Both the position numbers and the translations under genes were made by a program. This document shows, piece by piece, positions 1 through 64,000 of a stretch of DNA of 64,000 nt. Under the pieces are notes generated by a model that did no database searches, was not told the origin of the DNA, and saw only the letters and a program-made list of their open reading frames with translations. The number at the start of each line of letters is the position of its first letter. Position 1 is the stretch's first letter. The DNA comes from a virus (taxonomy: Duplodnaviria; Heunggongvirae; Uroviricota; Caudoviricetes), in the IMG/VR virus record IMGVR_UViG_3300031998_000026, positions 51,528-115,527 of that record; one strand, given 5' to 3'.

Positions 1-646
1 CCCCGACGAGCAGGAGCCACAGCGGCTCGAGGGGCAGCCCCATCATCTTGTCGAACGCCTCGAGCGCGGTCTGCGCGCCCCATACGTCCCTCACCCCCTC
101 TATGGCGGCGAACGGGTCGTCGTCCCACACCGACTCGTCCTCCCACTCGCGCCCCTCGTCGCCGGGGTAGGAGAAGTGCGCCGAGCGTATCGGGTTGCCC
201 GGCAGTATGCCGTGGCGCTCCGCCCAGGTGAGCACGGACGAGAGGGCCGCCTTGCACTGCCTCGCGTCGACCCTGCCGGGGACGCCGTCTATCATGGACT
301 GGACCATGGGGACGGTTATGTGCGACACGTCCTCCCCGCCGAGCGCCGGCAGCACGTGGAGCCTCATGCAGCACTCGTAGCGGTCGAGCGTCGAGTTGGC
401 GAGCCTGCCTCGCCTCTCCGCCTCGTATGCCGACCACAGCGTCGCGAGCGTCCTGCCGGCGGACAGGGCGGGGCTCCTGCCGAGCTCGACCGCGGTCCTC
501 GCGACCCACGCCTCGGCCTCGTCGCGGCCGTCGAACGTCGCGTACCTCCTCCTCGGCGAGCCGTCGACCCTGAAGCCGACCGCCACCGACGCCTCGATCC
601 TCCCGTTCGGCAGCTCGCGTATGCTGCCCACCTTCCTCTTCGCCAT
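1..646 (-). CDS. int: Tyrosine integrase, N-terminal part; the C-terminus lies outside the window
   Basis: Reverse-complement translation MAKRKVGSIRELPNGRIEASVAVGF...SAYEAERRGRLANSTLDRYECCMRLHVLPALG matches a phage-integrase N-terminal SAM-like domain. ATG at 644-646; the ORF runs off the window start. Confidence 0.75.
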   Translation of the reverse strand, partial: MAKRKVGSIRELPNGRIEASVAVGFRVDGSPRRRYATFDGRDEAEAWVARTAVELGRSPALSAGRTLATLWSAYEAERRGRLANSTLDRYECCMRLHVLPALGGEDVSHITVPMVQSMIDGVPGRVDARQCKAALSSVLTWAERHGILPGNPIRSAHFSYPGDEGREWEDESVWDDDPFAAIEGVRDVWGAQTALEAFDKMMGLPLEPLWLLLVG

Positions 647-967
647 GTCGAACCTCCGTTCCCATGCCCGCGAGGGCCGCTGAGGGCCGCTCTGGCGGGA
701 CTTCTCCGCGCGTTACGATAACTTGCCCGTCCGCTTGCCCGAGACGTCTCAGAGCGTATCTCTGCTCGGCCTCGCGGACTTTCTCTTTACGTATTTCTCT
801 TTATCTCAGTACTTTGTAAGTAAGTACTTTGTCCTTAGTACTTAGTAGTGTGCAGCCCACCAGCTATGGAAACGTGCATCTGGACTGAGCTGGGCAAACG
901 CGCGTCTCCGCAGTTCGCGCCAGATGTCGTTTTCCGCATGTGGTTTCCCGCACGTGGGTTGCGGGGC

Positions 968-1672
968 CTAGTACGTCCAGTTGACCGGCTTGCAGTCCCA
1001 GGTCACGCGCCCGATCACCGTGACCGTATCCGTGCCCTCGACGCCGAAGTCGTACACCTTCGGGCGATAGGTCGGGTCGCTCGAGTCGGGCAGCAGCTCG
1101 AACCCGTTCGCGAGCCTGCGCACCCGCTTTATGGTCGCGCTATCGCCGTTTATCGCGACCGCGTACGGCTGCATGTCGTGCTCGACGTAGGGGCACGGGT
1201 CGACGAGCGCGTAGCACCCGTTGGGCAGTATCCGGTCCATCGAATTGCCGACGACCTTCAGCAGGAACGCGTCTGGGTACCTGTCGTGCACCGCGCGCGG
1301 GATGGGGTAGCTGTCCTCGACCTCGACCATGTCGATCGGGGTGCCGGCGGCGATCGAGCCGTAGAGCGGGACCTCGACCATCTCGTGCCCCGTCGTCTTC
1401 CGCACGATGCGCGTTGTGCCGGACATCATGTCGCGCACGACCTTCACGCCCGACAGTCCGTCAGGCTCCAGCAGCGAGGTCTTGCCTATCCCATAGCATG
1501 CGGACATGCGCTCGATTGCGCCCATCCGCGGAATCGCCTTTCCATGCTCCCACTTCGAGATTGCGTTCTCGGAAACCCCGGCCACCTCCGCGAGCTCGCT
1601 CTGAGTCAGGCCGACGATTTCCCTGAGTCTCTTTATGTTATTAGCTACAACCACATTGGAATCATATGCCAT
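968..1672 (-). CDS. CI-like repressor: N-terminal XRE HTH plus C-terminal S24 LexA-type peptidase
   Basis: HTH NNIKRLREIVGLTQSELAEVAGVSENAISKWE; S24 serine motif VVGNSMDRILPNG and a downstream Lys; GGAGG RBS 9 nt before ATG 1672; divergent from the cro-like gene. Confidence 0.8.
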   Translation of the reverse strand: MAYDSNVVVANNIKRLREIVGLTQSELAEVAGVSENAISKWEHGKAIPRMGAIERMSACYGIGKTSLLEPDGLSGVKVVRDMMSGTTRIVRKTTGHEMVEVPLYGSIAAGTPIDMVEVEDSYPIPRAVHDRYPDAFLLKVVGNSMDRILPNGCYALVDPCPYVEHDMQPYAVAINGDSATIKRVRRLANGFELLPDSSDPTYRPKVYDFGVEGTDTVTVIGRVTWDCKPVNWTY

Positions 1673-1713
1673 GGTGACGACCTCCGTAAAATATTTCTTA
1701 TATTCTAGTAAAA

Positions 1714-1774
1714 AAATTCTTGACACGCAACTGGAATTAAATTACAGTAGACACCACCGAAACGGAGGGGGCAA
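1714..1774 (+). promoter_or_regulatory. Divergent repressor/cro promoter-operator region: TTGACA-N17-TAAATT overlapping palindromic 12-mer GAATTAAATTAC
   Basis: TTGACA at 1719-1724; AT-rich -10 overlaps GAATTAAATTAC at 1736-1747; a second copy of the 12-mer at 1966-1977. Confidence 0.45.
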
Positions 1775-1972
1775 ATGAAGACGTTGAAACAGGCACGCGA
1801 GGACAAGGGCGTCATGAAGACGGCCATGGCAAAACACCTCGGAATTACTGCTAAGACGTACGCAACTTACGAAAAGCATCCAGAGAGAATGCGGTTGGAC
1901 ACCGCGATGCGTGCGGCAGAGTTCCTCGGAATGTCGATGAACGATATTTTTTTCTTCTCGAACGAGAATTAA
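1775..1972 (+). CDS. Cro-like XRE-family HTH regulator
   Basis: MKTLKQAREDKGVMKTAMAKHLGITAKTYATYEKHPERMRLDTAMRAAEFLGMSMNDIF; divergent from the CI-like gene. Confidence 0.75.
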   Translation: MKTLKQAREDKGVMKTAMAKHLGITAKTYATYEKHPERMRLDTAMRAAEFLGMSMNDIFFFSNEN

Positions 1973-2612
1973 ATTACGGTTTGACATCCTAAGAGCAAGA
2001 AAACAAGCCCGACGAACGGAGTGATTCGAATGGCGAACGGCAACAGGCAAGGGACTGTAGCGGGGGGCGCGTCGTAGGAAGGCTTTCGGGCGGCGCAGCT
2101 CCCCGATGAGCGGACGGGCAAGGACTCGGACCGCCCGCTCACCGGAGCGTTGCGACGCCCCACCACGTCATGGCCCGAAGTTTCCCGAGTTTGAGGTTGC
2201 GCGGACGAGCGCGTGAAACAGAGGCTAGGCGAGAGGCCCCTCGGGGCAAACCGCGACGGACAGGCGGGACGGACCGCTGCTCCATGACGAGGAATCTATG
2301 GTTTTGGATGACTGCCCGCTAGGTCGCGGGACGTTGGAATCCTGGTAATGGGGAGGTCTCCCCGTAGGTCGACTCGGACAAGCTCCGAGGCGTGGGCCTG
2401 ACGCAAGGCGCACGAAAGAACAAATGAAACCCCGGTCGGCTTGCGAGTCGGTCGGTTGAGATAGCCGCGCCCGTCGAGTGTGCGCGGACAGGCAAGGCAG
2501 TGCCCTCGCGAGGTGAGATTCGCGAGGGCATCTTCGAACTGGGCACACCTTTCGCGGGACATGCCTGGTTCGACATTTTACCAGAGGGAGGCCGCGTAGG
2601 CCTCCCGTCTAT

Positions 2613-2686
2613 CGGGACGTAGCTCAATCGGAGAGAGCGTCCGCCTCCTAAGCGGAAGGTTGCGGGATCGTACCCCGCCGTCCCGT
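2613..2686 (+). tRNA. tRNA-Arg (anticodon CCT)
   Basis: Hand-folded cloverleaf: acceptor CGGGACG/CGTCCCG, D arm GCTC/GAGC, anticodon stem TCCGC/GCGGA with loop CTCCTAA, T arm GCGGG-ATCGTAC-CCCGC; CCA not encoded. Confidence 0.7.
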
Positions 2687-2783
2687 CCTATGGATATGAG
2701 AAGAGCCCGCGCTGCAGCGCGGGCCCACGGTAGCGATGTTTGCAACCACATCGTTGCCATTGTAGCACGAACGGAGGTACGAG

Positions 2784-3839
2784 TTGCCAGACACCAGCAT
2801 ACAACAGGTCGTTGGTGGCGGTCTGGGTTCCGTACGAACGTACGAGCAGGCGATTTCAGAGGTTCCTGCGTTTCGCGACGCGAGCATGGATGACCAAGAC
2901 AGCATTACAGCGTTGCTGAATGCGGTTGCCGCTTTCAACGGCATCATCTCCGCTGGAGAGCGTGAGATACGTAGGGCACACAGTATTGATGACATCAACG
3001 AGTTTAACAAGGCAACCATCGAGGCAAGCCGAAACGCAGGCAACATGGCCCTATGGGGACAGCAGCGTCTCGGAGAGCTGTTGTCGGAGCTGCCAAAAAA
3101 TACTAGCTTCCGTGGCAATCAGCACAGTGAGGCAACTTCCAGCGCTATGGAAGTTACCAAAGCCGACGCAATCGCCAATGCCGGTATATCGAAGTCACAA
3201 GCATATGACCTGCAGAAGATGGCTGAGAATCCAGACATAGTTCAGATGGTAATCGACAAGGCCGAGGCTGACGGAACGGTCGCACGCAAGGCGCAGGTGC
3301 TCCGCGCCATCGACGAGAAGAAGCGTGCCGAGCGCGAGCGCGACATGGCGAACAGGGAGCTCGACGCCGCACGGCAGAACCTCGCCGACGCATATCGCGA
3401 CAGCGAGATGCGCGACGCAGAGATGGCGCAGCTGAGACAGCAGCTTGCCGAGAGGCCCAAGCCCGAGGTCGTCGAGCGCGAGGTTCCACCTGCGGACTAC
3501 GATGAGATTAAGAGACAGGTCGCAGGGACCAAGCGCGAGAGCGAGCGCCTGAACCGCAAGTACCAGGACGTCCTCAGGGAGAACATGGAGCTGCAGCGTC
3601 AGCTCGAGCAGGCGAACGACACCTTGGTTGAGCGCGGTCGAAGCAGCAGCGCGAATCGCGACGTCGAGCAACTCATCAACAACATATACACGCTACTCAG
3701 CAGACATGGCGGAAAGGCCCAGGCATTCGGGGACTTCCACCTCGTCGACAGCGAAACCCAGAGCGAGTGCAGGAAGGCGCTCGTCGCCCTTGACGGTTTC
3801 GCGCAGAACCTATTGGTCATGACTGAAGAAACGACTTAG
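2784..3839 (+). CDS. Hypothetical coiled-coil protein
   Basis: 351 aa ORF with TTG start and GGAGG RBS; Glu/Arg/Gln-rich heptad-like C-terminal half. Confidence 0.5.
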   Translation: MPDTSIQQVVGGGLGSVRTYEQAISEVPAFRDASMDDQDSITALLNAVAAFNGIISAGEREIRRAHSIDDINEFNKATIEASRNAGNMALWGQQRLGELLSELPKNTSFRGNQHSEATSSAMEVTKADAIANAGISKSQAYDLQKMAENPDIVQMVIDKAEADGTVARKAQVLRAIDEKKRAERERDMANRELDAARQNLADAYRDSEMRDAEMAQLRQQLAERPKPEVVEREVPPADYDEIKRQVAGTKRESERLNRKYQDVLRENMELQRQLEQANDTLVERGRSSSANRDVEQLINNIYTLLSRHGGKAQAFGDFHLVDSETQSECRKALVALDGFAQNLLVMTEETT

Positions 3840-3844
3840 ATTGG

Positions 3845-4345
3845 ATGTATTTTATGAGCAACGAACTGGCAAACAACGACTCTGGCGAGCTTGGGGACTT
3901 CCTTCGCAAATTCCTTGAGATGTACGACGACGACAGGAAGAGCCAGAGCAATTCCATTGCGAACGTTGAGCAGAAGGTCGACGACGTCGCCACGACCGTC
4001 GATGACGTTGTCACAACTATAGGCGTCATAAAGGAAAGTCAGTACCTCGAGCCGTGGCAGGCCGCAAAGGTGCAGGAGGCCGCGAAGCTACGCGTGTTCG
4101 ACCTGCTCAAGGAGTACTGCGAAGACAATGGCGAGGACATCGACATAATCTGCCACAGGTACTTCGGCAAGTTCGTGAGGGCCATCCACAACGACGCGAA
4201 GAAGGCCGGCCTCGAGATCGGGAAGATAATCTACACGCCGAAGAAGAACTACGAGCTGCTGCTCGAGTTCATCGGCAAGTGGTACCCGACGCGCGGGGTC
4301 AAGGGGCAGATGGAGCACTATGACAAGCTCGCATCCGACAGATAG
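3845..4345 (+). CDS. Hypothetical protein
   Basis: 166 aa ORF with coherent codon usage. Confidence 0.5.
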   Translation: MYFMSNELANNDSGELGDFLRKFLEMYDDDRKSQSNSIANVEQKVDDVATTVDDVVTTIGVIKESQYLEPWQAAKVQEAAKLRVFDLLKEYCEDNGEDIDIICHRYFGKFVRAIHNDAKKAGLEIGKIIYTPKKNYELLLEFIGKWYPTRGVKGQMEHYDKLASDR

Positions 4346-4496
4346 TCCACGTCATCAATAAGCAGGAAAGCCAAAAGCAAGCGCCCCCGCGAGCGGCAAC
4401 TCGCGAAGGCGACAGAGGGCGATGACCTTTAGTGCGGGCATCGCCCTCAATTCTAACTCAATCTGGCAAGCAGATCAGGAAAGAGGGCAAGAAGGC

Positions 4497-5387
4497 ATGA
4501 AGTACGAAGTAAAGAACGTGACACCCGAGATGGCGAAGGCGTACCTGGCGAGCAACTTCGACCACAACAGGAAGCTGTCCAGGCTGCACGTCAACGACCT
4601 CGCGAGCGCGATGCGCGACGGCACGTACGTCTCGCAGAACGGCCAGACCATAGTGGTGGGCGCCGACGGGACGCTCTACGACGGCCAGCACCGCATGAGC
4701 GCGATAGTCGAGTCGGGCACGACGCAGCAGATGCTCGTCTGCACGCTCGAGGAGTCCGACGACGCCATAGCCACGTTCAGGAGCGTGGACGGCGGCATGA
4801 AGAGGATGGCCTCGACGTTCATAAGTCGTCCGTACCAGCTCGAGAAGGCGGCGATATCGAGGATGTCGTACGGCATCGAGCAGGGGACGGCCCCGCTCAG
4901 GAGCGTGCTCGACGGCAGGGCGACGGCGAGGGAGAAGATCACCAGCAACCAGGCCGTGCGCTTCTTCTACGAGCACGAGGAGCTCATGACCGACGTCGCG
5001 ACCACGTCGAAGAGGGTGCAGCTCAAGGTCGGCAAGGGAAGCCCGTCCATGTTCGCGACGCTGGTCGTCCTGACCCGCTTCGTCGGCAGGGGCGAGCTCG
5101 TCGACCAGTTCATGGCCGACCTCAAGAGCGACATACCGCGCTCGGCGGCGGCGGTCATGCTCACCAACAGGATGCTCAGGGCCTACTCGGGCGGCAAGAA
5201 GCCCGACAACAAGTGGCAGCTCGGCATCCTGCTCGACGCGTACGAGAACTACCGCGCCGGCACCGCCAAGAAGCTCACGAGGTCCACCAGGATGATCGAC
5301 TACTACGACAGGCTCATGTCGGAGGCACGCGGGCGCGGCGCGCGCATAGAGATGCCCGAGAGACGCCTCGTCATGGCGTCGGCGTAG
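4497..5387 (+). CDS. ParB/Srx-like N-terminal nuclease-domain protein
   Basis: ParB-box-like LYDGQHRMSAIV with conserved DGQHR; RBS AAGAGGG before ATG 4497. Confidence 0.7.
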   Translation: MKYEVKNVTPEMAKAYLASNFDHNRKLSRLHVNDLASAMRDGTYVSQNGQTIVVGADGTLYDGQHRMSAIVESGTTQQMLVCTLEESDDAIATFRSVDGGMKRMASTFISRPYQLEKAAISRMSYGIEQGTAPLRSVLDGRATAREKITSNQAVRFFYEHEELMTDVATTSKRVQLKVGKGSPSMFATLVVLTRFVGRGELVDQFMADLKSDIPRSAAAVMLTNRMLRAYSGGKKPDNKWQLGILLDAYENYRAGTAKKLTRSTRMIDYYDRLMSEARGRGARIEMPERRLVMASA

Positions 5388-5403
5388 GGAGGGGGGCGGA
5401 TGA

Positions 5404-5601
5404 ATGAAGGTCCAGTCCCCATGGCTCAAGCCAGAGGGCGTCGCGGAGTACCTCGGCATGTCCGTGAACAGGGTCTACGGGTGGATACGGTCAGGCAAGC
5501 TGAAGAGCCACAGGGACCCGAGCTCGAAGAACGGGGTGCTGGTGAACGTCGCCGAGGTGGACGAGATGGTCTACGGATGGCCCAGCGCGGAGCGGCGGTA
5601 G
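5404..5601 (+). CDS. Excisionase-family / MerR-like HTH DNA-binding protein
   Basis: PEGVAEYLGMSVNRVYGWIRSGKL, typical of Xis-type HTH. Confidence 0.55.
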   Translation: MKVQSPWLKPEGVAEYLGMSVNRVYGWIRSGKLKSHRDPSSKNGVLVNVAEVDEMVYGWPSAERR

Positions 5602-5817
5602 CCGTGGCGCTGGCCCTCGCGCTGGCGCTCGCGGCGCTCCTCGGCGGCGCGGAGTCCGAGGCGCTCGAGTCGCACGGAAGGTGGATGCACGAGGCGAGGG
5701 AGGGCGGCGCATGGGTCATGTGGTAGCGCAGGCGCAGGTGGCGGTGGTCGCGGTGGCGCTCGTCACCGTCCCGTTCGTTGTGGCAGCCGTCGTGCTCGCG
5801 GGGCTGGCGGTGGCGTC

Positions 5818-6045
5818 ATGGCGGTAGAGGTGCCTGACGACGCGCTGTTCGTCTACTGCGAGTACGAGCGGGACGTCCACGGGACGCACCCCGAGACGAA
5901 GGAGCCGATATACCCGCCGCTCGGCATATGCATCATGTGCGAGCCGAGGGCGCTCGGGTGGGCGAAGTCGAGCCTCGCGAGCCTCAACAGGACGCGCGGA
6001 TGGCTCGGCGAGATAACGGTGGAGGAGGTGTCGCGCCATGACTAG
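5818..6045 (+). CDS. Hypothetical small protein
   Basis: 75 aa ORF preceding rusA. Confidence 0.4.
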   Translation: MAVEVPDDALFVYCEYERDVHGTHPETKEPIYPPLGICIMCEPRALGWAKSSLASLNRTRGWLGEITVEEVSRHD

Positions 6046-6484
6046 GTACACGGTCGAGTTCTCGGTCGACTTCCTGCAGGGGAAGCAGAGGCCGCGGTTC
6101 GGCGGGGGCAGGGCGTACACGCCCAAGGAGACCAAGGACGCGGAGCGCCGCATCGGCATTGCGTACAAGGGCGCCTCGATACGCAGGTACGGCCGCGTCG
6201 TCAGCGCGCCGAGGGGCGTGCCGGTGGCGATGAGGATCGACTGCTACACGAAGGCACCGAAGTCGTGGCCGAGCTATCTGCCCAAGTGGCTGAAGCCGCG
6301 CATGCCGTTCGTCACCAAGCCAGACGCCTCGAACGTGCTCAAGGCTGTCGAAGACGGTCTGAACGGCATCGCATATCACGACGACTCGCAGATCATCGCG
6401 ACGCATGCGTATAAGCATGACAGGGACGAAGGCACGACCGACCGCACTGACGTGGTCGTCACATGGGATATCGAGGAGGATTGA
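6038..6484 (+). CDS. rusA: RusA-family Holliday-junction resolvase
   Basis: KPDASNVLKAVEDGLNGIAYHDDSQI catalytic Asp signature of RusA; about 148 aa. Confidence 0.75.
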   Translation: MTRYTVEFSVDFLQGKQRPRFGGGRAYTPKETKDAERRIGIAYKGASIRRYGRVVSAPRGVPVAMRIDCYTKAPKSWPSYLPKWLKPRMPFVTKPDASNVLKAVEDGLNGIAYHDDSQIIATHAYKHDRDEGTTDRTDVVVTWDIEED

Positions 6485-7353
6485 TGCCGGCGCATAAAAA
6501 GGTATCAGATGAACAGATCGCTGAGTCTTACAGGCGACTTAACAGCGTGTGGAAGGTCGGAGATGAGCTTGGCGTGTGTGGGCAGTCGGTGCACGAGCGA
6601 TTGGTGAAGCTTGGCATGAACAACCGCGTAAATGTGTTTACCTCTGAAGATGATAATTATCTCAAAGAGCGATATGTGATTTATCGCGACGCTGGGAAAC
6701 TGCAGGACCTTGCCGACGAGATGGGAAGGACGAAGCCGTTCATATGCAGGCAGGCAAGAAGGCTTGGGCTTACCGACCCACACCACAAGGCAAGATGGCT
6801 GTACACGTGGCAGGACATCCCAGAGTGCGTAGCAAGGCCGATATGGGAGCAGTTCAAGCGTAGCAGCCTTTGTTTAAGCGACTTCTGCTCCAATCGTGGC
6901 TACGACGTGCAGCACTTCGTCGACACCATGAACAAATATTATCCAGACGAATATGACATGGTCATTGAGTCAAAGGGCAACAGGGACACCGCACGTGCTC
7001 GTGGGATGGACTTCGAGTTCGAAACGCAAAAGGACTTGAAGAAGCACGGTTACTGCGCATTGAGGTCCTCTGCATCTAAGTCACCTGCTGACGTGTATGC
7101 ATTCAGATATGGGGAAATGGTATTTGTCCAATGCAAGATCAATGGCGTCTTCAACGTCGACGAGTGGAATGACTTCTACGATTACGCGAACAGTGTCGGC
7201 GCACTTCCCGTCATGGCTGTGTCGGGTCGTGACGGCAGCGGAGTCGGATACTACAGAATCACTGGTTTGAAAAGCGGAAAGAACAATGTTGCGCAACCGA
7301 TGGTTGAGTGGACGCCAACGGTCGTGCAGTTCGACCTAGAGGAGGAATACTGA
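6484..7353 (+). CDS. N-terminal HTH plus C-terminal PD-(D/E)xK-like nuclease domain protein
   Basis: HTH GVCGQSVHERLVKLG; C-terminal ADVYAF...VFVQCK resembles the D...(E/Q)xK nuclease core. Confidence 0.45.
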   Translation: MPAHKKVSDEQIAESYRRLNSVWKVGDELGVCGQSVHERLVKLGMNNRVNVFTSEDDNYLKERYVIYRDAGKLQDLADEMGRTKPFICRQARRLGLTDPHHKARWLYTWQDIPECVARPIWEQFKRSSLCLSDFCSNRGYDVQHFVDTMNKYYPDEYDMVIESKGNRDTARARGMDFEFETQKDLKKHGYCALRSSASKSPADVYAFRYGEMVFVQCKINGVFNVDEWNDFYDYANSVGALPVMAVSGRDGSGVGYYRITGLKSGKNNVAQPMVEWTPTVVQFDLEEEY

Positions 7354-7619
7354 TGGGAAAGAAGTACGACGACGCGATGGCGAGGATACGAGAGATAAGC
7401 GCCGCCCTGCCAAAGGCCGCAGAGAGCGCTTTTCCTGAGGTCCCGCGTGACCTCAGGAGCAAGTTGGCAATGGATGCCATGACCGCGGACATCGTCGTGG
7501 ACGCGCTGCTCGACGCGGTCGACGGCCACATGGCTGACAAGGACGCGGACGAGGTCGCCGAGCTCATCGTGAAGGCGGTCGCGGTGTCGAGCTCGCTCGG
7601 CATGCTCATGCTGGGGTAG
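7353..7619 (+). CDS. Hypothetical protein
   Basis: ATG overlaps the stop of the upstream gene (ATGA junction); 88 aa. Confidence 0.45.
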   Translation: MGKKYDDAMARIREISAALPKAAESAFPEVPRDLRSKLAMDAMTADIVVDALLDAVDGHMADKDADEVAELIVKAVAVSSSLGMLMLG

Positions 7620-7623
7620 CGCG

Positions 7624-8541
7624 ATGCTGGCGAACGAGGGCAGGCTGTTCACGGTCAGGAGGTATGACCGCGAGAGCCGCGACGACGAGTGGCTGAGATT
7701 CAGGCGAAGCGGCATAGGCGGCTCAGACGTCGCGGGGATAATGGGGCTGTCCAGCTGGGCGAGCCCCATCTCCATATGGAGCGAGAAGACGGGCAGGGTC
7801 GAGCCGGCCGACCTCTCGGGCAACGAGTGGGTAGAGTGGGGCACGAGGCTCGAGTCCGTCATCAGGGAGCGGTTCAAGGAGGAGCACCCCGAGACGAGGG
7901 TGATCCACCCAGACGTCACCCTGGTCGGCGTCGACAGGCCGTGGGCGCACGCGAACCTCGACGGCATGGTGCGCGACCCCGAGAGGGGCTGGGGCGTCCT
8001 GGAGGTCAAGACGGCGTCCAGCGACCGCGACTGGTTCGACGAGGACGGCAGCGAGACCGTCCCGATCCACTACCAGACGCAAGCGACGCACTACCTGACC
8101 GTCACGGGGTACGGGTACGTCATGTTCGCGGTCCTCGTGCGCGGCAGCAGGTACATGGAGAGACTCTTCGTCCCAGACGAGGAGGACGTCGAGACCGTGC
8201 GCTCGGCGGTCGACGGGTTCTGGAACGACTACGTGCTCGCCGACGCCATGCCGACGCTCATGACGGGGCTGCAGTCCGAGTCGCAGGCGCTCTACGGAAT
8301 GTACGCCGAGCACGCCGACGACATGCTCGACGGCGACGCCGAGATGGGCAAGAAGATAGCGAAGTACAAGGCGGTGTCGGATGCCGAGAAGAGGATCAAG
8401 TCGCTCAGGTCGAGGATAGGCAACGAGCTCAAGGAGGCCATAGGCGACCTCGCGGGCATCCGCACGGCGTCGTACGAGGCCAAGTGGATACGTTCTGAGA
8501 AGAGGGACAGCGGGCTCAGGGTCAAGGAGACCGCTGCGTAG
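7624..8541 (+). CDS. YqaJ-like viral recombinase exonuclease (lambda-Exo family)
   Basis: RRSGIGGSDVAGIMGLS motif, PD-(D/E)xK core; immediately upstream of recT. Confidence 0.8.
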   Translation: MLANEGRLFTVRRYDRESRDDEWLRFRRSGIGGSDVAGIMGLSSWASPISIWSEKTGRVEPADLSGNEWVEWGTRLESVIRERFKEEHPETRVIHPDVTLVGVDRPWAHANLDGMVRDPERGWGVLEVKTASSDRDWFDEDGSETVPIHYQTQATHYLTVTGYGYVMFAVLVRGSRYMERLFVPDEEDVETVRSAVDGFWNDYVLADAMPTLMTGLQSESQALYGMYAEHADDMLDGDAEMGKKIAKYKAVSDAEKRIKSLRSRIGNELKEAIGDLAGIRTASYEAKWIRSEKRDSGLRVKETAA

Positions 8542-8561
8542 GGATAGAAACGGAGGCACGC

Positions 8562-8723
8562 ATGTCGGCGAACGACAACAAGGCCCTTGTCGAGCGCGTG
8601 TGGACGCTGTTCGACAAGTGGCAGCTCACTCCAGAGCAGATAGACAAGGAGCTCTGCCTGTCTTTTGGCACGGCGAAGAAGCTCCTGTTCGTAAAGTGGC
8701 ACTCGATCGGGAAGGTGGCTTAG
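8562..8723 (+). CDS. Hypothetical small protein (53 aa)
   Basis: ACGGAGG RBS then ATG; MSANDNKALVERVWTLFDKWQLTPEQIDKELCL...; below the ORF-track size cutoff. Confidence 0.4.
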   Translation: MSANDNKALVERVWTLFDKWQLTPEQIDKELCLSFGTAKKLLFVKWHSIGKVA

Positions 8724-8727
8724 GGAT

Positions 8728-9573
8728 ATGGGACAGCTGGCAAAGGCGGCGGCGCAGTCGATGATAGCGCCGGCGCAGAACAAGTCGATCAAGTTCGTCG
8801 ACGACTCGGGCAACGCGATTGTCGTCAACCAGCAGGACGTGATGCAGTACATCTGCCCGACCGCGACCGAGCAGGAGGTCGTGTTCTTCATGGAGCTGTG
8901 CCGCGCGCAGCGGCTCAACCCCTTCATCAAGGAGGCGTACCTCGTCAAGTACAAGGGCGGCCCCGCGTCCATGATAACGGCAGAGATAGTGTTCGAGCGC
9001 AGGGCGAACGCGCACCCAGACTACGAGGGCATGGAGTGCGGCGTGGTGTACATGGACAGGGACGGCAACATACAGAAGCGCGAGGGCACGGCCACGTACA
9101 AGGTCGCGGGCGAGACGCTCATAGGCGGATGGGCGAGGGTCCACCGCAAGGGCCGCTCCGACTCCTACGCCGAGGTGTCGCTCGACGAGTACGACAAGGG
9201 ACAGTCGGTGTGGAAGACGATGCCCGGCGTCATGATCCACAAGTGCGCCAAGGGCGTCGCGCTCAGGCTCGCGTTCCCGTCCGACTTCCAGGGCATGTAC
9301 CTCGAGGAGGAGATGGGCGGGGCCCCGTCCGTCATAGAGGTGCACGACGCCGTGGTGACCGACGCCGAGGAGCCCGCGCAGGACGGGCCGACCGACGAGG
9401 AGAAGGCCGAGCTGCGCAGGCTCACCGACGAGTGCGTGGCCGCTGGCTACGACGGCGCAGAGATGGCGCGCTGGCTGTACGACAGGTACAAGGAGGGTGG
9501 CATCGAGGCCGCGCGCGAGGGGGCTGCGAACGCCATGTCCGCGAACGCGGAGACTGGCGAGGTCGCCGAGTGA
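8728..9573 (+). CDS. recT: RecT-family single-strand annealing recombinase
   Basis: RecT core FIKEAYLVKYKGGPASMITAEIVFERRA...VWKTMPGVMIHKCAKGVALRLAFP; paired with YqaJ. Confidence 0.8.
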   Translation: MGQLAKAAAQSMIAPAQNKSIKFVDDSGNAIVVNQQDVMQYICPTATEQEVVFFMELCRAQRLNPFIKEAYLVKYKGGPASMITAEIVFERRANAHPDYEGMECGVVYMDRDGNIQKREGTATYKVAGETLIGGWARVHRKGRSDSYAEVSLDEYDKGQSVWKTMPGVMIHKCAKGVALRLAFPSDFQGMYLEEEMGGAPSVIEVHDAVVTDAEEPAQDGPTDEEKAELRRLTDECVAAGYDGAEMARWLYDRYKEGGIEAAREGAANAMSANAETGEVAE

Positions 9574-9794
9574 GCGCACCGCCGCCGCCGAGGCGCAGGG
9601 CGCCGTCCCCGTCCGATCCCGAGAGGGCCGAGATGAGGCGTGTGGCGGACGAACTCGCGTCGTACGGGTACGAGAAGGCGGAGGCCGACCACCTCGTGTG
9701 GGACGGGTACAGGGGCGGCATGGCGGGAGTCGCCGCGGTCGCCACCGTGCTGGCCGACATGCCGACGGTCGGCGCCAAGGACATTGTTTTCTAG
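9570..9794 (+). CDS. Hypothetical small protein
   Basis: GTG overlapping the recT stop; C-terminal MRRVADELASYGYEKAEADHLVWDGY looks protein-like. Confidence 0.35.
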   Translation: MSAPPPPRRRAPSPSDPERAEMRRVADELASYGYEKAEADHLVWDGYRGGMAGVAAVATVLADMPTVGAKDIVF

Positions 9795-9919
9795 CAGACG
9801 GGCGGGGCCGCGTGTCCCGCCCGCGACGTTTGCCGACGACGGTCGCGTGCGAAATCGATCTTACAAGGACCGTCCAATGGTCGCGTAGTCTCTTTTGAGA
9901 GGAGTTCCGTACGTCAATT

Positions 9920-10771
9920 ATGGAAGATATAACAAATTGTAGGTTTGGAGCTTTGACGCCAGTTGAGTTCGTTGGACATGGCAAGTGGAGATGTATCTGT
10001 GACTGCGGAAACACAGACTACGTGACACGTGCAGTGTTTCTTAAAAGAGGTGACATAAAGTCATGTGGCTGTGGAATACATCGATTTGGAGTGCTGACTG
10101 GAAGGCGATTTGGTCGTCTGACTGTATCTGAGTTTGTTGGAAGAAGCAGATGGCTTTGCAAGTGCGACTGCGGTAAAACCAAGGTTGTAAAGGCAAGCGA
10201 TTTGGTTCGCGGGGACGTCCAGTCTTGCGGATGTTACAAAATCGAACGGACGAAACAAGGCTCAAAGACGCATGGACTGAGCAAGAACAGCGGTAGATTG
10301 TACAGTTGTTGGATCTCAATGAGAGATAGGTGTAACAATCCAAACAATGCACATTATCATCGCTATGGCGGTCGTGGCATAAAAATATGTGACGAATGGT
10401 CTGACTATAAGAAGTTTTATGAATGGTCACACGGAAACGGATTCGACCCAAGCAAGCCATGGAAAGAGTGTACCTTGGATAGGATTGATAATGACGGCGA
10501 TTACTGTCCAGAAAACTGTCGTTGGACGACGCAGTCGATTCAAATCCTCAACCAAAAGCATGTGAGACACCATAGGCGAGGTGTTCCAGTCGATTTGGTC
10601 GGAGACAACGGAGAAGTAATCTCGACGTTTGAGTCGATTAGCGCCGCCGCAAAAGAGACTGGTTGTAAGTTCACGTCTGTAAGCAATACATGCCGAGGTG
10701 CTCAACATCGAGCGAACGGGATGATATTTCAGTATCACGACGAATCTCTTAGGAGGAAGTATGCAAGGTAG
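9920..10771 (+). CDS. HNH/NUMOD-type homing-endonuclease-like protein with tandem Zn-ribbon repeats (paralog 1 of 3)
   Basis: Two repeats FGxLTVxEFVGxxxWxCxCDCGxxxxVxxxxLxxGxxxSCGC, then YHRYGGRGIKICDEW and LDRIDNDGDYCPENCRW (HNH-like), and a C-terminal NUMOD-like FESISAAAKETG; paralogs at 15788 and 38587. Confidence 0.6.
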   Translation: MEDITNCRFGALTPVEFVGHGKWRCICDCGNTDYVTRAVFLKRGDIKSCGCGIHRFGVLTGRRFGRLTVSEFVGRSRWLCKCDCGKTKVVKASDLVRGDVQSCGCYKIERTKQGSKTHGLSKNSGRLYSCWISMRDRCNNPNNAHYHRYGGRGIKICDEWSDYKKFYEWSHGNGFDPSKPWKECTLDRIDNDGDYCPENCRWTTQSIQILNQKHVRHHRRGVPVDLVGDNGEVISTFESISAAAKETGCKFTSVSNTCRGAQHRANGMIFQYHDESLRRKYAR

Positions 10772-11186
10772 ACTCGGCGAAGACAGGGCTCAAATCATAC
10801 TCAACGCCATCCACAACGACCCAACGTTCTTCTTGAGTGACGGATGGTGCGAGGACCACAATGTGACCAAGGATGAGTGCGAGACGTTCCTCGAATACGG
10901 ACTGCGTCTCGCAAAGATGTACGACTGGCGCGCGGTCAACAGCGAGGTCGGGTCTGTCGAGGTGGGCCTGACGTTCACCAGCCACAGCGGCAAGGTCGGC
11001 TCCGAGGAGGAGAAGTGGACGGTGTTCGCCCCCCAGACGGACACGGCGAGGATAATGCGCGTCGCGGAGACGGGCAGGGTCACCGCGGTACTCACCCCCG
11101 AGCAGATGCCGCTGCCGCTCGACGAGGGCATGGGCGTCTTCGACATAGAGACGGGCGAGGTAATAAGTCAGTCACCCCACGCCTAA
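10761..11186 (+). CDS. Hypothetical protein whose C-terminal 8 codons lie inside the inserted mini-element
   Basis: ORF ends ...EVI|SQSPHA*; the last 8 codons fall within the left end of the omega-RNA-like element. Confidence 0.45.
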   Translation: MQGRLGEDRAQIILNAIHNDPTFFLSDGWCEDHNVTKDECETFLEYGLRLAKMYDWRAVNSEVGSVEVGLTFTSHSGKVGSEEEKWTVFAPQTDTARIMRVAETGRVTAVLTPEQMPLPLDEGMGVFDIETGEVISQSPHA

Positions 11187-11490
11187 ATGCGGGGGCTTGA
11201 AAGCCCTGACTGACTAGCCTGAGCGCCTCGGGCGCTACGTTGCCGACGAATGCATAGGCACCCTGGGATGTCCGCCCTAGTCCCAGGCACTGCGGCAGGT
11301 GGTTAAAGGCTCCGAGGGGTAGGAGCGGTGCCGCCTGCGGGAAACCGTCGGACAACATTGGCGAAGGGCAACTTACGGTTCGGCGCATACCGGCTTACAG
11401 CATAAAATGCGCCACTTCGTCAATATTGTGCAGCATCCTAGTAGAGAGGAGAGGTGCGGCTCCTCCCCATGCCTAAAGGCAGGGGTTCCC
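11167..11490 (+). mobile_element. Non-autonomous omega-RNA-only derivative of the IscB element (iscB deleted)
   Basis: Left end AGTCAGTCACCCCACGCCTAAATGCGGGGGCTTG, internal GGACAACATTGGCGA, and right-end hairpin CCTCCCCATGCCTAAAGGCAGGGG are all shared with the IscB element at 25414-26955; no ORF between the ends. Confidence 0.6.
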
Positions 11491-11503
11491 GCCGCACGAA
11501 ACT

Positions 11504-11875
11504 ATGATGGATAGCGGCTTCGAGCCCGAGTTCACGGGCCAGCACTTCGCGTGGGAGCTCGACCAGCTCAACGACCAGCTCGACGAGTCGATAGGTGCGT
11601 TGAGGATTGCGGGGTCGAAGAAGGCCGAGACCGAGAGGGACTACAGGGTCGCGCTCGCCAAGAAGATAATCGCTCTCAGGGCGCTGGGCACGCCCGTCAC
11701 GATCGTCAACGACCTCGCGAGGGGCGACGAGGAGGTCGCGACGCTGAGGCTCAAGAGGGACGTGGCGGAGTCCGAGTACTGGACCTCGCAGGAGGTAATA
11801 AACGTGGGCAAGCTCCGCGTGCGGACGGTCAACGACCAGATAGCGCGCGAGTGGGGCAGGCCAAGCAACATGTAG
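11504..11875 (+). CDS. Hypothetical protein
   Basis: 123 aa ORF immediately after the mini-element. Confidence 0.45.
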   Translation: MMDSGFEPEFTGQHFAWELDQLNDQLDESIGALRIAGSKKAETERDYRVALAKKIIALRALGTPVTIVNDLARGDEEVATLRLKRDVAESEYWTSQEVINVGKLRVRTVNDQIAREWGRPSNM

Positions 11876-11887
11876 GAGGGAGAACGG

Positions 11888-12184
11888 ATGAAGATACCAA
11901 GCGTTGAGGGCCACCTGACGTCCCTCGGCAACCTGGTGGTCGAGCAGACCGAGGACATGCACGTCAAGGTGACCATGAAGGCGACAAACCCGTCGAGGAT
12001 GCGGACGTCCCTGAGCGACTCTGGCGGCAGGGTCGTCCTCGACATGTGGGAGGGGCCACGCCCCCCGAAGGTGGGAGACGAGGTCAACGTGGACGGCAGC
12101 AGCTTTGCCATCACCAAGGTGGAGGCGTACGGCGGCGACATATGGGTGTACGGGGACAACGGACGGAAGGTCAGGTGGGAATAG
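11888..12184 (+). CDS. Hypothetical protein
   Basis: 98 aa ORF. Confidence 0.4.
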   Translation: MKIPSVEGHLTSLGNLVVEQTEDMHVKVTMKATNPSRMRTSLSDSGGRVVLDMWEGPRPPKVGDEVNVDGSSFAITKVEAYGGDIWVYGDNGRKVRWE

Positions 12185-12714
12185 TGTCGGCAGACATCAA
12201 CTCCGTGTCCGTGTCGGGGCACGTCACCAAGGACCCGACGCTTCGCTCGACGCAGTCGGGCACGGGCATACTCACGTTCTCGGTGGCGGTGAACGAGCGG
12301 CGCAAGACGCAGCAGGGCGAGTGGGAGGACGCGCCGTCCTTCGTGGACGTCGTCGTGTTCGGCAAGCCGACGGAGTGGCTCTCGAAGGACGTACGGAAGG
12401 GACGCTTCGTGTTCGTGCAGGGCAAGCTGAGGCAGACGTCGTGGGAGGACCGCGAGACGGGCCAGCGCAGGTCGAAGGTAGAGATAGTGGCCGACCTCGT
12501 CAAGTACGACAGGCTCCCCGACGCCGAGCGTCAGCAGGGCACGTACCAGCAGCCACAGCAGCAGGCGGCGTACCAGCAGCCACAGCAGGGAGCGTACCAG
12601 CAGCCACAGCAGCAGGCGGCGTACCAGCCGCCGCAGCCGACGAGGAGCGCCTACGTCGACCAGAGCCCCGCGCAGCAGCGTGACGACCCATACGGAGATT
12701 CAATCCCCTTCTAG
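12184..12714 (+). CDS. ssb: Single-stranded DNA-binding protein
   Basis: OB-fold core NSVSVSGHVTKDPTLRSTQSGTGILTFSVAVNERRK...RFVFVQGKLRQTSWEDRETGQRRSKVEIVADLV; Q/P-rich linker; acidic tail DDPYGDSIPF; GTG start overlapping the upstream stop. Confidence 0.85.
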   Translation: MSADINSVSVSGHVTKDPTLRSTQSGTGILTFSVAVNERRKTQQGEWEDAPSFVDVVVFGKPTEWLSKDVRKGRFVFVQGKLRQTSWEDRETGQRRSKVEIVADLVKYDRLPDAERQQGTYQQPQQQAAYQQPQQGAYQQPQQQAAYQPPQPTRSAYVDQSPAQQRDDPYGDSIPF

Positions 12715-12766
12715 CACCCGCTAGACGCACGTGCCAGTACAAGACGAAAGAGAAAGGCCCTCCCAC

Positions 12767-13417
12767 ATGGCAACCTACCGCGTACACAAGACCTCCAACT
12801 ACACCGTCATGAGCAACCGCCACCTGAGGGACGAGTCGCTGTCGCTGAGGGCGAAGGGGCTGCTGTCGGTGATGCTGATGCTGCCCGACGACTGGCGGTT
12901 CAGCGTGTCTGGGCTCGCGTCGATCCTCAAGGAGGGGGTCGGCGCCGTCAGGTCCACCCTCGCCGAGCTCAAGGACGCGGGGTACGTGAGGGTCGAGAAG
13001 GTGCGCGACGAATCCGGCAGGTACCGCTACGAGTACGACATATACGAGGCGCCCGGCAACGACGAGGAGAGGCCGTACGAGGTCGAGGCCCCCGACGTTG
13101 ACGAGCCAGGGCATGAGCCGACGCAAGAGAAGAAGCCCGAGCCGAAGGCCAAGGCGAGGAGGCCCGCCAAGCAGAGGCGGTTCAGCCCGCCCGCGCCCGA
13201 GGAGGTCGAGGAGTACGCGAGGTCGATAGGCTTCGCGCTCGACGGCGGGAGGTTCTGCGACTACTACGAGTCAAGGGGCTGGAAGTACAAGGGGAACGTC
13301 GCCATGCGTGACTGGAAGGCGGCGGTGAGGAACTGGAAGAGGTCGGGGTCTAATGACGTTGGCGGCAAGAGACGCAGCGACGAGGACGCGGAGTGGGACG
13401 CGAGGCACGGCTGGTAG
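12767..13417 (+). CDS. Replication initiation / replisome-organiser protein (DnaD-like N-terminal HTH)
   Basis: YTVMSNRHLRDESLSLRAKGLLSVMLMLPDDWRFSVSGLASIL typical of phage replisome-organiser N-terminal domains; precedes the DnaC-like gene. Confidence 0.6.
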   Translation: MATYRVHKTSNYTVMSNRHLRDESLSLRAKGLLSVMLMLPDDWRFSVSGLASILKEGVGAVRSTLAELKDAGYVRVEKVRDESGRYRYEYDIYEAPGNDEERPYEVEAPDVDEPGHEPTQEKKPEPKAKARRPAKQRRFSPPAPEEVEEYARSIGFALDGGRFCDYYESRGWKYKGNVAMRDWKAAVRNWKRSGSNDVGGKRRSDEDAEWDARHGW

Positions 13418-13418
13418 C

Positions 13419-14153
13419 GTGTGTCCGCTCTGCGGGGCCGTGCTCCCCACGAGGGACTTCGCGCTGCCCGGCCACAGGCCGATGGTGGTGACCATGCCGT
13501 GCGCGTGTCCCGGCGCCGTCGCCGAGGCCGCGGCGGAGGCGGCGGAGCGCACGAGGTCCGAGAGGGCGCGGAGGTTCGCGGAGGTGTGGTCGAGGTCGGG
13601 CGTGCCAGAGGAGTTCGCGCACGTCCGCGCCGACTTCTCGAGGGCCGACGCCATCGACTCGAACAGGAGCGTCTACATAGCGGGGAGGAACGGGCGCGGC
13701 AAGACGCACAGGGCGTGCCAGTACGCCAAGGGATGGCTCGTCAGGCACGTCACCGAGGAGCACGGCGTCATGGCCTGCAGGCGCTCGCTGAGGTTCGTGA
13801 CGTCTCAGAGGCTCGCGTCGCTCCTCAAGTCCTCGTGGCAGCGGTGGGACGAGACCGAGGAGGACGTGTTCCAGAGGCTCGCGGGGGTCGACCTGCTGGT
13901 GCTCGACGACCTCGGCAAGGGCGTGCCGAGCGAGTGGTTCGCTGAGAACCTGCTCAGGCTCATAGACGAGAGGTGGTCGGCGCACAAGCCGATGGTCATA
14001 ACGTCGCAGTACGGCACCTCAGAGCTCGCGGACAGGCTCTGCAAGGCTGACGACAACACGCTCGGGGCGCTCAAGTCGAGGCTCAGGGGATGGTGCGACG
14101 GCGAGGTCATCGAAGGGCCCGACAGGAGGATCGGGGGAGGTGTTGTGGAATGA
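13419..14153 (+). CDS. DnaC/IstB-like AAA+ helicase-loader ATPase
   Basis: Walker A GRNGRGKTH, Walker B LLVLDDLG; N-terminal Cys cluster; GTG start. Confidence 0.75.
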   Translation: MCPLCGAVLPTRDFALPGHRPMVVTMPCACPGAVAEAAAEAAERTRSERARRFAEVWSRSGVPEEFAHVRADFSRADAIDSNRSVYIAGRNGRGKTHRACQYAKGWLVRHVTEEHGVMACRRSLRFVTSQRLASLLKSSWQRWDETEEDVFQRLAGVDLLVLDDLGKGVPSEWFAENLLRLIDERWSAHKPMVITSQYGTSELADRLCKADDNTLGALKSRLRGWCDGEVIEGPDRRIGGGVVE

Positions 14154-14410
14154 GGCTGAGGAGGGACGTCCTTGAGGCCAAGCGCATGCGCATCCTGGCG
14201 TACGTGGTCGAGTACGAAAGGCCGTGGGCGCCGAGCGTCGGAGACGTGAGCCGTGGCTGCGGCATCCCGTCGAGGTCGACGGCTGCCGGGCACCTCAAGG
14301 CGCTCAGGGAGATGGGCCTCGTCGACTGGGACGACGGGAAGAGCAGGACGCTGCACGCGACCGAGGAGGGCATCGAGGCCGTCGGCAGGTGGAGGCAGGC
14401 GGGCCTTTAA
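14150..14410 (+). CDS. Winged-HTH regulator (LexA N-terminal-like)
   Basis: MRLRRDVLEAKRMRILAYVVEY...GHLKALREMGLV. Confidence 0.45.
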   Translation: MRLRRDVLEAKRMRILAYVVEYERPWAPSVGDVSRGCGIPSRSTAAGHLKALREMGLVDWDDGKSRTLHATEEGIEAVGRWRQAGL

Positions 14411-14478
14411 CTAGCGACAAGACAGATTGGGTGAGAGGGCGTCTTGCGGGGCGCCCTCGTGTTTTTAGGGGGTACAGA

Positions 14479-15192
14479 ATGCTCATGTTAGACAACGAGG
14501 TATCGGCGGTCATCTCATCGTGCCAGGTCGAGACGGAAAATCCGTGGGACGGGGGAGCATACGCGACGCTCGACGGATCGTCCCTGACGCTCAAATCGCC
14601 GATTGAGACGCTCAGGGTCGACTTCTGGCGCACGACAAGCTGGAAGCAGCGCATGGAGGCACTCTCGAGGCTGTTCTACGTCAACGACTACGAGGCCAAG
14701 GACGAGCCGACCGAGGTGATCATCCACGGCCCAGCGGTCGTCGCGTACTTCGCCGACGGGAAGAGGACGGTCGCCACGTGCAAGGGAGGCGACAGGTTCA
14801 GGCACGCCATGGGCGTCGTCATATGCGCGTTCAAGAGGGTCTGCGGCAAGAGGGAGCGCGTCGACGAGTGGGAGGACGTGCTCGACGCCGTGTGCCGCCT
14901 GTCACCCGAGCAGATGCGCACGCTGTCCAGGACGCTCTCCGTGGCCGCTGACATGCGCGACGTAATTGGCACGCAGGCGAGCTGGAACGGCGTGCTGTTC
15001 GGCCTCTCCGAGCGTGCCCCGAGGACAGCCAAGGCACTCAAGGGCTCGAGGGCAACCGACGACGGGAAGGTGGTCACCGTGTCCCTGCGCAAGGGCGCGA
15101 GCGTGTCGGGAGGGCAGGTGCGGGCTGTCAGGCGGGCAGTACGCAAGGTGTTCGGCGAGCGCGAGGTCAGGTTCGAGGGCCGCACGCGGTGA
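14479..15192 (+). CDS. Hypothetical protein
   Basis: 237 aa; preceded by the TAACTAGCGACA motif and a terminator hairpin. Confidence 0.45.
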   Translation: MLMLDNEVSAVISSCQVETENPWDGGAYATLDGSSLTLKSPIETLRVDFWRTTSWKQRMEALSRLFYVNDYEAKDEPTEVIIHGPAVVAYFADGKRTVATCKGGDRFRHAMGVVICAFKRVCGKRERVDEWEDVLDAVCRLSPEQMRTLSRTLSVAADMRDVIGTQASWNGVLFGLSERAPRTAKALKGSRATDDGKVVTVSLRKGASVSGGQVRAVRRAVRKVFGEREVRFEGRTR

Positions 15193-15662
15193 TCGAGATG
15201 TCAAGGCTCCAAGGCCTGTCAGTCGACAAGGCCGAGCTGTTCGGAAAGCCCAACGTGGGCTGCGAGTACACGGGTTACGAGTCAGGGGCGTATCGCGTGC
15301 TTGACGGCGCACGCTGCGTCGTATGCGGGTCGTACCACCCACTCAACGCACACCACGTATGTCCCCGGTCGGTGCGACACGTGTTCGTGCTCGGGGGACG
15401 CGAGCTAAGGTCGCCCCTCATGTGCCTGTGCGGGTCTGGCACGCAGGGTTGCCATGGGATGCTGCATGCCGGCAGGTTCGCGGTCAGGTGGGAGTGGGAC
15501 TCGGACGAGTCCATGGAGGCATGGTGGTCGGGCGAGCTGCTCGACCGCCACGGCCCGCACTCCGACGAGCTTTACCGATACGGAAGGTATCTGATAACCG
15601 ACCGCATGCGCGGCTTCGACATGACGGTTAGGGGGAACCCCTTTGGACGACGAGACGGTTGA
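15189..15662 (+). CDS. Putative HNH-like Cys/His nuclease
   Basis: VVCGSYHPLNAHHVCPRS ... CLCGSGTQGCHGMLH resembles a His-Me finger with Zn ligands. Confidence 0.35.
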   Translation: MIEMSRLQGLSVDKAELFGKPNVGCEYTGYESGAYRVLDGARCVVCGSYHPLNAHHVCPRSVRHVFVLGGRELRSPLMCLCGSGTQGCHGMLHAGRFAVRWEWDSDESMEAWWSGELLDRHGPHSDELYRYGRYLITDRMRGFDMTVRGNPFGRRDG

Positions 15663-15669
15663 GCGTGCG

Positions 15670-15807
15670 GTGAGGTACGCGCATGACACGGGATACGACG
15701 AGGGCTACGAGTGCGGATACCAGGACGGCTACGACGTGGGCTACGAGGACGGCGTCGCCTACGGATACGAGAAGGGCATCAGGGAGGATGAGGAAACCAA
15801 AATTTGA
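15670..15807 (+). CDS. Small acidic Gly-Tyr repeat peptide (45 aa)
   Basis: GTG start; VRYAHDTGYDEGYECGYQDGYDVGYEDGVAYGYEKGIREDEETKI; high GC3; not in the ORF track (under 60 aa). Confidence 0.35.
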   Translation: MRYAHDTGYDEGYECGYQDGYDVGYEDGVAYGYEKGIREDEETKI

Positions 15808-16444
15808 CCTTACTGGCATGAGGTTTGGAAGACTGACCGTAATTAGCTATAAGGGGCGGCAGTACTGGAACTGTATGTGTGACTGTGGCAACAGCGTAGC
15901 TGTGCGAGCAAACAACCTGAAGATGGGTACCGCAAAATCCTGTGGATGCTATCACAGAGATAGAGTAAGAGAAACATCAACAAAACATGGTGAGCATAAT
16001 AGACCTTTGTATCACGTATGGCAGTCGATGAAACAACGCTGTGGCAATAAGAATAGCCATGTTTATCAGTATTACGGTGGCAGGGGTATTAGCGTATGCC
16101 ATGAGTGGACTGAGTATATACCGTTTCGAAATTGGGCTTTGGCAAACGGCTACGCGCGTGGTCTTACTCTTGATCGTATTGATACAGATGGTAACTATGA
16201 GCCGTCAAACTGCAGATGGGTAACAATGTCTGTACAGAACTCAAATAAGCGCCACTACGAAAGGCCGTCTCTTTACAAACCTGTTGATGCAATAGGCGAT
16301 GATGGTCTTGTGTCACATTTTCCAAGCATAAAGAGCGCTGCAGAGTCTATCGGAGGAAACGTCAATTCGAATAAGACGCGCATACACAAGGCTCTTCGAG
16401 GGGAGATAAACAAGGCATTCGGCATGAGGTGGGAATATGCGTAA
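15788..16444 (+). CDS. HNH/NUMOD-type homing-endonuclease-like protein (paralog 2 of 3)
   Basis: MRKPKFDLTGMRFGRLTVISYKGRQYWNCMCDCGNS..., YQYYGGRGISVCHEW, LDRIDTDGNYEPSNCRW, C-terminal FPSIKSAAESIGG. Confidence 0.6.
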   Translation: MRKPKFDLTGMRFGRLTVISYKGRQYWNCMCDCGNSVAVRANNLKMGTAKSCGCYHRDRVRETSTKHGEHNRPLYHVWQSMKQRCGNKNSHVYQYYGGRGISVCHEWTEYIPFRNWALANGYARGLTLDRIDTDGNYEPSNCRWVTMSVQNSNKRHYERPSLYKPVDAIGDDGLVSHFPSIKSAAESIGGNVNSNKTRIHKALRGEINKAFGMRWEYA

Positions 16445-18023
16445 GCTCACCTTTATCTCGCTCTTCTCCGGCATAGAGGCTGCGAGCCTCGCGTTCGAGC
16501 CGCTCGGATGGGAGCCGGTGGCCTTCTGCGAGGTCGACGAATTTGCAAGTTCTATCTTGGCGAACAGGTGGCCCGACGTGCCGAACCTCGGGTCGATATG
16601 CGACGTGGATTGGAGTGAGTACCATGGAGCAGCTGACGTTTGCATTGGAGGATTTCCGTGCCAAAGCTACAGCATTGCCGGACTCCGCAAGGGACTGGCT
16701 GACCCTAGAGGTGAGCTCATGCTCGAGTTTCTCAGAGCTTGCAGGGAGGTCGACCCCGAGTGGGTCATCGCGGAGAACGTCCCAGGCCTTCTTTCCTCTC
16801 ACCAAGGAAGGGATTTCCAGACCTTCCTCGACGCGGTGGCTATCCTATGGCCTCGGGGGGGCTGCTGTTGGAGGGTTCTGGACGCGCAATGGTTCGGACT
16901 CGCCCAGCGGAGGCGCCGTCTGTTCGTTGTCGTCAACACTCGAGACTGGAGACGTGCCGCAGCGGTACTATCTGAGCCCGAAGGCGTGCTCTGGGATCTT
17001 GCGCCGCAGCAGGAAAAGAGGAAAGCCCTTGCCTCCGGTCCTGCAGGAGACGCTGGAGAGGGTGGCGGCGGAGGAGTGACGTCGTTCAAATGGTGGCAGG
17101 GAGCCAACGCGAGGTCGGTCGCCGCATACGATGACGGGACCACGTCCACGCTCACCAACTCCGACAGCCACCAGGCCGCCGTAATGTACCCTTCCGACAA
17201 GATGCTGTGCATGGCGAGCGGGCAGGCGCACGCCGAGATAGGCGAGGACGTCAGCCCGACGATGTCGGCGAGGCAGTTCAAGGACCCACCGATCGTCATT
17301 GACCGCGCCGCCTACAACCAGGGCGCGAACGCGCAGTACCCCCCCACATAGAGCAGACCGAGCTGATGGACACCCTGGTGGCGAGGGGTCCGCACGCGAT
17401 TGCGTACTCTCCAACGGACAGGAGATAGTCGGCGCGCTGTGCGTGAGGGACTTCAAGGCGGTGGGGAGCCAGTACGTGCAGGAAGGAAAGGTCATATGCC
17501 AGAGGAAGCGTACGTCCTGAAGGTTCGCATGGGAAGCGACACGTGGGTAAAGCCCGACGGCACCGTTGGCACCGCAGGCAAGGGGGCGCTCATAGAGAGG
17601 GAGGTCACGTTCACGTTGGCTACGAGACAGGACCAGACGCTGTTCCACCCAAGTGGCGGCGGATACGTGGTGAGAAGGCTCACGCCGACCGAGACAGAGA
17701 GGCTGCAGGGAATGCCTGACGGCTACACCGACCTGACTGGCTGCGACGTCAAGGCGGTGACGGACAAGGTGGCCGAGTCGCTCGGATACGACGAGAGGCA
17801 GAAGGCGAAGCTCAGGAGAAACGTCCAGAGGTGGTCGAACGAGTGCCCTGACGGCCCGAGGTACCGGTGCACGGGAAACAGCTTCGCGGTGCCGGTGGTC
17901 GGGTGGATCGGCGCGCGCCTGCAGATGGTGCAGGAAATCATAGACGAGACGGAGGGGGCCGACGAGGCCCCCGACTCATGTAGCGAACGGGATTCATTCG
18001 ATTGGATGCAAGATGCCAAGTAA
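16437..18023 (+). pseudogene. DNA (cytosine-5) methyltransferase interrupted by two compensating frameshifts
   Basis: Motif I FSGIEAASLA, motif IV GGFPCQSYSIAG and ENV in 16437-17351; the TRD-like segment ALCVRDFKAVG lies in the +1 frame (17352-17520); motifs IX/X RRLTPTETERLQGMPDGYTD and CTGNSFAVPV are back in the original frame to 18023; frame breaks at C7 tract 17338-17344 and near GGAAGGAAAGG around 17470. Confidence 0.65.
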
Positions 18024-18249
18024 GTTCCAGAGAAACCTGAAGCTGCTCATGCTCGACAGGGAGATGACGCAGAAGCAGCTCGCCGACGTCATAGGAACGA
18101 GCCAAGGGGACGTCTCCAGATGGGTGAACGGATACGTCTCGCCGACTTTGACAAAGCTCGTGAGGCTGAGGGAAGCGTTCGGCTGCACGTGGGAGGAGCT
18201 GCTCGGGGAAGGCCCCGACCTCGGTGCTGGTCGAAGGAAGCTCTCTTGA
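18013..18249 (+). CDS. XRE-family HTH regulator
   Basis: LMLDREMTQKQLADVIGTSQGDVSRWVNG. Confidence 0.6.
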   Translation: MPSKFQRNLKLLMLDREMTQKQLADVIGTSQGDVSRWVNGYVSPTLTKLVRLREAFGCTWEELLGEGPDLGAGRRKLS

Positions 18250-18971
18250 GGGTCGGGTGGTTCTCGTGCGGATGCTCATCCCTCGTGGCGTGCAAGGTCG
18301 CGCAACCGGACGAGGTCATATACATACACGTCACCGACCAGCATCCCGACACGCTGAGGTTCCTCGCAGACGCGAGGGTGCTTCTTGGGAGGCCGATAAC
18401 GGTACTGCAGTCGATGCGGTATGCGAACGTCGGTGACGTCATAGTCTCGAACGGATACATAAACGGGCCGTCCGGCGCGAGGTGCACGCTCGAGCTCAAG
18501 AAGAGGGTCAGGCAGGACTGGGAGCGCGAGCACTGGGCGAGGCACACGTACCTCTGGGGCTTCGATGTCACGGAGAGGTCTCGCGCCAGGAGGACGGTCG
18601 AGGCGATGCCTGAGTTCGACCACGAGTTCCCGCTGATAGACAGGGGGCTCACCAAGGAGGACTGCCATGCCCTCTGCGAGGAGTGGGGCATACGGAGGCC
18701 CGAGATGTACGACCTCGGGCTGCCGAACAACAACTGCATCTGCTGCGTAAAGGGTTCGAAGGGCTACTACAACAGGATGCGCGAGCTGTTCCCGGAGGCG
18801 TTCGCGAGGAGGGCGCGCGAGGAGCGCGAGGTGGGGCACAGCTGCCTCAGGGGCACGTTTCTCGACGAGCTAAACCCGAGGGCGGGCAGGGGGAAGGTGG
18901 TCGTCCCGGACTGCTCGCTCGCATGCACGTACGTTTTGGAACATGAGGCGGAAGGAGGCCAAGATGGCTGA
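18246..18971 (+). CDS. PAPS-reductase-like (PP-loop ATP pyrophosphatase superfamily, DndC-like) protein
   Basis: TTG start overlapping the upstream stop; PP-loop-like VGWFSCGCSSLVAC; phage PAPS-reductase-like family. Confidence 0.5.
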   Translation: MRVGWFSCGCSSLVACKVAQPDEVIYIHVTDQHPDTLRFLADARVLLGRPITVLQSMRYANVGDVIVSNGYINGPSGARCTLELKKRVRQDWEREHWARHTYLWGFDVTERSRARRTVEAMPEFDHEFPLIDRGLTKEDCHALCEEWGIRRPEMYDLGLPNNNCICCVKGSKGYYNRMRELFPEAFARRAREEREVGHSCLRGTFLDELNPRAGRGKVVVPDCSLACTYVLEHEAEGGQDG

Positions 18972-19227
18972 TCTGGTTTACGAGGAGATGCCCGGCGGCG
19001 GGCGCAAGGAGCGGGTGTACGAGAGGTACATACCGATAGTCGAGGAGTTCGAGCGGTCGCTGCAGCCGACGGCCAGGGTGCGCGACGACGTGAGCCAGGC
19101 GGCGCTCGTCGGCAGGCTGAGGTCAGCCATAGCGCACTCGGACGCGAGGGGCGTCGTCGGGGTGAAGGTGAGCGGCAGGAGGACGTACCTCAAGAGGATC
19201 GACTCGATAGGGGGTGTCGCGCGATGA
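18964..19227 (+). CDS. Hypothetical protein
   Basis: 87 aa starting MADLVYEEM. Confidence 0.4.
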   Translation: MADLVYEEMPGGGRKERVYERYIPIVEEFERSLQPTARVRDDVSQAALVGRLRSAIAHSDARGVVGVKVSGRRTYLKRIDSIGGVAR

Positions 19228-20306
19228 GGTTCACGATATCGCAGCCGACGCTGCTCAGGTCGCTCTCGACGGTCTCGAGGGGAATGGCGTCGAACCCCGA
19301 CAACCCGATGCTCGGCGGGGTGCTCGTCGTCGCCTCAGACGGCATGGTCGAGATGCAGGCGACGGACTCGAACGTCTCCGTCAGGCACGTCGCGCCCGCT
19401 GCCGTGGAGGAGGAGGGCGCCACGGTGCTCTCCGGCAAGCTGCTCGCGAACATGGCGAAGGGGATGCCCGACGAGGCCGTGACGTTCGAGACGAGGGGGC
19501 CGCGCGTGTCGGTCGAGTGCGCGAGGTCGAGGACGCTGCTGAACCCGCTCGACCCGGCGCTTTTCCCGAGGTTCCCGGAGGTCACGCCGACGAGCGGGGC
19601 GAGGCTCCCGGCGGACGTGCTGTCCGAGATGGTGTCGAGGGTGCACAGGATGACGTCGCGGGACAACTCGCGCCCGACCCTCTCCGGCGTGCTTCTGCGG
19701 GTCGGCGACGGGAGCCTCACGGTCGCGGCTACCGACACCTACAGGATAGGCGTGTGCACGGCCCCGTGCGACGGCGGGCCGTTCGAGGCTATCGTGCCGG
19801 GGCAGAGGCTCAACGACGCGCTGAGGGACGCGGCCGGGGAGGTCGTCGTCGGCATGTCCGAGAGCCAGGTCAGCGTGGCATGCGGACAGTCGACCACCGT
19901 CATGCGAAGGGTCGAGGGCACGTTCCCGAACTACGGCGCGGTCATCCCCGCGTCGTTCGGCACCACGGTGACGCTCGACGCGGGCGAGCTCGCGGACGCG
20001 GTGAGGAGGGTGGCCCTCGTCGCTGACGCGAACCCGGCGGTCACGATGCGCGTCTCGGGCGAGCTCCCCGTGGAGGTGACGCTCATGGCTACGTCGCAGG
20101 AGCGCGGCGAGGCGAGCGAGAGCGTGCCGGCCGACACGGAGGGCGTCGACGTGACCGTGCACATGAACCACAGGTACCTGCTCGACGGCATCGGCCACAT
20201 GTCCGGCGGCGTCAGGTGCGGGATAGCGGGCCCGCTGTCGCCGCTTGCGTTCGAGTCCGACGACGGCATCGACTTCACGTTCCTGCTGATGCCGATAAGG
20301 GGGTAG
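19224..20306 (+). CDS. dnaN: DNA polymerase III beta sliding clamp
   Basis: 360 aa; three-domain clamp with LSGVLLRVGDGSLTVAATDTYRIG and MLGGVLVVASDGMVEMQATDSNVSVRH. Confidence 0.8.
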   Translation: MRFTISQPTLLRSLSTVSRGMASNPDNPMLGGVLVVASDGMVEMQATDSNVSVRHVAPAAVEEEGATVLSGKLLANMAKGMPDEAVTFETRGPRVSVECARSRTLLNPLDPALFPRFPEVTPTSGARLPADVLSEMVSRVHRMTSRDNSRPTLSGVLLRVGDGSLTVAATDTYRIGVCTAPCDGGPFEAIVPGQRLNDALRDAAGEVVVGMSESQVSVACGQSTTVMRRVEGTFPNYGAVIPASFGTTVTLDAGELADAVRRVALVADANPAVTMRVSGELPVEVTLMATSQERGEASESVPADTEGVDVTVHMNHRYLLDGIGHMSGGVRCGIAGPLSPLAFESDDGIDFTFLLMPIRG

Positions 20307-20308
20307 CG

Positions 20309-20485
20309 ATGCGCACCGAGAGGGATCGCGAGTACGCGTGGCGCATGAGCAAGGGCGGCATGTCCCACAAGGAGATAGCCGACATGCTCGGCTACCCGAT
20401 AACGACGGTGAGGAACTGGATATCGCTCGGCAACAGGTTCACGCGCGAGGCGATGGACAGGCTCAACAAGGGGAGGCAGGCATGA
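20309..20485 (+). CDS. Small HTH DNA-binding protein
   Basis: MSHKEIADMLGYPITTVRNWISLG. Confidence 0.5.
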   Translation: MRTERDREYAWRMSKGGMSHKEIADMLGYPITTVRNWISLGNRFTREAMDRLNKGRQA

Positions 20486-20589
20486 TTGAAGGTGACGAGC
20501 AGACGGCGGCTGCGATCGTAAGCGCCGCGATTGCGGCGTTCGCGTTCACGGCGATAGTGGCGGTGGTGACATGGGTGTTCCTGGGCTGA
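20482..20589 (+). CDS. Small hydrophobic peptide (35 aa)
   Basis: MIEGDEQTAAAIVSAAIAAFAFTAIVAVVTWVFLG, single TM helix. Confidence 0.3.
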   Translation: MIEGDEQTAAAIVSAAIAAFAFTAIVAVVTWVFLG

Positions 20590-20768
20590 GAAAGAGGGCG
20601 GTGCGCGAGGTGCGCACGTACGGGGCAGTTGGGCGCTGCACGTGCTCGCTGTGCCACTGGCGAATCGACGCGATAGACGCCTACTGCCGCAGGTGCGGCG
20701 CGGAGCTAGTCAGGACGGAATACGTGGAGGTGGGCAAGCATGGACGAGGCAGCGAGGGACAGGCATGA
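20571..20768 (+). CDS. Small Zn-ribbon protein
   Basis: CxxC...CxxC pairs. Confidence 0.35.
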   Translation: MGVPGLRKRAVREVRTYGAVGRCTCSLCHWRIDAIDAYCRRCGAELVRTEYVEVGKHGRGSEGQA

Positions 20769-20945
20769 CACGTGCGTACATTCCGAGGCGTGCGACCGCG
20801 CCTACATGATGCTTGTGCGTTGGTATGAGAGCCAGTCAGAATGGACTCCAAATCGACCTTCTCTGGACTGCGACGGATGCGACGCCTACGACTCGCAGCA
20901 CTGCCCGATGTCCTACTCGGGGACGATGCGGTGCAGGGGGCTGGC

Positions 20946-21152
20946 ATGAGGAGCATAGGCAAAGACCCGTACTATACGCCGCCGTGCCAGTGGGAGATGG
21001 CGCGCGTGGGCACGGACATGTACCAGATCGCCACCTACTGCCCGTACTGCGGCCACCACGGGCGCGACCAGATAACGCAGTATCGCGGCATATGGCTACG
21101 CCTGAAGTGCCGGAAGTGCGGCACGACGTACGAGGTGCATGGAAGAGGCTAG
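20946..21152 (+). CDS. Small Zn-ribbon protein
   Basis: CPYCGHHG...CRKCG. Confidence 0.4.
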   Translation: MRSIGKDPYYTPPCQWEMARVGTDMYQIATYCPYCGHHGRDQITQYRGIWLRLKCRKCGTTYEVHGRG

Positions 21153-21161
21153 GGGGAGAAG

Positions 21162-21599
21162 ATGCTGGATAGCATAGAGAGATTGCGCGATTGCGCGAAA
21201 AGACGCGCCATCACCGTGTCATTTGACAAGACGGAACTGCTCGACCAACTGGACGCCATCGAGCGCGAGGTGGAGGAGAGGTACGTAGAGGGACCGACTG
21301 ACAAGAACGGCGACCCCATCACGTACCACACGATGACGCATCAGTGGGGTGCGCTGGAGTACATCTGCTGTGAGATGTATAAAGACGGCACCTACGAATG
21401 GTTCGTGCGCGGTCATGACATTTCGGCACCATTGGAGAAAGCCAAGCATGTGACGATAGTGAAACCGCCTACCGTCGAGGACGTGCTGAACGAGCTTTGC
21501 ACGAAGGCGTTCCACTCAAGGCAACCCGACGCGCACGTTCGATACAAGGATGTCATAGCGGAATACGCCAAGCGCCTGCAACTGAGGGAGGCGGAGTAG
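21162..21599 (+). CDS. Hypothetical protein
   Basis: 145 aa ORF. Confidence 0.45.
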   Translation: MLDSIERLRDCAKRRAITVSFDKTELLDQLDAIEREVEERYVEGPTDKNGDPITYHTMTHQWGALEYICCEMYKDGTYEWFVRGHDISAPLEKAKHVTIVKPPTVEDVLNELCTKAFHSRQPDAHVRYKDVIAEYAKRLQLREAE

Positions 21600-21794
21600 A
21601 TGCTGGTCAAGTCCATAACGTGCGGGTTGGACGAGGTGCACGTCAATCCGCACCAGATAGTCGACGCATGGGAGTATGACGGCAGGTACAAGTTTCGCCT
21701 GAGCAACGACATATACGTGTACGAGACGGACCGCGAGTCATATGACCGCATAGTGGCGTGGATGGAGCGGCAAGAGAGATTGGAGACTTTCTAA
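21600..21794 (+). CDS. Hypothetical protein
   Basis: 64 aa ORF; ATG overlaps the upstream stop. Confidence 0.4.
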   Translation: MLVKSITCGLDEVHVNPHQIVDAWEYDGRYKFRLSNDIYVYETDRESYDRIVAWMERQERLETF

Positions 21795-22225
21795 TGGGTG
21801 GACTGTATAACATGCTATTCGGATGGAATCCCTCGTGTGTGTTGCTGGCACCGATGCTCACCGAAGAGAACCCGCAAACCTTCTTCCCGAGGTTTCGGGA
21901 CTGCTACCTCAGCGGTGACCGCGAGCACATCGAGATTTACACGAGGGTCGGCGGCGGAAACCGAGAGGAATACGCCGACGAGATAGAGGACTTGCGTTCG
22001 ATGCCGACATACGTATCGGACGAGGACGACGACTTCGACTGCACGTATGCCACGTTCACGTTCGAGGTGCCAGAGGAGTGGCGGGCTGACTTCGAGCACG
22101 TCAAGGCGCGAGAGTTCGGCGAGCTGTCGGATGCCTACGTCGAACGCATGCAGACGTGCTACCCCAAGCTGGACATAAGGGGGATGCTCGACAGCGCGGT
22201 GGAGAAGCTCAAGGGGGACGAATGA
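21794..22225 (+). CDS. Hypothetical protein
   Basis: 143 aa ORF. Confidence 0.45.
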   Translation: MGGLYNMLFGWNPSCVLLAPMLTEENPQTFFPRFRDCYLSGDREHIEIYTRVGGGNREEYADEIEDLRSMPTYVSDEDDDFDCTYATFTFEVPEEWRADFEHVKAREFGELSDAYVERMQTCYPKLDIRGMLDSAVEKLKGDE

Positions 22226-22416
22226 GCGACACACAGGAAATCATACGGTGTCGCGACTGCCAGTACGGCTACCAGCACGACTGCAAGCGATATCCGAAGG
22301 ACAAGAGATATATGGGCCAATGGTACTGCATCGTGTGGGGCGACGGGATGCAGGGCGAGTGGACTAAGGCGGACGGCTACTGCCATCGTGCGAAGAGGAG
22401 AGAGGGGCAACGATGA
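22222..22416 (+). CDS. Small Cys-rich protein
   Basis: CRDCQYGYQHDCKRYP. Confidence 0.4.
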   Translation: MSDTQEIIRCRDCQYGYQHDCKRYPKDKRYMGQWYCIVWGDGMQGEWTKADGYCHRAKRREGQR

Positions 22417-22883
22417 AGAGCCAATACACAAGCATGTACCCGACCGTCGAGGTCAAACGCCTTAACCCAGACGCGCCGATGCCCAAGTTCGCGCGGGACG
22501 GTGACGCGGGCTGCGACCTGTGCTGCATGGATGCGGTAATCATCCAGCCACACCAGACGGTACGGGTGCACAGCGGCATATCGGTTGCCATACCGCGCGG
22601 CTTCGAGGGGACGCTGCGACCGCGAAGCGGCATGGCGTCCAAGCGCGGGATAACCCTCGCGAACGCGCCGTCGACCATCGACAGCAACTATCGCGGCGAG
22701 GTGCTGCTGCCGCTGCACAACATGACCGACGAGACGGTGCGAGTCGAGGCGGGCGAGCGCGTGTGCCAACTGCTGGTAAAGCTGCAACCCGAGCCGAACT
22801 TCGTGGAGGTGGACGAGTTCACCGACGCAGACACCAACAGGGGAGACTCTGGCTTCGGCTCAAGCGGGTACGGGAGGCTGTGA
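22413..22883 (+). CDS. dut: dUTP diphosphatase
   Basis: Motifs AGCDLC, RSGMASKRGITLANAPSTIDSNYRGEV, and C-terminal RGDSGFGSSG. Confidence 0.85.
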   Translation: MKSQYTSMYPTVEVKRLNPDAPMPKFARDGDAGCDLCCMDAVIIQPHQTVRVHSGISVAIPRGFEGTLRPRSGMASKRGITLANAPSTIDSNYRGEVLLPLHNMTDETVRVEAGERVCQLLVKLQPEPNFVEVDEFTDADTNRGDSGFGSSGYGRL

Positions 22884-23443
22884 TGGGCAATCTAACGTAC
22901 GAACTTCCAACGTACGAACTACGAGCCAGATTGGACAAGCTGGGCGTGGAGTGGACGTATGCAAACGGAACGGTAAGGTTCAACGACGGCAGGCGCTGGT
23001 TCCGCGCATGGGCGTACAACGATGACTTGCTATGCGTTTCGATGGGCTACCTCACCCCCGAGCAGGCAATCGCCGCGACGGTGGGCAACGCACGAGAACC
23101 TTCCGATTCCGTTATAGAGCGCATAGAGCGATTCTGCACTGACTATGCGCAATGTCTGATAAACTCCACGATTCTCAGCAAGCGCAATCACGAGTTCGTA
23201 GACCGAAGGGCGGCGGAGAAAGCCGAGGTCGTGGAAGCCGATTTGATACGCGAGCTTGCCGAGGACATAGCGACGGTGGGCGCGGGGACGTGCAACATGG
23301 AGCCAGACGGCTACTACGGAGAGCAATACGGAATCTACAAGTGCTCCAACTGCGGCGAGCTGTGGCAGTTCGACTGCGACGGCCCGAAGGAGCACGGCTG
23401 GACGTGCTGCCCGAAGTGCCAAGCGATAATCAAGGAGGACTAG
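22883..23443 (+). CDS. Hypothetical protein with C-terminal Zn ribbon
   Basis: CSNCG...CCPKC. Confidence 0.45.
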   Translation: MGNLTYELPTYELRARLDKLGVEWTYANGTVRFNDGRRWFRAWAYNDDLLCVSMGYLTPEQAIAATVGNAREPSDSVIERIERFCTDYAQCLINSTILSKRNHEFVDRRAAEKAEVVEADLIRELAEDIATVGAGTCNMEPDGYYGEQYGIYKCSNCGELWQFDCDGPKEHGWTCCPKCQAIIKED

Positions 23444-23445
23444 AC

Positions 23446-24054
23446 ATGGCGACAGCCGACATGCCGACCCCAGCGTGCGACGGCATGAACCGAACTGAGA
23501 TTACCGCGTTGCTGGACTCTGAGCTTATACGTATGAGACTTACCCGAAGGAACGCATACAGCTATTGGGCGCATGAGGTATGGCTCGACAGATACACGGA
23601 ACACGAGAAGCGGGTTGACTTCGTGGAGTTCCTGCCCAAGGGAGGTGTCACGTACAGTGACGCACCGTACATAGAACACGGCACGTTCTCGTTCTATGAG
23701 GTAAAGAGCTGCATGTCCGACCTCAAGAGCGGCCACGGCCTGAACTTTGACGGAGATGAGAACTGGCTGGTTATGCCAGTGGAGATGTTCGAGCCGTACA
23801 AGAATGAGGTAATTGATAACCCGAACGGGTACGTCGCACAACGCACGACACGCTCTAGGTGCCTTTTGTATGGCATCGGGAAGAACGGCAGGCCGACGTT
23901 CTGGGAACAGCCGAGGAAATGGAGTAACAACTGGTCGTGCCGCAAGAGAAGTGCGTCCGAGCTGCTGTTCGCCATGATGCGGGCGATGATAGCGAACTCA
24001 GACCACTCAAACGTCAACCATCAGGTAAGAAGAGCCAAGGAGGAATCCGAATGA
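23446..24054 (+). CDS. Hypothetical protein, possible PD-(D/E)xK-fold nuclease
   Basis: VDFVEF...FYEVKSC resembles the D/ExK core; weak. Confidence 0.35.
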   Translation: MATADMPTPACDGMNRTEITALLDSELIRMRLTRRNAYSYWAHEVWLDRYTEHEKRVDFVEFLPKGGVTYSDAPYIEHGTFSFYEVKSCMSDLKSGHGLNFDGDENWLVMPVEMFEPYKNEVIDNPNGYVAQRTTRSRCLLYGIGKNGRPTFWEQPRKWSNNWSCRKRSASELLFAMMRAMIANSDHSNVNHQVRRAKEESE

Positions 24055-24215
24055 ACGCGACAATCGAACAGCTGGAAACCCTGCGCACCCCACTCGCGAC
24101 CATCACGCCCGTTGTGTGGCGCGACGGTGACATGTGCGGGCTGGCGAGCGTGAGGGTCACTCCGACATGTCCGCTGGCGCGGCTGCTGGGAGCGATTGCG
24201 AGGGCAGTCGCATGA
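24051..24215 (+). CDS. Hypothetical small protein
   Basis: 54 aa. Confidence 0.3.
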   Translation: MNATIEQLETLRTPLATITPVVWRDGDMCGLASVRVTPTCPLARLLGAIARAVA

Positions 24216-24448
24216 CCGACGAGCAACGCGCCAAGCGAATCCACCATCACATGTATGAGACCTGCGAAGGCATCGCCGAGCACGCAGAGCGAATCGTGCG
24301 ACTTGAGGACGAGAACGAGAAGCTGCGAATCATTGTGTGCAATTGGTATCCGCACATGGTCAAGCGAGTCGGCATCGACGCCCTGACTCAGTGGGGGTAC
24401 ATGGACGTGCTTCGCGAGCTGGGAATCGAGGTGACCGAGAATGAATGA
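24212..24448 (+). CDS. Hypothetical small protein
   Basis: 78 aa. Confidence 0.4.
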   Translation: MTDEQRAKRIHHHMYETCEGIAEHAERIVRLEDENEKLRIIVCNWYPHMVKRVGIDALTQWGYMDVLRELGIEVTENE

Positions 24449-24821
24449 CTACAACAAAGGCGCACTGCCAGACCCATGTCTGAGGCTGGACTACGGATTC
24501 GGCGAGCAGTGGGCGTCGGTCGAGCTTGGCGACGGCACGGGATACGTCAGACTAGTCGACTATGAGAAGGCCGTGGCCGAGAACGCCAAACTGCGTCGAG
24601 CGTCAGAGCGGGATGCAGACGTCATGGAGTCGCTGAATCTATCGCTTGAGGAAGCACAGGCCGAGAACGACAAGCTGCGGGAGATGGTCGATGGGCTTAC
24701 ATGGTGCTGTGAGCATTACTCCTGTAGACAAGAGTGCCCGCTGTATGACGTGTCCGAGCCTGACCATTGCCGCGAAGTATCAATCAAGCGCGAGCTGGGA
24801 ATCGAGGTCGAAGATGACTGA
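24441..24821 (+). CDS. Hypothetical coiled-coil protein
   Basis: 126 aa. Confidence 0.4.
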   Translation: MNDYNKGALPDPCLRLDYGFGEQWASVELGDGTGYVRLVDYEKAVAENAKLRRASERDADVMESLNLSLEEAQAENDKLREMVDGLTWCCEHYSCRQECPLYDVSEPDHCREVSIKRELGIEVEDD

Positions 24822-25239
24822 CGCGAAATACCTCGGACTAACCACGAACCAGCTCGCCAAGATTGCCAGCGACCTCAAGGCAGAGAACAAGAAGCTGCGG
24901 AGGGAACTCGACTTCTACAAGGCGCAAGTCGAGCCTGTGGACGAAGACAATCGTCGGCTTAGGGAGAGATGGAAGGAGGCCTTGGCCGAGAACGGGAAGC
25001 TGCGGGACGCCATGTACGCAGACGCAAAGAGACACGGCCTGCAGCACATGGACGCCGACGAGCTGAGGGTATGGGCCACGAGGCAGGCGGAATTGATAGA
25101 CGCGCTGCGGAAGGTGGCAAAGGACATGTACCCGTCGTATTGCTATGCCAACGGCGGCAATGGCGAGACTTACCTGACCTACGAGCAAGACGCGGACATA
25201 CGTGACCGCGTGCGAGAGCTGGGGGTGCTGGACGAATGA
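24814..25239 (+). CDS. Hypothetical coiled-coil protein
   Basis: 141 aa. Confidence 0.4.
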   Translation: MTDAKYLGLTTNQLAKIASDLKAENKKLRRELDFYKAQVEPVDEDNRRLRERWKEALAENGKLRDAMYADAKRHGLQHMDADELRVWATRQAELIDALRKVAKDMYPSYCYANGGNGETYLTYEQDADIRDRVRELGVLDE

Positions 25240-25463
25240 GCACAGGCTTAATCGTTGCGGTCGTGACGCTTGTCATCGTGGCCGCGATATACATGGCCTA
25301 TACGATGGGCGAGATATCGGAGATGCGCCGAGCATTGGAGCGTATCGAGCGCAGGCAGAAGCTGAGCGACATACCCACGGAAAGGCGGCCAGACATAGAG
25401 GTGCTGCCGTATGAGTCAGTCACCCCACGCATAAATGCGGGGGCTTGCAATAGCCCCGACTGA
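25236..25463 (+). CDS. Small membrane protein with C-terminus replaced by the IscB-element insertion
   Basis: TM helix LIVAVVTLVIVAAIYMAY; the ORF reads into the element left end at ...EVLPYE|SVTPRINAG. Confidence 0.4.
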   Translation: MSTGLIVAVVTLVIVAAIYMAYTMGEISEMRRALERIERRQKLSDIPTERRPDIEVLPYESVTPRINAGACNSPD

Positions 25464-25647
25464 CCAGCCTGAGTGCTTCGGGCACTACGTTGTCCGCGTC
25501 ATGGCACCCCGAGATGCCTCCTCAGTCTCGGGCTCTGCCGCCCGTCATTAAACAGCCCGCAGGGGTGTGGGCAGTGTGGCGGGCACGACAAGCGCGGACA
25601 ACATTGGCGAGAGGAACATTACCGCCCTTCTGGGCGAGGAGGTATTT

Positions 25648-25650
<3 letters not shown>
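25414..25650 (+). ncRNA. IscB omega-RNA scaffold; the guide would be the roughly 16 nt 5' of the left end
   Basis: About 235 nt structured non-coding stretch directly upstream of and overlapping the iscB start, conserved in the iscB-less copy at 11167-11400. Confidence 0.55.
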
Positions 25651-26955
<1,305 letters not shown>

Positions 26956-26966
26956 GGTGAGGTCGC

Positions 26967-27302
26967 ATGAGTGACTGGAAGGCGGAGGCGCTCCGCCACA
27001 AGTACGACCCTTTGCCAGAGGAGCCGAAGCACAGGAAGAAGGCCAAGAAGAGGCATGTCCGAAGCGACCACAGGCACGATTACGAGGAAATCGCCATAGA
27101 CGCAGGCACATACACGTTTAGCAGGGGCGAGCGGCGCAAGAACTACCACAAGGGCATGCGATGCAGGATTTGCGGGAGGTTGCATAACGTGAGGTTTTGG
27201 GAGTGGCGTGAGGAGCCGCCAGAGGACATGCCGCTGTACGAGGTGGACGGCATCAAAGGACTGCTTGCCAAGGAGCTTGGCGAGGATAGGAGGGTGCGGT
27301 GA
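26967..27302 (+). CDS. Hypothetical protein
   Basis: 111 aa, basic. Confidence 0.4.
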   Translation: MSDWKAEALRHKYDPLPEEPKHRKKAKKRHVRSDHRHDYEEIAIDAGTYTFSRGERRKNYHKGMRCRICGRLHNVRFWEWREEPPEDMPLYEVDGIKGLLAKELGEDRRVR

Positions 27303-27931
27303 GTAAGGCGTCAATCATAAAGAAGAGCGTTCTTGCGGGCGTCCTGATTGCGATAGGAGCCTTGTTCTCTATTGCCGCAAGGCCATACGGAAGCGTCGTG
27401 CAAGGACTGTGCTTCTCGGTAGGCCTGTTCGCCGTTCTGTGCACGGGGGCGAGGCTGTTCACTGGCTCCATGCTCGCCATCGAGTCCGTGTGGCGCAAGG
27501 ACATGGGCATATCGGACGTTCTGGTCATGTGGGTGACCCTTTGGGCGATGAACCTGCTTGGAGCCGTCTGCGTGGCTCTCATGGCCTCACAGACGGGCTT
27601 CGACGCGACCGCCACGGCACAGTCGAAGGCGGCGCTCCCGTGGCACTCGGTGCTCATGCGGGCGGTGCTGTGCAACGTGCTGGTCTGCCTCGCGGTGTGG
27701 ACGTTCAGCCACGGCAAGCTCACGACAGTCAACGCGTTGGCCGCGTCGTTGCTTCCAGTCGCGTGCTTCGTGGCATGCGGCTTCGAGCATAGCGTTGCCG
27801 ACATGCTCTACCTGCCGCTTGGGATGATGCAGGGCGCGGTGTCGCTGACAGACTGCATGCGGGTGATTCTCACGGCGACGGCGGGCAACATGGTCGGTGG
27901 GATAGCGTTCGCTTGGATGGTAAGGGAATGA
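27299..27931 (+). CDS. Formate/nitrite transporter (FNT) family channel, short form
   Basis: Six predicted TM segments; FNT signatures ARLFTGS and ACGFEHSVADMLY. Confidence 0.6.
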   Translation: MSKASIIKKSVLAGVLIAIGALFSIAARPYGSVVQGLCFSVGLFAVLCTGARLFTGSMLAIESVWRKDMGISDVLVMWVTLWAMNLLGAVCVALMASQTGFDATATAQSKAALPWHSVLMRAVLCNVLVCLAVWTFSHGKLTTVNALAASLLPVACFVACGFEHSVADMLYLPLGMMQGAVSLTDCMRVILTATAGNMVGGIAFAWMVRE

Positions 27932-28137
27932 GTGACTACTACCTCTGCGACTACTGCGACAACCAACACGTCAAAGGAAACGCCTACGAGTGGCAAGAGA
28001 TGTGCGACGCGGGCGAAATCGAGCCGAAGGTCATGCACGACCACCACGGCATGGACGGCAAGAGATACGACGAGCCAACGTATGTATGCGAGCACTACGT
28101 AGCGAGGAGAGGTGAAGCATGTACGGAGAAAACCTAG
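27913..28137 (+). CDS. Small Cys-rich protein
   Basis: YLCDYCDNQH ... YVCEHYV. Confidence 0.35.
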   Translation: MDGKGMSDYYLCDYCDNQHVKGNAYEWQEMCDAGEIEPKVMHDHHGMDGKRYDEPTYVCEHYVARRGEACTEKT

Positions 28138-28457
28138 GGACAGGCACGCTCAAGAAGATGCTCGTCCGCATCGCGACTGCGATAAACAACGATGAGACGT
28201 ATCTCGGTGACACGATTGCGGAGGACTGCCGATACCTCATGGAGGGCGCGACCGTCCTGTGGCTGGCAGAAAAGGAAGAGGAACAGCCAGAGTGCCGCGC
28301 GGAGAGGACTCTGATGTACGAAGGTACGCCCTACGAGCGCTATGGGTACGTATGCGAGCACACGGGAGAGGAGTACGCGATGGGATGGATGCCAAGGCAT
28401 TGCCCAGAGTGTGGCGGGATGCTGGTGGTCACTGGCGAGGAGGTAGTCGATGGGTAA
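28119..28457 (+). CDS. Hypothetical protein with Zn ribbon
   Basis: CPECGG. Confidence 0.4.
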   Translation: MYGENLGTGTLKKMLVRIATAINNDETYLGDTIAEDCRYLMEGATVLWLAEKEEEQPECRAERTLMYEGTPYERYGYVCEHTGEEYAMGWMPRHCPECGGMLVVTGEEVVDG

Positions 28458-28758
28458 GGTTGCAGACCCACTGAGGGAACAGGTTGAGGAGATATTCAAA
28501 ATCATTGACCTCCCGCATTTCACCGATATAGACGAGAATCTTTGCACTGAGTTGCTTCGTATAGCCGACCAGATAGACCGCGAGCACGAGCGCCGCATGG
28601 AGCAATGCAGGCACGAGACGAAGAGGGCGTTTGCCAAGTATTTGCGGCAGATAACTGCGGAGTACGAGCGCGACCACAAGCGAAAGTCATGGGTGGCGCA
28701 GAATAAGATGCAGCTTGAGCTGGATGTGCTCAAGCATAAGGAGGGGATGGGACAATGA
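28450..28758 (+). CDS. Hypothetical protein
   Basis: 102 aa. Confidence 0.4.
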   Translation: MGKVADPLREQVEEIFKIIDLPHFTDIDENLCTELLRIADQIDREHERRMEQCRHETKRAFAKYLRQITAEYERDHKRKSWVAQNKMQLELDVLKHKEGMGQ

Positions 28759-28943
28759 CTACCATAACGCCGTATCAGGCACTTAGAGAGAACGAGTTCG
28801 CGGTGGTGACGCGCAACGAGCCGCGCCATGTGTACGACCTCTACCCGAGCAAGGACATAGCGTGCAGAATATGCAACGACCTCAACCGCAGGTACGGCGA
28901 CATGTACGAGGTTGCTGCGATAGACTTTGGAGAGACGGCATGA
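28755..28943 (+). CDS. Hypothetical small protein
   Basis: 62 aa. Confidence 0.35.
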   Translation: MTTITPYQALRENEFAVVTRNEPRHVYDLYPSKDIACRICNDLNRRYGDMYEVAAIDFGETA

Positions 28944-29230
28944 AGACAGCGACGTTCTACCCTACGCCTTACGGCTCCACGGACGCGGCGCACACATACA
29001 GTACGGCTCTATACGAGATAGAGAACGGGCTGAATGTGAGAACCACTCAGATGTGCCTGCTCAACTACGTAAAGGACTACGACTTAATACGTATCGTAAG
29101 CAATCCCACCGACGTCGTAGAGATCATAAACAACCACGACAAGACCTACGAGTGCGACCGAACGAAAAAGGAGCTTAGGGTTGGGCATAACTTCTTCAAG
29201 CTCTGGGAGAACGGGGAGTTTGACCTATGA
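28940..29230 (+). CDS. Hypothetical protein
   Basis: 96 aa. Confidence 0.4.
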   Translation: MKTATFYPTPYGSTDAAHTYSTALYEIENGLNVRTTQMCLLNYVKDYDLIRIVSNPTDVVEIINNHDKTYECDRTKKELRVGHNFFKLWENGEFDL

Positions 29231-29496
29231 GAAAGGCGGCTATAGCCACACTCGCCCTCGCATTGGCATTGTGCGGTTGCACAAGCGGCGAGAAGGGCGT
29301 GCAACGAACGGAGGGCAGCCCGAAGCCGGAACTGAGCCAGAGGTTCCTCTGCGACAGAGCATATGCCTTTGAGACGGTGGTAGACTCAAAGACGGGCGTC
29401 ACGTACCTGGTTGTGCGCAACGGCGACAACATCGGCATAACACCACTGCTCAATAGGAACGGTTACCCAGTCATAAGCGAGGAGGTGGGCGAGTGA
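29227..29496 (+). CDS. Putative lipoprotein
   Basis: Signal peptide MRKAAIATLALALALCGC with lipobox LALCGC. Confidence 0.55.
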   Translation: MRKAAIATLALALALCGCTSGEKGVQRTEGSPKPELSQRFLCDRAYAFETVVDSKTGVTYLVVRNGDNIGITPLLNRNGYPVISEEVGE

Positions 29497-29660
29497 TTAC
29501 GCTGGGGTCAGGCATCGTCGGCGTAGCTGGAATCGCCGCGTGCCTCTACATGACAGAGCATGGCTACGAGTGGTGGCAGGTAGCACTCATGGCGCTCTTC
29601 ACGCTATGCGTGATGCCGAGATTCAGCCTTAGCTACAGCCACAAGGAGGACGCAGAATGA
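29493..29660 (+). CDS. Small membrane peptide (55 aa)
   Basis: GTG overlapping the upstream stop; two hydrophobic helices. Confidence 0.3.
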   Translation: MITLGSGIVGVAGIAACLYMTEHGYEWWQVALMALFTLCVMPRFSLSYSHKEDAE

Positions 29661-29923
29661 CACGGGAGAACCAAGAGGCGCTGATACGGGCCTACAGGGC
29701 GGCGATAGAGGCGGGGCAAAGCGAGATAGCCGAGCTGTTGGAGAAATTGATATTAAGCGAGATGGGATCAAACGGCCCTGTGATGCGCGGAATCAAGATT
29801 GGCGATGGGGAGCAGCAAATCAAACCGCCTTGGAACGTGACGTGCGAGCCAGGTGTCACGCTGCTCGGCGCGAAGATGGAATGCACAGGAATCGACCATC
29901 TGAGCAAGGAGGCGACGGCATGA
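29657..29923 (+). CDS. Hypothetical protein
   Basis: 88 aa. Confidence 0.4.
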   Translation: MTRENQEALIRAYRAAIEAGQSEIAELLEKLILSEMGSNGPVMRGIKIGDGEQQIKPPWNVTCEPGVTLLGAKMECTGIDHLSKEATA

Positions 29924-31017
29924 CCGAGAGCTTCGATGGCGCGATGGCGTTCGCACGAGCGATTGTGGCCGACTGTGACGCACCAATACTCGACCGCCTG
30001 CAAAGGGCGCACGAGCACGAGATGGAGCAGCTTCGCCGCTTGCGGTTTCGCGAGGGGTACGAGGCTGGGCAGAGGTCGATGGACGCGGAGCACTACGCCG
30101 TCGCGCTAAGGCTCAAGCACCTGCCGTTGGACGAGGACAGCCACGGCAATCTTTCGCAAATCGCACGGGCGGTATGGCACAGCGACTTCGGCTGGACGAG
30201 GGGAGCGTGCGAGGCGCTGCGAGACGAGCTGGTACGACTGTTGGGAGGCGTCCATGACGATCCTGCACCGACTGCTGCAACTTGCGGCGCTTGCGATGCT
30301 GATTGCGATTGTCATAACCAGCAGCCGAAAGCCGTAGCGCATGACGTGCTTGGCAACGAACGGCACAAGGCGGTGTGCGAGCTGAGGAACGCAAGAGACA
30401 GCATGAGCGACAACTTTGCAGACAACGTATCAAGAATCATGTATGCCATCGACGCGAGGCCGAAGGTTTGCGAACGTGCTTGCGAGGCAATCGCCGACCG
30501 TCTCATTCACCTTCTCGGAGGGGACGAGCCTGCGGAGTCACTTATCGAAACCTTGGTCAAAAACACCGAAGAGCTGAGCAGGCAGGGCAAAGTCAGGTTC
30601 CCGCCGAACGCGGATGGAAGCCTAGACAGCCTGAAAACCGTGGAAGAGACGGCGGCGCTCATAGATGAGGTGAAGATGCGAGCCGACCAGTCCCACGAGT
30701 CAAGTCCCATGAGACAAGAAAATGAGACTGGAATCACCGACGAGCTGCGGAAGTGGGCGAGTACGGAGGTGCCGTACAAATACGGTCACCAGCTCCACGC
30801 CATTGCCGACCGCATAGACGCCCAGTTCAAACGCATCTGCTGGCAGCAGGAGGCCGTGCTGCAACATACCATAGACACAATGGTGGACGAGCGCGACGAG
30901 CTGCAAAGGGAGCGCGACGAGCTGCGAACCGAGCTTGAGGACACGCGTGCCGCCCTGAGGCTGCAATTCATAGCGGATCGCGAGGCCGTGCGCAGGATAG
31001 GGGCGCTGCATGGGTAG
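29920..31017 (+). CDS. Hypothetical coiled-coil protein
   Basis: 365 aa. Confidence 0.45.
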   Translation: MTESFDGAMAFARAIVADCDAPILDRLQRAHEHEMEQLRRLRFREGYEAGQRSMDAEHYAVALRLKHLPLDEDSHGNLSQIARAVWHSDFGWTRGACEALRDELVRLLGGVHDDPAPTAATCGACDADCDCHNQQPKAVAHDVLGNERHKAVCELRNARDSMSDNFADNVSRIMYAIDARPKVCERACEAIADRLIHLLGGDEPAESLIETLVKNTEELSRQGKVRFPPNADGSLDSLKTVEETAALIDEVKMRADQSHESSPMRQENETGITDELRKWASTEVPYKYGHQLHAIADRIDAQFKRICWQQEAVLQHTIDTMVDERDELQRERDELRTELEDTRAALRLQFIADREAVRRIGALHG

Positions 31018-31306
31018 CCGAAGGCCATGGACCGAGCCCGAGGTCGATGCGCTCGAGCGCAACTACAAGAGGTACGGCGGCGACGTCGACGCGTGGGACG
31101 AGCGGATCGACAGGACGCGCAGGGCGGTCGTCTCGAAGGCGGAGAAGCTCGGCCTCGCATGCCCGTCCCGTCGCGGCAGCTCGCTCGAAATGGCTGACCA
31201 GCGGCGGCTCGAGTACGTGGTAAACGAGCTGTGCGGGAGGCTCGGCGTGTCCAGGAGGCAGCTCGCAAGAGAGGTCGCGCTCATCGCGGCAAGGGCCGGA
31301 CGATGA
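31010..31306 (+). CDS. Hypothetical protein
   Basis: 98 aa. Confidence 0.4.
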   Translation: MGSRRPWTEPEVDALERNYKRYGGDVDAWDERIDRTRRAVVSKAEKLGLACPSRRGSSLEMADQRRLEYVVNELCGRLGVSRRQLAREVALIAARAGR

Positions 31307-31554
31307 GCGCATGGTACAGGGAATGCGACCATGTTGCGTCCGTCATGGGCAAGAGCGTCGTGTTCGCCAACATCGAGTACCCGTCCGACGAGCCTCCGGA
31401 CGAGATAGTGATCCGCGGCGTGCGGTACGTGCGCGAGGTCGAGCCGAGGGGCAGGCACATGAGGGAAGAGAGAGGGGCGTATATGCCCCTCCTTTCGGTT
31501 AGGGAAGAAGCCGAGATGGGAGAGGGGCATATATCTGCCCCTCCTTTCTGTTAG
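31303..31554 (+). CDS. Hypothetical protein; its 3' end carries two tandem 50-bp hairpin repeats
   Basis: 83 aa; the last ~85 nt contain the tandem hairpins. Confidence 0.35.
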   Translation: MSAWYRECDHVASVMGKSVVFANIEYPSDEPPDEIVIRGVRYVREVEPRGRHMREERGAYMPLLSVREEAEMGEGHISAPPFC

Positions 31555-31556
31555 GA
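31469..31556 (+). repeat. Tandem ~50-bp direct repeat, each copy with an AGGGGC-ATAT-GCCCCT hairpin followed by CCTTTCxGTTAGG
   Basis: gagaggggcgtatatgcccctcctttcggttagg and gagaggggcatatatctgcccctcctttctgttagg. Confidence 0.6.
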
Positions 31557-31568
31557 AGGAACAAGCAG

Positions 31569-32501
31569 ATGGTCTTTTTCGTAATAGCGGTGATATGCGT
31601 CGTGCTGGCAATCGCGATAGTCGCGAGGGGAGGTGTGATGTTCGACGAAGTCTCCAACGAACCCGCGTACGGCCGCGGAGTGGCGGTCGTGCCGCTCGTG
31701 ATCGCTGCGGTGACCCTGGCGATATCCATGGTCTACGCTCAGGACGCCGGCGAGGTGTGCGTGAGGATAAACATGGGCGGGTCGCTTGACGGGTACTCCG
31801 AGGAGGCGGGCTTCCACGTCAAGGCCCCGTGGCAGAGCGTCGTGAGCTATGACGTGCGAAACAACCTCATCAACCTCTACAGGGAGACGGAGTACACATA
31901 TGACGGTGGCGCGGCTCAGGGGTCGTGCGTCACGGTCAACGACAAGGGCGGCGCGTCGGCCGACATAGACCTCCAAGTAGTCTACTCGCTCGACGGCGAC
32001 TCCGCGCTCGCGCTATACCGAGACTACGGCACACAGGAGAAGTTCACGTCAGACGTGATCCTCAACGACGTGCGTGCCGTGGCGCGCGAGGTGGCCGGGC
32101 AGTACGACACGATTACGCTGCTCACCAACAGGGGCGAGTTCACCAAGGGCATGCGCGACGCCCTCACGAGGAGATGGGACGAAATGGGCCTCAACGTCGA
32201 GCAGGTGTCGATTCAGGACGTCCGTTACGCCGACTCCATCAAGCAGAAGTACGCCGAGGCGCAGGCCGCAGAGGTGGCGAAGTCGAAGGCGCTCAACGAC
32301 CAGGAGACGGCCAAGGTCGTCGCGAACACCAAGAAGATAGAGGCGCAGGGCGAGGCGGACGCGAACAGGGTCCTCACCGAGTCGCTCACCCCAGAGGTCA
32401 TACAGCAGCGCTACATCGACACGCTCAGGGAGATAGGCAAGTCAGGCAACCTCGTGGTGGTGCCCGAGGGGTCGACGCCCATGGTGAACGTTTCGAAGTA
32501 A
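31569..32501 (+). CDS. SPFH/Band-7 (stomatin/prohibitin/HflKC-like) membrane protein
   Basis: N-terminal TM helix, SPFH core, C-terminal coiled coil AEAQAAEVAKSKALNDQETAKVVANTKKIEAQGEADANRVL. Confidence 0.65.
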   Translation: MVFFVIAVICVVLAIAIVARGGVMFDEVSNEPAYGRGVAVVPLVIAAVTLAISMVYAQDAGEVCVRINMGGSLDGYSEEAGFHVKAPWQSVVSYDVRNNLINLYRETEYTYDGGAAQGSCVTVNDKGGASADIDLQVVYSLDGDSALALYRDYGTQEKFTSDVILNDVRAVAREVAGQYDTITLLTNRGEFTKGMRDALTRRWDEMGLNVEQVSIQDVRYADSIKQKYAEAQAAEVAKSKALNDQETAKVVANTKKIEAQGEADANRVLTESLTPEVIQQRYIDTLREIGKSGNLVVVPEGSTPMVNVSK

Positions 32502-32713
32502 TGGGCATCGACTACAAGGCCATCTTCTCGCGCGAGCTGGAGAAGATAGTCATGGAGACGCTGGAAGAGCACGGCATCGAGTACATATACGAGGACGAGC
32601 TGAACGAGATAGTCACCGACATCACGCTCGCAGAGTACTGGCCGTGCATACAGGAGCTCAGGCGGACGTACAAGATGCCGAGGGCGACGGACGGCATCCG
32701 GTTCAGGTGGTAG
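32501..32713 (+). CDS. Hypothetical small protein
   Basis: 70 aa; ATG overlaps the upstream TAA. Confidence 0.35.
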   Translation: MGIDYKAIFSRELEKIVMETLEEHGIEYIYEDELNEIVTDITLAEYWPCIQELRRTYKMPRATDGIRFRW

Positions 32714-32719
32714 GAGGGA

Positions 32720-32986
32720 GTGATTGCGATGATGATGGACAGGCTGTTCGACATACCGGCCGTCGCGCAGGAGCGCGGCTGCGGGACGTGCGCACATGCC
32801 GCGCAGAGGCACGGGACGCATGCGAGGGGGACGTATCCGCTCGTGTGCCTCGTCATGGCGTGCCCCGTGAGCGCGAGCTACGAGGGCATGGCAGGCAGGA
32901 AGGCGACGGACTGGCCGTGCAAGGCGGACTTCGACGACCTCGGGCCGTTCCCGAGGGGATGGGAGCCGCGCGATGGTCAGTCTTAG
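32720..32986 (+). CDS. Hypothetical Cys-rich protein
   Basis: 88 aa. Confidence 0.35.
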   Translation: MIAMMMDRLFDIPAVAQERGCGTCAHAAQRHGTHARGTYPLVCLVMACPVSASYEGMAGRKATDWPCKADFDDLGPFPRGWEPRDGQS

Positions 32987-33155
32987 GAACTGCTCCGGAT
33001 GCGAGTACCTCGTGGTCGACGAGGACGGCATGAGGTGCGCGTTCGTGGGGCTGTGCGTCTACAAGAAGGAGTTCGGCAGGCCGTACGGGTACAGGACCCC
33101 GGAGGACAAGATGCCCAAGCCCGAGAGGAGGGACGATGCCGGAGGACGAGGTTAG
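32973..33155 (+). CDS. Hypothetical small Cys-rich protein
   Basis: 60 aa. Confidence 0.3.
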   Translation: MVSLRNCSGCEYLVVDEDGMRCAFVGLCVYKKEFGRPYGYRTPEDKMPKPERRDDAGGRG

Positions 33156-33561
33156 ACGGCCGCTGCTGTTCGGCATGTCCAACGGCGGCGAGTTCGAGCC
33201 GGTCTGCGAGATATCCGATACGTCCCCTTTGTCTAGCGACACGGATGACGGGCCGTACTACGACCCCAGCGTCTTCGACGAGCTCTCGGCCACGGTCGAG
33301 GTCGGCCTCGAGGAGTACGGCGACGCGCTCGCCAAGCTGGGCACGGTGTTCCACGCCACAGGCAGTCAGATACAGCTCATGTTCGATCGCATCGTCCGCG
33401 CGCCGAGGTTCTGGTACATATGGCAGTACAAGTCGCACCCGAAGGGCAGGGGCAGGCGTCGCAGAAGGCCGTCCTGGATGAGGGTGAAGACGGTGCTGCA
33501 CGACGTGGAGGTGGAGTCGAGCGGAGACATCGCGACGTTCAGGGCGGTGATGCCAAGATGA
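33136..33561 (+). CDS. Hypothetical protein
   Basis: 141 aa. Confidence 0.4.
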   Translation: MPEDEVRRPLLFGMSNGGEFEPVCEISDTSPLSSDTDDGPYYDPSVFDELSATVEVGLEEYGDALAKLGTVFHATGSQIQLMFDRIVRAPRFWYIWQYKSHPKGRGRRRRRPSWMRVKTVLHDVEVESSGDIATFRAVMPR

Positions 33562-33908
33562 GCGGCAGGAGGGTGTGCGTCACCGGCGGGCGCGACTTCG
33601 ATGATGCCGCCCTCGTCCGCAAGGCTTTCGACGAGATCGGGCTGCGTGGCGGTGACACCCTCGTGCACGGCTGCTGCAGGGGAGCCGACCTGCTGTGCGA
33701 CCGCATAGCCCGCAACGAGTACGGAGCACGCAGCGAGGCGCACCCTGCCGACTGGTACAGGCACGGAAAGGCCGCAGGGCCAATCAGGAACCGGGAGATG
33801 CTGGGGTCAGGCATCGACGTGCTGCTGGCGTTTCCCGGCGGAAGGGGCACCGAGAACTGCGTTGCCACTGCAATTAGGATGGAAATCGAGGTGAAGAGGT
33901 ATGGATAG
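33558..33908 (+). CDS. SLOG-family / DUF2493-like protein (LOG/DprA-like Rossmann fold)
   Basis: CVTGGRDFDD...VHGCCRGADL...GPIRNREML...AFPGGRGTE. Confidence 0.5.
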   Translation: MSGRRVCVTGGRDFDDAALVRKAFDEIGLRGGDTLVHGCCRGADLLCDRIARNEYGARSEAHPADWYRHGKAAGPIRNREMLGSGIDVLLAFPGGRGTENCVATAIRMEIEVKRYG

Positions 33909-34527
33909 TGCTAACTATGGAACGAGCGGCATCCAAAGGCTCAGGAACATGTCACACGAGTTCGACGGTATGTACGATGGCGGCGACAACAGGAGCTTAG
34001 GATACAGGCTCAGGAGCCTCATATGTGACGTCGAGCGCGAGCTTAGGGAGTCGACGGACTTCTGCAAGAGGGTGGAGCTCGCGGCCTCGAAGGGTGTCGA
34101 CGTCACCCTGTTCGGGGCGGAGTACACGCCTTACCCGAAGGGCAAGGACGGGCAGCCCATACTCCTGGGCCAGAAGGTGTACGGCGAGGACGGCCGCGAG
34201 TGGACAGTATTGCGGATCATAATCGGCAAGCGCCACTGCGTCGTGGGCAACGACGGCTCCGAGACCAAGGAGATGCTGCCGGAGTGGCTTACCCATGAAA
34301 GGCCGGAGACGGCGCGCACGGTGGTGTCGGAGCTTGTCGAGGAGGCGTGGAATGCGTTCTGCCGAGGAGTCACGCTGTCCGAGCTGGAGGTCAAGGGGGC
34401 GTTCGACGGGTATGCCGATAGGCTCGAGCTCAAGAGGCCGTGCGCGTGCGAGTCGACTGGCGTGGTCGCCGACGGCAGGTACGTCGGCAACAGGTGGTTG
34501 GACATGGACGAGGAGGTACGGGCATGA
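33901..34527 (+). CDS. Hypothetical protein
   Basis: 208 aa. Confidence 0.45.
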   Translation: MDSANYGTSGIQRLRNMSHEFDGMYDGGDNRSLGYRLRSLICDVERELRESTDFCKRVELAASKGVDVTLFGAEYTPYPKGKDGQPILLGQKVYGEDGREWTVLRIIIGKRHCVVGNDGSETKEMLPEWLTHERPETARTVVSELVEEAWNAFCRGVTLSELEVKGAFDGYADRLELKRPCACESTGVVADGRYVGNRWLDMDEEVRA

Positions 34528-34685
34528 TCGCCGCGCTCTTTGATGTCGTGGGGGCGATTGCGGCCGTTGGCCTCGGTGTGGTGGTCATCACGCTGATGTG
34601 CGCGTTGGTGCTTTTCTTCGCGACGGTCATACGTGACATGTGGCACGAACTTATGCGCCACGACAAAGGAGGAGGACACCTATGA
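34524..34685 (+). CDS. Small membrane peptide
   Basis: MIAALFDVVGAIAAVGLGVVVITLMCALVLFFATVI. Confidence 0.3.
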   Translation: MIAALFDVVGAIAAVGLGVVVITLMCALVLFFATVIRDMWHELMRHDKGGGHL

Positions 34686-34984
34686 CACCGTGCCCCCAGA
34701 CGACCGAGCTCAGGGAGGGCCTGGACAGGCTCGGGATACCGTACGAGACGAGCGACGCCGAGGGGTGGGTCGACCTGGACGAGTGGACGGAGGTGTTCGC
34801 CCACCACGAGCAGACGGACTTCATCCACGGCGACAGGATATACACGGTGACCTACCATTGGGACAGGGATGCCGACGAGCGCAAGATGGGGCGCTCGCTC
34901 GGATGGCCTGCATTCATGGAGTGCGAGGTCGACGGCATGTCCAAGATGGTGGAGGCGTGGGAGCTCCTCGAGGAACTCGGGTAG
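34682..34984 (+). CDS. Hypothetical protein
   Basis: 100 aa. Confidence 0.4.
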   Translation: MTPCPQTTELREGLDRLGIPYETSDAEGWVDLDEWTEVFAHHEQTDFIHGDRIYTVTYHWDRDADERKMGRSLGWPAFMECEVDGMSKMVEAWELLEELG

Positions 34985-35173
34985 ACGAACAAATTTACTG
35001 GTTCTCGCGCACGTTGCGAACGCGTGTGCTACACTTGAAGAACACTGATGCGCCGTAGTATCGAGCATGGTAGTAGCACAGTCGTGCGACTTGGTACGCC
35101 TTTTTGCCATCAGGACTATCCGTTTTTCCAGCGACGAATGCGCCGCTGGATAGTCCTGCGAAAGGCGTGCCTT

Positions 35174-35890
35174 ATGTCAGACAATAGTGTTGTCAACCAT
35201 GGTGGTGTTGACTATAGAAGGGTTATGCGTGGTGGTTACTTCGTCTTGCATCCCATAGACGGAGAGCGTACGGATTACAGCGTGTCGATACCTGAGCATA
35301 GACTTGTTTATGAAATTGCCCATAACAAAAAATTGCCAAGCGACGTACAGGTCCATCATCTCAACCACGACAAATTGGATAATCGAGTCGCTAATCTGAT
35401 AGCAGTTACTCGCGAGGATCATATGCGCATACATGCATATGAGAACAATCATGTCGATCGCATAACTCGGAAGAGGCGTACTGACGACATACTTGCTAAC
35501 CTTGCGACATATGACGGGCAGATATATTACAGGAGGCTCAGGGACGGAAAATACGTGCTCTCACCGATTGTTGACGGGCATATCGATTTTGAAAAGACTG
35601 TATATGAGCACAGACTTGTCTACGAACTCGCCAACGGAATAGAGCTTGACGCAACGACGCGCATAACGCATATCAATGGTGACGATACAGACAATCGAAT
35701 CGAAAACCTCTCAGTTGACAAAACGCATTTTTCGCGGCCAAGCAAAGATGAGCTTAAAGGCTTGATTAAGGGATACACTGACCGCGAAATTGCTGAGAGG
35801 TTCGGGGTACGTAGGCATACCGTATACAAATGGAGAAGGTTCTATGGCTTTCCTCCTGAGAATGGCTATAGGAATACGAACGAGAAGTAG
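35174..35890 (+). CDS. Tandem double-HNH endonuclease with C-terminal HTH (homing-endonuclease-like)
   Basis: Two HNH_3-type motifs EHRLVYEIA...VHHLNHDKLDNRVANL and EHRLVYELANG...ITHINGDDTDNRIENL; C-terminal GYTDREIAERFGVRRHTVYKW. Confidence 0.7.
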   Translation: MSDNSVVNHGGVDYRRVMRGGYFVLHPIDGERTDYSVSIPEHRLVYEIAHNKKLPSDVQVHHLNHDKLDNRVANLIAVTREDHMRIHAYENNHVDRITRKRRTDDILANLATYDGQIYYRRLRDGKYVLSPIVDGHIDFEKTVYEHRLVYELANGIELDATTRITHINGDDTDNRIENLSVDKTHFSRPSKDELKGLIKGYTDREIAERFGVRRHTVYKWRRFYGFPPENGYRNTNEK

Positions 35891-35932
35891 TTTTAAGGCG
35901 TCCAACGTCTTGATAATAACGGATGTGATGCA

Positions 35933-37033
35933 ATGCAAGACTTGAAGATATACGCCAAGAACCTCGAGCGGGCGGCTCGGGAGCAGATAGACACGCTCGC
36001 GAGCCTGCCCGCCTTCGAGGGGGCGAAGATAAGGATTATGCCCGACGCGCACGCCGGAGCGGGATGCGTCATAGGGTTCACCGCCGACCTCGGCGACAAG
36101 GTGGTCGCGAACCTGGTGGGGGTAGACATCGGCTGCGGGATGCTCACGGTCAAGCTGGACGGGCGCGTGGACTTCGAGCGTCTCGACAAGGTGATCCGCA
36201 AGGTCGTGCCGAACGGCTTCGGAGTGCACGGCAGGCCGACGTGCGACGTGGCGTCCCTCGGCCTCAGGTGCTTCGACAGCCTCAAGAAGGTGGAGCACCT
36301 CGACAGGTCGATGGGGACACTCGGCGGAGGGAACCACTTCGTCGCTGTCGACGAGGACGCCGATGGCAACCAATACCTCATCATCCACACGGGCTCGCGC
36401 AACCTCGGGCTGCAGGTGGCAAACATCTACCAACGGCTCGGCGAGGAGACGTGCGACGCCGACGTGCCGAGGGACCTCAAGTGGCTTGACGGACAGGATG
36501 CCGATGACTACATGCACGACATGAGGATATGCCAGAGGTGGGCGTGGGAGAACCGCGAGGCCATAGCGAAGGCCATCCTCGTCGGAATCAGGTCGGATGC
36601 AGATGACGAGTTCCAGACCGTCCACAACTACATCGGAGACGACAACGTCATACGAAAGGGAGCCATATCCGCAAAGGGCGGCGAGCGCGTGCTCATACCG
36701 CTCAACATGCGTGACGGCTGCCTAGTCTGCACGGGGCTTGGCAACGTTGACTGGAACGAGTCGGCCCCGCACGGAGCAGGGCGCACCATGAGTCGCAGGA
36801 AAGCCAAGGAGACGCTCGATGTCGAGGACTTCAAGGCCCAGATGCAGGGCGTGTATTCCACGACGATATGCGAGGCGACGCTTGACGAGGCGCCGGACGC
36901 GTACAAGCCCGCACGGGACATCATCGACGCAATAGACGGCGTGACCGTCACCGTCGACGAGCACCTGCGGGAGGTCTACAACTTCAAGAGCACCGACGAG
37001 TCAGGCTGGCGAAGGAGGAAGAAACGCTCTTGA
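35933..37033 (+). CDS. rtcB: RtcB-family RNA 3'-phosphate/5'-OH ligase
   Basis: MPDAHAGAGCVIGF, GTLGGGNHF, HGAGR motifs. Confidence 0.8.
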   Translation: MQDLKIYAKNLERAAREQIDTLASLPAFEGAKIRIMPDAHAGAGCVIGFTADLGDKVVANLVGVDIGCGMLTVKLDGRVDFERLDKVIRKVVPNGFGVHGRPTCDVASLGLRCFDSLKKVEHLDRSMGTLGGGNHFVAVDEDADGNQYLIIHTGSRNLGLQVANIYQRLGEETCDADVPRDLKWLDGQDADDYMHDMRICQRWAWENREAIAKAILVGIRSDADDEFQTVHNYIGDDNVIRKGAISAKGGERVLIPLNMRDGCLVCTGLGNVDWNESAPHGAGRTMSRRKAKETLDVEDFKAQMQGVYSTTICEATLDEAPDAYKPARDIIDAIDGVTVTVDEHLREVYNFKSTDESGWRRRKKRS

Positions 37034-37086
37034 CATAGCGACACCATCGGGCGGTCTTCGGGCCGCCCGTTTCGATTGGGGGATGC

Positions 37087-37323
37087 ATGCGATTAGGCAA
37101 CAAGGACGTCCACATATCCGACGTCTCCCCGACCCTGCATCACGGCATAGAGTCCGAGTGCGAGCACGGGCACGTGTGGTACTCCACGGTCAGGGTGTAC
37201 TGCATAGACGACGGCGAGCACAGGCGATGGCTCGCGACTTGCCCCGTGTGCAGGCGGCAGACGGAGACGTGCGCGACTTACCAGGAGCCATTGGAAAGGG
37301 CGGCGATGGAGTGGTGGACATAG
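37087..37323 (+). CDS. Small Zn-ribbon protein
   Basis: CEHGH...CPVCRRQ. Confidence 0.35.
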   Translation: MRLGNKDVHISDVSPTLHHGIESECEHGHVWYSTVRVYCIDDGEHRRWLATCPVCRRQTETCATYQEPLERAAMEWWT

Positions 37324-37385
37324 GCACTATAGCTAGCAACATCATAGGGCGGCCTTCGGGCCACCGCTTTTTCTAAGGAGGGACA

Positions 37386-38504
37386 ATGAATCCGAATCGC
37401 AAGATGGCGACGATGAGGAAGGTGGACGCGATTACGCCCATCGACGGCGCAGACAGGATAGAGTGCGCGCACATCGGTGGATGGACGTGCGTCGTGGGCA
37501 AGGGGGACTTCGGACCCGGCGACCTCTGCGTGTACTACGAGGTCGACTCATTTTTGCCCACATCGGACCCGAGGTACGCGCAGTTCGCCGAGCGTGGCGA
37601 GAAGGTCATGACCATAAACGGCAACCCAACGAGAGGCCACGTGCTCAGGACAATCAAGCTCAGGGGCCAGATAAGCCAGGGCCTGCTGATGAGGCCACGG
37701 GACGTGCTGCCAGAGTCCGTTCCCGAGCATGCCTATCGGCTCATGTACGAGCGCAGGGCGAGGCTCGACGGCATATGCGGCGTGCGCGAGTACCACCCCG
37801 ACCAGAACTCACTTGCCGCCGGGTTCATAGGGAAGTACGACCCATACGTGGCACCCAGGACGGGATGCGAGCGCATCCAGAACATAGACCAGGACGTGTT
37901 CGACCTAATCAAGCGGTGCGTCTACTTCACGAGCGTGAAGGTGGACGGCACGAGCATAACGCTTGTCAACGACTCCCGACACGGCCGCATAAGGGCGTTC
38001 TCGCACAACAACGAGTTCGACGTGGGCGAGGGCCAGGGCAAGCTGGTCATGGAGACTGCAGCGCGGCAATGTCTCGACGTGTTCCTCGACGAGAACCCGG
38101 ACATAGCCATACAAGCCGAGCTATGCGGCCCAAAAATCGGGGGCAACACGCTCAGACTCAATGACTACAAGCTGTTTGTGTTCTCCATGTGGGACATGGT
38201 CGGCAGGCGATACCTGAACCCGTATCTGACGTACAGCCATGCCATAGCGAACTCGACGACTCCATGTCTCGACCTCGACCTCGACCAGTTCGACATGCCG
38301 CAGGACCTCATCGAGTGGACGAACTCCCTTCGCGGGTCGGTCACGAAGGATGCGCTCGACGAGGGGATAGTCGTGCACGTCATGGACACGGGCGACCTGT
38401 CAAAGGACGAGCAGACGATGCTTCGCAATGTGCTGGGCGAGCAGATGCAGATGAAGAGCGTCTCGGCGGCGTTCCTGCTCAAGAAGGCGAAGAAGGCCAT
38501 ATAG
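37386..38504 (+). CDS. ATP-dependent RNA ligase (covalent nucleotidyltransferase superfamily)
   Basis: Motif I KVDGTS (adenylation lysine), motif IV-like EGIVVHV; adjacent to rtcB. Confidence 0.6.
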   Translation: MNPNRKMATMRKVDAITPIDGADRIECAHIGGWTCVVGKGDFGPGDLCVYYEVDSFLPTSDPRYAQFAERGEKVMTINGNPTRGHVLRTIKLRGQISQGLLMRPRDVLPESVPEHAYRLMYERRARLDGICGVREYHPDQNSLAAGFIGKYDPYVAPRTGCERIQNIDQDVFDLIKRCVYFTSVKVDGTSITLVNDSRHGRIRAFSHNNEFDVGEGQGKLVMETAARQCLDVFLDENPDIAIQAELCGPKIGGNTLRLNDYKLFVFSMWDMVGRRYLNPYLTYSHAIANSTTPCLDLDLDQFDMPQDLIEWTNSLRGSVTKDALDEGIVVHVMDTGDLSKDEQTMLRNVLGEQMQMKSVSAAFLLKKAKKAI

Positions 38505-38586
38505 CTAACGACATTACGGCGGCCTTCGGGCCGCCGATTCTTTAAGGAGGATGGCATGAACGAGAAACGCAGCGGAGGATTGAGGG

Positions 38587-39450
38587 ATGCCTAGGAAACC
38601 TATAGACGTATCTGGACAACGTTTTGGGATGCTTGTAGCCAAGGAATACATAGGACTTGGAAACTGGATATGCGAGTGCGACTGCGGCAATGAGACTGTC
38701 GCTCGCAGCACTGCGCTCATAGGCGGAAAAAGGCTTTCATGCGGATGCAATCATCAAGAAGCGCTTCGGCGCGCAAGAGTTGACAGAACCGGGAAGCGAT
38801 ACGGGAGACTCACAGCCATCAGACATGTCGGAAAGCAGAACTGGCTGTGTCGATGCGATTGTGGCAAAGATGTAGTGGTAGATGGAAGAAACCTAACGTG
38901 CGGACACACGAAGTCATGCGGATGTCTAAAGCTCGAAAAATCAAAAGAGCTCAATAGAACACACGGATGTTCAAAGAGTAGGCTCTATCGCGTATGGAAA
39001 GGCATGCGAAAGAGATGCCTAAACAAAAGCGAACCGGCTTATAAGAACTATGGCGGCAGAGGAATCAAGATATGCGATGAGTGGCTTGACGACTATCAAG
39101 CGTTCCGCAATTGGGCCATGGAGCACGGGTATGACGAAAACGCACCCTATGGAGAGTGCACTATCGACAGGATTGACGTAAACGGCAATTACGAGCCAAG
39201 CAATTGCCGGTTCATAACTCTTGGCGAGCAATCGAGAAATACCAGACATTGCAGACAGGTTGAGGTGGTCGACTCTAACAACGACGTCATCGCAACATAT
39301 GGCACGGTCACTGAAGCAGCCGAACGCACAGGCATAAGCAAGTCGTCAATCTATCGAACATGCACTGGCAGACAAAAGAGCACACACGGACTGCGAATGC
39401 GATATAGATCCCGCATTCATGCTCAAGAAGTCGAAGAAGGGATAGGATAA
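38587..39450 (+). CDS. HNH/NUMOD-type homing-endonuclease-like protein (paralog 3 of 3)
   Basis: QRFGMLVAKEYIGLGNWICECDCGNE..., YKNYGGRGIKICDEW, IDRIDVNGNYEPSNCRF, C-terminal YGTVTEAAERTG. Confidence 0.6.
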   Translation: MPRKPIDVSGQRFGMLVAKEYIGLGNWICECDCGNETVARSTALIGGKRLSCGCNHQEALRRARVDRTGKRYGRLTAIRHVGKQNWLCRCDCGKDVVVDGRNLTCGHTKSCGCLKLEKSKELNRTHGCSKSRLYRVWKGMRKRCLNKSEPAYKNYGGRGIKICDEWLDDYQAFRNWAMEHGYDENAPYGECTIDRIDVNGNYEPSNCRFITLGEQSRNTRHCRQVEVVDSNNDVIATYGTVTEAAERTGISKSSIYRTCTGRQKSTHGLRMRYRSRIHAQEVEEGIG

Positions 39451-40472
39451 TGGGCAAAATAACCAGAAAGATACGCATCCCGACGGGATACCTGTTCACC
39501 GGGGAGTACTCCCACGGCGAGCTCGAGACTCTGTCCATAGGCGACTACGGCAAGCGGCACAACATAAAGGCCGACTTCCTCGGGTTCCACGACGACGTGG
39601 AGAAGGTAAGCAACGGCAGGACGGAGCCGCTGTCAGAGAAGTGGGTGGTCACGCTCTCGACCCAGTACGGCTGTCCGATGCGATGCGCGTTCTGCGACTG
39701 CCCCAAGGTGCCGTTCGGTGGCAACGCGACCATCGGAGACCTCAAGGCCCAGCTGTACAACGCGCTGGCGTGCTTCCCGGACGAGCATTACGCCGGCAGA
39801 CTCAACGTCCACTTCGCGCGCATGGGAGAGCCGTCGCTCAACGACTCGAACGTCATCGGCTTCTCCCAGTGGATGGCGACGCACAAGCGTGACATCAAGC
39901 ACGACACCGGGGTCTCGGTTGACGTGCTGCATCCCGTGTTCACAACGATGTGCCCGAAGAGCCTCGGACGGCAGGGGCTCAAGTCCGTGCTCGGGCAATG
40001 GTGCACCGTCAAGAACGAGACGTACGCAGGGTGCGCCGGCCTACAGCTATCGGTGAACTCCACGAGCGACGCCCAGAGGGACGAGATGTTCGGCGGGATG
40101 GCGATGTCTCTCGAGGAGATAGCGGACGTATGCTCGTTCCTGCCCGAGCCGCTCGGCAGGAAGTACTGCCTGAACTTCGCGCTCGCGGACGGGTACGAGG
40201 TCGACGTCGACCGTCTCAGGGAGCTGTTCGCCCCGACCGACTTCATGGTCAAGATCACGCCCATCCACAACAACGACGCCTGCAGGGAGTCAGGCATCGA
40301 GACGAGCCACGGCTACACGGACTCGACGTGGTACCGCAAGGCGGAGGAGGACCTCAAGTCTGTCGGCTTCGACGTGCTCGTGTTCGTCCCGTCCATGGAC
40401 GAGGAGGACGGGCTGGTGACGTGCGGCAACCTCGTGCTCTCCGGGTCTGAGGTCAGGAACGAAGTGCTTTAG
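39450..40472 (+). CDS. Radical-SAM enzyme, RlmN/Cfr-like RNA methyltransferase candidate
   Basis: CPMRCAFCDC (CxxxCxxC) and a downstream MGEP motif (ARMGEPSLN) as in RlmN; 340 aa. Confidence 0.5.
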   Translation: MGKITRKIRIPTGYLFTGEYSHGELETLSIGDYGKRHNIKADFLGFHDDVEKVSNGRTEPLSEKWVVTLSTQYGCPMRCAFCDCPKVPFGGNATIGDLKAQLYNALACFPDEHYAGRLNVHFARMGEPSLNDSNVIGFSQWMATHKRDIKHDTGVSVDVLHPVFTTMCPKSLGRQGLKSVLGQWCTVKNETYAGCAGLQLSVNSTSDAQRDEMFGGMAMSLEEIADVCSFLPEPLGRKYCLNFALADGYEVDVDRLRELFAPTDFMVKITPIHNNDACRESGIETSHGYTDSTWYRKAEEDLKSVGFDVLVFVPSMDEEDGLVTCGNLVLSGSEVRNEVL

Positions 40473-40520
40473 CTAGCGACATTTCGGCGGCCCTTCGGGG
40501 CCGCCTTGTTAGGGGGAAAC

Positions 40521-40796
40521 ATGGGAAACAAGCTCAGGGACGTGCTCTTCCCGACTCGCGAGCAAGCCATGGCGACACGCAAGAGGCTGCTTGGCCTTTT
40601 CGGCTTGCCGGACAGGCACGTCAGGTACCTGTGCGCCGCCGAGTTCCAAGGAATGCAAATCATACACGAGGGGTACGCAGAACAGCACACTCCATGCAGC
40701 TTCTCCGAGGGTCCCGGCGACTGGTACTGCTTCCGATTCGGAAATGGTGGAAGGACATACAGGATCACAGTCGAGGAGGTCGAGGAGGTCGACTAG
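40521..40796 (+). CDS. Hypothetical protein
   Basis: 91 aa. Confidence 0.4.
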   Translation: MGNKLRDVLFPTREQAMATRKRLLGLFGLPDRHVRYLCAAEFQGMQIIHEGYAEQHTPCSFSEGPGDWYCFRFGNGGRTYRITVEEVEEVD

Positions 40797-40797
40797 C

Positions 40798-41103
40798 ATG
40801 CACATATGCGCCGAATGCCTCGACTTCATGGAGTGTGGCGACTGGGACATCTGCTGCAGGCAGCAGGTCAGGCGCCTCACCTACGAGTACTGCGAGGCGT
40901 GCGACACGTTTCGCGAGGGACGCGAGATAAGGCCGGTCATAGTCACTGGGGAGGCGGTTGCCTTCAGGCCGAACGGCGAGGTCACGTTCGACGAGTGCGT
41001 CGCCAAGGCCGAGGAGCTCATCGCCGATGGCTACGAGGACGTGAAGATATGGGACGACCGCAAGGAGCAGCTGTACCCGCTGCTGTGGAGGGAAGGACAA
41101 TGA
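40798..41103 (+). CDS. Hypothetical Cys-rich protein
   Basis: MHICAECLDFMECGDWDICC. Confidence 0.4.
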   Translation: MHICAECLDFMECGDWDICCRQQVRRLTYEYCEACDTFREGREIRPVIVTGEAVAFRPNGEVTFDECVAKAEELIADGYEDVKIWDDRKEQLYPLLWREGQ

Positions 41104-41462
41104 GCATCGTGGAAGGAGAGGCGCCTGTCACGGTCGAGGTCTCCAATACCTGTATGCCGACATATTCCCATGTGCTGTTCGACACCGTCACGAGCACTAC
41201 GTACAGGCCCGTGCAACGACATAAGAGCCTCATACGCTGCGAGTACTGCGACATGTCCTACGACGGCGACGAGCACGAGAACTGCCCTCACTGCATGGCC
41301 CCGAGGCCGAGGGCAAGGCCGAGACCAGCCGTAGAGACGCAAGACAGCGCCGTCTTCTACAGGGATAACGTGGCGTACTTCACTTTCAGGGATGGGATAC
41401 TCACGAACAACGAGGCGAGGCAGATGGTTCCGGAACCGTATGGGACCGTCGACAGGAGGTGA
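41100..41462 (+). CDS. Hypothetical protein with Zn ribbon
   Basis: CEYCD...CPHC. Confidence 0.4.
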   Translation: MSIVEGEAPVTVEVSNTCMPTYSHVLFDTVTSTTYRPVQRHKSLIRCEYCDMSYDGDEHENCPHCMAPRPRARPRPAVETQDSAVFYRDNVAYFTFRDGILTNNEARQMVPEPYGTVDRR

Positions 41463-41704
41463 TTGCCATGGCTGAGAAGCTATACGTCCCCGTGTTCCAA
41501 TTTTTCATGAACGACGAGCTGGGCTTTGCGTACGGCACGACCGGAAGGGCGTACCTCACGTACGACGAGGCGAGGCGGTCCCTCCTTGACGGGGGCTGGG
41601 AGCTCCGCCGCTTCGAGGACGTCGTGTACGACGAGGTGCGGGAGTTCTTCTGGAGGGGCGACGAATCGGCAAAGATAGAGGAGGTGGTGGTCGTAGATGG
41701 CTGA
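41459..41704 (+). CDS. Hypothetical protein
   Basis: 81 aa. Confidence 0.4.
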   Translation: MIAMAEKLYVPVFQFFMNDELGFAYGTTGRAYLTYDEARRSLLDGGWELRRFEDVVYDEVREFFWRGDESAKIEEVVVVDG

Positions 41705-42080
41705 GGGAAAGGCCTACGTGGCATACGAGGTCGTCTACAAGGCATGGGACGATCCCGGCATACCGATTATACATACGTTCGTGTTCTCGACGTTCGACAA
41801 GGCCAAGGCCTTCGTAGAGTCGAGAACCATAGACGTCTGCAAGGTAAAGACGATCGACCCGCGCTATCGCGACGGAGAATGGGAGCGTTGGGAGGAGTGC
41901 GAGGACTTCTACGAAATGGAGGACGAGTGCGAGACCGCCCACTTCAAGCTGTCCCACGAGGAGGAGTCGATGTACTCGAGCCACTACTTCACCTACCCCG
42001 TCGTCGATAAGGACGGTGATGCGGTCGAGAGAGGCGTCACGCACTGGTACGTCGATGTGTGCGAGGTGGATGCCGAATGA
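41697..42080 (+). CDS. Hypothetical protein
   Basis: 127 aa. Confidence 0.4.
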   Translation: MAEGKAYVAYEVVYKAWDDPGIPIIHTFVFSTFDKAKAFVESRTIDVCKVKTIDPRYRDGEWERWEECEDFYEMEDECETAHFKLSHEEESMYSSHYFTYPVVDKDGDAVERGVTHWYVDVCEVDAE

Positions 42081-42646
42081 TCTGGTTCACGGCGGACACA
42101 CACCTCGGGCACGGGAACATAATCATGCAGGCTGGCAGGCCGTTCGAGAGCGTTGGGCAGATGGACGACCATATAATCGGCGTCATAAACGACATGGTCA
42201 CCCCCGGAGACGAGCTGTACGTCCTCGGTGACTTCGCGTTTCGAGTCCCAAGGGAGGACGTGCGGCGCTACAGGTGGCTCATCAGGTGCAACAACGTCTA
42301 TCTGGTTCGGGGCAACCACGACGTCCTGTGGCACGGCGACTCCCCCTTCCAGGCGGAGCACGGGTACTTCGACTGCCTGCACTCTCCGAGGCCGATGAGG
42401 CACCGCATAGTCATGTGCCATTACCCGATACTGAGCTGGCGGTCCATGGATCACGGGTCCATACACCTGCACGGCCACATACACGCAAAGGCCGACTACA
42501 ACCTCAGAAACAGGGAGGATGGCGTGTTCAGGTACGACGTGGGGGTCGAGGCCAACGGATACATGCCCGTCAGCCTAGACCAGATAACCGAGTTCTTCGA
42601 CGGCGTGGAGCCACGGAGGGCTCACCACAAGGAGGAGGGTCTGTGA
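42077..42646 (+). CDS. Calcineurin-like metallophosphoesterase
   Basis: FTADTHLGH, GDFAFR, GNHD, HGHIH metal-binding motifs. Confidence 0.7.
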   Translation: MIWFTADTHLGHGNIIMQAGRPFESVGQMDDHIIGVINDMVTPGDELYVLGDFAFRVPREDVRRYRWLIRCNNVYLVRGNHDVLWHGDSPFQAEHGYFDCLHSPRPMRHRIVMCHYPILSWRSMDHGSIHLHGHIHAKADYNLRNREDGVFRYDVGVEANGYMPVSLDQITEFFDGVEPRRAHHKEEGL

Positions 42647-42649
42647 AGG

Positions 42650-42952
42650 TTGGAAGGGTCGATGGAGAAGAACGATGAGGTCATTTCGATGAGCATCGAG
42701 CGCGACGGACATGTGTACGTCAGCCTTGAGTTTATCGGCAGAATCCTTAGGAACGCGATATGCGTGTGCCACGCCGTCAGGAGTGTCAAGGTCCTTTCCG
42801 CGCATGACCTGTGGGACATCTATTCAAAGATATGCGAAACGGTCGGTGTGGAGAACGACGTGTCGGAACCGCCGAACGTCAGGCTCATGGGCTCAGGATG
42901 GCCTGACGCGTTTGGGTGGTACGGCTTCTGCAAGTGGTGGGAGGAAGTATGA
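42650..42952 (+). CDS. Hypothetical protein
   Basis: 100 aa. Confidence 0.35.
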   Translation: MEGSMEKNDEVISMSIERDGHVYVSLEFIGRILRNAICVCHAVRSVKVLSAHDLWDIYSKICETVGVENDVSEPPNVRLMGSGWPDAFGWYGFCKWWEEV

Positions 42953-43326
42953 GACACTCAACGCCCGAGGAGAACGATTTCTACGAGGCATGGCTCACGA
43001 GCGAGTCCGTGCCGCTGTTCACGGAGGAGGAGCTGATGAAGGACGCACCGACGAAGAGGGAGAGGCGCGTCACCCGGAAGTGCGACTGCGGGTGCTGTAT
43101 GCTGGTGTTCGAGAAGACCGTCTGGGACGACGGCATGACTTGGTACGACGTGTCGGTGCAGGACAACCGCTACGACCATGACGCCAACGGTATCCTGAAC
43201 CGCATCAGGAACGCGCTCAAGGTGCTGTTCGGCAAGACTGTGTCTTGGAACGACGTGTTCTTTGAGAACCCCGAGGACTTCGACGAGCTTCTGTGGGAGC
43301 TGGACGAGCTGCGTGAGTGGTCTTAG
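42949..43326 (+). CDS. Hypothetical protein
   Basis: 125 aa. Confidence 0.4.
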   Translation: MRHSTPEENDFYEAWLTSESVPLFTEEELMKDAPTKRERRVTRKCDCGCCMLVFEKTVWDDGMTWYDVSVQDNRYDHDANGILNRIRNALKVLFGKTVSWNDVFFENPEDFDELLWELDELREWS

Positions 43327-43432
43327 CTAGCGACATGAGGGCGGCAGGGGAATTATGGCAAGGCCGTAGCCATAACTACACGTTATGGTACACTTGTGCG
43401 TACGGTAGAACACACGTACGTCAGGAGGCAGG

Positions 43433-43936
43433 ATGCCAGACAAGGTAGCAATCGCTTCGCCGTGGATGACGTTCGCACGGGAGGTGCATGCGCTGTTCAG
43501 GTACGACCCCGAGGTGGAGGTCGACTTCGACAACGACGCGCCCGAGCTGACGCTCTATGTGGCGAACGCGAGCAAGGCGGACGCGCTCGGCAAGCTCGTG
43601 CCCACCGAGAGGCAGTTCGGCAACGTCACGCTCAGGATAACGGTCGTCCCCGCCAACGAGAACGAGTCCGAGGTGGAGCTGTTCCGTCGCGCCTTCGCGG
43701 GCAACGACGCCGTCGTGGACATACAGACGGTGCAGGACATGTTCGGCTCGGAGGTCTCCTACGTGGAGTTCGCGCCTAAGGTCGTGTCGTTTCCCAACGA
43801 CAACGTCGGAGACTTCAACGGGTACAGCCACACGCTGTACGAGACCATCGCAAAGGAGCTCTTCGCGCCCAGTGCGGGCACTCGCCTCTGCACTGCGCTG
43901 CTTGTGGAGGACGCTCCTCTCGGCGAGTGGCCTTAG
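43433..43936 (+). CDS. Hypothetical protein
   Basis: 167 aa. Confidence 0.45.
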   Translation: MPDKVAIASPWMTFAREVHALFRYDPEVEVDFDNDAPELTLYVANASKADALGKLVPTERQFGNVTLRITVVPANENESEVELFRRAFAGNDAVVDIQTVQDMFGSEVSYVEFAPKVVSFPNDNVGDFNGYSHTLYETIAKELFAPSAGTRLCTALLVEDAPLGEWP

Positions 43937-43946
43937 GAAGTAGCAC

Positions 43947-44019
43947 GGGGATGTAGCTCAGTTGGAAGAGCGCCGGACTGTCTCTCCGGAGGTCGTGGGA
44001 TCGAGGCCCATCATCCTCG
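43947..44019 (+). tRNA. tRNA-Asp (GTC); CCA encoded at 44020-44022
   Basis: Hand-folded: acceptor GGGGATG/CATCCTC, D arm GCTC/GAGC, anticodon stem CCGGA/TCCGG with loop CTGTCTC, T arm GTGGG/CCCAT. Confidence 0.6.
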
Positions 44020-44023
44020 CCAT

Positions 44024-44097
44024 TGGGGCGTAGCTCAGTCGGTATGAGCAGGGGCCTGTTAAGCCTCGTGTCGCTGGTTCGATCCCAGCCGTCCCAG
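44024..44097 (+). tRNA. tRNA-Asn (GTT); CCA encoded
   Basis: Acceptor TGGGGCG/CGTCCCA, anticodon loop CTGTTAA, T arm GCTGG-TTCGATC-CCAGC. Confidence 0.65.
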
Positions 44098-44101
44098 CCA
44101 T

Positions 44102-44173
44102 CGCGGAGTACAGTAGCGGTCACTGGCCGGATTCATGCTCCGGTGCACGTGGGTTCGAATCCCACCTCCGCCA
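44102..44173 (+). tRNA. tRNA-Met (CAT), elongator-type; CCA encoded
   Basis: Anticodon stem CCGGA/TCCGG with loop TTCATGC; T arm GTGGG-TTCGAAT-CCCAC; no GGG/CCC initiator stem signature. Confidence 0.6.
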
Positions 44174-44264
44174 CCAGACACATCCCGCCCCCTGAGGCGG
44201 TGGCCGTTGCGCGGGCCGGAAATCAGCGCCCTCTTGCGGAGTCAGGGGAACCCGCATGCACAAT

Positions 44265-44337
44265 GGGTCGTTAGCTCAGCTGGGAGAGCAGTTGGCTCTT
44301 AACCATCAGGTCCTGGGTTCGAGTCCCAGACGACCCA
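44265..44337 (+). tRNA. tRNA-Lys (CTT); CCA encoded
   Basis: Acceptor GGGTCGT/ACGACCC, anticodon loop CTCTTAA, T arm CTGGG-TTCGAGT-CCCAG. Confidence 0.65.
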
Positions 44338-44341
44338 CCAT

Positions 44342-44413
44342 ACTCCGTTAGCTCATCGGGTAGAGCAGTGGGCTTTTAACCCTCAGAGCAGAGTTCGAGC
44401 CTCTGGCGGAGTA
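44342..44413 (+). tRNA. tRNA-Lys (TTT); CCA encoded
   Basis: Acceptor ACTCCGT/GCGGAGT, anticodon loop CTTTTAA, T arm CAGAG-TTCGAGC-CTCTG. Confidence 0.65.
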
Positions 44414-44424
44414 CCAGGCAATAC

Positions 44425-44498
44425 GGAGTCCGTAGCACAACGGTTTAGTGCGCTGGGTTGTGGCCCCGGATACGAAGGTTCGACTCCTTTCGGACTCC
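44425..44498 (+). tRNA. tRNA-His (GTG) with G-1
   Basis: G-1 opposite C73, acceptor GAGTCCG/CGGACTC, anticodon loop TTGTGGC, T arm GAAGG-TTCGACT-CCTTT. Confidence 0.6.
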
Positions 44499-44505
44499 CA
44501 TCCAT

Positions 44506-44579
44506 TTCCCCGTAGTTCAATCCGGCAGAACGCCTGACTCTGGTTCAGGAGGTACCTTGTTCGACTCAAGGCGGGGAAG
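44506..44579 (+). tRNA. tRNA-Gln (CTG); CCA encoded
   Basis: Acceptor TTCCCCG/CGGGGAA, anticodon stem CCTGA/TCAGG with loop CTCTGGT, T arm CCTTG-TTCGACT-CAAGG. Confidence 0.65.
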
Positions 44580-44768
44580 CCAGAGAAATACCGCGCGATC
44601 GCACTAGTACCTGTCCGGAGGGGAAACTGCGACTGGGGCCAGCCACACTCTGAGCTCGCGCGTCCATACAGGAGGTCGTAGTAAAGGTGAATACGACGCG
44701 TTGCAACAGGGGGGACGCTTCCGCAACACGTAGATGCAAGGTTCGAGTCCTTGCCCTCCCAACCCAAC

Positions 44769-44840
44769 AGGCTCTTGGTGTCAAAGGAAGCACGCTGGTC
44801 TCCAAAACCAGAGGAGGGGGATCGATACCTCCAGGGCCTG
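44769..44840 (+). tRNA. tRNA-Trp (CCA); CCA encoded
   Basis: Acceptor AGGCTCT/AGGGCCT, anticodon stem CTGGT/ACCAG with loop CTCCAAA, T arm GGGGG-ATCGATA-CCTCC. Confidence 0.55.
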
Positions 44841-44908
44841 CCATAGAAGTCACTTGAGGGGCGTGGCCTTCGCGGCTGCGTCCCTCTTCCGTACGAAGGA
44901 AGGAGTCA

Positions 44909-45198
44909 TGGGCAAGAGGCGCCCGCAGAGGTCGAAGCGCGACAGGGACAGGCACAGGTACGCGAGGAAGGCGAGGAAGCATGCCATGATGGCGAACGAG
45001 GCGAGGAGTGCGGCGATCCTCGAGGAGTACGGGCCGCAGGGTACGGCCTGCGCGAGGAAGGTACGGTACCAGTCTTGGTACGAGGCAGAGCGATATGCGG
45101 CACACTACGAGCTGCTGAGGGACGTGAGGCTGAGGTCATACAGGTGCCCGCGATGCGGCGGATGGCACCTTACGCACGAGAGGGGCGGGAAGGGTTGA
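44909..45198 (+). CDS. Small basic Zn-ribbon protein
   Basis: Basic N-terminus; CPRCGGWH. Confidence 0.4.
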
Positions 45199-45761
45199 GG
45201 ACATCCGAGATACTCAAGCAGTCGAGGGCGTCGGTGCTCCGCATGAGGGAGATGGACGAGGACCTGGAGGTCATGCGGAGCCGTGTCGGTGGGCAGGGCA
45301 CGGGTTTCGGAACCAGCATCGACCACAACGTCATACTCGACGTCTTCCGCAACCTCGACGAGTACATAACGGCGTCGTCGGCCGACACCCCGGAGGGTCG
45401 CGAGCGCATACGGGAGTACGAGGAGTGCAGGCGTGACGTGCTTGCAGCAGAGACGCTCATAGCGGGCGCGGAGCAGCTCATAGAGCGGCACTCCGTCGAA
45501 CAGGGCATGGACCGCGCCACGGCCCACAAGAACGCCAACGACATGTGCTACGTGGTTCGGGCGTACTACGTCGAGGCGTGCAGCATGTCGGAGCTGTGCA
45601 GGCGCACGGGCTACGACGGAAGGGTGAACAGGGCGATGCTCGACCTCAGCCTCAGGTGGTTCGACTCCAACGGCATCGCCCACCTGAAGGCGGAGATCGA
45701 GCACGACTACAGGACGAGGGAGCAGCTCCGAATGGAGTATTGCAGGGGGGATGCCGAATGA
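45195..45761 (+). CDS. Hypothetical protein with C-terminal HTH; possible transcriptional activator
   Basis: TTG start overlapping the upstream stop; CSMSELCRRTGYDGRVNRAMLD. Confidence 0.35.
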   Translation: MRTSEILKQSRASVLRMREMDEDLEVMRSRVGGQGTGFGTSIDHNVILDVFRNLDEYITASSADTPEGRERIREYEECRRDVLAAETLIAGAEQLIERHSVEQGMDRATAHKNANDMCYVVRAYYVEACSMSELCRRTGYDGRVNRAMLDLSLRWFDSNGIAHLKAEIEHDYRTREQLRMEYCRGDAE

Positions 45762-46021
45762 CGCCGGAAGAGCTCGACCGATGGGCCAACCTCATAGACG
45801 GTATGATAAGGGGCGAGTACGCCGAGCTGCTTTGTCGTGACCAAATGGCGGCACGGAACGCCCAACACGATTGCATGGGCATCCTCGACGAGATCGACCT
45901 GCCGTACGACGCAGGCAGAAGCGCCAACGACATGTGGGTGAGGGTATGCGGCACGATACGGTTCCTGCCGGACACGAACCCGAACGTGCATTATATGGGG
46001 TGGAAGCAGATTTGGAGATGA
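45758..46021 (+). CDS. Hypothetical protein
   Basis: 87 aa. Confidence 0.4.
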   Translation: MTPEELDRWANLIDGMIRGEYAELLCRDQMAARNAQHDCMGILDEIDLPYDAGRSANDMWVRVCGTIRFLPDTNPNVHYMGWKQIWR

Positions 46022-46335
46022 CGTATCCCACTGAAATGGAAAAGTTCGAGGCCCTCGTCGACATGGTGTGCAGCGTCGCAGGCTGCGAAAGGTGGAAGGC
46101 CGAGTTGGCCGTCGCCACGTACGTCGCACGCGAGATGCGGCTTCGGTGCATGGAGCTGTCCGGCAGGGAAGTGCCGCCAAGCCTGCGAGGCAACGATTTC
46201 AATAAGATTCTGTACGATGAAGTACCCTTTACTAGCGACGTTTTGATCGAGGAGGTCGAGGAGGAATGGAAGAGGGCAAATTCACGGTGGTGGACGGTGG
46301 CAAGGGTGATCGAGGGCCGGCGATCCAAGGCATGA
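46018..46335 (+). CDS. Hypothetical protein
   Basis: 105 aa. Confidence 0.4.
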   Translation: MTYPTEMEKFEALVDMVCSVAGCERWKAELAVATYVAREMRLRCMELSGREVPPSLRGNDFNKILYDEVPFTSDVLIEEVEEEWKRANSRWWTVARVIEGRRSKA

Positions 46336-46727
46336 GGATGGTGGAGGACCCGCATCCGACGCAGTTCATAGGCACGCCGTCGGAAGTCGAGACGGTGCTG
46401 CGTCGCTTCTTCGGGTACCAGCGCAGCTACCTCATAGCACAGACCTCGGAGGCCGGCGATGACGGCATCTTCCTGCGCGACGAGGACGGCGGACTGATAC
46501 CCACCGACGAGCAGGAGGGCGTGCTGGACACGTTCGAGCGCACCGTGTGGCGGGTTGACATAACCCCTCTGGACAAGGTAGCAAAGACCCGGTGCAGGCA
46601 CGCGTTCGAGGCCGACGCCGAGCGCATGCGCACCGAGCGGGAGCTGTACGAGCTGCTCGCGAAGGGGTCGTTTGCGGGGGTCGTGGACGAAACATCAGGC
46701 GAAGGCATGACAACAGACGAGACATAA
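46266..46727 (+). CDS. Hypothetical protein
   Basis: 153 aa. Confidence 0.4.
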   Translation: MEEGKFTVVDGGKGDRGPAIQGMRMVEDPHPTQFIGTPSEVETVLRRFFGYQRSYLIAQTSEAGDDGIFLRDEDGGLIPTDEQEGVLDTFERTVWRVDITPLDKVAKTRCRHAFEADAERMRTERELYELLAKGSFAGVVDETSGEGMTTDET

Positions 46728-46771
46728 GATATGATTATGGGAATGCAGGCTGCGAGGGCAAGGGGTGTCCA

Positions 46772-47035
46772 TTGCTGTTCGAGTGCACCGAGGGCTTCGA
46801 GACGCGCGAGTTCGGTTTCCCGCAACAGGTTGACAGGGGCACGTGCTGGTACAGGGTGAGGGACGTGATAGTCCCCGGCGGATACGAGTGCTGCCACATG
46901 CTCGAGGTCGTGGACGGGCAGTACACGGCAAACTACGTCAGGATCAGGCTGGAGCGACTGTCCGAGAACTTCAGGCAGATGCCCATGAGCGGCTCGGCGC
47001 TGCCAGTGCCGGACTCCCAGTCCCATGCATATTAG
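46772..47035 (+). CDS. Hypothetical Cys-rich protein (start uncertain)
   Basis: Protein-like frame CTEGFETREFGFPQQVDRGTCWYRV...CCHMLEVVDGQYTANYVRI; the only in-frame start candidate is a TTG. Confidence 0.3.
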   Translation: MLFECTEGFETREFGFPQQVDRGTCWYRVRDVIVPGGYECCHMLEVVDGQYTANYVRIRLERLSENFRQMPMSGSALPVPDSQSHAY

Positions 47036-47050
47036 GAAGGGCGGCATTTT

Positions 47051-47257
47051 ATGTCGAACAACGGCGGCGCATCGGGCGGGATAGGGTTCTTGGGCTTGCT
47101 CTGCATCCTGTTCGTCGGCCTCAAGCTCGCGAATATCATAGACTGGGAGTGGTGGGCGGTCCTCATGCCGCTCTGGGCGCCTGTCGCGCTCGTCCTGCTC
47201 CTGCTGCTCGTTCTGATGGCGTACAACTCGTGGGACGACTGGAGGTGGCGGCATTGA
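47051..47257 (+). CDS. Small membrane protein (two TM helices), holin-like topology
   Basis: GFLGLLCILFVGLKLANII...WWAVLMPLWAPVALVLLLLLVLMAY. Confidence 0.35.
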   Translation: MSNNGGASGGIGFLGLLCILFVGLKLANIIDWEWWAVLMPLWAPVALVLLLLLVLMAYNSWDDWRWRH

Positions 47258-47490
47258 CGGAGAAGGAGCAAGTCGAAAGGTTCCGAAAACAGACCGAGAA
47301 CGGCCTCGTGGCGTGCGCGAAGTGGCTCGAGGACAACGCATGGCTCCTCTCGCACGAGATTGCGGGCGGATGCAGGTCGTGGGCGGTGTCGTTCGAGGCC
47401 GGGGAGGACGGGATCTTCCCCGAGATCAAGATTTCGGTCAACAAGATAGACAAAGGCATCATCGAGGCATACGAAGGTGCCTCTAACTAG
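47254..47490 (+). CDS. Hypothetical protein
   Basis: 78 aa, TTG start. Confidence 0.35.
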   Translation: MTEKEQVERFRKQTENGLVACAKWLEDNAWLLSHEIAGGCRSWAVSFEAGEDGIFPEIKISVNKIDKGIIEAYEGASN

Positions 47491-47527
47491 CGACATAAGG
47501 CCCGAAAAGTCATATCAAACGCAGAAA

Positions 47528-47570
47528 ACGCCCCTCCGCACCCATTCTCGGGTCGCGGAGGGGCGTTTTT
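47528..47570 (+). terminator. Rho-independent terminator ending the plus-strand arm
   Basis: CGCCCCTCCGC-N15-GCGGAGGGGCG followed by TTTTTT. Confidence 0.75.
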
Positions 47571-47602
47571 TCGTATAATTCGAGTCGGGGGAGCGATTTG
47601 CA

Positions 47603-47827
47603 ATGTATCCGGAGACGCTTGCATACAAAAACGGCTCGATAAACGATGACATGTGGCGTCTCTTGGGCAAGGATGGCCGTATCAGCGTCCCAGAGCACGT
47701 GAGAGTGCTCATAAACTATGGTAGGCTGTGCATCATGGTGAAAAACAGCCAAGAGACGGTCATCATGCCCGTTCACAAGCGCGTTTCTTGGGCGTTCATC
47801 GCCGCAATCACGTCCATTAGGGCATAA
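47603..47827 (+). CDS. AbrB/MazE/SpoVT-type swapped-hairpin DNA-binding protein
   Basis: LGKDGRISVPEHVRVLINYG. Confidence 0.45.
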   Translation: MYPETLAYKNGSINDDMWRLLGKDGRISVPEHVRVLINYGRLCIMVKNSQETVIMPVHKRVSWAFIAAITSIRA

Positions 47828-47950
47828 TGACGCAGAAATGCGTGGAATTCGTGCCTAGACCACGAATTTGAGGAACACGTCGTCCAAAATCGGCCACTCG
47901 ACCATCTTCGGACGCTCCAAGGTGCCGATTTTTGCCCTGCCTTTCAAAAC

Positions 47951-49099
47951 TTACGCAAACCTACGCTTGCCGTTTGATTCCTGCTTCGTAGGGCGCTCCA
48001 CCTCGACGGCTTCGACGCCCTCCACAGGCATGAGTTCGGGATAGTTCGCCATCCCTACGTTCAGTATGTTTATCGCCGCGTTCACGTCGCGGTCGATGAC
48101 GGCCCCGCAGTCTGGGCACTCGTAAGTGCGCTCGGAGAGCGGCATGTCGCGTACGCACCCGCAGTTTGAGCACGTCTTACTGCTCGGGTACCAGCGGTCT
48201 ATCCTGCCGACCCTCGCCTTGTACTCGAACTGGCTCGCCATCGTCGCCAACGACGCATCGGCTATCGACTTCGCCAGCTTGTGGTTCGAGCGCATGCCCT
48301 TGACGTTGAGATCCTCCAAGAACACGACGCCGTACCTGCGCACGACGTCCGTCGTGGCCTTGTGGATGTAGTCCGCCCTCATGCATGCCGTGCGATACTG
48401 GAACTTGGCGAGCCTGTCCTTCGCCTTGCGCCAGTTCTTGGAACCCTTCTTCTTGCGCGACAGATCCCGCTGCAGGTGCCTCATACGCCTCTCGCGCCTC
48501 CGATACCAGCGAGGATTCTGGACCACCGTACCGTCCGAGAGCGCCATGAGTACGTGGCAACCGAGGTCGATGCCCACGGCGGCTTGGCTTTCGCCCGCCG
48601 TGTCCGGCACCTCGCACGAGATGGCCGCGAACCACATGTTCGCCCTCTTGGATACGGTCACGTTGTATATCTTGGTGCAGTCTTGGTATCTCAGCGGCTC
48701 TGCCATCTTCAGTGTGAGTCCCTTGGGCAACCTGAGGTACCTGCCTTCCACCCTGACGGCCGAGCCGTCGATGCGGAATGAGTCTCTAACGCCCTTCTTG
48801 TGGAACCTCGGGTGCTTCGTGTTGCCCCTGAAGAACGACTTGAACCCCTTGTCGAGATCCTGTATCGCCGCCTCTCCTATCCACTTGGAGTACTCGTACA
48901 TCCACGGGAACTCCGCCTTCTTGCGGGCGTTGAACTTCTTCTTTATCGAATAGTAGTTGTGTCTGACGCCGTTGTCGTAGTCCTCGTTCCACATGCCGAG
49001 GCAGAGGTTGTATGCCGTCCGAGAGAACCCGCAGCAACCCCTCAGATACGACTCCTGCACGTTGTTGGGATATATTCGCGTCTTGAACGTCCGATTCAT
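47951..49099 (-). CDS. tnpB: TnpB RNA-guided nuclease (RuvC plus Zn finger)
   Basis: N-terminus MNRTFKTRIYPN; RuvC-I AVGIDLG; RuvC-II VVFLEDLNVKGM; Zn finger CSNCGCV...CPDCG; RuvC-III DRDVNAAINI. Confidence 0.85.
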   Translation of the reverse strand: MNRTFKTRIYPNNVQESYLRGCCGFSRTAYNLCLGMWNEDYDNGVRHNYYSIKKKFNARKKAEFPWMYEYSKWIGEAAIQDLDKGFKSFFRGNTKHPRFHKKGVRDSFRIDGSAVRVEGRYLRLPKGLTLKMAEPLRYQDCTKIYNVTVSKRANMWFAAISCEVPDTAGESQAAVGIDLGCHVLMALSDGTVVQNPRWYRRRERRMRHLQRDLSRKKKGSKNWRKAKDRLAKFQYRTACMRADYIHKATTDVVRRYGVVFLEDLNVKGMRSNHKLAKSIADASLATMASQFEYKARVGRIDRWYPSSKTCSNCGCVRDMPLSERTYECPDCGAVIDRDVNAAINILNVGMANYPELMPVEGVEAVEVERPTKQESNGKRRFA

Positions 49100-49326
49100 C
49101 GTTGCTCCTCGAGCAACTCGTCGTCGAGCCTCCATTCTATTGTGTCCCTCACCTTCTCGAGCCTCAGGTATTCGGACACTGGCCTGTCGTACACGAACCG
49201 CACGTCGTAGTCCGAATCCTCGCTCGCAAAGCCCCAGCAGCGGCTCCCGGACTCGATTGCGAGCACCAGGTTGACGTTCTTCTCCCTCTCGACGGACTCG
49301 AGCTCACGGATTATTGTCTCACGCAT
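49096..49326 (-). CDS. Minimal nucleotidyltransferase (MNT-like) fragment
   Basis: LVLAIESGSRCWGFASEDSDYDVRFVY is a Pol-beta-type GS...DxD motif; only 76 aa; stop abuts the tnpB start. Confidence 0.45.
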   Translation of the reverse strand: MRETIIRELESVEREKNVNLVLAIESGSRCWGFASEDSDYDVRFVYDRPVSEYLRLEKVRDTIEWRLDDELLEEQR

Positions 49327-49342
49327 CGAAAATCACCCAAAT

Positions 49343-50257
49343 TCAGTAAAGCTGGCACTCTTTGCCACCTGATCTGTAGTACACACTGACACGGAGCGTC
49401 GTCTCGCCCCACCCGCGGTCGGTTCCGTCGTCAAGGCGCCAAAGGTCCCACATCTCGTCCAATTCGGCGTCGCTGGGGTCGTCCTCGAGGTAGCAGAGCA
49501 CCTCGAACCTCGGCCACGAGCGCAGTCCGTAGTCATGGAGGCCGCACTCGGCCACATACGGCATCCCGGACGCCCTCCTGACCCTCAGGCTCGCCCATCT
49601 GCGCCAGCACTCGTGGGAGAGCCTCCTCTTGGCCCGCCTCACGTGCTCAGATGCCATGTACCGCACCGTCATTGCCGCCGGGTGGTAGTCTATGGGAATC
49701 CAGTCCGTTATCCCCTCGTACGACAGGAACGGGTGCATCCTTACCTGCTCTGCGAGGGCCTGGACGTGCCTTTCCGGTCCAGGACGGATGACCACGCCGT
49801 CAGAGCGCACGAAGGGACCGTCCTCGATCATCCGCATAAGGTCATGCCTTGTGACCTCGACCACGAGGTCGGACGCACTCGGCTTGAACTTGTCTATGGC
49901 CGTGTCGTGCTGGCAGAACAGCTGGATTACCTTCGAGTCGCCGTCTGCGTCGCCTGTGAGGTTCTCTGCGTTGAGCCAGATGCCGAAACGCCACCCCGGC
50001 CACACCCTCGACAGCCTGAAGCTGACCACCGAGCACGGGTAGCCGCCGAACACGAAGTACGTGTCGCCCCTCTGCACGTCCCTCGCCCTGTAGCCCTTGG
50101 CGGCGAGCACGTCGAGCACCCAGTCGCACAGGGCCTCGTTCAGCTCGCCCACGACCCTCAGCCTCTCGTCCGGAACGTCCGCCACCAGGTCGAACGGCAG
50201 TCCCAGTCCCTCTATTACGTCCATTGCGTCCCCCTCTTCACAAATACCATCGTACAA
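49343..50257 (-). CDS. Hypothetical protein
   Basis: 304 aa, upstream of the MNT-like gene. Confidence 0.45.
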   Translation of the reverse strand: MYDGICEEGDAMDVIEGLGLPFDLVADVPDERLRVVGELNEALCDWVLDVLAAKGYRARDVQRGDTYFVFGGYPCSVVSFRLSRVWPGWRFGIWLNAENLTGDADGDSKVIQLFCQHDTAIDKFKPSASDLVVEVTRHDLMRMIEDGPFVRSDGVVIRPGPERHVQALAEQVRMHPFLSYEGITDWIPIDYHPAAMTVRYMASEHVRRAKRRLSHECWRRWASLRVRRASGMPYVAECGLHDYGLRSWPRFEVLCYLEDDPSDAELDEMWDLWRLDDGTDRGWGETTLRVSVYYRSGGKECQLY

Positions 50258-50281
50258 CTGTTCGTGCGCGTGTCTGCGAGG

Positions 50282-50449
50282 TCATGCGACTCGTCTTATG
50301 CCCTCGACGTACGCGTGCACGTTCCCGACGAGCTCGCACTCCCTGTAGCGCCTCTCCCAGCGCAGCATGCAAGCGTATGCTTCGGATATGCGCCTGAACC
50401 CGCCGAGTATGGCCCCGTTGGTGTTCTTGACAACCCAAAGCGTCGTCAT
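50282..50449 (-). CDS. Hypothetical small protein
   Basis: MTTLWVVKNTNGAILGGFRRISEAYACMLRWERRYRECELVGNVHAYVEGIRRVA. Confidence 0.3.
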   Translation of the reverse strand: MTTLWVVKNTNGAILGGFRRISEAYACMLRWERRYRECELVGNVHAYVEGIRRVA

Positions 50450-50619
50450 GCCGCCCTCCTCTCTCCGAGGAACCGATACATCTCGTCCACGGCCTCGCCG
50501 AAGTCTCCGAAGAGCCTCCTCTTGAGCAGTCGGCCCCTCTGGTCCCTGATTGTGAGTGTGAAGAGCCCTTCCTTGCCGAGAATCTCGGCAGAGCAGCCAC
50601 CGAACCTGTGCCTGAGCAT
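50446..50619 (-). CDS. Hypothetical small protein
   Basis: GGAGG RBS before MLRHRFGGCSAEILGKEGLFTLTIRDQRGRLL... Confidence 0.35.
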   Translation of the reverse strand: MLRHRFGGCSAEILGKEGLFTLTIRDQRGRLLKRRLFGDFGEAVDEMYRFLGERRAA

Positions 50620-50651
50620 GATTTGCCTCCAATCTCCCCGAAACTCGTCTG

Positions 50652-50996
50652 TCAGAGCACCATCGAGAGCTGTCCGCCCTCTTCTGTGACCGAACACGTG
50701 TTCTTGGCATCGTCTGAGCCATTCTTAGCACATTTGCAGGGCTTTACGACCGAAAATGGGTTACGAGTCGCATGTGTTGTCGAAAAACCCGCAGACACGC
50801 TCTCAGAGGGTCGTTTTTTCTGTGTCGTCCGTGATTTTTCGCCAGCCGGCATGCCTTGGCGCGTCGGGACGAGCGACGAGCCATCCGGCACGCCCCCGAG
50901 AGCCTCGAAGCGCTCCCGGATGGTCATTCTGTCGGGGTCGAGCCCCATCTCGCGCAGCTTGTCGCCGTCGATGTCGAACTGTGACCTCTTTGCCAT
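50652..50996 (-). CDS. Hypothetical protein (low confidence)
   Basis: MAKRSQFDIDGDKLREMGLDPDRMTIRERFEALGG...; its 3' half overlaps a terminator-like T/A-run region. Confidence 0.25.
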   Translation of the reverse strand: MAKRSQFDIDGDKLREMGLDPDRMTIRERFEALGGVPDGSSLVPTRQGMPAGEKSRTTQKKRPSESVSAGFSTTHATRNPFSVVKPCKCAKNGSDDAKNTCSVTEEGGQLSMVL

Positions 50997-51197
50997 GAAA
51001 TCGCCTCCAAAATGCGAGGGGCGAGCCGAAATGGCCCGCCCCGTGTGAAAACTCATATAAAAGAGGCCGCCCATGCTCGGACGGCCGATTGGTTCGCCTT
51101 GTCTGCGTCAGCAGGTCGCTAATCTGCGTCGTCGCACCTAGCCCTGCCCGTACATGTTCTCGTACGCCTCGAAGTCGTCGCGCATGTCTGAGTATCG

Positions 51198-51443
51198 CTA
51201 TGGCTTGGCGACTGCGGCGCCTATCGCGTCCACGATGAACTGGCTTCTGCTCTTGCCGGCCTTCTCCGCCATCCTCTTTGCGGCGTCAAGCACCGACCGC
51301 GGCATGTACACCCTCACCGCAACGTCGACGTTTCCATCTCCGATGTCATCGTGGAACGCCTCGTCCCACTCGAACAGGTCATCCATGTCCTCCCCGCTGT
51401 CGAAGCGGGCGTCGAACTCGTCAGCCGTTAAGATGTCGGTCAT
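51198..51443 (-). CDS. brnA: BrnA-type antitoxin (ribbon-helix-helix)
   Basis: DEFDARFDSGEDMDDLFEWDEA ... C-terminal RHH PRSVLDAAKRMAEKAGKSRSQFIVDAI; overlaps brnT. Confidence 0.65.
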   Translation of the reverse strand: MTDILTADEFDARFDSGEDMDDLFEWDEAFHDDIGDGNVDVAVRVYMPRSVLDAAKRMAEKAGKSRSQFIVDAIGAAVAKP

Positions 51444-51729
51444 ATGCGCTCCTCTCTCGATGGTTTGACGGTCTCGCCGATATTATACGCCTGACCTTCT
51501 TGTCAGGCATGGTATGAATCACCGACCAATAGCCGCCGAACGCCCTGCCTATTATCATGTAGCGTCTTAGGTCGCCTTTTGTTTGCTTTGCTGGCACCGT
51601 GACGCTGTTCGGGTCAGACCACACCTGCATTGCGTAGTCGAAGTTTATGCCGTGCAGCTCCTCGTTAATCGCGTCCTTCGCCTCGTCCCACTCGAAGAAC
51701 AGGTCTATCTCCTCCAATCGAATCACCTC
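51421..51729 (-). CDS. brnT: BrnT-type toxin (RelE/ParE-fold ribonuclease, DUF497)
   Basis: FEWDEAKDAINEELHGINFDYAMQVWSD ... RRIISARPSNHRERSAY. Confidence 0.65.
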   Translation of the reverse strand, partial: EVIRLEEIDLFFEWDEAKDAINEELHGINFDYAMQVWSDPNSVTVPAKQTKGDLRRYMIIGRAFGGYWSVIHTMPDKKVRRIISARPSNHRERSAYDRHLNG

Positions 51730-51746
51730 CATCTTGAAGTATACAT

Positions 51747-52016
51747 TTACCGCCTCACCCACATCGTGTCGGTCATGCAAAGCAGCCAGCCGACGTTCGC
51801 CTCGTACAGCATGGCGGCGTCGTATATGAGCTTCGCCTTCAGCGTCCTCGTGCCCTGCTCGTACTTGTAGAGCGACTGCTGCGACATGCCCAGCGCGTCG
51901 GCGGCTTCGGCGATGGTCAAGCCGGCGAACCTGCGCGCCTCAGAGAGCCTCCTTCCCACCTCGGCGTCGTACTCGTCTATCTCGGCCTTGCTTGCGCTGC
52001 CAGCATTGAAGTCCAT
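51747..52016 (-). CDS. XRE-family HTH regulator
   Basis: LSEARRFAGLTIAEAADALGMSQQSLYKYEQG. Confidence 0.6.
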   Translation of the reverse strand: MDFNAGSASKAEIDEYDAEVGRRLSEARRFAGLTIAEAADALGMSQQSLYKYEQGTRTLKAKLIYDAAMLYEANVGWLLCMTDTMWVRR

Positions 52017-52026
52017 TCCTGCCTCC

Positions 52027-52293
52027 CTACATCCTGCACGTCGGGTTGTGCACGGGGTCGATTATCGTCCAGCGGCTCTCCTCGTACAGCGTCCCGCCCG
52101 TTATCCACGCCGTCCAGTCACGGCACTCTCCGATTACCTCGTCGGGGTCGTCGGCCCACTCACGCTCCTCCTTCAGACCGTCCCACCACTCGCTGTTCAT
52201 GGTCCTGCGTGCGTCGTCGAGCTCCTCGAACGTGCCGCAGACCCTTACCTGCGTGCCCTCGTCGTCCTTGGTTATGCCAATCAGTGTGAACAT
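52027..52293 (-). CDS. Hypothetical protein
   Basis: 88 aa, acidic. Confidence 0.4.
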   Translation of the reverse strand: MFTLIGITKDDEGTQVRVCGTFEELDDARRTMNSEWWDGLKEEREWADDPDEVIGECRDWTAWITGGTLYEESRWTIIDPVHNPTCRM

Positions 52294-52300
52294 GTGTCTC

Positions 52301-52591
52301 CTAGCTCCTTGCCCCGTCGTTTTTCACGGCCTTCATCCCGACGAGCGCGGCGTCGAGCATCGACCCGACCATCACGTTGAGGTCGCTCCACGTCCTCGCA
52401 GACACGGCGAACGCCGTCCTGCCGTCATCGCACAGCATGTCGAACCTGAGCACGTCCCCGTCACGGTACCAGGCGCCGTTCCAGGTGCCGCCCTCGGCGT
52501 CGTGCAGAATGCCCTCGAGCTTGGAGGCGCAGAACCTTATCCACTGCCGGGCCTCTGTCGCCGTCATGTTTTGTCTCGTACCGTATGCCAT
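52301..52591 (-). CDS. Hypothetical protein
   Basis: 96 aa. Confidence 0.4.
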   Translation of the reverse strand: MAYGTRQNMTATEARQWIRFCASKLEGILHDAEGGTWNGAWYRDGDVLRFDMLCDDGRTAFAVSARTWSDLNVMVGSMLDAALVGMKAVKNDGARS

Positions 52592-52604
52592 GTCGCTCTC
52601 CTCC

Positions 52605-53003
52605 CTAAAGGGCTATCCCGAACTTGCCGCCGACCATGTCGAGCGTCTGTCTGTCGTATCCCTGCGCCTTGAGCACTGCGAGCGCGTCCCTCAGCGTGCC
52701 GTGCGTCAGGTCGAACTCGTGGTCCCACCGCTCGTCGGTCAGTATCTGCATGTCGAACACCCTGCACATGCCGTGCCCGAGGTCCTCGTAGCAGTATGCC
52801 AGCTGGTAGCCGAGCCCGTCGTGGCAGTCGTAGTAGGAAACCTCGCCCTCCTGCCACGGCCCGGTTGCCGACTGTCCCGTGCTGCCCTCGCAAGGTATGC
52901 ACTCGTGCCCCGTGGCTATCCACACGAGCCTCCTCATTTCCTCGCTGCTGTCCTGGTGTGCCATCTTCTCCTCGATGTATGCGTCCTCTGCCATGTTGTA
53001 CAT
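52605..53003 (-). CDS. Hypothetical protein
   Basis: RBS GGAGAGAAAGAGGG before MYNMAEDAY. Confidence 0.4.
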   Translation of the reverse strand: MYNMAEDAYIEEKMAHQDSSEEMRRLVWIATGHECIPCEGSTGQSATGPWQEGEVSYYDCHDGLGYQLAYCYEDLGHGMCRVFDMQILTDERWDHEFDLTHGTLRDALAVLKAQGYDRQTLDMVGGKFGIAL

Positions 53004-53049
53004 CTCGTACCCTCTTTCTCTCCGAATCTTTTTCCGATCGAACCCTTGC

Positions 53050-53541
53050 CTATGCCACCTCCGTCGTGACCCTCTTCCTCGGCAGCCTCCTCCCGTCCAG
53101 GTAGAGCCAGTCCTCGAGCTCGGCGATGCCGTCTGCCTTCTCCCACACGGTGCCGAAGTCGTCGTGCTCTGCACGGTACGGCTCGCCCCCGTCGCACCAT
53201 ATCGAGAGCACCGGTATGCCCTCCTGCACGCTCTGCGCCACGTGCGCGTCCCATATCAGCCCGCTTATGGGGACGAGGCAGTTCTCGAACCTGCCCTCCT
53301 CCTCCATGGGGACGTTGGCGTTCCTGTAGAAGCGTCCCTCGTAGTAGTAGACCCAACGGGGGAAGCGCTCGTATCGCTTGCCACCCCTCGGCCCCTTGGT
53401 CTCGGATATTCTGGTGCCCCACTCGTACGTGTAGCGGGTCTGCAGGACCTTCGGCCTGCTCCCGTCCATCATGAGGAACGTACGCCGCCTGTTGCTGTGC
53501 CTCTTCGGCGTGTACGGAAGCCTCGGTACCTTGTATCCCAT
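53050..53541 (-). CDS. Hypothetical protein
   Basis: 163 aa. Confidence 0.4.
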   Translation of the reverse strand: MGYKVPRLPYTPKRHSNRRRTFLMMDGSRPKVLQTRYTYEWGTRISETKGPRGGKRYERFPRWVYYYEGRFYRNANVPMEEEGRFENCLVPISGLIWDAHVAQSVQEGIPVLSIWCDGGEPYRAEHDDFGTVWEKADGIAELEDWLYLDGRRLPRKRVTTEVA

Positions 53542-53627
53542 GCTGGTCTCCTCTCTCCTCGTCAAATGCCCAGCAGAAAGGGCGCCCCTTCCGAGGTGCC
53601 CTTCCGTGACGGGTATTCGTCGTGTCG

Positions 53628-54023
53628 CTAGTCCTGCAACCCGAAGCTCAGGTAGCGTCCCATGCGATCCTCGTCCACCACGTCCATCGAGGCGTACCCT
53701 GCGAGCGTGTCGCACTGCTCGTCCGTGAGCACGTGGCCCGACGCCGCCGCCGACTCTCGCATCTGTGCCCTTGTGAAGGTGAAGGTGTAGGTCTTGTCGG
53801 TCTCGCGCTCCTCGTCGTACGACTGCAGGGACAGGTGGCAGTCTCCGTCGGGCCCCCAGTCCTCGTCGCTGACCGAGTCGTTAAGCGGTGATACGATTTC
53901 GTCCACGGGCAGTATGTCGTAGTCGCCATTGCCGTCGTAGTGCCAAAGCTCAACACCCTGCTTGAGCAGGTGGCGAGGCATCTTGTCCAGCACGTCCATC
54001 AGTTCCAGCCAAGTCATTGCCAT
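53628..54023 (-). CDS. Hypothetical acidic protein
   Basis: 131 aa. Confidence 0.4.
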   Translation of the reverse strand: MAMTWLELMDVLDKMPRHLLKQGVELWHYDGNGDYDILPVDEIVSPLNDSVSDEDWGPDGDCHLSLQSYDEERETDKTYTFTFTRAQMRESAAASGHVLTDEQCDTLAGYASMDVVDEDRMGRYLSFGLQD

Positions 54024-54037
54024 GTCCTTCTCCTCTC

Positions 54038-54304
54038 CTAGACCGCGTACTCCTTGACGAACGCCTTGAGCGGCATGTACTCGTCGGCGTCCCCGTAGTT
54101 GTGCTCCTCGTCCAGGCGGACGAGGAAGTCCGTCTTGTTCATGCACTTGTACGACTGCCTGCACTCGTACAGCTTCTTCTTGATTTGCCTTCCGGCCTTG
54201 TCCATGCCCTCCCAGCAGCGCCTCGTTGGTTTGGCGTCGTCCGTGAACCTGGACACCCTCTTGTACGTGCCGCAGTCGATGGGTCGCACTATCGTTACTC
54301 TCAT
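54038..54304 (-). CDS. Hypothetical protein
   Basis: 88 aa; AAGGAGG RBS. Confidence 0.45.
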   Translation of the reverse strand: MRVTIVRPIDCGTYKRVSRFTDDAKPTRRCWEGMDKAGRQIKKKLYECRQSYKCMNKTDFLVRLDEEHNYGDADEYMPLKAFVKEYAV

Positions 54305-54365
54305 TGCTCCTCCTTAAAACGAAGGCACCCGCAGGTGCCCATCCAAACCTCTGTCGTGTCGCTAG

Positions 54366-54599
54366 CTAGGCCAACGGGTATTGTCCAGGCTCCACCTCCT
54401 TGTATGGGTGCAACTCGATGTTCTCGAGCAGCCAGTCTGTCTGCAGGTGGTCCTTGAGTGCGACGCAGTGATCGGCGAAGAAGTCCTCGTCACCATAGAG
54501 CCGCTTCTCCAGCTTCTCGATTGCCTCCTCCATCGTGTCGGCTTCTACCTCGTACGTCCTCCAGAGTGCCATCTGCGTGTCGATTGCGAACCTTGCCAT
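54366..54599 (-). CDS. Hypothetical protein
   Basis: 77 aa. Confidence 0.4.
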   Translation of the reverse strand: MARFAIDTQMALWRTYEVEADTMEEAIEKLEKRLYGDEDFFADHCVALKDHLQTDWLLENIELHPYKEVEPGQYPLA

Positions 54600-54601
54600 T
54601 G

Positions 54602-54772
54602 CTAGTCCTCCTCTTTCTCTTCCTTCTCGTTAATCTCGATTACGAAGTAGCCGACCACGAAGTAAGACCCACAGTCGTCGCACTCGTACTCCTCGTACTC
54701 TGGGAAGCTGCCCATGCAGCTCGCCTGCCCGCCACATACGGGGCAGTCCCCGTAGAACTCGATTGGTTTCAT
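54602..54772 (-). CDS. Small Zn-ribbon protein
   Basis: CPVCGG...CDDCG. Confidence 0.35.
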   Translation of the reverse strand: MKPIEFYGDCPVCGGQASCMGSFPEYEEYECDDCGSYFVVGYFVIEINEKEEKEED

Positions 54773-54774
54773 GT

Positions 54775-55062
54775 CTAGTCCTCCTTGAAGTTCTCGTCCT
54801 CGTACCTGCTTGCCAGCAGCGACCCGAACAGGTACCCGAACCCGTCGTTCCACGCGTCGTCGTAGAAGTCCTGATTGCTTATGACCCACGCCATGAGGTC
54901 CGTCAGGTCGTCGCCACGCATGACGTTCGTTATGTCGGATGCCGCCCTGTCCCAGCACTCGTCTGGGTTGTAGAAGCTGTACCAGAGGCTCACGTCCTCC
55001 TTCTCGAGGATGCGCTCATAAACTTTGTCTGCCAGTTCCTCGCCGTGCTTTGCGTCGAACAT
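54775..55062 (-). CDS. Hypothetical acidic protein
   Basis: 95 aa. Confidence 0.35.
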   Translation of the reverse strand: MFDAKHGEELADKVYERILEKEDVSLWYSFYNPDECWDRAASDITNVMRGDDLTDLMAWVISNQDFYDDAWNDGFGYLFGSLLASRYEDENFKED

Positions 55063-55556
55063 CAGAACTCCCTCCAATTGTCTCCTGCGTAGTACTTGAC
55101 CGCCCTTCTCGCATACCCCATGCAGGCGTCGAGCATGAAGCACTCGTATCCGTCGCAGAGGTCCGGCCCCTCGCCTTGGGTCGCCGCTTCGGCGTACCCT
55201 CTGAACATGAGGGAGAAGGTCTCGTATGCCGTGCGGTTCGTTGCGTCCTCGCATTTGCCCTCCTCGGCGTACGCCGTCCTCGCAACGAGCATGCACAGCG
55301 CCTCCGCTATCGCATGGTCGGGCGTCGCACTCGTCCATGTCTCGACCGCCGCTCCGTCTGGGTCCTCTATCTCGGCGAACCACAGGCCATCCGCATGCCC
55401 GACGATCATGGTGTAGCTGCCCATCTCGTCGTCGTACTCGAAGCGCCCGTGCCTTGCGGGCCTGTCGGTGTCGTAGCACGGGCCGCCTGCGAAGTAGCCG
55501 TGCTCGTCCATCCAATCCCTCGTGGCTGGCGTCATGTCGGTGAAGTTTATCCTCAT
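55062..55556 (-). CDS. Hypothetical protein
   Basis: 164 aa. Confidence 0.4.
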   Translation of the reverse strand: MRINFTDMTPATRDWMDEHGYFAGGPCYDTDRPARHGRFEYDDEMGSYTMIVGHADGLWFAEIEDPDGAAVETWTSATPDHAIAEALCMLVARTAYAEEGKCEDATNRTAYETFSLMFRGYAEAATQGEGPDLCDGYECFMLDACMGYARRAVKYYAGDNWREF

Positions 55557-55939
55557 GCCAAGTCCCCCTTTATCATGCAGTTCACCTTCGTCATGCTTGC
55601 GAATATGTCCACGCCCTCGCACTGCATGACCTCCTCCCACAGCTCGCCGAACGTGCCGCAGTCGTAGCCGTCACCGGCGATGCGATAGAGGTCCTCGAAC
55701 CCTATCTCGTCCTCGATGCAGTCTCGGCTGCGCTTGTAGCCCGTCCACAGGCCGTCGCCGTACTGGTACGGTTCGTCTGGGCTGTAGTGGATGCCGAGGC
55801 ACCCGAGGTATCCCTCGTCGTACTCAACGTCGTCGTCCTCCCAGTACAGATGCAGCGAGAATATCTCCTCGCCGTTGTAGAACAGCCCCTCGTCCTCGTC
55901 GGGGGCCGTGGTTGGGTCGTATTTGGTCGGCTTCATCAT
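55553..55939 (-). CDS. Hypothetical acidic protein
   Basis: 128 aa. Confidence 0.4.
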   Translation of the reverse strand: MMKPTKYDPTTAPDEDEGLFYNGEEIFSLHLYWEDDDVEYDEGYLGCLGIHYSPDEPYQYGDGLWTGYKRSRDCIEDEIGFEDLYRIAGDGYDCGTFGELWEEVMQCEGVDIFASMTKVNCMIKGDLA

Positions 55940-55952
55940 GTCCTGCCTCCTC

Positions 55953-56522
55953 CTACTTGTAGTCGTCCTGCTCGCTTATGATTTCCTCGACCTCGCTTGC
56001 GTCGAGGGTTATGTCTGCGTACCCATCTTCGTCGCTGTCGCATACGACGTCTGAGAGGAATGCGTTCGACCCGCTGTCTGCGAACACCTTGCCGAGCAGC
56101 TCGTGCAGCCTGTCGGTGTCGGCTACGATGGTCTCCGCCAGGTAGTTCGCCTCCTTCTCACTCTTGGCTCTGAAGTAGATGCTCAATGGCACCATGATGT
56201 GCGCTATGTAGGGCTTGCGCTCGGTGGGGGAGTCGGGCACCTCATGGATGACCCACCTGTGCTCGCCGTCCTCCAGGTATGCGTCGAAGTCGTGGAGGAA
56301 CCCGAGGTACACTTTGCCGCCACCCTCGCCGGCCCAGTCACCGTAGAGGTCATAACGTCCCGGCGCGCACTCGACCTTCCTCGAGATGCTGTAGTCGTCA
56401 TCGGCGAGGATGCGCTCAAGCTGGCCCAACATGACCGCATGCGCCTTCTCTGCGCTGTCGTATGCCCTGCACTCGTTGTCAGTGCTCAGGCTGTTTCCCT
56501 CGCTGTAAACCAATACGAACAT
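55953..56522 (-). CDS. Hypothetical protein
   Basis: 189 aa. Confidence 0.45.
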   Translation of the reverse strand: MFVLVYSEGNSLSTDNECRAYDSAEKAHAVMLGQLERILADDDYSISRKVECAPGRYDLYGDWAGEGGGKVYLGFLHDFDAYLEDGEHRWVIHEVPDSPTERKPYIAHIMVPLSIYFRAKSEKEANYLAETIVADTDRLHELLGKVFADSGSNAFLSDVVCDSDEDGYADITLDASEVEEIISEQDDYK

Positions 56523-56525
56523 GTC

Positions 56526-56864
56526 TTACTCCTCCTCGAATCGGCACCAGTAGGTGCCCTCTTTTGTCTCCTCGTTTACCTCGTTGAGCGGCAGGTGCGT
56601 GCCCGGCTCGCCGTCGTAGTACTCGTTGACGAAGTCCCTTATCCCTTCGTCCGCAAGCTCCTCCCAGTAGTGCGTGACCGCACACTGGGCCGCATCGAGT
56701 TCGCTTGCGCTGTACGAGGACACGGGCACGACGGCGCTCATCTCCTCGTGCACCCAGTAGCCCTCGTCGTGCAGCCACAGGAACCCGAGAAGGTGCACGA
56801 CCTTCTCGCCGTTGCGGACCTCCACCGAGTAGAAGTCACGCTCGTAGTCAGTGTTGAAGCACAT
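56526..56864 (-). CDS. Hypothetical protein
   Basis: 112 aa. Confidence 0.4.
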   Translation of the reverse strand: MCFNTDYERDFYSVEVRNGEKVVHLLGFLWLHDEGYWVHEEMSAVVPVSSYSASELDAAQCAVTHYWEELADEGIRDFVNEYYDGEPGTHLPLNEVNEETKEGTYWCRFEEE

Positions 56865-56867
56865 GCC

Positions 56868-57071
56868 TTACTCCTCCTCGTCCTCGTCGATTACGTTGTC
56901 CAAGAAGTAGTTGAACACCAGCGTGTGGTCGCACTCCGGGCAGTAGTTGATGAGCTGTACGCCTCCGTCCATGAACTCGAGCTCGTCGTAGCCGTCGAGG
57001 TCTGCGCCGCACGTCGGGCAACGGCTGTCGTCGCCGCTCTTGTATTTCTTCCCCATGGTGTACTCCTTCAT
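56868..57071 (-). CDS. Small Zn-ribbon protein
   Basis: CPTCG...CPECD. Confidence 0.4.
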   Translation of the reverse strand: MKEYTMGKKYKSGDDSRCPTCGADLDGYDELEFMDGGVQLINYCPECDHTLVFNYFLDNVIDEDEEE

Positions 57072-57074
57072 GTC

Positions 57075-57335
57075 TTACTCCTCTCCGCCGACGTACTCGG
57101 CAATCTCTTCCTTGGTGAGCGTGACCTCACCGTCCACCTTCCATGCACAGCACCCGCCGTTGACCATGCACTCGTGCTCCTCGTACTCGGCGAGGTCGAC
57201 GACCTTGCACTCGAAGTCCTCGCTGTCGATGAGCTCGTTGGCTATGCGCTCTGCCTCCTCCACCGAGTCGGTCTCGACCGTCTCGTAGTGGTAGTAGGTT
57301 TCCACTTTCTTGAAACACAGTTCGTAGTGCGCCAT
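57075..57335 (-). CDS. Hypothetical acidic protein
   Basis: 86 aa. Confidence 0.35.
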   Translation of the reverse strand: MAHYELCFKKVETYYHYETVETDSVEEAERIANELIDSEDFECKVVDLAEYEEHECMVNGGCCAWKVDGEVTLTKEEIAEYVGGEE

Positions 57336-57577
57336 TACTCGTTTCCCTCCCAGTCGTGCAATCCGATTTCCAAGTACTCGCCATCGGCGCACTCACTGGC
57401 GTTGATGCCGCACACCTCGTAGCCGAGCAGGTCGCTGCTCAGCTCCTCGATGTCCCCGTTTACGTGGCAACCGTCGTGGTAGACCTCCGGCGCTGCGCCA
57501 CAGGCGAATACGTTCGCCCTCGTGAACCCCACGGGTCCGTAGATATCCATGCTGTTTATGAGCTGTCCGAGTGTCAT
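57335..57577 (-). CDS. Hypothetical protein
   Basis: 80 aa. Confidence 0.35.
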   Translation of the reverse strand: MTLGQLINSMDIYGPVGFTRANVFACGAAPEVYHDGCHVNGDIEELSSDLLGYEVCGINASECADGEYLEIGLHDWEGNE

Positions 57578-57581
57578 TGCC

Positions 57582-57917
57582 TTACTCCTCTCCGTATTCC
57601 TCGCACTCGGCGAAGAACTTGTCCGTGAACTCGTACAGTGGGTACGTGCAGTACCCGCTCGGCATCTCGATGCCAGTGGGGTGGGCGAGTCCGTTGCTCT
57701 CCAGGAACTCTGTCGCCCAAGGGCAATTGTTCGTGTCGACGAACGCATGGCGCTCGTCTCCCGTTCCGAGGTTCACCGTGAGCGTCGCCCACGGCTCCCA
57801 GTCTCCGAATCCGTTCGCAATCATCTCGACGGCCAGCGAGCCGTCGTAGTAGCTGCCACGGACGAGGCAGGCGTCCATGGTGTCTCCGTATTGGTCTGTG
57901 TACTTGTAGGTTGCCAT
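57582..57917 (-). CDS. Hypothetical protein
   Basis: 111 aa. Confidence 0.4.
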   Translation of the reverse strand: MATYKYTDQYGDTMDACLVRGSYYDGSLAVEMIANGFGDWEPWATLTVNLGTGDERHAFVDTNNCPWATEFLESNGLAHPTGIEMPSGYCTYPLYEFTDKFFAECEEYGEE

Positions 57918-57931
57918 GCTCGTTCTCCTCT

Positions 57932-58312
57932 CTAAACCTGCCACCATCCGTCGACGGTGCGTACCAGCGTCTCGTCGTGCCATTCGTTCGGCATGCTCTC
58001 GAAGCCGAGAGCCTTGGCGAGGCGGAAGAACTTGTATGCCGAAGGCGCCCACTTCCTTCGTGGGTTCCAGCGGTGGTATGCGATGGGGTGTCGGTGCGCA
58101 ACCTCGCATGCAATCTCTGCGACGGCGCCGAACAGGTCCATCGCAAGCCCGTGCCACTCGTGCTCATCTATTGCCAAGTAGTACTGTGCCTTGGCAAACA
58201 CCTTGCGGGCGGCGGGGGAGTGACGAAGGACGTACAGCTCGTCCTCGAACTCCGCTTGGTCGACCCTCGCAAGCTCCGCCTTGGTGAAGTCGTGCATCTT
58301 CCAGAAACCCAT
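57932..58312 (-). CDS. Hypothetical protein
   Basis: 126 aa. Confidence 0.4.
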   Translation of the reverse strand: MGFWKMHDFTKAELARVDQAEFEDELYVLRHSPAARKVFAKAQYYLAIDEHEWHGLAMDLFGAVAEIACEVAHRHPIAYHRWNPRRKWAPSAYKFFRLAKALGFESMPNEWHDETLVRTVDGWWQV

Positions 58313-58324
58313 GTGTCTTCCTCT

Positions 58325-58537
58325 CTATCGGTTGCTCTCGATGACTCGTGCCGTCTCCTTTATCGCGAAGTCGACGATTGCGTCCATCAGGTGGTCGTTC
58401 CAGTAACCAAGGTTGTCCTCGACCCATTCGAGAATCTCGTCCTCGTCCATCTCAAGCAGGTCTGCCACCGCACTTACGGGAAACCACACTCCGCCCTCGC
58501 AGAGTCCCATCGTGCTGTCTCTCCTGTCGATTACCAT
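58325..58537 (-). CDS. Hypothetical small protein
   Basis: AAAGGAGAA RBS before MVIDRR. Confidence 0.35.
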   Translation of the reverse strand: MVIDRRDSTMGLCEGGVWFPVSAVADLLEMDEDEILEWVEDNLGYWNDHLMDAIVDFAIKETARVIESNR

Positions 58538-58655
58538 GCTTGTTCTCCTTTCGAACGCATGTTCCATTGTCCCATCCTTACGGGACAACATTTCGGCAAG
58601 TGCCGCCATCGGGGGGAGCACCTCCACGGATGCTCCCCATAGGTGGGGGCGCTCG

Positions 58656-58961
58656 CTAACGAATCTCTTCGAGCTTCTCGTCGACATACCTGCTCTCCAT
58701 GTCGTGGATGGTGTCTACCATGAGCATCCACTCCCTCGAATGCTTCTCGTAGAACCACTTCTGGAAGTCGGGTATGTCGTACTCGTCGCGAGTCGCCCCC
58801 ATCCGTGCGACGATGTTGAGCTTGCGCTCCAGGTCGTCAACATCCTCAACATCCATGGGTCTTGCGGAGCCGTCGACGATCCGCTCGAACTCGGCAGGCA
58901 TGAAGTCGCCTGCGTTTATCTCGATGTCGAGCCAGTTGTTCTTTACCTTCGAAAGTGCCAT
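58656..58961 (-). CDS. Hypothetical protein
   Basis: 101 aa. Confidence 0.4.
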   Translation of the reverse strand: MALSKVKNNWLDIEINAGDFMPAEFERIVDGSARPMDVEDVDDLERKLNIVARMGATRDEYDIPDFQKWFYEKHSREWMLMVDTIHDMESRYVDEKLEEIR

Positions 58962-58981
58962 GCTCTCCTCCTCCAAGCTCG

Positions 58982-59341
58982 TTAGAAAAGAAAGTCCTCT
59001 TCGTAAGCCATCTCTATGCCCATCCAAGGTCTCTCGTAACGGATTACTATCGCGGTTAGCTCGCTTGGGTGGTCCTTGCACTCGACGTGCACGAAGCCCC
59101 TTCCCTCTAGGGCCGCCTTCCACTCGTTGCGACACACGTCCCTCGACTGGAGCGCAAGGCCTCTGTCGAACTCAAGCCCGTGCCTCTCGGCGAACACTTC
59201 GAGAGGATTCAGGTTCACCTGCAGGTATCGCGTCCAACACCCGTCGTCAACGCGCTCGTCCTCGGCGAACCTCGTCGCCACCTTTCTCGACCACTCCTCG
59301 ACCTCGTCGAGGAGCATCGCCAACCTCATTCGATCGGTCAT
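58982..59341 (-). CDS. Hypothetical protein
   Basis: 119 aa. Confidence 0.4.
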   Translation of the reverse strand: MTDRMRLAMLLDEVEEWSRKVATRFAEDERVDDGCWTRYLQVNLNPLEVFAERHGLEFDRGLALQSRDVCRNEWKAALEGRGFVHVECKDHPSELTAIVIRYERPWMGIEMAYEEDFLF

Positions 59342-59353
59342 GTCCTACCTCCT

Positions 59354-59641
59354 TCAAAGACCGAGGACGCCACCATTGACGCCATCGTTGTACCTATCGA
59401 CCCTTCGCACGAACCTCTCGTGCCGAAGGTCTATCCTGCAGACCGTGCGACCGTGCCTGTAGACCATGACCAGCACGGCGCCCATGTCCCTCACGGCAGA
59501 CTCGACGAACCTCTCTAGCTCGTCCCTGCTCTCGACGTGTGCCGTCGCCCTTCCGCGTCCCCTCCTTCCGAACGTGCACGCCTCGCAGCCGTTGCTTGGC
59601 GAACGAACTACCTCCGGGTACTGTCTGAACAGCTCGTCCAT
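59354..59641 (-). CDS. Hypothetical protein
   Basis: 95 aa. Confidence 0.35.
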   Translation of the reverse strand: MDELFRQYPEVVRSPSNGCEACTFGRRGRGRATAHVESRDELERFVESAVRDMGAVLVMVYRHGRTVCRIDLRHERFVRRVDRYNDGVNGGVLGL

Positions 59642-59714
59642 GCGCTCTCCCTTCGTCGACCAGTGCGCATCCCAAGGGGCACCGCACGGGTGCCCCGCAG
59701 GACGGGTACTGTGC

Positions 59715-60158
59715 CTACTCGTGCCAGTTGAATCCCATCGCGTCGTAAAGGCTGGTGAAGTGCGTGTCCCTGAAGCCGTAGCCGCAACCGTCCACGGCGA
59801 GGGCATAGAGCTCGTCATTGTGCATGACGAGCGTGAACCCGCATTCTGCAACCTCTCTCAGGTGCTCGTAGCACCAGCGCCAAACGAAGCTGTCGGGAAC
59901 GAACCACGTGTTCCACATCGGCGCCCCTGTCGTGGTGTCCGCCGAGCAGGTGTATGCGAGCCCGTCCATCTCGTCGTACCAGCTCACCTCGTCTGGGCTG
60001 ACGTCGTGCTCCTCGGGGTCGAAGCTCCCGACGAAGCTCCAGACCTCGAACCAGTCGGGCAGCTCCGTTATGAGCGTGCTGTCGATGCCGTCGAAGCACT
60101 CGTCCATGAACAGGCCGACGCACTCCTCTTTCGTCTCGTACTTGCGGATGATTGCCAT
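59715..60158 (-). CDS. Hypothetical protein
   Basis: 147 aa. Confidence 0.45.
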   Translation of the reverse strand: MAIIRKYETKEECVGLFMDECFDGIDSTLITELPDWFEVWSFVGSFDPEEHDVSPDEVSWYDEMDGLAYTCSADTTTGAPMWNTWFVPDSFVWRWCYEHLREVAECGFTLVMHNDELYALAVDGCGYGFRDTHFTSLYDAMGFNWHE

Positions 60159-60210
60159 GCGCTCTCCCTTCGTAAGACGGGCGCCAACGAGCGGCGCCCG
60201 TCGCTTGCGG

Positions 60211-60456
60211 CTATTCCTTCGTCGGCACCTGCTCCAGCAGGTCGACGTAGCGGTCCAGCTTCATGAGGACCTTGTGGACGTCGTGGTTGGCGTTGTTGCG
60301 GCGTGCGAGCATCTCTGCCTTCGACTCGTCGCGTTCGAGCATGTACATCTCGTGCGTATGCTCCATCCGCCCCCTGCTCTCCCTGTAGAGGGCGTCGATC
60401 ATGTGAACGAGCTTGTCGTACTTCTCCTCGATGGTCATTGGCTCGTCGTAATACAT
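60211..60456 (-). CDS. Hypothetical protein
   Basis: 81 aa. Confidence 0.4.
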   Translation of the reverse strand: MYYDEPMTIEEKYDKLVHMIDALYRESRGRMEHTHEMYMLERDESKAEMLARRNNANHDVHKVLMKLDRYVDLLEQVPTKE

Positions 60457-60525
60457 TCGCTATGTCCTCTCTGCTATGCGGGGCGTCCCTCGTGGACGCC
60501 CCGACAACTGACTTCCTGGCGTGTG

Positions 60526-60972
60526 CTACTCGCCGCACATGGCCGCACAATCTGCCTCGAACACCTCGAGGTTTCGCATGGACTCCCTCAAGACCTCAAG
60601 CGGGCGCTCCGACTCGTCCCACTCGAACACCGGTGCGACGTACTCCAAAAACGATGCGGTCGTCATGTGCGGCACGGTGCGGTCGTATGCCACACCCTCT
60701 TCCATGTCGCCGCTCGTGAGGTAGGTGTCGTAATGGCTCAGTAGCGCAGCCCCGAGCCTCACGGCATCGTCATGCGGAAGCTCGTTGGCCTTGCGGAAGA
60801 ACATGTACTCGGGGCGAGCCATGCGGTAGAAGCCCATCTCGATGAACGAGTCGGGCGGCACGGGACCGTCGTAGACGGTCACCTTGCGGACGTTGGCACC
60901 CGCCTCGGTCGCCCTCTCTGCCATTTCCTTTGCGCACTCGGGTGCGGCAAGAATCTCTACGCTGTCAAACAT
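60526..60972 (-). CDS. Hypothetical protein
   Basis: 148 aa. Confidence 0.45.
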   Translation of the reverse strand: MFDSVEILAAPECAKEMAERATEAGANVRKVTVYDGPVPPDSFIEMGFYRMARPEYMFFRKANELPHDDAVRLGAALLSHYDTYLTSGDMEEGVAYDRTVPHMTTASFLEYVAPVFEWDESERPLEVLRESMRNLEVFEADCAAMCGE

Positions 60973-61039
60973 TTGTTTGTCCTCTCTAAGACGCGGGGCG
61001 CCCCTCGTAGGCGCCCCTTCGTTACCTTTCGCTCGTTCC

Positions 61040-61831
61040 TTATGCGATTGCGACCAAGTCCTCCGCCGAGACCAGCTCTCCCTCCTCCCATGCCTCGATG
61101 GCGTCGTATACCTCGTCGCACATGGGGCCGTAGACCATGCACGAGCCGATGTGCTTGCACTTCCCGCAGCACAGGTCGAACACGTCGTCGTACTCGGGAC
61201 CGTATGCGGGGTAGTCGAACCCGTCGTAGTACTCGTCCTCGTAGTCGTAGAGGTCGGCGTACGTCCAGCGCCACGTGGAGTTGGACGCCTGTATGCCCTC
61301 GGTCACGGTCTCCCAGCCGTCGCCGACTCGATACACGCTGCCGTCCTTCGTCATGACCGCGAAGCGGTTGCCCGGCGCTATCTCCCTCATGCGGCGCTTC
61401 ATGTTCTTGGTCACCTTGCCCTCGTACAGCTCGGTCATGTACTCGGACACGAACGTGACCGTGTCGGACACGCCAAGCTCGTCGTTGGTCGGCATGTTCT
61501 TTATGACGCCGTTGTGTGCCACGGCGACGTCGCACTCGACGTCTGGGGCGTGGAGCACGTCGAGGTCTCGGCACACGGGGAAGGGGTGGCACGTGCCCAC
61601 GTTGATGCCGCCGCTCGTCGCTATCCTCATGTGGATTACGAGCTGCGAGTCGATGGGCGTCGACTCGATGGCCTGTATGAGCTGCGGTGCGCTCATGAAT
61701 CCCTTCGATATCTGGACTCGTCCGTCCTCAACCCACATGATGCCAGCGCCGTCGGGGTTGCCGAGGAAGCAGCTCTCGACGAGGTCGTGGGTGGGACGGA
61801 CGTTCTTCTCGCAGGTGAGGATGATGCACAT
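61040..61831 (-). CDS. Class-II (Ntn) glutamine amidotransferase-like protein
   Basis: N-terminal MCIIL (Cys2 nucleophile); YafJ/GATase-II-like fold; adjacent to the amidoligase. Confidence 0.5.
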   Translation of the reverse strand: MCIILTCEKNVRPTHDLVESCFLGNPDGAGIMWVEDGRVQISKGFMSAPQLIQAIESTPIDSQLVIHMRIATSGGINVGTCHPFPVCRDLDVLHAPDVECDVAVAHNGVIKNMPTNDELGVSDTVTFVSEYMTELYEGKVTKNMKRRMREIAPGNRFAVMTKDGSVYRVGDGWETVTEGIQASNSTWRWTYADLYDYEDEYYDGFDYPAYGPEYDDVFDLCCGKCKHIGSCMVYGPMCDEVYDAIEAWEEGELVSAEDLVAIA

Positions 61832-61877
61832 AACAAGTTTCCTTTCGTTTGGCTTTTCTTTTGTTCTGATTCGTTAC

Positions 61878-63392
61878 TTAGAGGCCGCGGCGCTCGATGT
61901 AGGCGTCGAGGTCGTCGTGGGGGAGACCCTGCTCTTCAAGGGCGAACCTGACGAGCACCTTGACCATGCTCCACGTGAGCTGGTCGGCGAACTCGTCCGT
62001 CATGGTGTTGGCGATGATTGCCAGCCCAGTCGTCATCTCGACGGTGGCTCGGAAGGTCTCCATGTTGAGGGTGCCGCGCCACAGTCGGATCTCGACGGTG
62101 GCGAAGTTCGTGTCGTTGACCGCCTCGTAGCGGCCGGCGAACTTCTTCTTGTCCTCCCAGACCTTCTTGCGCTCGGCGACGTCTGGGATGTCGTGCAGGT
62201 CGTCCTCGCCGATGCGGCACCACTCCATCGAGCGCTCGGTTCGACGTGAGAAGTTGACCAGCTGACCCTCGAAGCGATGGAACAGGCGGTCTAGCCTGTA
62301 CACGGCGTCGTGGTCGACGAAGAAGCCCCTCGACAGGTGGACGTGGAGGCCGCAGGTGCAGGCGTCGTGGGACTTGCCGCCGTGGTCCCTCACTATCTGG
62401 GAGATGCGCTCCCACATGCCGCTCGTGAGGTGCACCTCGGGGGTCATGGGCTGGGACACTATCTCGAGCCCGTTGTCGTGCAGGGAGCCGTCCCTCTTGC
62501 ACTCCACGTGCTCTTCGTCGTACTCGTCAGCGATGTCGTTGGCAAGTGCCGCACGGTCGTCGTTCTGGTCGGTCTCAAGCTCGATTCCGAGGAAGAGTGT
62601 CTTCTTGTACTCGTCCCCTAGCTCCCAGCCGTACTTCTTCAGGTCGGACTTGAGCCAGAACGTCGTCCCGTCGGTGTGTCCGTACTCGTGGACGTTTCCG
62701 CCGTGCTCTTCGTAGCAGTCCGGGCAGTAGGGTTCGTCCCACTCGTCCCACTCGGCGTCGTCCAAGGGGACGAGGTCGCCACAGTGGCTGCACGTGCTGT
62801 AGTGGTCGTCTACGCAGCCGTCGCACAGCTGCTGGTAACCCTGCGAGTAGACGCTGTAATCGCTTATTATGCCGCTGTCAACGGAGAACAGGTCCCCGCA
62901 GCAGTCGCACTGGATTGCGTCGCGGTCCACGCATTCCTCGCACCACCCCTCGGACTCGTATCCGCGCCAGTAGGAGCCGCCGACGTACACCTCGGTCAGC
63001 AAGGTGTGGTACGTCTCGCAGCGCTCGCAGTATTCCGCATGGTCGTCCTTGCATTCCTCGCACCACACCTCGGTGGTGCCGTTGTCGCCCTCGACCTCGA
63101 AGGCGCAGTCCTCCTCGACCACCTGGCCGCAGTGGTCGCAGGTGACCGCGTGCGTCTCGACGCAGGCGGGGCACCAGTCCTCGTGGCTTCCGCGCCATCC
63201 GTCTACCAGCACCTCGGTCGCCTCGCCCTCGTGCCAGTCGCCGCAGTGCTCGCACTCGTAGGCGTCGTTCTCGGTGCACTCTTGGCACCATTCCTGCAGG
63301 GTGCCGTCCTTCGCGTAGACCAAGTCGAGGACGTCGTCCTCGACGACCTGACCGCAGTGCTCGCATACGTGCTTACCGTTCTTGTCTATCAT
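61878..63392 (-). CDS. Amidoligase-family enzyme (glutamine-synthetase-like) with six N-terminal Zn-ribbon repeats
   Basis: Six repeats of about 37 aa, each C(E/D)HCG...WCxEC; C-terminal FLGIELETD, KRDGSL, GLEIVSQP, CGLHVHL resemble the Amidoligase_2 family. Confidence 0.55.
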   Translation of the reverse strand: MIDKNGKHVCEHCGQVVEDDVLDLVYAKDGTLQEWCQECTENDAYECEHCGDWHEGEATEVLVDGWRGSHEDWCPACVETHAVTCDHCGQVVEEDCAFEVEGDNGTTEVWCEECKDDHAEYCERCETYHTLLTEVYVGGSYWRGYESEGWCEECVDRDAIQCDCCGDLFSVDSGIISDYSVYSQGYQQLCDGCVDDHYSTCSHCGDLVPLDDAEWDEWDEPYCPDCYEEHGGNVHEYGHTDGTTFWLKSDLKKYGWELGDEYKKTLFLGIELETDQNDDRAALANDIADEYDEEHVECKRDGSLHDNGLEIVSQPMTPEVHLTSGMWERISQIVRDHGGKSHDACTCGLHVHLSRGFFVDHDAVYRLDRLFHRFEGQLVNFSRRTERSMEWCRIGEDDLHDIPDVAERKKVWEDKKKFAGRYEAVNDTNFATVEIRLWRGTLNMETFRATVEMTTGLAIIANTMTDEFADQLTWSMVKVLVRFALEEQGLPHDDLDAYIERRGL

Positions 63393-63475
63393 TTTTCGTC
63401 CCTTCTAAGACGTGGGGCGCCCTCGCAAGGACGCCCCGATTTACAGGTATCTGAAAATTGATGGGTAAAAAATTT

Positions 63476-63814
63476 TCATGCGCTCCAGACGTATTCGCTC
63501 TCGCTGAGGAGCTTGAGCAGGGCGGCGTTCGTCTCCTCCTCGGAGTACGAACGGAGGAACGGGACTGATTCGTTGTTGTAGGCGACGGGGAAGTCCCCGA
63601 TGTACTCGATGTACTCGTCGGGGATGTATCCAAACTCGTCATAATCGTCGTACCAGTCCTCGATGACCTGTGCCACCGACCACTCGGTCAGGCCCCTGCG
63701 GATGAAGAGGTTCGGATACGTAACCTCACCTGCCTGCAACATCTCCATGCCCGTGTCCTCGCCGTACTCGCCGTACTGCGGGACGAGGCTCGTGTAGACC
63801 TTGGTTTCGTTCAT
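63476..63814 (-). CDS. Hypothetical acidic protein
   Basis: GGAGG RBS; 112 aa. Confidence 0.4.
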   Translation of the reverse strand: MNETKVYTSLVPQYGEYGEDTGMEMLQAGEVTYPNLFIRRGLTEWSVAQVIEDWYDDYDEFGYIPDEYIEYIGDFPVAYNNESVPFLRSYSEEETNAALLKLLSESEYVWSA

Positions 63815-63827
63815 TGCTACCTCCTTA

Positions 63828-64000
63828 TTAGCAGAACGTGAACGTCGTGCCGTTCGGCACGAACACCACGTCGGATTTGATCTCAGGGGCGTACTCGCAG
63901 CGGGAGTGCAGGAACTTGACGCCGTTCCATCCCATCTCATCCCTCTGCTCGTCGGTGAGCGGCTTCTCCATCCAGTACATGCGCCCCTTGACACCTTCCC
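63828..64000 (-). CDS. Hypothetical protein, C-terminal fragment; the start lies beyond the window end
   Basis: Open frame to the window edge ending ...VVFVPNGTTFTFC*. Confidence 0.3.
   Translation of the reverse strand, partial: EGVKGRMYWMEKPLTDEQRDEMGWNGVKFLHSRCEYAPEIKSDVVFVPNGTTFTFC

Follow-up and report, generated by a model that had tools for sequence, protein, structure and literature searches.

The closest described relatives of the protein reported here are the solved formate/nitrite transporter (FNT) channels HSC, FocA and NirC. In FocA (TC 1.A.16; PDB 3kcu, 3kly, 3q7k and 9g49), a cytoplasmic N-terminal helix docks the pyruvate formate-lyase PflB and gates the pore (PMC11841067), formate efflux needs K156, and the N213D variant is functional (PMC9380403). 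The E. coli protein no longer translocates once either its N-terminal helix or its six C-terminal residues are deleted. By the definitions of PMC5525234, the central constriction of FocA consists of F75, F202, H209 and A212 (FFHA) and its cytoplasmic slit of L79, L89, T91 and V175 (LLTV), a pattern common to the FocA, FdhC, NirC-beta/gamma and HSC subfamilies and from which YfdC and NirC-alpha differ. A phage-encoded FNT has also been published, namely focA in a T4-like cyanophage of an oxygen minimum zone (Gazitua et al. 2020), which was read as an auxiliary metabolic gene subject to purifying selection. Copied recently from the host, it shares 86% identity with Prochlorococcus FocA, is arranged together with nirA and NtcA sites in an operon-like unit, and was read as a nitrite transporter (PMC8115048). 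The compact phage group described below is itself undescribed, and the literature yielded nothing relevant on a link between NrdD and FNTs in phages, or on phage FNTs beyond the cyanophage case.

A compact FNT gene was identified in the window, that is, the whole 64,000-nucleotide stretch of viral DNA that was analysed (Table 1). An earlier note, made from the sequence, had described a 210-aa, six-transmembrane (TM) FNT-family channel here, shorter than bacterial FocA or NirC and encoded by a phage, and all of these statements held up. The ORF list gives the same frame on the + strand with a GTG start; because each ORF in that list already starts from the earliest start codon following a stop, the frame cannot be extended 5'. 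Membership of the family (PF01226, TC 1.A.16) was confirmed at the sequence level by a match to Pfam Form_Nir_trans (E = 2.1e-45, well outside what chance would give; 155.4 bits, gathering cut-off 34.6) that spans residues 5–207 and profile positions 20–236 of 240. The protein scored 141 bits with the NCBIfam subfamily model TIGR00790, below its stricter cut-off of 232, and did not reach the cut-offs of the FocA equivalogs TIGR04060 (103 bits versus 290) and NF008069 (73 versus 440) or of the NirC equivalog NF008595 (53.5 versus 293).

The aquaporin-like six-TM fold of the family was confirmed in a predicted structure. The AlphaFold2 single-chain model (pLDDT 94.6, pTM 0.89) has helices at residues 3–26, 32–49/56–65, 71–99, (104–112), 115–138, 143–160/165–177 and 183–209, with TM2 broken by the omega loop (50–55) and TM5 by the S loop (161–164). 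Foldseek comparison of this model returned HSC (FNT3 of Clostridioides difficile, PDB 3tdo plus mutants) as the best structural match (TM 0.91; rmsd about 2.2 A, range 2.0–2.4 A), with query TM scores of 0.91 for HSC, 0.87–0.91 for FocA and 0.89 for NirC. HSC was also the best sequence match in the PDB (E = 1e-22, 28% identity), and FocA is 29% identical. At 210 aa, the window protein compares with 285 aa in FocA and 257–285 aa among the bacterial proteins.

Table 1. Positions of the FNT gene, its functional codons and adjacent features in the window
Feature	Position	Strand	Details and basis
111-aa ORF upstream of FNT	26967..27302	+	Basic product with CxxC; stop overlaps FNT start (GTGA)
Shine-Dalgarno GGAGG	27289..27293	+	5 nt 5' of FNT GTG; direct sequence reading
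Compact FNT-family channel gene	27299..27931	+	GTG start, TGA stop, 210 aa; ORF list
Omega-loop codons R52-L53-F54-T55	27452..27463	+	T55 = FocA T91, L53 = FocA L89; alignments
Vestibule lysine codon K110	27626..27628	+	= FocA K156, HSC K148; K in 107/109 clade members
S loop and TM5b start, codons E163-H164-S165-V166-A167-D168	27785..27802	+	H164 = FocA H209, A167 = FocA A212
69-aa ORF downstream of FNT	27928..28137	+	ATG overlaps FNT stop (ATGA); sequence and gene calls on identical contig
Two tandem terminator-like hairpins	31472..31543	+	First on + strand 3' of FNT; consensus scan only

Comparison with FocA showed that the pore itself is preserved. The central constriction of the window protein (F39, F157, H164 and A167) and its cytoplasmic slit (L43, L53, T55 and V129) are equal to those of FocA, and the equivalents of FocA K156, N172, E208, S210 and N262 are kept. 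The residues mutated for function in HSC (L82, T84, K148, F194 and H201) likewise correspond to L53, T55, K110, F157 and H164, with T55 and H164 aligning with HSC T84 and H201. When residue frequencies were computed over 109 members of the phage clade described below, all FFHA and LLTV residues, and with them the omega-loop Thr and Leu, were invariant, as were N126, E163 and N197 (109/109 in each case). FocA residues D88, K191 and N213 are exchanged for R, A and D, respectively. R52 thus stands in place of the usual acidic D/E88, a position that is acidic in only 1 of the 109 clade members, and D168 is aligned with N213.

Both of the signature regions named in the earlier note, ARLFTGS (residues 50–56) and ACGFEHSVADMLY (residues 159–171), are present and carry the functional T55 and H164, respectively, which align with FocA T91 and H209. 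The formal PROSITE signature patterns both fit the FocA control. PS01006 fits the window protein at residues 122–132 (AVLCNVLVCLA) rather than at the GFEHS motif, and PS01005 has no strict fit in the window protein or in any of the clade members (0/109), because R52 occupies a position where D, E or S is required.

What is missing is the regulatory portion. Only 11 residues precede TM1, as against 39 in E. coli FocA, and 11 is also the clade median, compared with 39–43 in cellular FNTs. The PflB-docking and gating helix of FocA is therefore absent, as is the N-terminal helix that carries K16 in HSC, and the TM1-2, TM3-4 and TM5-6 loops and the C-tail are shorter than in FocA. The acidic/basic pair D/E88-K191 at the cytoplasmic vestibule has been lost in the core clade, where position 52 is R or K in 70 of 109 members and positions 8–9 are K/R in more than 100 of 109. 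As both the gating helix and the vestibule charge pair are missing, the phage channel is probably ungated and outside host control. By analogy with E. coli FocA, a protein without the helix and the C-terminal residues must work differently, or could be less active.

The carrier is a temperate-looking phage of ~117 kb, of gut or rumen type. Genes in the window are dense and mostly ORFans, reading on one strand to about 47 kb and on the opposite strand from about 48 kb, and they include RecE/RecT, a replication initiator, a sliding clamp, RtcB, an RNA ligase and 9 tRNAs. A holin, a GH25 endolysin and a CI/Cro-like switch are found on the same contig just upstream of the window; the Phage_holin_1 and Glyco_hydro_25 pair is located at about 48.8–50.6 kb of the contig and the FNT gene at 78.8 kb, about 28 kb downstream. 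The FNT gene sits in a rightward array of early/replication genes and is translationally coupled to its phage neighbors by 4-nt overlaps on both sides. Its immediate neighbors are phage ORFans, with Pfam and PHROG scans returning no family match for the 111-aa or the 69-aa product. Its GC content (61.8%) and its codon-position GC pattern agree with those of the window, and an identical gene and neighborhood were found in an independent assembly (117.8-kb contig ERZ27257204 k141_4222975), reached through cluster member P0121, an exact look-up of the window protein having returned no record. A consensus scan found no sigma-70-like promoter within positions 23000–33000; since this promoter/terminator scan performed no better than on shuffled controls, it was used solely to locate the first downstream hairpins, which are likely to mark the end of the FNT-containing transcription unit.

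No metabolic partner of its characterized relatives was seen beside the gene. Flanked by phage ORFans, the window FNT is not beside pflB, unlike focA, and it has no nearby asrABC, in contrast to the sulfite reductase linkage of HSC. Pfam/PHROG scans of about 45 window-region proteins revealed no formate-linked enzyme, and no nir gene was seen among the scanned window proteins or the genes called in related loci. A search for nrdD in the 64-kb window and the 6 kb upstream was negative, and local tblastn with phage NrdDs returned nothing for the window or for locus L016. The contig of one relative is binned in an Atopobiaceae metagenome-assembled genome (MAG), and the host would be a strictly anaerobic gut or rumen bacterium, possibly of this family.

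To place the window protein, a neighbor-joining tree (no bootstrap; outgroup, the best database matches) was constructed, in which about 110 protein clusters of 199–238 aa form a monophyletic phage clade, with a pair of 278-aa cellular FNTs as its sister. All clade members with readable context are in phages; outside the clade, the short FNTs P0151 and P0138 are on contigs too short to reveal their genomic setting. One of the two sister proteins (P0117) adjoins the formate hydrogenlyase genes hycF/G/H/I, a linkage seen only in that cellular sister, and the closest cellular FNT shares only about 40% identity with the window protein. Selection on the gene is purifying, with dN/dS of 0.18 and 0.29 in comparisons with relatives of 89% and 78% identity, respectively, and its synteny is kept across relatives from 89% down to 56% identity, the 56%-identical homologue being on an IMG/VR viral contig. 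ORFan-dense phage arrays surround the FNTs of P0002, P0019, P0098, P0103, P0110, P0112, P0114 and L005, and the arrays of the relatives examined include dUTPase, Thy1-like, DnaB, RNA ligase, Ro60 and Lar genes. Like the cyanophage focA, the window FNT is thus a phage-carried gene of this family under purifying selection; it differs in being truncated, in being at most about 40% identical to cellular FNTs, in belonging to a large phage-context clade of gut- or rumen-type high-GC phages, and in having no metabolic partner alongside.

The earlier note had called FNT channels unusual phage cargo, which applies to curated collections. The GenBank phages contained no close homologue by tblastn, only 10 weak matches of ≤35% identity, and BFVD holds one viral FNT. 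Three of the GenBank matches, from E. coli, are not evidence for phage FNTs: H10 has the host ycaO-focA-pflB flank in a mis-bounded prophage record, and H8 and H9, with alignment statistics equal to those of H10 and a formate-transporter annotation, are likewise inferred to be host focA. The description fits less well in view of the published cyanophage focA and of metagenomic phages, in which compact FNTs recur. Although a pattern scan of IMG/VR with the single protein found no relative, an alignment-based scan found one, and 13 were found with a broader alignment.

Further compact phage FNTs comprise phrog_36362 (annotated as 'unknown function'), UniProt A0A8S5NWF3 (Siphoviridae sp. ctTnV63, 191 aa) and 12 further IMG/VR contigs of 4.8–288 kb. 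Like the window protein, they are short (186–228 aa) and without an N-terminal helix, keep the equivalents of FFHA, the slit L-L-T, the vestibule K and N262, and have often lost the acidic equivalent of D88; their identity to it is only 25–36%. Several of them, unlike the window FNT, are directly beside nrdD-nrdG. In two unrelated IMG/VR phage lineages (L032 and L021), whose NrdDs are 32% identical and both have the T4-type MGCR finger-loop motif, the compact FNT is directly 3' of nrdD-nrdG. Formate is the electron donor of the class III ribonucleotide reductases (RNRs) of E. coli, phage T4 and L. lactis (PMC4390871; PMC4493059). In a third lineage (L023, L024 and L027) the FNT is one gene ahead of nrdD-nrdG; this adjacency is no argument for formate, because the NrdD motif, NCCR, resembles the SCCR of the T. 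maritima class III enzyme, which is inactive with formate (PMC4493059). Locus L011, whose FNT is 42% identical to that of the window, has an NrdD C terminus 6.2 kb upstream of the FNT. As nrdD was found neither in the window nor in the 6 kb upstream, the RNR link for the window phage rests on relatives of 25–43% identity.

With about even confidence, we propose that the gene encodes an ungated formate conduit in the membrane of an anaerobic host that supports phage nucleotide and DNA synthesis. By homology, five copies of the protein would assemble in the cytoplasmic membrane of the host, as is usual in the family, with a narrow hydrophobic pore and the standard Thr/His center in every protomer; the gene would be transcribed together with the phage early/replication genes. 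Formate, as formic acid or as formate plus H+, would then cross the membrane during infection of a strict anaerobe; outside such gut or rumen cells formate is plentiful. Once inside, it is the reductant of class III (anaerobic) RNR and supplies one-carbon units for making thymidylate and purines, and the channel would thereby sustain a burst of phage DNA synthesis. Whereas family membership, fold, an intact pore, the phage location, purifying selection and conservation throughout the clade are shown, we infer the pentamer, the lack of gating, formate as the substrate, the flux direction and the connection with nucleotide synthesis, and an FNT sequence alone does not disclose its substrate, HSC and NirC-beta/gamma sharing the FFHA/LLTV residues. 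The earlier note had left the choice between an auxiliary metabolic role, affecting formate, nitrite or lactate flux, and repurposing for membrane permeabilization. Of these, the metabolic role is favored because the pore is intact, selection is purifying and the setting is one of early/replication genes, whereas permeabilization is disfavored, as the phage encodes a separate holin/endolysin cassette at a distance of about 28 kb from the FNT.

An acid-export role is possible but rather unlikely: the channel would then be a valve through which fermentation end products (formate, and possibly lactate) leave the infected cell faster, preventing cytoplasmic acidification and keeping glycolytic ATP production high during phage replication. 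PMC8914244 and PMC11841067 describe FNTs as bidirectional and efflux as the first role of FocA in fermentation. In keeping with this, K110, the equivalent of the efflux-required K156, is conserved, and the basic residues gained at the cytoplasmic mouth of the core clade would draw cytoplasmic anions. Atopobiaceae, the putative hosts, are producers of lactate and formate. An FNT is, however, already present in such a host, L006 carrying one of 257 aa in an Atopobiaceae MAG, and export would leave the repeated nrdD-nrdG adjacency in other phages unexplained; as for lactate, the only FNTs documented to transport it are of the eukaryotic PfFNT type, which is structurally the most remote match. We consider it improbable that the substrate is nitrite or hydrosulfide, conducted for detoxification or for nitrogen or sulfur acquisition as has been proposed for the cyanophage focA-nirA pair or for HSC beside sulfite reductase. 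The top PDB match in both sequence and structure is the C. difficile hydrosulfide channel, the constriction residues are common to NirC-beta/gamma and HSC, and the published viral FNT was interpreted as a nitrite transporter (PMC8115048). Yet the genes scanned or called at the examined loci included no nitrite reductase or sulfite reductase, the NirC model was matched at 53 bits against a cut-off of 293, the PDB ranking of HSC rests on 28% identity only, and the genomic linkage of the closest cellular relatives is to formate hydrogenlyase.

Very improbable, in our view, is a role in membrane perturbation, in which an ungated channel would dissipate the proton motive force or acidify the cytoplasm and so time lysis, as a holin/antiholin-like helper, or block superinfection. 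Loss of the gating helix would suit such a role, and in the distant 36%-GC phage L007 a holin-family gene is 0.9 kb upstream of the FNT, but no lysis genes are nearby in the other loci examined, and the window phage has a dedicated Phage_holin_1 and GH25 endolysin far from an FNT that is placed among, and translationally coupled to, early/replication genes. Because both hydrophobic constrictions, with their Thr and His, are invariant in 109 sequences, a non-specific leak is not expected as the selected property. That the gene has no phage function at all, being host sequence picked up through wrong prophage bounds or contig chimerism, or else a passenger in decay, is effectively refuted. The E. 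coli 'phage' focA records are such cases, and the binning of one relative's contig in an Atopobiaceae MAG points the same way; the window FNT, however, is embedded in phage genes that extend about 27 kb one way and >20 kb the other, with ORFan overlaps at both ends, a base composition that fits the window, a second, independent assembly, synteny across relatives, dN/dS of 0.18–0.29 and a nearest cellular homologue only about 40% identical.

The surprise in finding such a gene is moderate, since the protein is a clear Pfam family member and a phage-borne FNT has already been published. Most phage auxiliary genes encode soluble enzymes, and membrane channels are rare among them. If formate conduction is the correct reading, phages of strict anaerobes bring their own small-metabolite membrane channel, and phage replication would be tied to formate, a central cross-feeding currency of the gut and rumen; if the flux is inward, these phages would plug DNA-precursor synthesis directly into the gut/rumen formate pool. 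The repeated nrdD-nrdG-FNT order suggests a logic of supplying the reductant that anaerobic dNTP synthesis consumes. More tentatively, compact N-truncated FNTs may constitute a widespread phage auxiliary class that imports formate for class III RNR, whether phage or host encoded, and for one-carbon supply, and may be the first natural constitutively open FNTs, through joint loss of the gating helix and the D/E88-K191 pair. The clade is in any case a natural experiment, in which about 110 clusters keep the pore residues and drop the gating helix, the C-tail and the charge pair, all considered important in E. coli FocA, and a minimal FNT of roughly 200 aa could serve as a model that separates conduction from regulation.

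Two further features of the neighborhood were noted. The 111-aa ORF was weighed as a functional partner of the FNT; missing in L008, L005, L007, L011 and L012, it accompanies the FNT in the window and, among the relatives, in the closer ones alone (L010, L001 and L004). An IscB/omega-RNA element also adjoins the FNT in the window. The FNT was rejected as cargo of this element, as the 89%-identical relative has the 111-aa ORF and the FNT without IscB.

The 210-aa protein is clearly, as the earlier note had proposed, an FNT (formate/nitrite transporter) family member. It was matched by the Pfam Form_Nir_trans profile (E = 2.1e-45; 155 bits, with the cut-off at 34.6), and the solved channels HSC (C. 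difficile hydrosulfide channel), FocA (E. coli formate channel), LciA, NirC, and PfFNT matched it with E-values of 1e-22 to 4e-9. An AlphaFold2 model built with 20 homologues as input (pLDDT 94.6, pTM 0.89) contains the six TM helices that had been claimed, with breaks in TM2 at 50-55 and in TM5 at 161-164, and superposes on HSC with a TM of 0.91 (rmsd ~2.2 Å) and on FocA, NirC, LciA, and PfFNT with values of 0.8-0.9. Both motifs quoted in that note are present and hold the functional Thr and His. The strict PROSITE pattern 1 is unmatched because of R52, and pattern 2 matches at residues 122-132, not at GFEHS.

In the sequence, a GGAGG lies 5 nt 5' of the start codon, which shares GTGA with the stop of the preceding 111-aa ORF; the stop shares ATGA with the ATG of the following ORF. 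Independent gene calling on an identical contig returned the same calls for the FNT and its overlapping neighbours. No upstream extension of the reading frame is possible, and the short N terminus is thus genuine. Codon-position GC (0.57/0.48/0.81) follows the pattern of adjacent genes, and no promoter-like site was found around the gene in a promoter/terminator scan.

Features of the window and of related loci (window positions unless a locus is named)
Feature	Position	Strand	Details
FNT gene	27299-27931	+	ORF, 210 codons, GTG start
Terminator-like hairpins	31472-31543	+	first 3' of FNT on + strand (scan)
HEARO/omega RNA	25415-25622	+	Rfam RF02033, 175.9 bits
IscB, 462 aa, RRXRR+HNH	25567-26955	+	start overlapped by HEARO/omega RNA
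Complete IscB element	25415-26955	+	two genes upstream of FNT
Second HEARO/omega RNA	11167-11376	+	full-length match, 141.9 bits
TnpB-like (IS605 OrfB)	47951-49135	-	phrog_506, E = 6e-110
Eight-tRNA array	43947-44843	+	Asp, Asn, Met, Lys x2, His, Gln, Trp
Separate tRNA-Arg(CCT)	2613-2688	+	
RtcB, then RNA ligase	35933-38504	+	phrog_1075, E = 2e-122; phrog_968
504-aa protein beside 263-aa protein	61040-63392	-	weak amidoligase domain in 504-aa protein (phrog_16683, PF12224)
Band_7/SPFH-type membrane protein, 310 aa	31569-32501	+	phrog_200; PF01145 in relative L010
CI-like repressor	~968-1726	-	
Lysis cassette	L016 3466-5195		Pfam Phage_holin_1 + Glyco_hydro_25 endolysin (477-aa GH25 muramidase); just upstream of window
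Divergent pair	L016 7124-8128		leftward CI-like repressor (HTH + Peptidase_S24), rightward Cro-like gene
nrdD, nrdG, and compact FNT	L032 2216-6531		FNT directly after nrdD-nrdG
nrdD, nrdG, and compact FNT	L021 1759-6618		FNT directly after nrdD-nrdG
Compact FNT, nrdD, and nrdG	L024 6001-9944		FNT one gene before nrdD-nrdG (class III RNR genes)
Acb2/Tad1 hairpin domain gene	L012 8702-8920		directly 3' of FNT
Host ycaO-focA-pflB-pflA region	L014 29121-35675		GenBank PV468777.1

The phage origin asserted in the earlier note is borne out by the gene content of the window and by the holin, endolysin, and CI/Cro genes on the identical contig, of which L016 is a stretch reaching upstream of the window start. 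Genes are tightly packed on a single strand to ~47 kb, and those called from ~48 kb lie on the opposite strand; annotated products include a RecE-like exonuclease, RecT, a replication initiator, a DNA methyltransferase, a PAPS-reductase-like protein, a sliding clamp, RtcB, an RNA ligase, a TnpB-like protein, IscB, and nine tRNAs. On the identical contig, RusA, YqaJ/RecT, and SSB come after the Cro-like gene, and given the divergent CI-like/Cro-like pair the phage is probably temperate. A 413-aa leftward gene across the window start is without a Pfam match and may be an integrase.

A word-index search returned ~110 clusters (90% identity) of 199-238-aa FNTs, all metagenomic and 37-100% identical to the query, some on contigs of up to 124 kb; behind them ranked four clusters (229-235 aa, 41-49% identity), and only after these cellular-length FNTs (267-278 aa, 39-42% identity). 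In an exhaustive profile search members of the clade scored 240-280 and then 175-190 bits, separated by a gap from all others (≤159 bits); many further FNTs of 198-246 aa lay outside the clade, so small size is not peculiar to it. In a neighbour-joining tree without bootstrap support and with a limited outgroup, 113 short FNTs were monophyletic, with clusters P0116/P0117 as sister. Contexts could be read for P0019, P0002, P0098 (an IMG/VR UViG), P0103, P0110 (a 36%-GC phage), P0112, P0114, and a contig binned in an Atopobiaceae MAG (L005). Every one is an ORFan-dense array, mostly on one strand; genes in these arrays encode dUTPase, Thy1-like, Lar, DnaB, RNA ligase, Ro60/TROVE, IscB/TnpB, and Acb2/Tad1. 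Unlike these phage-array relatives, P0117 (278 aa) adjoins hycF/G/H/I-type formate hydrogenlyase genes; L006 holds a 257-aa chromosomal-type FNT in an Atopobiaceae MAG. The dN/dS of the window FNT is 0.18 against an 89%-identical relative and 0.29 against a 78%-identical one.

Residues listed in the FocA mutagenesis paper (PMC9380403) and an FNT family survey (PMC5525234) were counted across a core clade of 109 aligned short phage-type FNTs. Invariant (109/109) are the central-constriction residues F39/F157/H164/A167 (FFHA), those of the cytoplasmic slit, L43/L53/T55/V129 (LLTV), and N126, E163, and N197; K110 is found in 107 and S165 in 104. FFHA together with LLTV typifies the FocA, FdhC, NirC-beta/gamma, and HSC subfamilies (PMC5525234) and excludes the YfdC and NirC-alpha types. 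A median of 11 residues precedes TM1 in the core clade versus 39-43 in cellular FNTs, so that the N-terminal helix is lost; the helix is the PflB-binding element of E. coli FocA, where deleting it severely disrupts translocation (PMC11841067). The TM1-2, TM3-4, and TM5-6 loops and the C-tail of the window FNT are all shorter in the alignment. At the equivalent of D/E88 (FocA numbering), one of the 109 core members has an acidic residue and 70 have R/K, while all 12 non-core sequences have D or E; the K191 equivalent is K/R in 6 of 109 (A in 77), K in 8 of 8 long, cellular-type sequences, and K/R in 3 of 4 intermediate phage sequences. This conserved charge pair has been lost jointly in the core clade. 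At the N213 equivalent, 106 of 109 have D, a change tolerated by FocA (PMC9380403). We infer that pore chemistry is standard and host-type regulation discarded, with the new basic residues R52, K8, and K9 presumably substituting for the vestibule lysine of the lost helix.

The substrate is not readable from sequence. Formate is indicated on three counts: formate hydrogenlyase is linked to the closest cellular relatives, the gene is co-translated with the replication and nucleotide-metabolism genes that surround it, and an IMG/VR pattern scan gave compact viral FNTs, some linked to class III RNR genes. That scan, built on diverse short FNTs, yielded 13 viral contigs, the majority 120-288 kb long, encoding FNTs of 186-228 aa in which FFHA, slit L-L-T, N262, and the vestibule K are retained. 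Loci L032, L021, and L024 come from phages of 122-190 kb (IMG/VR). L032 and L021 represent unrelated lineages (NrdDs 32% identical); both NrdDs have the T4-type MGCR finger-loop motif, and GIY-YIG homing-endonuclease genes interrupt nrdD in both, the intervening sequence in L021 splitting the catalytic motif exactly, between FPPMG and CRSH. The T4 motif is 288-MGCR-291 (PMC4493059), and class III enzymes from T4, E. coli, and L. lactis take formate as electron donor (PMC4390871). In the single lineage of L023, L024, and L027 the FNT is one gene ahead of nrdD-nrdG; the L024-type NrdD has NCCR, resembling the SCCR motif found in the T. maritima enzyme, and because that enzyme was inactive with formate (PMC4493059), the adjacency there is uninformative on formate. 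In L011, from a relative of the window phage group, an NrdD C terminus lies 6.2 kb upstream of the FNT. Neither the window nor the 6 kb upstream of it yielded an nrdD, so the channel of this phage would serve the enzyme of the host or one-carbon metabolism.

That the window FNT is an ungated conduit for formate, in support of nucleotide synthesis under anaerobic conditions, is given about an even chance. Acid export is conceivable, if doubtful, and transport of nitrite or HS- is improbable. By the layout of genes on the window and the identical contig, the FNT belongs to the rightward early/replication array of a temperate-looking phage, lying ~28 kb within that array and distant from the lysis cassette; a role in lysis or exclusion is very unlikely. 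The identical FNT gene is present on the 117,767-bp contig, which is of an independent assembly, and an artefact is scarcely credible.

A published phage FNT, the cyanophage focA, adjoins nirA and is 86% identical to the host gene (PMC8115048). PHROGs holds one unannotated FNT family and BFVD one viral FNT (191 aa). A large divergent FNT clade, phage-only wherever context is readable, its minimal architecture, its concerted loss of regulatory features, and recurrent FNT-nrdDG adjacency in other phages all appear undescribed, nothing on these subjects having been found in open-access papers. The 'Escherichia phage' entry PV468777.1 holds a host focA region, as ON470623 and ON470599 probably do, since their match statistics are the same; a FocA match in a phage database can thus be an artefact of where the prophage boundary was set.

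The IscB element seems to have been inserted in the phage recently, because L010, an 89%-identical relative, has the same flanking genes without IscB. No IscB ORF follows the second HEARO/omega RNA, the next genes being a 123-aa ORF and SSB, and this RNA could be either an orphan guide RNA or the remnant of a lost IscB. TnpB also occurs in relatives L005 and L011, and the window phage and its relatives seem rich in OMEGA-type elements. RtcB, the RNA ligase, and the tRNA array resemble a module for RNA repair that might counter anticodon nucleases of the host; Ro60/TROVE is also encoded by relatives. The 263-aa neighbour of the amidoligase-like protein weakly matches class-II glutamine amidotransferases, and Pfam E-values for the pair are only ~1e-4, with phrog_16683 at 2e-33. 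The Acb2/Tad1 gene of L012 is a candidate anti-CBASS or anti-Thoeris sponge. A second cargo gene with a membrane-associated product is the Band_7/SPFH-type one, which lies 3.6 kb downstream of the FNT.

Follow-up and report, generated by a model that had tools for sequence, protein, structure and literature searches.

A phage accessory island with two predicted RNA ligases, a tRNA array and a radical-SAM enzyme related to RlmN/Cfr

Gene content and setting of the island

Analysis of a 64,000-nucleotide stretch of viral DNA (IMGVR_UViG_3300031998_000026:51528-115527, hereafter the window) located RtcB, an Rnl5-type ligase, a radical-SAM enzyme, a metallophosphoesterase and eight tRNA genes at 35933-44843, all on the + strand, and every element named in an initial annotation of this DNA proved to be present in its place, whereas the functional reading given with that annotation holds only in part. 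We consider it probable that this region is a counter-defence or host-takeover accessory island composed of separable cassettes rather than one dedicated pathway. RNA ligases and spare tRNAs side by side are a known phage route past host tRNA attack. The module is an ordinary variant of the known phage RNA-repair kit, and its unusual part is the radical-SAM family. The island sits in the early, co-directional arm of a tailed phage of about 60% GC, and the phage context comprises RecE, RecT, SSB, a replication initiator, DnaC, a DNA methylase and the beta clamp. The features are as follows.

2613-2688: further tRNA, Arg(CCT), outside the island array
35048-35890, + strand: free-standing homing endonuclease gene (HNH_3 and HTH), directly upstream of RtcB
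35933-37033, + strand: predicted RtcB, short form, 366 aa, a 3'-P/2',3'>P and 5'-OH RNA ligase (PF01139, phrog_1075)
37048-37069, + strand: terminator-like hairpin after RtcB, with a 9-bp GC stem, UUCG loop and T-rich tail
37087-37323, + strand: Cys-rich ORF, 78 aa, the upstream partner of the ligase
37386-38504, + strand: predicted Rnl5-type ATP-dependent RNA ligase, N-terminal OB and nucleotidyltransferase domains (PF21189, PF09414)
38472-38496, + strand: 25-nt direct repeat, left copy (the ligase 3' end)
38587-39450, + strand: inserted homing-endonuclease-like gene, between the ligase and radical-SAM genes
39416-39440, + strand: 25-nt direct repeat, right copy
39450-40472, + strand: predicted radical-SAM enzyme of RlmN/Cfr fold (phrog_24834)
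40591-41103, + strand: Cys-rich ORF, 170 aa, downstream of the radical-SAM gene
42059-42646, + strand: predicted binuclear metallophosphoesterase, 195 aa (phrog_547, 9.7e-42)
43433-43936, + strand: ORF, 167 aa, abutting the tRNA array on its 5' side
43947-44582, + strand: seven tRNAs, Asp(GTC), Asn(GTT), Met(CAT), Lys(CTT), Lys(TTT), His(GTG) and Gln(CTG) (ARAGORN)
44671-44760, + strand: tRNA-like element, sub-threshold, with a 19-22 nt insertion in the anticodon arm
44769-44843, + strand: tRNA-Trp(CCA) (ARAGORN; Rfam, 45 bits)

The two RNA ligases

The predicted RtcB matched PF01139 with 190.8 bits (cut-off, 27; E value, 6.6e-56) and phrog_1075 with an E value of 2e-122, and it scored below the NCBIfam equivalog cut-offs. 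Its D65/C68, GGGNHF, HTGSRNLG and PHGAGR motifs align to Pyrococcus horikoshii RtcB (PH1602), with metal-binding and GMP-histidine motifs as counterparts, and the alignment shows the predicted catalytic motifs to be intact, in support of the original identification. As a member of this family, RtcB would directly reseal breaks with 2',3'-cyclic-P/5'-OH ends, the kind that metal-independent anticodon nucleases and ribotoxins leave behind. Among 80 related viral RtcB loci, 46 had tRNAs within 10 kb, 32 had at least three tRNAs, and none had the radical-SAM gene.

A second, chemically different RNA ligase near the tRNA array had also been named correctly. This protein matched PF21189 (the OB domain; 2.4e-27), PF09414 (3.1e-09) and the Naegleria gruberi RNA ligase NgrRnl (5cot; 1.1e-35). 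Like the Rnl5 enzymes of N. gruberi and Deinococcus radiodurans, it is predicted to have an OB domain followed by a nucleotidyltransferase domain, and the lysine of its KVDGTS motif aligns to the KlDGsS motif of 5cot, showing that the putative catalytic lysine of motif I is present and intact. It differs from them in its score against TIGR02306 (98 bits, under the equivalog cut-off of 151) and in its C-terminal ~90 residues, which do not align to NgrRnl. Judging from its family, Rnl5 would seal 3'-OH/5'-P nicks in duplex RNA and would thus cover a second end chemistry without a kinase; such ends are made by metal-dependent nucleases. Because Rnl5 enzymes favour nicked duplexes, the role of this ligase at single-stranded anticodon-loop breaks is uncertain. 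The 78-aa Cys-rich ORF upstream had no Pfam or PHROG match and is 91% identical in the closest relative (L120), where it holds the same position.

A TROVE/Ro60-vWA gene lies in L120 exactly at the position of RtcB, beside the same ligase, so that TROVE/Ro60 replaces both the HNH gene and RtcB, and 49 nt around the hairpin after RtcB are kept where the swap occurs. This arrangement resembles the bacterial Rsr(Ro)-Y RNA-RtcB operons, but no Y RNA was found in L120 or the window, where weak YrlA-like matches only overlapped true tRNAs. Another strong GC hairpin is located 3' of the ligase gene, and the two hairpins weaken the earlier proposal that the region is a single operon.

Insertion between the ligase and radical-SAM genes

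A homing-endonuclease gene had been reported as inserted between the ligase and radical-SAM genes, and this was borne out by L120 and by the 25-nt repeat. In L120, which lacks the inserted ORF, the radical-SAM gene directly follows the Rnl5 gene, with 4 nt from the ligase stop to the radical-SAM start. The inserted DNA of the window (roughly 38497-39412, 0.9 kb) lies between the two repeat copies, which match at 23 of 25 bases. The inserted gene has two paralogues elsewhere in the window, at 9920-10771 and 15683-16444, with 40-44% identity; its GC3 is 0.50, and it gave weak I-HmuI NUMOD-like and HTH matches. At the sequence level, these comparisons show that the ORF at 38587-39450 is a true insertion splitting a tight ligase/radical-SAM gene pair. 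Apart from the window, the two genes were found adjacent in a single close relative; the more distant Rnl5 relatives L121-L127 carry no radical-SAM gene, and none lies downstream in Rnl5 relatives at 57-68% identity.

Comparison with known RNA-repair systems

Jumbo phages are known to carry RNA-repair/tRNA sets consisting of RtcB and/or Rnl1/Rnl2-type ligases, tRNA arrays and phosphoesterases (PMC7824862). The initial annotation had taken the combination in the window for an apparently undescribed operon, but phage kits of RtcB, ATP-dependent ligases, phosphoesterases and tRNAs have been reviewed already. The window is similar to these kits in that RtcB, an ATP-dependent RNA ligase, a phosphoesterase and a tRNA array occur in one phage, and in the proposed role, which is to reverse or bypass host tRNA attack. 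It differs in that its ATP ligase is predicted to be of the Rnl5 type, not Rnl1 or Rnl2, in that no polynucleotide kinase (5'-kinase), 2H or HAD phosphatase, RlaP or CCA-adding enzyme was detected in the module, and in its embedded RlmN-like radical-SAM gene; the term radical SAM has no occurrence in the review.

The module also shares heal-and-seal logic with T4 Pnkp + Rnl1 and with bacterial Pnkp/Hen1, but it has no kinase-phosphatase of the Pnkp kind. T4 Pnkp and Rnl1 repair tRNA-Lys, countering PrrC, and in bacterial Pnkp/Hen1 a methyltransferase is coupled to the ligase so that the repaired RNA resists re-cleavage. For the pairing of a ligase with a methylase, Pnkp/Hen1 offers the closest precedent. 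However, the candidate methylase of the window is a radical-SAM enzyme with a putative carbon target and not a 2'-O-methyltransferase, and its coupling to the ligase is limited to one shallow lineage.

tRNA genes and codon usage

ARAGORN finds eight tRNA genes at 43947-44843, as originally counted, and the Rfam scores concur (45-66 bits, all over the gathering score; 52-66 for the first seven). In the proposed counter-defence island, this array would replace depleted tRNAs and also serve the codon preferences of the phage. According to the phage's own codon counts, the most used Arg codon is AGG, which matches tRNA-Arg(CCT), and the most used Ile codon is ATA, possibly read by the CAT tRNA, a candidate tRNA-Ile2 with G37 and a C1xC72 mismatch. 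Each of the remaining phage tRNAs reads the codon used most for its amino acid, except tRNA-Lys(TTT), which reads the rare AAA (53 uses vs 528 for AAG). Some of the tRNA set, if not all of it, can be accounted for by codon usage with no role in defence.

These observations bear on a housekeeping explanation, in which the tRNAs match codon usage while RtcB and Rnl5 would act in the maturation of RNA or in its general quality control, for example in tRNA processing or Ro-type surveillance. We regard it as possible though somewhat unlikely. The heavy use of AGG and ATA, the Ro/TROVE quality-control gene in RtcB's place in L120 and the tRNA-like element within the array are in its favour, but tRNA-Lys(TTT) and the pyrimidine at position 37 of tRNA-Asp (U37) are not; anticodon-loop variants of this kind have been reported in nuclease-evading phage tRNAs. 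The housekeeping and counter-defence explanations are not mutually exclusive.

The tRNA-like element at 44671-44760 and tRNA-Arg(CCT) at 2613-2688 were additional to those annotated initially. The former reached 21.7 bits against the Rfam tRNA model (gathering score, 29) and had a folding z-score of 0.01; ARAGORN called it only when introns were allowed or the threshold was relaxed, giving conflicting anticodons.

The radical-SAM enzyme

The radical-SAM enzyme contains the CxxxCxxC motif (C75/C79/C82) and an MGEP motif, and its sequence matches in the PDB were RlmN and Cfr only. RlmN/Cfr, and not PFL activase or QueE, was also its best fold match. RlmN and Cfr are class A radical-SAM methyltransferases that act on 23S rRNA A2503 and tRNA A37. 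The phage enzyme has in common with them CxxxCxxC, the GEP SAM-binding motif, a K-I-x-x-I-P strand and a C-terminal TCGN, which aligns to the RlmN ACGQ bearing the methyl-carrier C355. In contrast, the position of RlmN C118 (Cfr C105) is an invariant Thr in the family, the canonical resolving cysteine being absent, and a beta-rich segment made up of the first ~60 residues lies outside the RlmN-aligned region. With these two differences and 28 bits against TIGR00048 (cut-off, 290), an RlmN orthologue was rejected. The RlmN/Cfr-type assignment made initially thus stands for the fold and motifs but not for orthology.

More than 7,000 hits to the family were obtained, nearly all of them viral, compared with only 31 from a set of 185,579 species genomes, the majority of these 31 lying in MAG bins; the contexts inspected were phage or prophage. 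Its sequence places the enzyme in a virus-specific family of very large size that is sister to RlmN/Cfr. RlmN-type chemistry is most likely, in which SAM would methylate C325, and a 5'-deoxyadenosyl radical would then activate the methyl-cysteine, which would add to an sp2 carbon. In a rough split, RNA is the leading candidate substrate, though short of an even chance, followed closely by a substrate of some other kind, then by an adenine or pyridine nucleotide, with DNA well behind.

Genomic neighbours of the radical-SAM family

The family has no obligate partner gene, and ~70% of its loci showed no gene of either RNA repair or NAD+ salvage within the flanks that were searched. The commonest close neighbours were NAD+ salvage genes (NMNAT, NrtR/NUDIX, NAPRTase, NadE or isochorismatase), present within 1.5 kb in 17 of 95 non-redundant loci vs 0 of 80 control loci, the latter being phylogenetically narrow. 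RNA-repair genes lay within 10 kb in about 10 of the 95. RtcB, Rnl5, Thg1-like or TROVE genes within 10 kb gave 11 hits with L120 excluded, against ~0.8 expected from gene density in isolate phage genomes, which are a collection other than the loci counted. As the radical-SAM gene recurs beside both NAD+ salvage and RNA-repair genes, these results suggest a stand-alone cassette across phages with a role against abortive-infection-type defences. The earlier view of the enzyme as a part of RNA repair is weakened in that most loci of the family have no RNA-repair gene and NAD+ salvage genes are the commonest neighbours.

An unlikely explanation is that the enzyme acts in nucleotide/NAD+ metabolism on a small molecule (for instance a nucleotide or nucleoside of adenine or pyridine type), its place beside RNA ligases being due solely to the clustering of counter-defence cassettes. 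In 8 loci an NMNAT-like gene is 38-138 nt away from the radical-SAM gene, and an NrtR-like NUDIX gene comes next in several of them; in one locus (L070) the radical-SAM gene is followed, in this order, by isochorismatase, NAPRTase, NMNAT and NadE. Distant cellular relatives are fused to isochorismatase, to a pyridine-nucleotide-disulphide reductase, or to a QueT-type transporter component together with an MTA/SAH nucleosidase. However, these fused relatives (E values of 1e-30 to 1e-73) are without the N-terminal GDYGK motif conserved in the phage family, and the nucleosidase may merely clear the by-products SAH and 5'-deoxyadenosine. Around the radical-SAM gene of the window itself, no gene of NAD+ salvage was recognised; a YAcAr SLOG protein 5.5 kb upstream is all that the region offers in this respect. 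We know of no NAD+ salvage route that requires a radical-SAM step, and the papers on NARP1-3 that were examined mention none.

Metallophosphoesterase and the integrated-operon explanation

In one integrated RNA-repair operon, as proposed initially, the phosphoesterase would heal the 2',3'-cyclic phosphate, the ligases would seal, and the RlmN-like enzyme would methylate an adenine of repaired or phage tRNA, restoring or blocking a nuclease determinant; bacterial Pnkp/Hen1 with its "repair with immunity" would be the analogue. The ancestral 4-nt spacing between the ligase gene and the radical-SAM gene, RlmN/Cfr as the closest fold and the conserved methyl-carrier Cys are consistent with this, as are the L111 gene order (metallophosphoesterase, 237-aa ORF, radical SAM, RtcB) and, right beside the radical-SAM gene in other lineages, TROVE (L007, +528 nt) or a Thg1-like gene (L009, -282 nt). 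We nevertheless find this explanation distinctly improbable, given the Thr at C118 and unaligned N-terminus, the neighbourhoods described above, the 0/80 RtcB loci and the Rnl5 relatives.

The metallophosphoesterase also argues against it. With DxH, GD, GNHD and GHxH motifs, this protein is predicted to be a catalytically intact enzyme common in phages, scoring 21.1 bits against Pfam Metallophos, just below the cut-off of 21.5. Its best PDB match is aq_1665 (1xm7), a protein of unknown function, with a weak match to PdeM (TIGR04123, 1.1e-5). The calcineurin-like identity given initially holds, but the healing role gains no support; as the module has no detected 5'-kinase and the nearest solved relative of the phosphoesterase has no assigned function, the proposed set of a healing enzyme and two sealing ligases is incomplete. 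In addition, position 37 is U or G rather than A in the tRNAs for Asp, His and Gln that the phage encodes, so they cannot receive RlmN-type m2A37, which weakens the suggestion that the enzyme modifies tRNA.

Post-replicative modification of phage DNA by the radical-SAM enzyme, such as adenine C-methylation as anti-restriction, is very unlikely: many loci lie in replication/recombination modules and near DNA methyltransferases (for example Bacteroides phage Versailles and L032) and M6 gp53 is a precedent for a phage radical-SAM enzyme acting on DNA (PMC8989533), but DNA methyltransferases were about 8 of 149 nearest neighbours, by rough estimate no commoner than phage early regions would lead one to expect, M6 gp53 is similar to spore photoproduct lyase and belongs to a dedicated hypermodification cluster absent here, and the nearest structural relatives of the enzyme act on RNA.

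Other genes of the island

The 167-aa ORF had no Pfam, PHROG or PADLOC match and no IMG/VR relatives were found; its GC3 is high (0.88). The 170-aa Cys-rich ORF, with no Pfam match, has a counterpart in L120, also 3' of the radical-SAM gene and 88% identical over 99 aa. The HNH_3 homing endonuclease gene 5' of RtcB, missing from the initial annotation and absent from L120, matched PF13392 at 6.5e-21 and has a GC3 of 0.49 vs about 0.85 in its neighbours.

Gene Content and Setting of the Island

The window represents the early arm, mostly on the + strand, of a tailed phage or prophage with approximately 60% GC, and its real genes have a GC3 of approximately 0.8–0.9. RecE-like and RecT-like proteins, SSB, a replication initiator, a DnaC-like loader, a DNA methyltransferase, a PAPS-reductase-like protein, and a beta clamp are encoded 5' of the island, which has the following features.

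35048–35890, + strand: HNH_3/HTH homing endonuclease gene (GC3 0.49)
35933–37033, + strand: RtcB gene (PF01139)
37048–37069, + strand: 9-bp GC hairpin with a UUCG loop, 3' of RtcB
37087–37323, + strand: Cys-rich ORF of 78 aa
37386–38504, + strand: Rnl5-type RNA ligase gene (PF21189 and PF09414)
38517–38536, + strand: second hairpin, 8-bp all-GC stem with a UUCG loop
38587–39450, + strand: homing-endonuclease-like ORF (GC3 0.50)
39450–40472, + strand: radical-SAM gene (phrog_24834)
Between the radical-SAM and metallophosphoesterase genes, + strand: several small ORFs without a family match
42059–42646, + strand: metallophosphoesterase gene (phrog_547)
Between the metallophosphoesterase and tRNA genes, + strand: three ORFs with no family given
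43947–44843, + strand: eight tRNA genes (Rfam and ARAGORN)

Every particular of the gene and tRNA inventory drawn up in the initial annotation was borne out by motif, profile, and tRNA searches. No DNA nearly identical to the 8.9-kb island was found among 50,697 phage records, and a PADLOC scan of ten island proteins gave no match. A YAcAr/YspA SLOG-family protein (33420–33908, + strand; PF10686, 1.1e-12) is encoded 2 kb 5' of RtcB. For this family, processing or binding of NAD+/ADP-ribose-derived nucleotides has been predicted in published work, and the protein may belong with the counter-defence cassettes of the island.

RNA Ligases and Metallophosphoesterase

RtcB ligases join 3'-P or 2',3'>P ends to 5'-OH ends. 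The RtcB domain of the island protein scored 190.8 bits against a Pfam gathering score of 27, and its motifs vDIgCGm, GgGNHF, HTGSRnLG, and sapHGAGR aligned with the corresponding motifs of Pyrococcus horikoshii PH1602. The PH1602 residues covered in this way were metal-binding D95/C98, N202/H203, and H234 and GMP-accepting H404, while the equivalent of H329 falls outside the aligned stretches. The protein scored below the curated equivalogs (PRK09588, 119 bits vs. 407; PrfH-associated TIGR03073, 96 vs. 272) and represents a divergent short phage subfamily of 366 aa (phrog_1075). Of the 80 IMG/VR loci with the highest similarity to the window RtcB, 46 had tRNAs within 10 kb of the gene and 32 had at least three, so tRNA arrays beside RtcB are common. 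In the viral locus L116 (MT835481.1, 10001–12136), a related phage RtcB matched as two pieces approximately 0.9 kb apart, which suggests an intron, intein, or endonuclease insertion inside the gene.

The second ligase was composed of an N-terminal PHA02142 OB domain (PF21189, residues 7–102) followed by an RNA_ligase nucleotidyltransferase domain (PF09414, residues 182–334), and it matched the Naegleria gruberi RNA ligase 5cot at 1.1e-35. Its catalytic lysine is present, as svKVDGtS (motif I, KxDG) aligned with tvKlDGsS of 5cot. It did not reach the TIGR02306 equivalog cut-off of 151 (98.2 bits). Rnl5 ligases seal 3'-OH/5'-P nicks, preferentially in duplexes. Breaks made by metal-independent nucleases would thus fall to RtcB and those made by metal-dependent nucleases to the Rnl5-type enzyme, with no end-healing enzyme required. 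This two-ligase reading fits the data, because no ORF between 33136 and 45761 had a kinase-like Pfam or PHROG match indicative of a polynucleotide 5'-kinase. In contrast, heal-and-seal systems such as T4 Pnkp/Rnl1 and Pnkp/Hen1 encode a kinase together with the ligase.

The metallophosphoesterase retained the motifs DTHLGH, LGDF, GNHD, and GHIH in its translation and matched phrog_547 at 9.7e-42, with a borderline Pfam score (21.1 bits vs. 21.5). Its PDB matches were Aquifex aq_1665, the best and of unknown function, and two more hypothetical proteins; the sole curated hint was a weak NCBIfam match to the DNA-ligase-associated nuclease PdeM. No characterised RNA end-healing phosphoesterase was found among its PDB or NCBIfam matches. 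The 2',3'-cyclic phosphate healing role first proposed for this protein is conjecture.

Mobile Insertion and Cassette Exchange

The closest relative found was L120, a 6.3-kb metagenome contig. It carries, in order, the 78-aa ORF (91% identical), the ligase gene (82%), a 4-nt spacer, the radical-SAM gene (93%), and a 170-aa ORF (88%). The 0.9 kb with the endonuclease-like ORF (38587–39450) is missing from L120, and its flanking genes are intact. In the window, the same 0.9 kb lies between copies of a 25-nt repeat that matches the ligase 3' end, and the ligase C-terminus is thereby preserved. The segment is a mobile insertion with a putative endonuclease, because it is absent from L120, is flanked by the repeat, and has two paralogues elsewhere in the window; its description in the initial annotation as an inserted gene therefore stands.

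The three homing-endonuclease-like paralogues (9920–10771, 15683–16444, and 38587–39450, all + strand) are 40–44% identical, with a GC3 of approximately 0.46–0.50 vs. approximately 0.85 in the genome, and their homologues are scattered over other viral loci. Together with the HNH_3 gene at 35048–35890, the window has at least four such mobile genes. The hairpin at 38517–38536 lies 3' of the ligase gene, just inside the inserted segment, and closely resembles the one that follows RtcB; the mobile element may bring along a terminator or RNA-stability element of its own.

At the place of the HNH and RtcB genes of the window, L120 has a TROVE/Ro60-vWA gene (106–1593). The point of exchange coincides with the conserved hairpin at window 37048–37069, and from these alignments RNA-repair or surveillance cassettes have evidently been swapped at a spot 5' of the ligase gene. 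A search for Y RNA in L120 and five other Rnl5 loci found none, and in the window only weak YrlA matches were obtained, all of which overlapped true tRNAs. The pairing of the ligase and radical-SAM genes is tight but evolutionarily shallow, because the more distant ligase relatives L121–L127 (47–68% identity) have no radical-SAM gene adjoining the ligase.

tRNA Genes and Codon Usage

The eight tRNA genes scored 45–66 bits against the Rfam gathering score of 29, and ARAGORN concurred; a further tRNA, Arg-CCT, is located at 2613–2688. Lys, Asp, Asn, and His tRNAs are classic targets of anticodon nucleases. All four are included in the island set, Lys with two genes. Codon usage may account for the set instead of, or as well as, anticodon-nuclease counter-defence. 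Among the coding genes of the window of at least 100 aa, AGG is the commonest Arg codon (n = 464) and ATA the commonest Ile codon (245 vs. 236 for ATC), despite a GC content of 60% and a GC3 of approximately 0.85. Apart from these two amino acids, most of the tRNAs match the commonest codon of their amino acid.

Three elements of the array had unusual features. The tRNA-Asp(GTC) at 43947–44022 (+ strand) has an unusual pyrimidine, U37. The CAT tRNA at 44102–44176 (+ strand) has G37 and a C1xC72 mismatch and may, judging from these positions, be an initiator-like tRNA or tRNA-Ile2, not an elongator Met tRNA. A tRNA-like element at 44671–44760 (+ strand) combines a canonical T arm with an acceptor stem of only 5 bp and an anticodon-arm insertion of 19–22 nt; it fell below the Rfam threshold, and the programs conflicted on its anticodon (GCA, GCC, or CAA). 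This element may be a decoy, a tRNA in decay, or a tRNA that bears an intron and adjoins an RtcB gene. As an intron-containing substrate for splicing by RtcB it was rejected, being sub-threshold, with conflicting anticodons and a fold no stabler than that of shuffled sequence.

Sequence and Fold of the Radical-SAM Enzyme

The radical-SAM protein had no Pfam match, and its matches to RlmN models were weak and confined to residues 62–146 (TIGR00048, 28.4 bits vs. a cut-off of 290). It matched phrog_24834, a family of unknown function, at 3.6e-106. The partial barrel of the protein is most similar to that of RlmN/Cfr, and its cluster motif is CxxxCxxC. In the fold comparison, the RlmN-like methyltransferase 6fz6 (22.4) and Cfr (16.9) ranked above LipA (14.6), PFL activase (13.6), and QueE (10.6). 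RlmN/Cfr is therefore the best fold match rather than PFL activase or QueE, in agreement with the RlmN-like label first given to this enzyme.

A profile alignment with a partly verified sequence of E. coli RlmN gave 96% probability over residues 58–337. The invariant C325 (TCGN) aligned with the methyl-carrier C355 of RlmN (aaCGq), and the wider family keeps CG[NQ]; C325 is thus a candidate methyl-carrier cysteine. RlmN and Cfr have two catalytic cysteines, whereas this family is without one of them: the second, located N-terminal to the cluster motif (C118 in RlmN and C105 in Cfr), aligns with an invariant T68. C240 and C278, which are invariant in the close subfamily, were considered as a relocated resolving cysteine or an auxiliary-cluster site. 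This idea was weakened, because Thr and Ala take their places in relatives at E ~1e-100, so that they are not a general substitute for C118. The N-terminal ~60 residues form a conserved beta-rich segment outside the RlmN-aligned region. On the basis of fold and motifs, the family is a sister of the class A radical-SAM methyltransferases and not a strict member.

Distribution and Neighbours of the Radical-SAM Family

More than 7,000 homologous clusters were found across phages from very different bins, many of them approximately 60% identical to the query. Clustering at 50% gave 120 representatives at E ≤ 1e-30 and 1,224 at E ≤ 1e-3. The family occurred in four of 50,697 isolate phage records (best match Bacteroides phage Versailles, 51%) and in 31 of 185,579 species genomes, mostly MAG bins resembling phage contigs; the contexts inspected were phage or prophage. 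The window protein had no close relative in GTDB genomes, Pfam and NCBIfam have no model for the family, and no description of it was found in the literature searched. The family is novel at the family level.

Neighbourhoods were compared in a set of 95 non-redundant radical-SAM loci. Clustering of neighbours by BLAST had suggested that the gene has no conserved partner; this was overturned by a Pfam census, which caught divergent NMNAT and NUDIX proteins.

Most frequent Pfam families among the 149 nearest same-strand neighbours (≥150 aa) of radical-SAM genes
CTP_transf_like (NMNAT-type): 10 neighbours
NUDIX: 7 neighbours
C5 DNA methylase: 6 neighbours
Citrate_ly_lig: 5 neighbours
NrtR winged-helix domain: 4 neighbours
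AAA_25: 4 neighbours
AraR_C: 4 neighbours
NAD synthase: 3 neighbours
NAPRTase: 2 neighbours

The NMNAT and NrtR identities were upheld by comparison with solved structures. An NAD+ salvage gene was located within 1.5 kb of the radical-SAM gene in 17 of the 95 loci, compared with none of 80 RtcB-centred controls. Locus L070 has a full Preiss-Handler set (isochorismatase, NAPRTase, NMNAT, and NadE) directly 3' of its radical-SAM gene. Strings of radical SAM, NMNAT, and NrtR-like NUDIX recur among loci L070, L054, L010, L084, L015, L087–L089, L094–L096, L098, and L100. None of the papers found on phage NAD+ reconstitution mentions a radical-SAM component.

RNA-repair genes formed a second group of neighbours. 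Within 10 kb of radical-SAM genes, RtcB was found in five loci, a Thg1-like gene, whose identity was confirmed, in four, TROVE in two, and Rnl5 in two. Immediate neighbours were RtcB in locus L111 (+257 nt), a Thg1-like gene in L009 (−282 nt), TROVE in L007 (+528 nt), and Rnl5 in L120, the last of which was left out of the statistics as a locus found through its ligase. The 11 RNA-repair genes observed within 10 kb, vs. approximately 0.8 expected, correspond to an approximately 13-fold enrichment, which is suggestive, since the background was crude (gene density in isolate phages). Roughly 70% of the loci had neither an NAD+ salvage nor an RNA-repair neighbour in the flanks searched, and none of the 80 RtcB loci contained the radical-SAM gene.

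Distant cellular relatives (E 1e-30 to 1e-73) include several fusions, represented by P0136, P0150 (L129), P0142, P0170, P0225, P0240 (L130), and P0218. One, a chromosomal gene of a Bacilli MAG, joins a QueT-type ECF transporter component, the radical-SAM domain, and an MTA/SAH nucleosidase. Others join the radical-SAM domain to an isochorismatase (Elusimicrobiota) or to a pyridine-nucleotide-disulphide reductase. By analogy with class A methylases, the nucleosidase fusion would suit an enzyme yielding both SAH and 5'-deoxyadenosine. From the transporter and isochorismatase fusions, small-molecule substrates may be suspected for at least those branches.

Possible Roles of the Radical-SAM Enzyme and the Island

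The island is best read as a cluster of independent counter-defence cassettes, namely RNA sealing, tRNA supply, and the radical-SAM enzyme. It is possible, though on the doubtful side, that the radical-SAM enzyme represents a new virus-specific class-A-like branch with a single cysteine and without an RlmN-type N-terminal domain, serving thousands of uncultivated phages as a stand-alone counter-defence enzyme beside NAD+ reconstitution and RNA-repair cassettes. Such an enzyme might act on tRNA, rRNA, or a nucleotide by C-methylating an adenine (or pyridine) ring, and the methylation would stop a host abortive-infection enzyme from cleaving, depleting, or sensing its target.

As first proposed, the enzyme may methylate tRNA, thereby restoring or blocking a determinant for nucleases; Pnkp/Hen1 offers a precedent. 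This proposal is not favoured, because the Asp, His, and Gln tRNAs of the phage, whose E. coli counterparts are substrates of RlmN, have U37 or G37, NAD+ genes are the commonest neighbours of the family, and the defining catalytic residue (C118 of RlmN) is missing. The module is a real but ordinary variant of an RNA-repair and tRNA kit known from phages. The undescribed, integrated RNA-repair operon of the initial annotation was not established.

With its RNA ligases and tRNAs, the island adds a further, modestly interesting case to a strategy already known in phages. The nearest relatives of the radical-SAM family, Cfr and RlmN, are involved in antibiotic resistance and ribosome modification, and the family is almost absent from cultured phages and cellular genomes. 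NAD+ salvage and RNA repair, which both recur beside it, are established counter-defence functions. Its size, viral restriction, missing cysteine, and recurrent NAD+ and RNA-repair neighbours, taken together, make this family a concrete candidate, amenable to testing, for an undescribed counter-defence activity of phages and for new radical-SAM chemistry.

Other Mobile Elements in the Window

Two strong HEARO RNAs (RF02033) were detected on the + strand at 25415–25622 (175.9 bits) and 11167–11376 (141.9 bits). The first lies directly 5' of, and overlaps the start of, a gene encoding a 462-aa RRXRR and HNH protein (25567–26955, + strand), and the two are predicted to form an IscB-type OMEGA nuclease with its guide RNA in a phage genome. 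No full-length IscB ORF adjoined the copy at 11167–11376. A TnpB gene (OrfB_IS605, Cas12f1-like TNB, and HTH; 47951–49135, − strand) is located where the GC skew and gene strand flip, and in three further viral loci (L051, L053, and L074) TnpB homologues were found close to the radical-SAM gene.

Follow-up and report, generated by a model that had tools for sequence, protein, structure and literature searches.

A phage tRNA array with variant anticodon arms beside an RNA-repair gene block, and its possible part in countering anticodon nucleases

Phage T4 uses Pnkp and Rnl1 to repair PrrC-cleaved tRNA-Lys, a case in which phage RNA ligases and phage tRNAs work against anticodon nucleases. In phage T5, a tRNA-Lys with substitutions in its anticodon stem-loop, of which one stem-pair swap suffices, evades PARIS AriB and replaces the host tRNA cut by the defence nuclease (Burman et al. 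2024, PMC11464382), and T5 tRNAs acting against retron effectors are a related precedent (Azam et al. 2024, PMC11555353). A nuclease-escape hypothesis has been published for the arrays of mycobacteriophage cluster C1 (van den Berg et al. 2023, PMC10264068), and RtcB and Rnl ligases supplement the tRNA sets of phages, jumbo phages included (Iyer et al. 2021, PMC7824862). The array analysed here is one more uncultured example; arrays, the RNA ligases that accompany them and the idea of nuclease escape have all been described already.

The window, a stretch of 64,000 nucleotides (positions 51,528 to 115,527 of IMG/VR record IMGVR_UViG_3300031998_000026), belongs to a 117.8-kb metagenome phage contig of ENA (ERZ27257204:k141_4222975). 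The phage origin assumed in an initial annotation agrees with the presence of genes for a CI-like repressor, RecT, YqaJ and RusA, a holin and a GH25 endolysin, while the GC content was measured at 60.6% instead of the 62% given there. The genome is ~118 kb and carries temperate-type genes, and therefore does not represent a jumbo lytic phage. As in cluster C1, this is a high-GC phage with anticodon-loop substitutions and an array that codon usage does not explain, and the C1 nuclease-escape hypothesis is essentially the interpretation given in the initial annotation. However, the C1 phages carry ~33 tRNAs and the targets of their host's VapC and MazF are known, whereas the window carries 8+1 tRNAs. 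The reading that we favour, with confidence and doubt about evenly balanced, is that the array and an adjacent RNA-repair block make up a "translation-protection" island, accessory to the genome of this large phage, and that the island would counter anticodon nucleases by replacing and re-ligating tRNAs.

A megablast search against cultured phages gave no match; at the protein level, identity to cultured phages was at most 48.8% for RtcB and at most 51% for the radical-SAM-like protein. The gene upstream of the array retrieved no relatives from IMG/VR, and the best relative retrieved through RtcB (57%, contig L001) has a different array of 10 tRNAs. The tRNA sets of sister phages differ as well, and consist of Asp-Asn-Met-Gln-Trp or of Asn-Met-Tyr-Arg-His-Gln-Ser x4-Cys. 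This differing array content of close relatives also fits a neutral turnover of cassettes, and counts against a protection island. Collinsella and Bifidobacterium were considered as hosts on the basis of TnpB in GTDB genomes and rejected, with 58% identity only and mismatched AGG and ATA usage in the MAG contigs.

ARAGORN reproduced the isotypes, anticodons and coordinates of the eight array tRNAs listed in the initial annotation (43947-44843), all on the + strand, as are the other features described below, and placed its separate tRNA-Arg(CCT) at 2613-2688. All nine were recognised by Rfam RF00005 with 45-65.7 bits, the gathering score being 29 bits, and on the contig, outside the window, no extra tRNAs were found over 9 kb upstream and 2.2 kb downstream. 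That most of them encode CCA also holds true, with CCA in seven of the eight array tRNAs and His as the exception. U33 is present in 9/9 tRNAs; position 37 is A or G in eight and U only in Asp, and the anticodon loops of 5/8 array tRNAs are ordinary.

The canonical loop CUGUUAA is found in tRNA-Asn(GTT) (44024-44100), which is identical to the sister contigs at 64/77 positions and diverges in the D-loop and anticodon stem. The two lysine tRNAs, Lys(CTT) (44265-44340; 65.7 bits) and Lys(TTT) (44342-44416), share the anticodon-stem mismatch U28.U42. Lys(CTT) was found in contig L202 and is missing from the sister contigs L184 and L185, and the anticodon arm of Lys(TTT) was found elsewhere in only two phage arrays (L197 and L198); the recurrence of the U28.U42 Lys arm is weak, with tRNAs making up 2/16 pattern matches. 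The tRNA-His(GTG) (44425-44499; 44426-44499 in ARAGORN) has an encoded G-1, the loop UUGUGGC and a 3' end (..CGGACTC-C-CA-t) with one C missing from CCA, in contrast to the complete CCA of its L202 and L203 copies. The tRNA-Gln(CTG) (44506-44582; loop CUCUGGU) differs from that of L185 at positions 32 and 38, and the backbone of tRNA-Trp(CCA) (44769-44843; 45 bits, loop CUCCAAA) is unlike that of the sister contigs' Trp, being identical at 51/78 positions. The tRNA-Arg(CCT) (63.8 bits, loop CUCCUAA, no encoded CCA) lies ~1 kb from a CI/Cro-type immunity region.

The first gene of the array, tRNA-Asp(GTC) (43947-44022; 58.3 bits), has the anticodon arm CCGGA-CUGUCUC-UCCGG. A purine at position 37 of tRNAs is near-universal, and this gene departs from the rule in having U37; the tRNA-Asp loop of the C1 phages, CUGUCGA, has G37. 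The tRNA-Asp of L184 and L185 has a matching backbone (97% identity outside the anticodon arm) and a different arm, CCAGC-CUGUCAC-GCUGG. Five of the seven differences between the two genes fall inside the 17-nt arm and amount to two compensatory pair swaps and A37U, although when they are counted as independent events (three in the arm and two outside) the clustering alone is not significant, with an estimated P of ~0.08. Escape-type substitutions were gauged against the sister phage copy and the purine-37 rule, and by this measure the Asp is substituted. In the lineage of this phage the U37 arm took the place of a canonical one, on a tRNA-Asp that otherwise stayed the same. The two stem-pair swaps and one loop base recall the T5 case, in which Lys or Tyr are the isotypes; here they are Asp and initiator, a pyrimidine-37 is included, and the case is known from sequence alone.

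The same 17-mer arm was found, exact, in tRNA-Asp genes of 12 IMG/VR contigs and 45 metagenome contigs, in searches that pick the 17-mer by design and hence gauge recurrence, not frequency. These genes comprise at least 30 distinct sequences, at loci of 33-72% GC, and sit mostly in arrays of 5-22 tRNAs. Among ~750 distinct tRNAs of phage-like arrays, pyrimidine-37 is essentially limited to tRNA-Asp, and a cultured Erythrobacter phage has a tRNA-Asp with U37 on another stem. Canonical A37 Asp and U37 Asp coexist in several arrays, for instance in L151, L233, L296, L300 and L306. The window tRNA-Asp keeps G73, G10, G34-U35-C36 and C38, which are identity elements of E. coli AspRS, and is therefore probably chargeable by AspRS. 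A full-text literature search found no report of U37 in phage tRNA-Asp, which is not proof of novelty.

The second variant arm belongs to the initiator-like tRNA(CAT) (44102-44176). In its ARAGORN fold, the C1xC72 mismatch and A11:U24 are hallmarks of an initiator, and a 1:72 mismatch with A11:U24 is shared with tRNA-fMet. The bacterial initiator consensus includes three G:C pairs at 29-31:39-41 and the loop CUCAUAA; the window tRNA departs from both, having two of the three G:C pairs (G29:C41, G30:C40 and A31:U39) and the aberrant loop UUCAUGC (U32, G37, C38). It is the most conserved member of the array, with 99-100% identity in L184, L185, L202 and L203 (74/75 positions in L185), and its anticodon arm recurs in the CAT tRNAs of L158 (U1xU72) and L160 (C1xA72). 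In work of Winther and Gerdes from 2011, the enteric VapC/MvpT reportedly cuts initiator tRNA-fMet between A38 and C39; in the window tRNA positions 38/39 are C/U, not A/C, by which the VapC/MvpT site would be removed. A role in decoding the overused ATA codon, as tRNA-Ile2, was rejected, given the initiator hallmarks and the absence of an A37 loop.

Other elements lie between and next to these genes. Between Gln and Trp, in a gap of 186 nt, lies a further tRNA-like element (44671-44760), the ninth, which is degenerate and had been missed in the initial annotation. It keeps acceptor, D and T arms, lacks CCA, and has a 13-bp rod where the anticodon arm would be. It was called by ARAGORN only at a lowered threshold or with introns allowed, and its Rfam tRNA score (21.7 bits) is below the gathering score. 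It is probably a pseudo-tRNA, and may alternatively be read as a tRNA-Gly(GCC) interrupted by a 19-nt insertion. The element is missing from L184, L185 and L202, and no exact relative was found in IMG/VR. An intron-bearing tRNA, spliced by an endonuclease and RtcB, was rejected: there is one 4-nt bulge, the 13-bp rod is unbroken and a second bulge is absent, so that the element has neither a bulge-helix-bulge nor, with an insert of 19 nt, a group I intron. Y RNA / YrlA was rejected as well, as the best RF02553 scores were 19.8-24.7 bits, on ordinary tRNA junctions, with a threshold of 69 bits. The degenerate element and the His gene with its damaged CCA are signs of decay in the array, and speak against a protection island.

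An 88-nt spacer (44177-44264) has 91% identity to the sister contigs; a structured sRNA or a promoter is unsupported here, with no stable fold (z +1.37) and no promoter-like site. Just 3' of the array is a G+C-rich 13-bp hairpin (44856-44886; -28.8 kcal/mol, z -2.9), which lacks a T-run and was not called by a terminator scan, and which may be a transcript end or processing site.

Genes related to RNA repair were found 1-8 kb upstream of the array, on the same strand. The RtcB RNA ligase (35933-37033; phrog_1075 2e-122, Pfam RtcB 6.6e-56) has intact catalytic motifs (MPDaH, DIGCG, GGNHF, HTGSR and HGAGR), and its Cys and His residues and HGAGR guanylylation site align with those of P. horikoshii RtcB. 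RtcB joins 3'-P or 2',3'-cyclic-P ends to 5'-OH ends, and metal-independent tRNases leave exactly such 2',3'-cyclic-P and 5'-OH ends. An ATP-dependent RNA ligase of the Naegleria/Deinococcus (Rnl5) type (37386-38504; PF21189 and PF09414) has an N-terminal OB domain, and its RNA_ligase and OB domains match NgrRnl (PDB 5cot) with an E of 1e-35. A metallophosphoesterase (42077-42646; phrog_547 2.5e-41, Pfam Metallophos borderline) is a candidate 3'-end healing enzyme. In contrast to T4 and the jumbo phages, the ligase is of the NgrRnl/DraRnl (Rnl5) type, not Rnl1 or Rnl2, and no polynucleotide kinase for heal-and-seal repair was found among the array neighbours searched, which include several small ORFs without matches.

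The three genes are part of a variable 10.9-kb block (32502-43432) that also encodes a YAcAr/SLOG protein, two HNH endonucleases and the radical-SAM-like protein. The block is missing from L184 and L185, where its two flanking genes (a Band_7 protein, 74% identical, and a downstream protein, 90% identical) are nearly adjacent, indicating that the repair genes and the extra tRNAs vary together as accessory cargo.

The tRNAs may instead top up those that limit the phage's own translation, with no nuclease involved, if its codon or amino-acid usage is unlike the host's or host tRNA synthesis is halted after infection; this we regard as rather unlikely. It agrees with the ranking of GAC, AAG, AAC, ATG, TGG and CAC within the phage's top 20 codons, and with the finding that the codon boxes read by the nine tRNAs are all split, a type usually served by one tRNA species each. 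It agrees best with Arg-CCT, since AGG makes up 42% of Arg codons in the phage (22-36 per 1000 codons) and 11-18% in the best TnpB-matched cellular contigs, which are weak host proxies; the more likely role of this tRNA is to meet the phage's own high demand for AGG. However, the phage encodes no tRNA for its most used codon (GAG), for TAC or for ATA, whose share of the Ile codons (47%) is very unusual, and the share of codons that its nine tRNAs cover is smaller in late/lysis genes (21%) than among early genes and elsewhere (27-28%). Lys-TTT is encoded although AAA occurs at 3-5 per 1000 codons, so the initial annotation was right that compensation for AT-rich codons does not account for the choice of tRNAs. 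The anticodon-arm variants and linked RNA ligases also remain unexplained, and codon demand, which appears to explain only Arg-CCT, probably fails as a general explanation.

We consider it distinctly unlikely that the genes are largely neutral mobile cassettes, shuffled by recombination with the help of the nearby HNH, IscB and TnpB, and that the odd arms are drift toward pseudogenes. Array content does vary among relatives whose flanking proteins are 70-96% identical, a TnpB is inserted in the L184 array and another adjoins the flanking-gene homologue in the tRNA-free L204-L206, and the window has its pseudo-tRNA and incomplete His CCA. But drift does not account for one and the same 17-nt Asp arm occurring on at least 30 backbones, with position 37 only A or U; moreover, the variant initiator is the most conserved member, and high covariance-model scores are kept by all eight tRNAs. 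A very improbable explanation is that a tRNA nuclease encoded by the phage, or prophage, is turned against the host or superinfecting phages, with the variant tRNAs and ligases shielding the phage's own translation from it. The temperate-type genes and many uncharacterised genes would suit it, and prophages and satellites often bear tRNA-targeting systems such as PARIS (PMC11464382). However, no nuclease or defence match was found among 10 proteins compared with PADLOC and 10 (four shared) with Pfam, the only match being a C5 DNA methylase.

The initial annotation had described the array as enriched for classical nuclease targets. The named isotypes are present, but the enrichment is post hoc, with P=0.024, uncorrected, for at least three of the four GUN tRNAs among 9 of ~43 anticodons; the cellular genome loci yielded just 10 tRNAs, too small a number for a baseline. 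Colicin E5 and PrrC are enterobacterial, and to our knowledge so many tRNA nucleases have been described that almost any isotype is the target of one. Its reading of the genes as decoys or replacements is plausible, and is a hypothesis already published; replacement fits, as all eight tRNAs keep the cloverleaf and identity elements expected of working tRNAs; decoys are unsupported.

The protection island that we favour builds on directly observed genes, structures, linkage and recurring anticodon-arm variants. Besides the varying array content and the signs of decay, points against it are the ordinary loops of five of the eight array tRNAs, the missing kinase match among the neighbours searched, and the fact that no anticodon nuclease is known to act on tRNA-Asp near position 37 or on its stem. 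The array would be a transcription unit of working, phage-made tRNAs, presumably expressed and aminoacylated. Infection would trigger nucleases, of the host or of a competitor, that cleave tRNAs in the anticodon stem-loop. In response, the phage could provide its own tRNAs for split codon boxes served by a single species (Asp, Asn, His, two Lys, Gln, Trp and initiator Met), of which at least two, Asp with U37 and swapped stem pairs and the initiator-like tRNA with UUCAUGC, may have lost the nuclease recognition or cleavage site through changes in the arm and thus be resistant. Cleaved tRNAs might also be re-ligated, directly by RtcB or, after end-healing, by the ATP-dependent ligase.

More tentatively, the U37 Asp arm can be read as a widespread, convergently acquired phage counter-measure, implying an undiscovered and broadly distributed activity, with the UUCAUGC initiator arm as a second signature. 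The activity may be that of a nuclease, or of a modification enzyme licensing one, which recognises cellular tRNA-Asp by its anticodon arm, at the stem or around position 37. One exact 17-nt Asp arm with pyrimidine-37, on dozens of unrelated backbones at loci from 33% to 72% GC, is a testable signature. Should it stem from escape from a defence directed at tRNA-Asp, it would single out an isotype and a site that no bacterial immune nuclease is known to target; the sequence alone would then supply a simple probe for such a defence, in the form of A37 versus U37 arms.

Nine tRNA genes were called by ARAGORN across the whole window: tRNA-Arg(CCT) at 2613-2688, and eight in an array on the + strand (43947-44843), in the order Asp(GTC), Asn(GTT), Met(CAT), Lys(CTT), Lys(TTT), His(GTG), Gln(CTG) and Trp(CCA). 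These calls agree with the isotypes, anticodons and coordinates of the initial annotation, and all nine genes exceed the Rfam tRNA gathering score of 29 bits (45-65.7 bits). The statement that most genes encode CCA also held, as the 3' CCA is present in seven of the eight array genes (tRNA-His lacks one C, and tRNA-Arg(CCT) has no CCA), but the GC content is 60.6% rather than 62%. On the source contig, the sequence flanking the window (9 kb on the upstream side, 2.2 kb on the downstream side) yielded no extra tRNAs. The isolated tRNA-Arg(CCT) has the CI-like repressor and the Cro-like genes (968-1672, - strand) at a distance of about 1 kb, and a 413-aa ORF without Pfam matches (L082 11027-12268) beside it.

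The array is interrupted by two gaps. The first, an 88-nt spacer between the CAT and Lys-CTT tRNAs (44177-44264), is 91% identical in the sister contigs L184 and L185, a conservation equal to that of the tRNAs, versus only 80% DNA identity for the gene upstream of the array; neither a stable fold nor a promoter-like site was found in it. The second, of 186 nt, holds a ninth, non-canonical tRNA-like element (44671-44760), which scores 21.7 bits with the Rfam tRNA model (gathering score 29) and is called by ARAGORN only when a 19-nt intron is allowed, as Gly-GCC, or when the threshold is lowered, as Leu-CAA. Its minimum-energy fold contains acceptor, D and T arms, with a 13-bp rod replacing the anticodon arm, and has no bulge-helix-bulge motif; the element has no CCA, is absent from the sister contigs and has no exact relatives in IMG/VR. 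It is probably a pseudo-tRNA. Just 3' of the array, at 44856-44886, is a G+C-rich hairpin of 13 bp (z -2.9).

The window is identical to a stretch of the ENA metagenome contig ERZ27257204:k141_4222975 (117,767 bp). Together with its flanks it encodes a CI-like repressor (HTH_3 and Peptidase_S24), RecT, YqaJ, RusA, a holin, a GH25 endolysin, SSB, a DnaC-like loader, a sliding clamp and a C5 DNA methylase, indicating a large phage with temperate-type genes. The methylase is seemingly split over consecutive + strand ORFs (16437-17351 and 17400-18023), the N-terminal half matching Pfam (6.2e-40) and the second ORF containing the C-terminal motif. No close relative was found among the cultured phages searched.

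IscB-like and TnpB-like genes and two HEARO RNAs (RF02033, both + strand) are also present. The HEARO RNA at 25415-25622 (175.9 bits) is at the 5' end of a 462-aa RRXRR and HNH (IscB-like) gene (25567-26955). The other, at 11167-11376 (141.9 bits), is followed by a 123-aa ORF (11504-11875) and no full-length IscB-like ORF, and may be solo or decayed. The TnpB/IS605 OrfB-like gene (47951-49135, - strand; phrog_506, 5.9e-110) is at a gene-strand switch 3 kb past the array. Its best cellular relatives, on Collinsella and Bifidobacterium MAG contigs, are only 58% identical, and the codon usage of these contigs fails to match that of the phage. A different TnpB (32% identical) is inserted straight into the tRNA array of L184, and in L204-L206, which have no tRNAs, another is found just upstream of the homologue of the array-flanking gene, with a Y1 transposase in L204 and L205. 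The distant relative L183 (32% GC, flanking protein 54% identical) encodes a TROVE (Ro60-like) protein (1096-2529), and its tRNA array contains an 81-nt Rfam tmRNA-family match (8592-8672, 59.2 bits).

Three RNA-repair genes map 1-8 kb upstream of the array and on its strand: RtcB (35933-37033; Pfam, 6.6e-56), whose metal-binding and guanylylation motifs align with the P. horikoshii enzyme, an ATP-dependent RNA ligase of the Naegleria/Deinococcus type (37386-38504; PDB 5cot, E 1e-35) and a metallophosphoesterase (42077-42646; phrog_547, 2.5e-41). In the window, 10.9 kb with these genes separates the Band_7 gene (31569-32501; 74% identity in L184/L185) from the gene directly upstream of the array (90% identity), whereas the sister contigs have a single small ORF there, so the repair block and array form a variable accessory island. 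The block opens with a YAcAr/SLOG-family domain protein (33420-33908, + strand; PF10686, 1.1e-12). Between the RNA ligase and the array, a 340-aa protein (39450-40472, + strand; phrog_24834, 3.6e-106) has no Pfam match; a gene product of Bacteroides phage Versailles with 51% identity to it is annotated as "radical SAM domain-containing protein". The 340-aa protein may be an enzyme that modifies RNA or nucleotides.

The array had been proposed to be enriched for anticodon-nuclease targets. For nine anticodons taken from about 43, P=0.024 for including three or more of the four GUN (queuosine-family) tRNAs and P=0.0006 for having all nine in split codon boxes; both groupings were picked once the data had been seen. 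The sets of relatives differ: Asp-Asn-Met-Gln(-Trp) in L184/L185, the window's set minus the tRNA-like element in L202, and Asn-Met-Tyr-Arg(ACG)-His-Gln-Ser x4-Cys in L203. The 127 distinct tRNAs found close to RtcB genes in IMG/VR are dominated by Met, Gln and Ser and include no Asp, Lys or His. Known tRNA nucleases have become so numerous that most isotypes are targeted by at least one. For these reasons the enrichment argument receives little weight.

The anticodon arms are stronger evidence. The tRNA-Asp loop is CUGUCUC, with U at position 37. Outside the arm the gene is 97% identical to the L184/L185 copy, and five of the seven differences fall inside the 17-nt arm, which changes from CCAGC-CUGUCAC-GCUGG in L184/L185 to CCGGA-CUGUCUC-UCCGG in the window, by two compensatory pair swaps and A37U. 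The window gene retains G73, G10, G34-U35-C36 and C38, which constitute the AspRS identity set of E. coli. Exact matches to the 17-mer in IMG/VR were mostly (12/14) within tRNA-Asp genes, in big arrays of phages with 33-41% GC. With position 37 left free, tRNA-Asp carries A in 15 contigs, U in 12 and never G or C; outside tRNAs, two chance matches were found for each of A, G and T. The metagenomes gave 114 matches, of which 45 are tRNA-Asp genes. These represent 30 distinct sequences, come from loci with 33-72% GC and are usually close to 5-22 tRNAs, and one is identical to that of the window. A cultured Erythrobacter phage has a U37 tRNA-Asp with a different stem, and A37 was seen in phages of Aeromonas, Agrobacterium and Synechococcus. 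Among ~750 distinct tRNAs from all phage-like loci fetched, pyrimidine-37 is essentially limited to Asp, and several arrays contain A37 and U37 tRNA-Asp together. The low-GC U37 genes resemble each other loosely, and the closest neighbours of the U37 genes of the window and of another phage array (L151) are A37 genes, so there has been more than one origin or import of this arm. On two metagenome contigs (L249 and L273), at loci of about 50% GC, the exact arm is found in a lone tRNA with a tRNA-Leu-like type II backbone (5' GCCGAAGTGG..GGTAGACGCG, long variable arm); these tRNAs may be chimeric and would put Leu at Asp codons.

The CAT tRNA, the best-conserved array member across relatives (74/75 identical), is initiator-like (C1xC72 mismatch, A11:U24), with only two of three G:C pairs and the loop UUCAUGC. 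Its arm recurs on initiator-like tRNAs of two other high-GC viral contigs, in one of which a canonical initiator adjoins. Enteric VapC cleaves initiator tRNA between A38 and C39; the CAT tRNA appears to differ at this site, having C38 and U39. The two Lys tRNAs share a U28.U42 mismatch, in an arm that recurs in only two other arrays. Position 33 is a near-universal U in tRNAs; C33 occurs in 11 of 127 baseline phage tRNAs, and in Asn (CCGUUAA), Tyr (CCGUAAA), Ser (CCCGAAA and CCAGAAA) and Gly (CCUCCAA) tRNAs of L203 (2653-2977, 3541-3631) and L001, a relative via RtcB (3091-3166, 3333-3406, 3503-3593).

The best reading of the observed genes, linkage, variability and recurrence of arm variants is that the phage supplies replacement tRNAs, some of them altered in the anticodon arm, and that these, together with two RNA ligation routes, would counter cleavage in tRNA anticodon stem-loops. 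The same idea underlies the published nuclease-escape model for phage tRNAs (PMC10264068). An experimental precedent is T5 tRNA-Lys, in which anticodon stem-loop substitutions, even one stem-pair swap, give resistance to PARIS (PMC11464382), and RtcB and Rnl ligases supplementing phage tRNAs are a known pairing (PMC7824862). The replacement or decoy proposal is partly supported, by the combination with RNA ligases and by the altered arms, and is not new.

Other readings retain substantial weight. The tRNAs could serve supply or codon demand. Codon usage, determined with our GC3-filtered gene set and the source's independent gene calls in agreement, is very unusual for 60.6% GC in the window and flanks (L082, L083); it resembles thermophile-type usage, and the coding strand is strongly purine-loaded (GC skew about +0.13, AT skew about +0.17). 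AGG makes up 36-49% of Arg codons, ATA 35-51% of Ile, AAG ~90% of Lys and GAG ~88% of Glu. Supply is clearly relevant to Arg-CCT, which matches the AGG demand. For the set as a whole, judged by the phage's own codon usage, codon or late-gene compensation appears not to be the explanation, since the phage has no tRNA for GAG (its most used codon), TAC or ATA, Lys-TTT is encoded although AAA amounts to 3-5 per 1000 codons, and the codons served are 21% in late/lysis genes versus 27-28% in early and right-arm genes. The other two readings are neutral turnover of tRNA cassettes and self-immunity against a phage-borne nuclease, although no such nuclease was found among the proteins tested.

The array is a new uncultured example of a kind already known. 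No prior description of the recurrent U37 tRNA-Asp arm was found by full-text literature searching. This arm merits follow-up, as does, though less so, the variant initiator arm.
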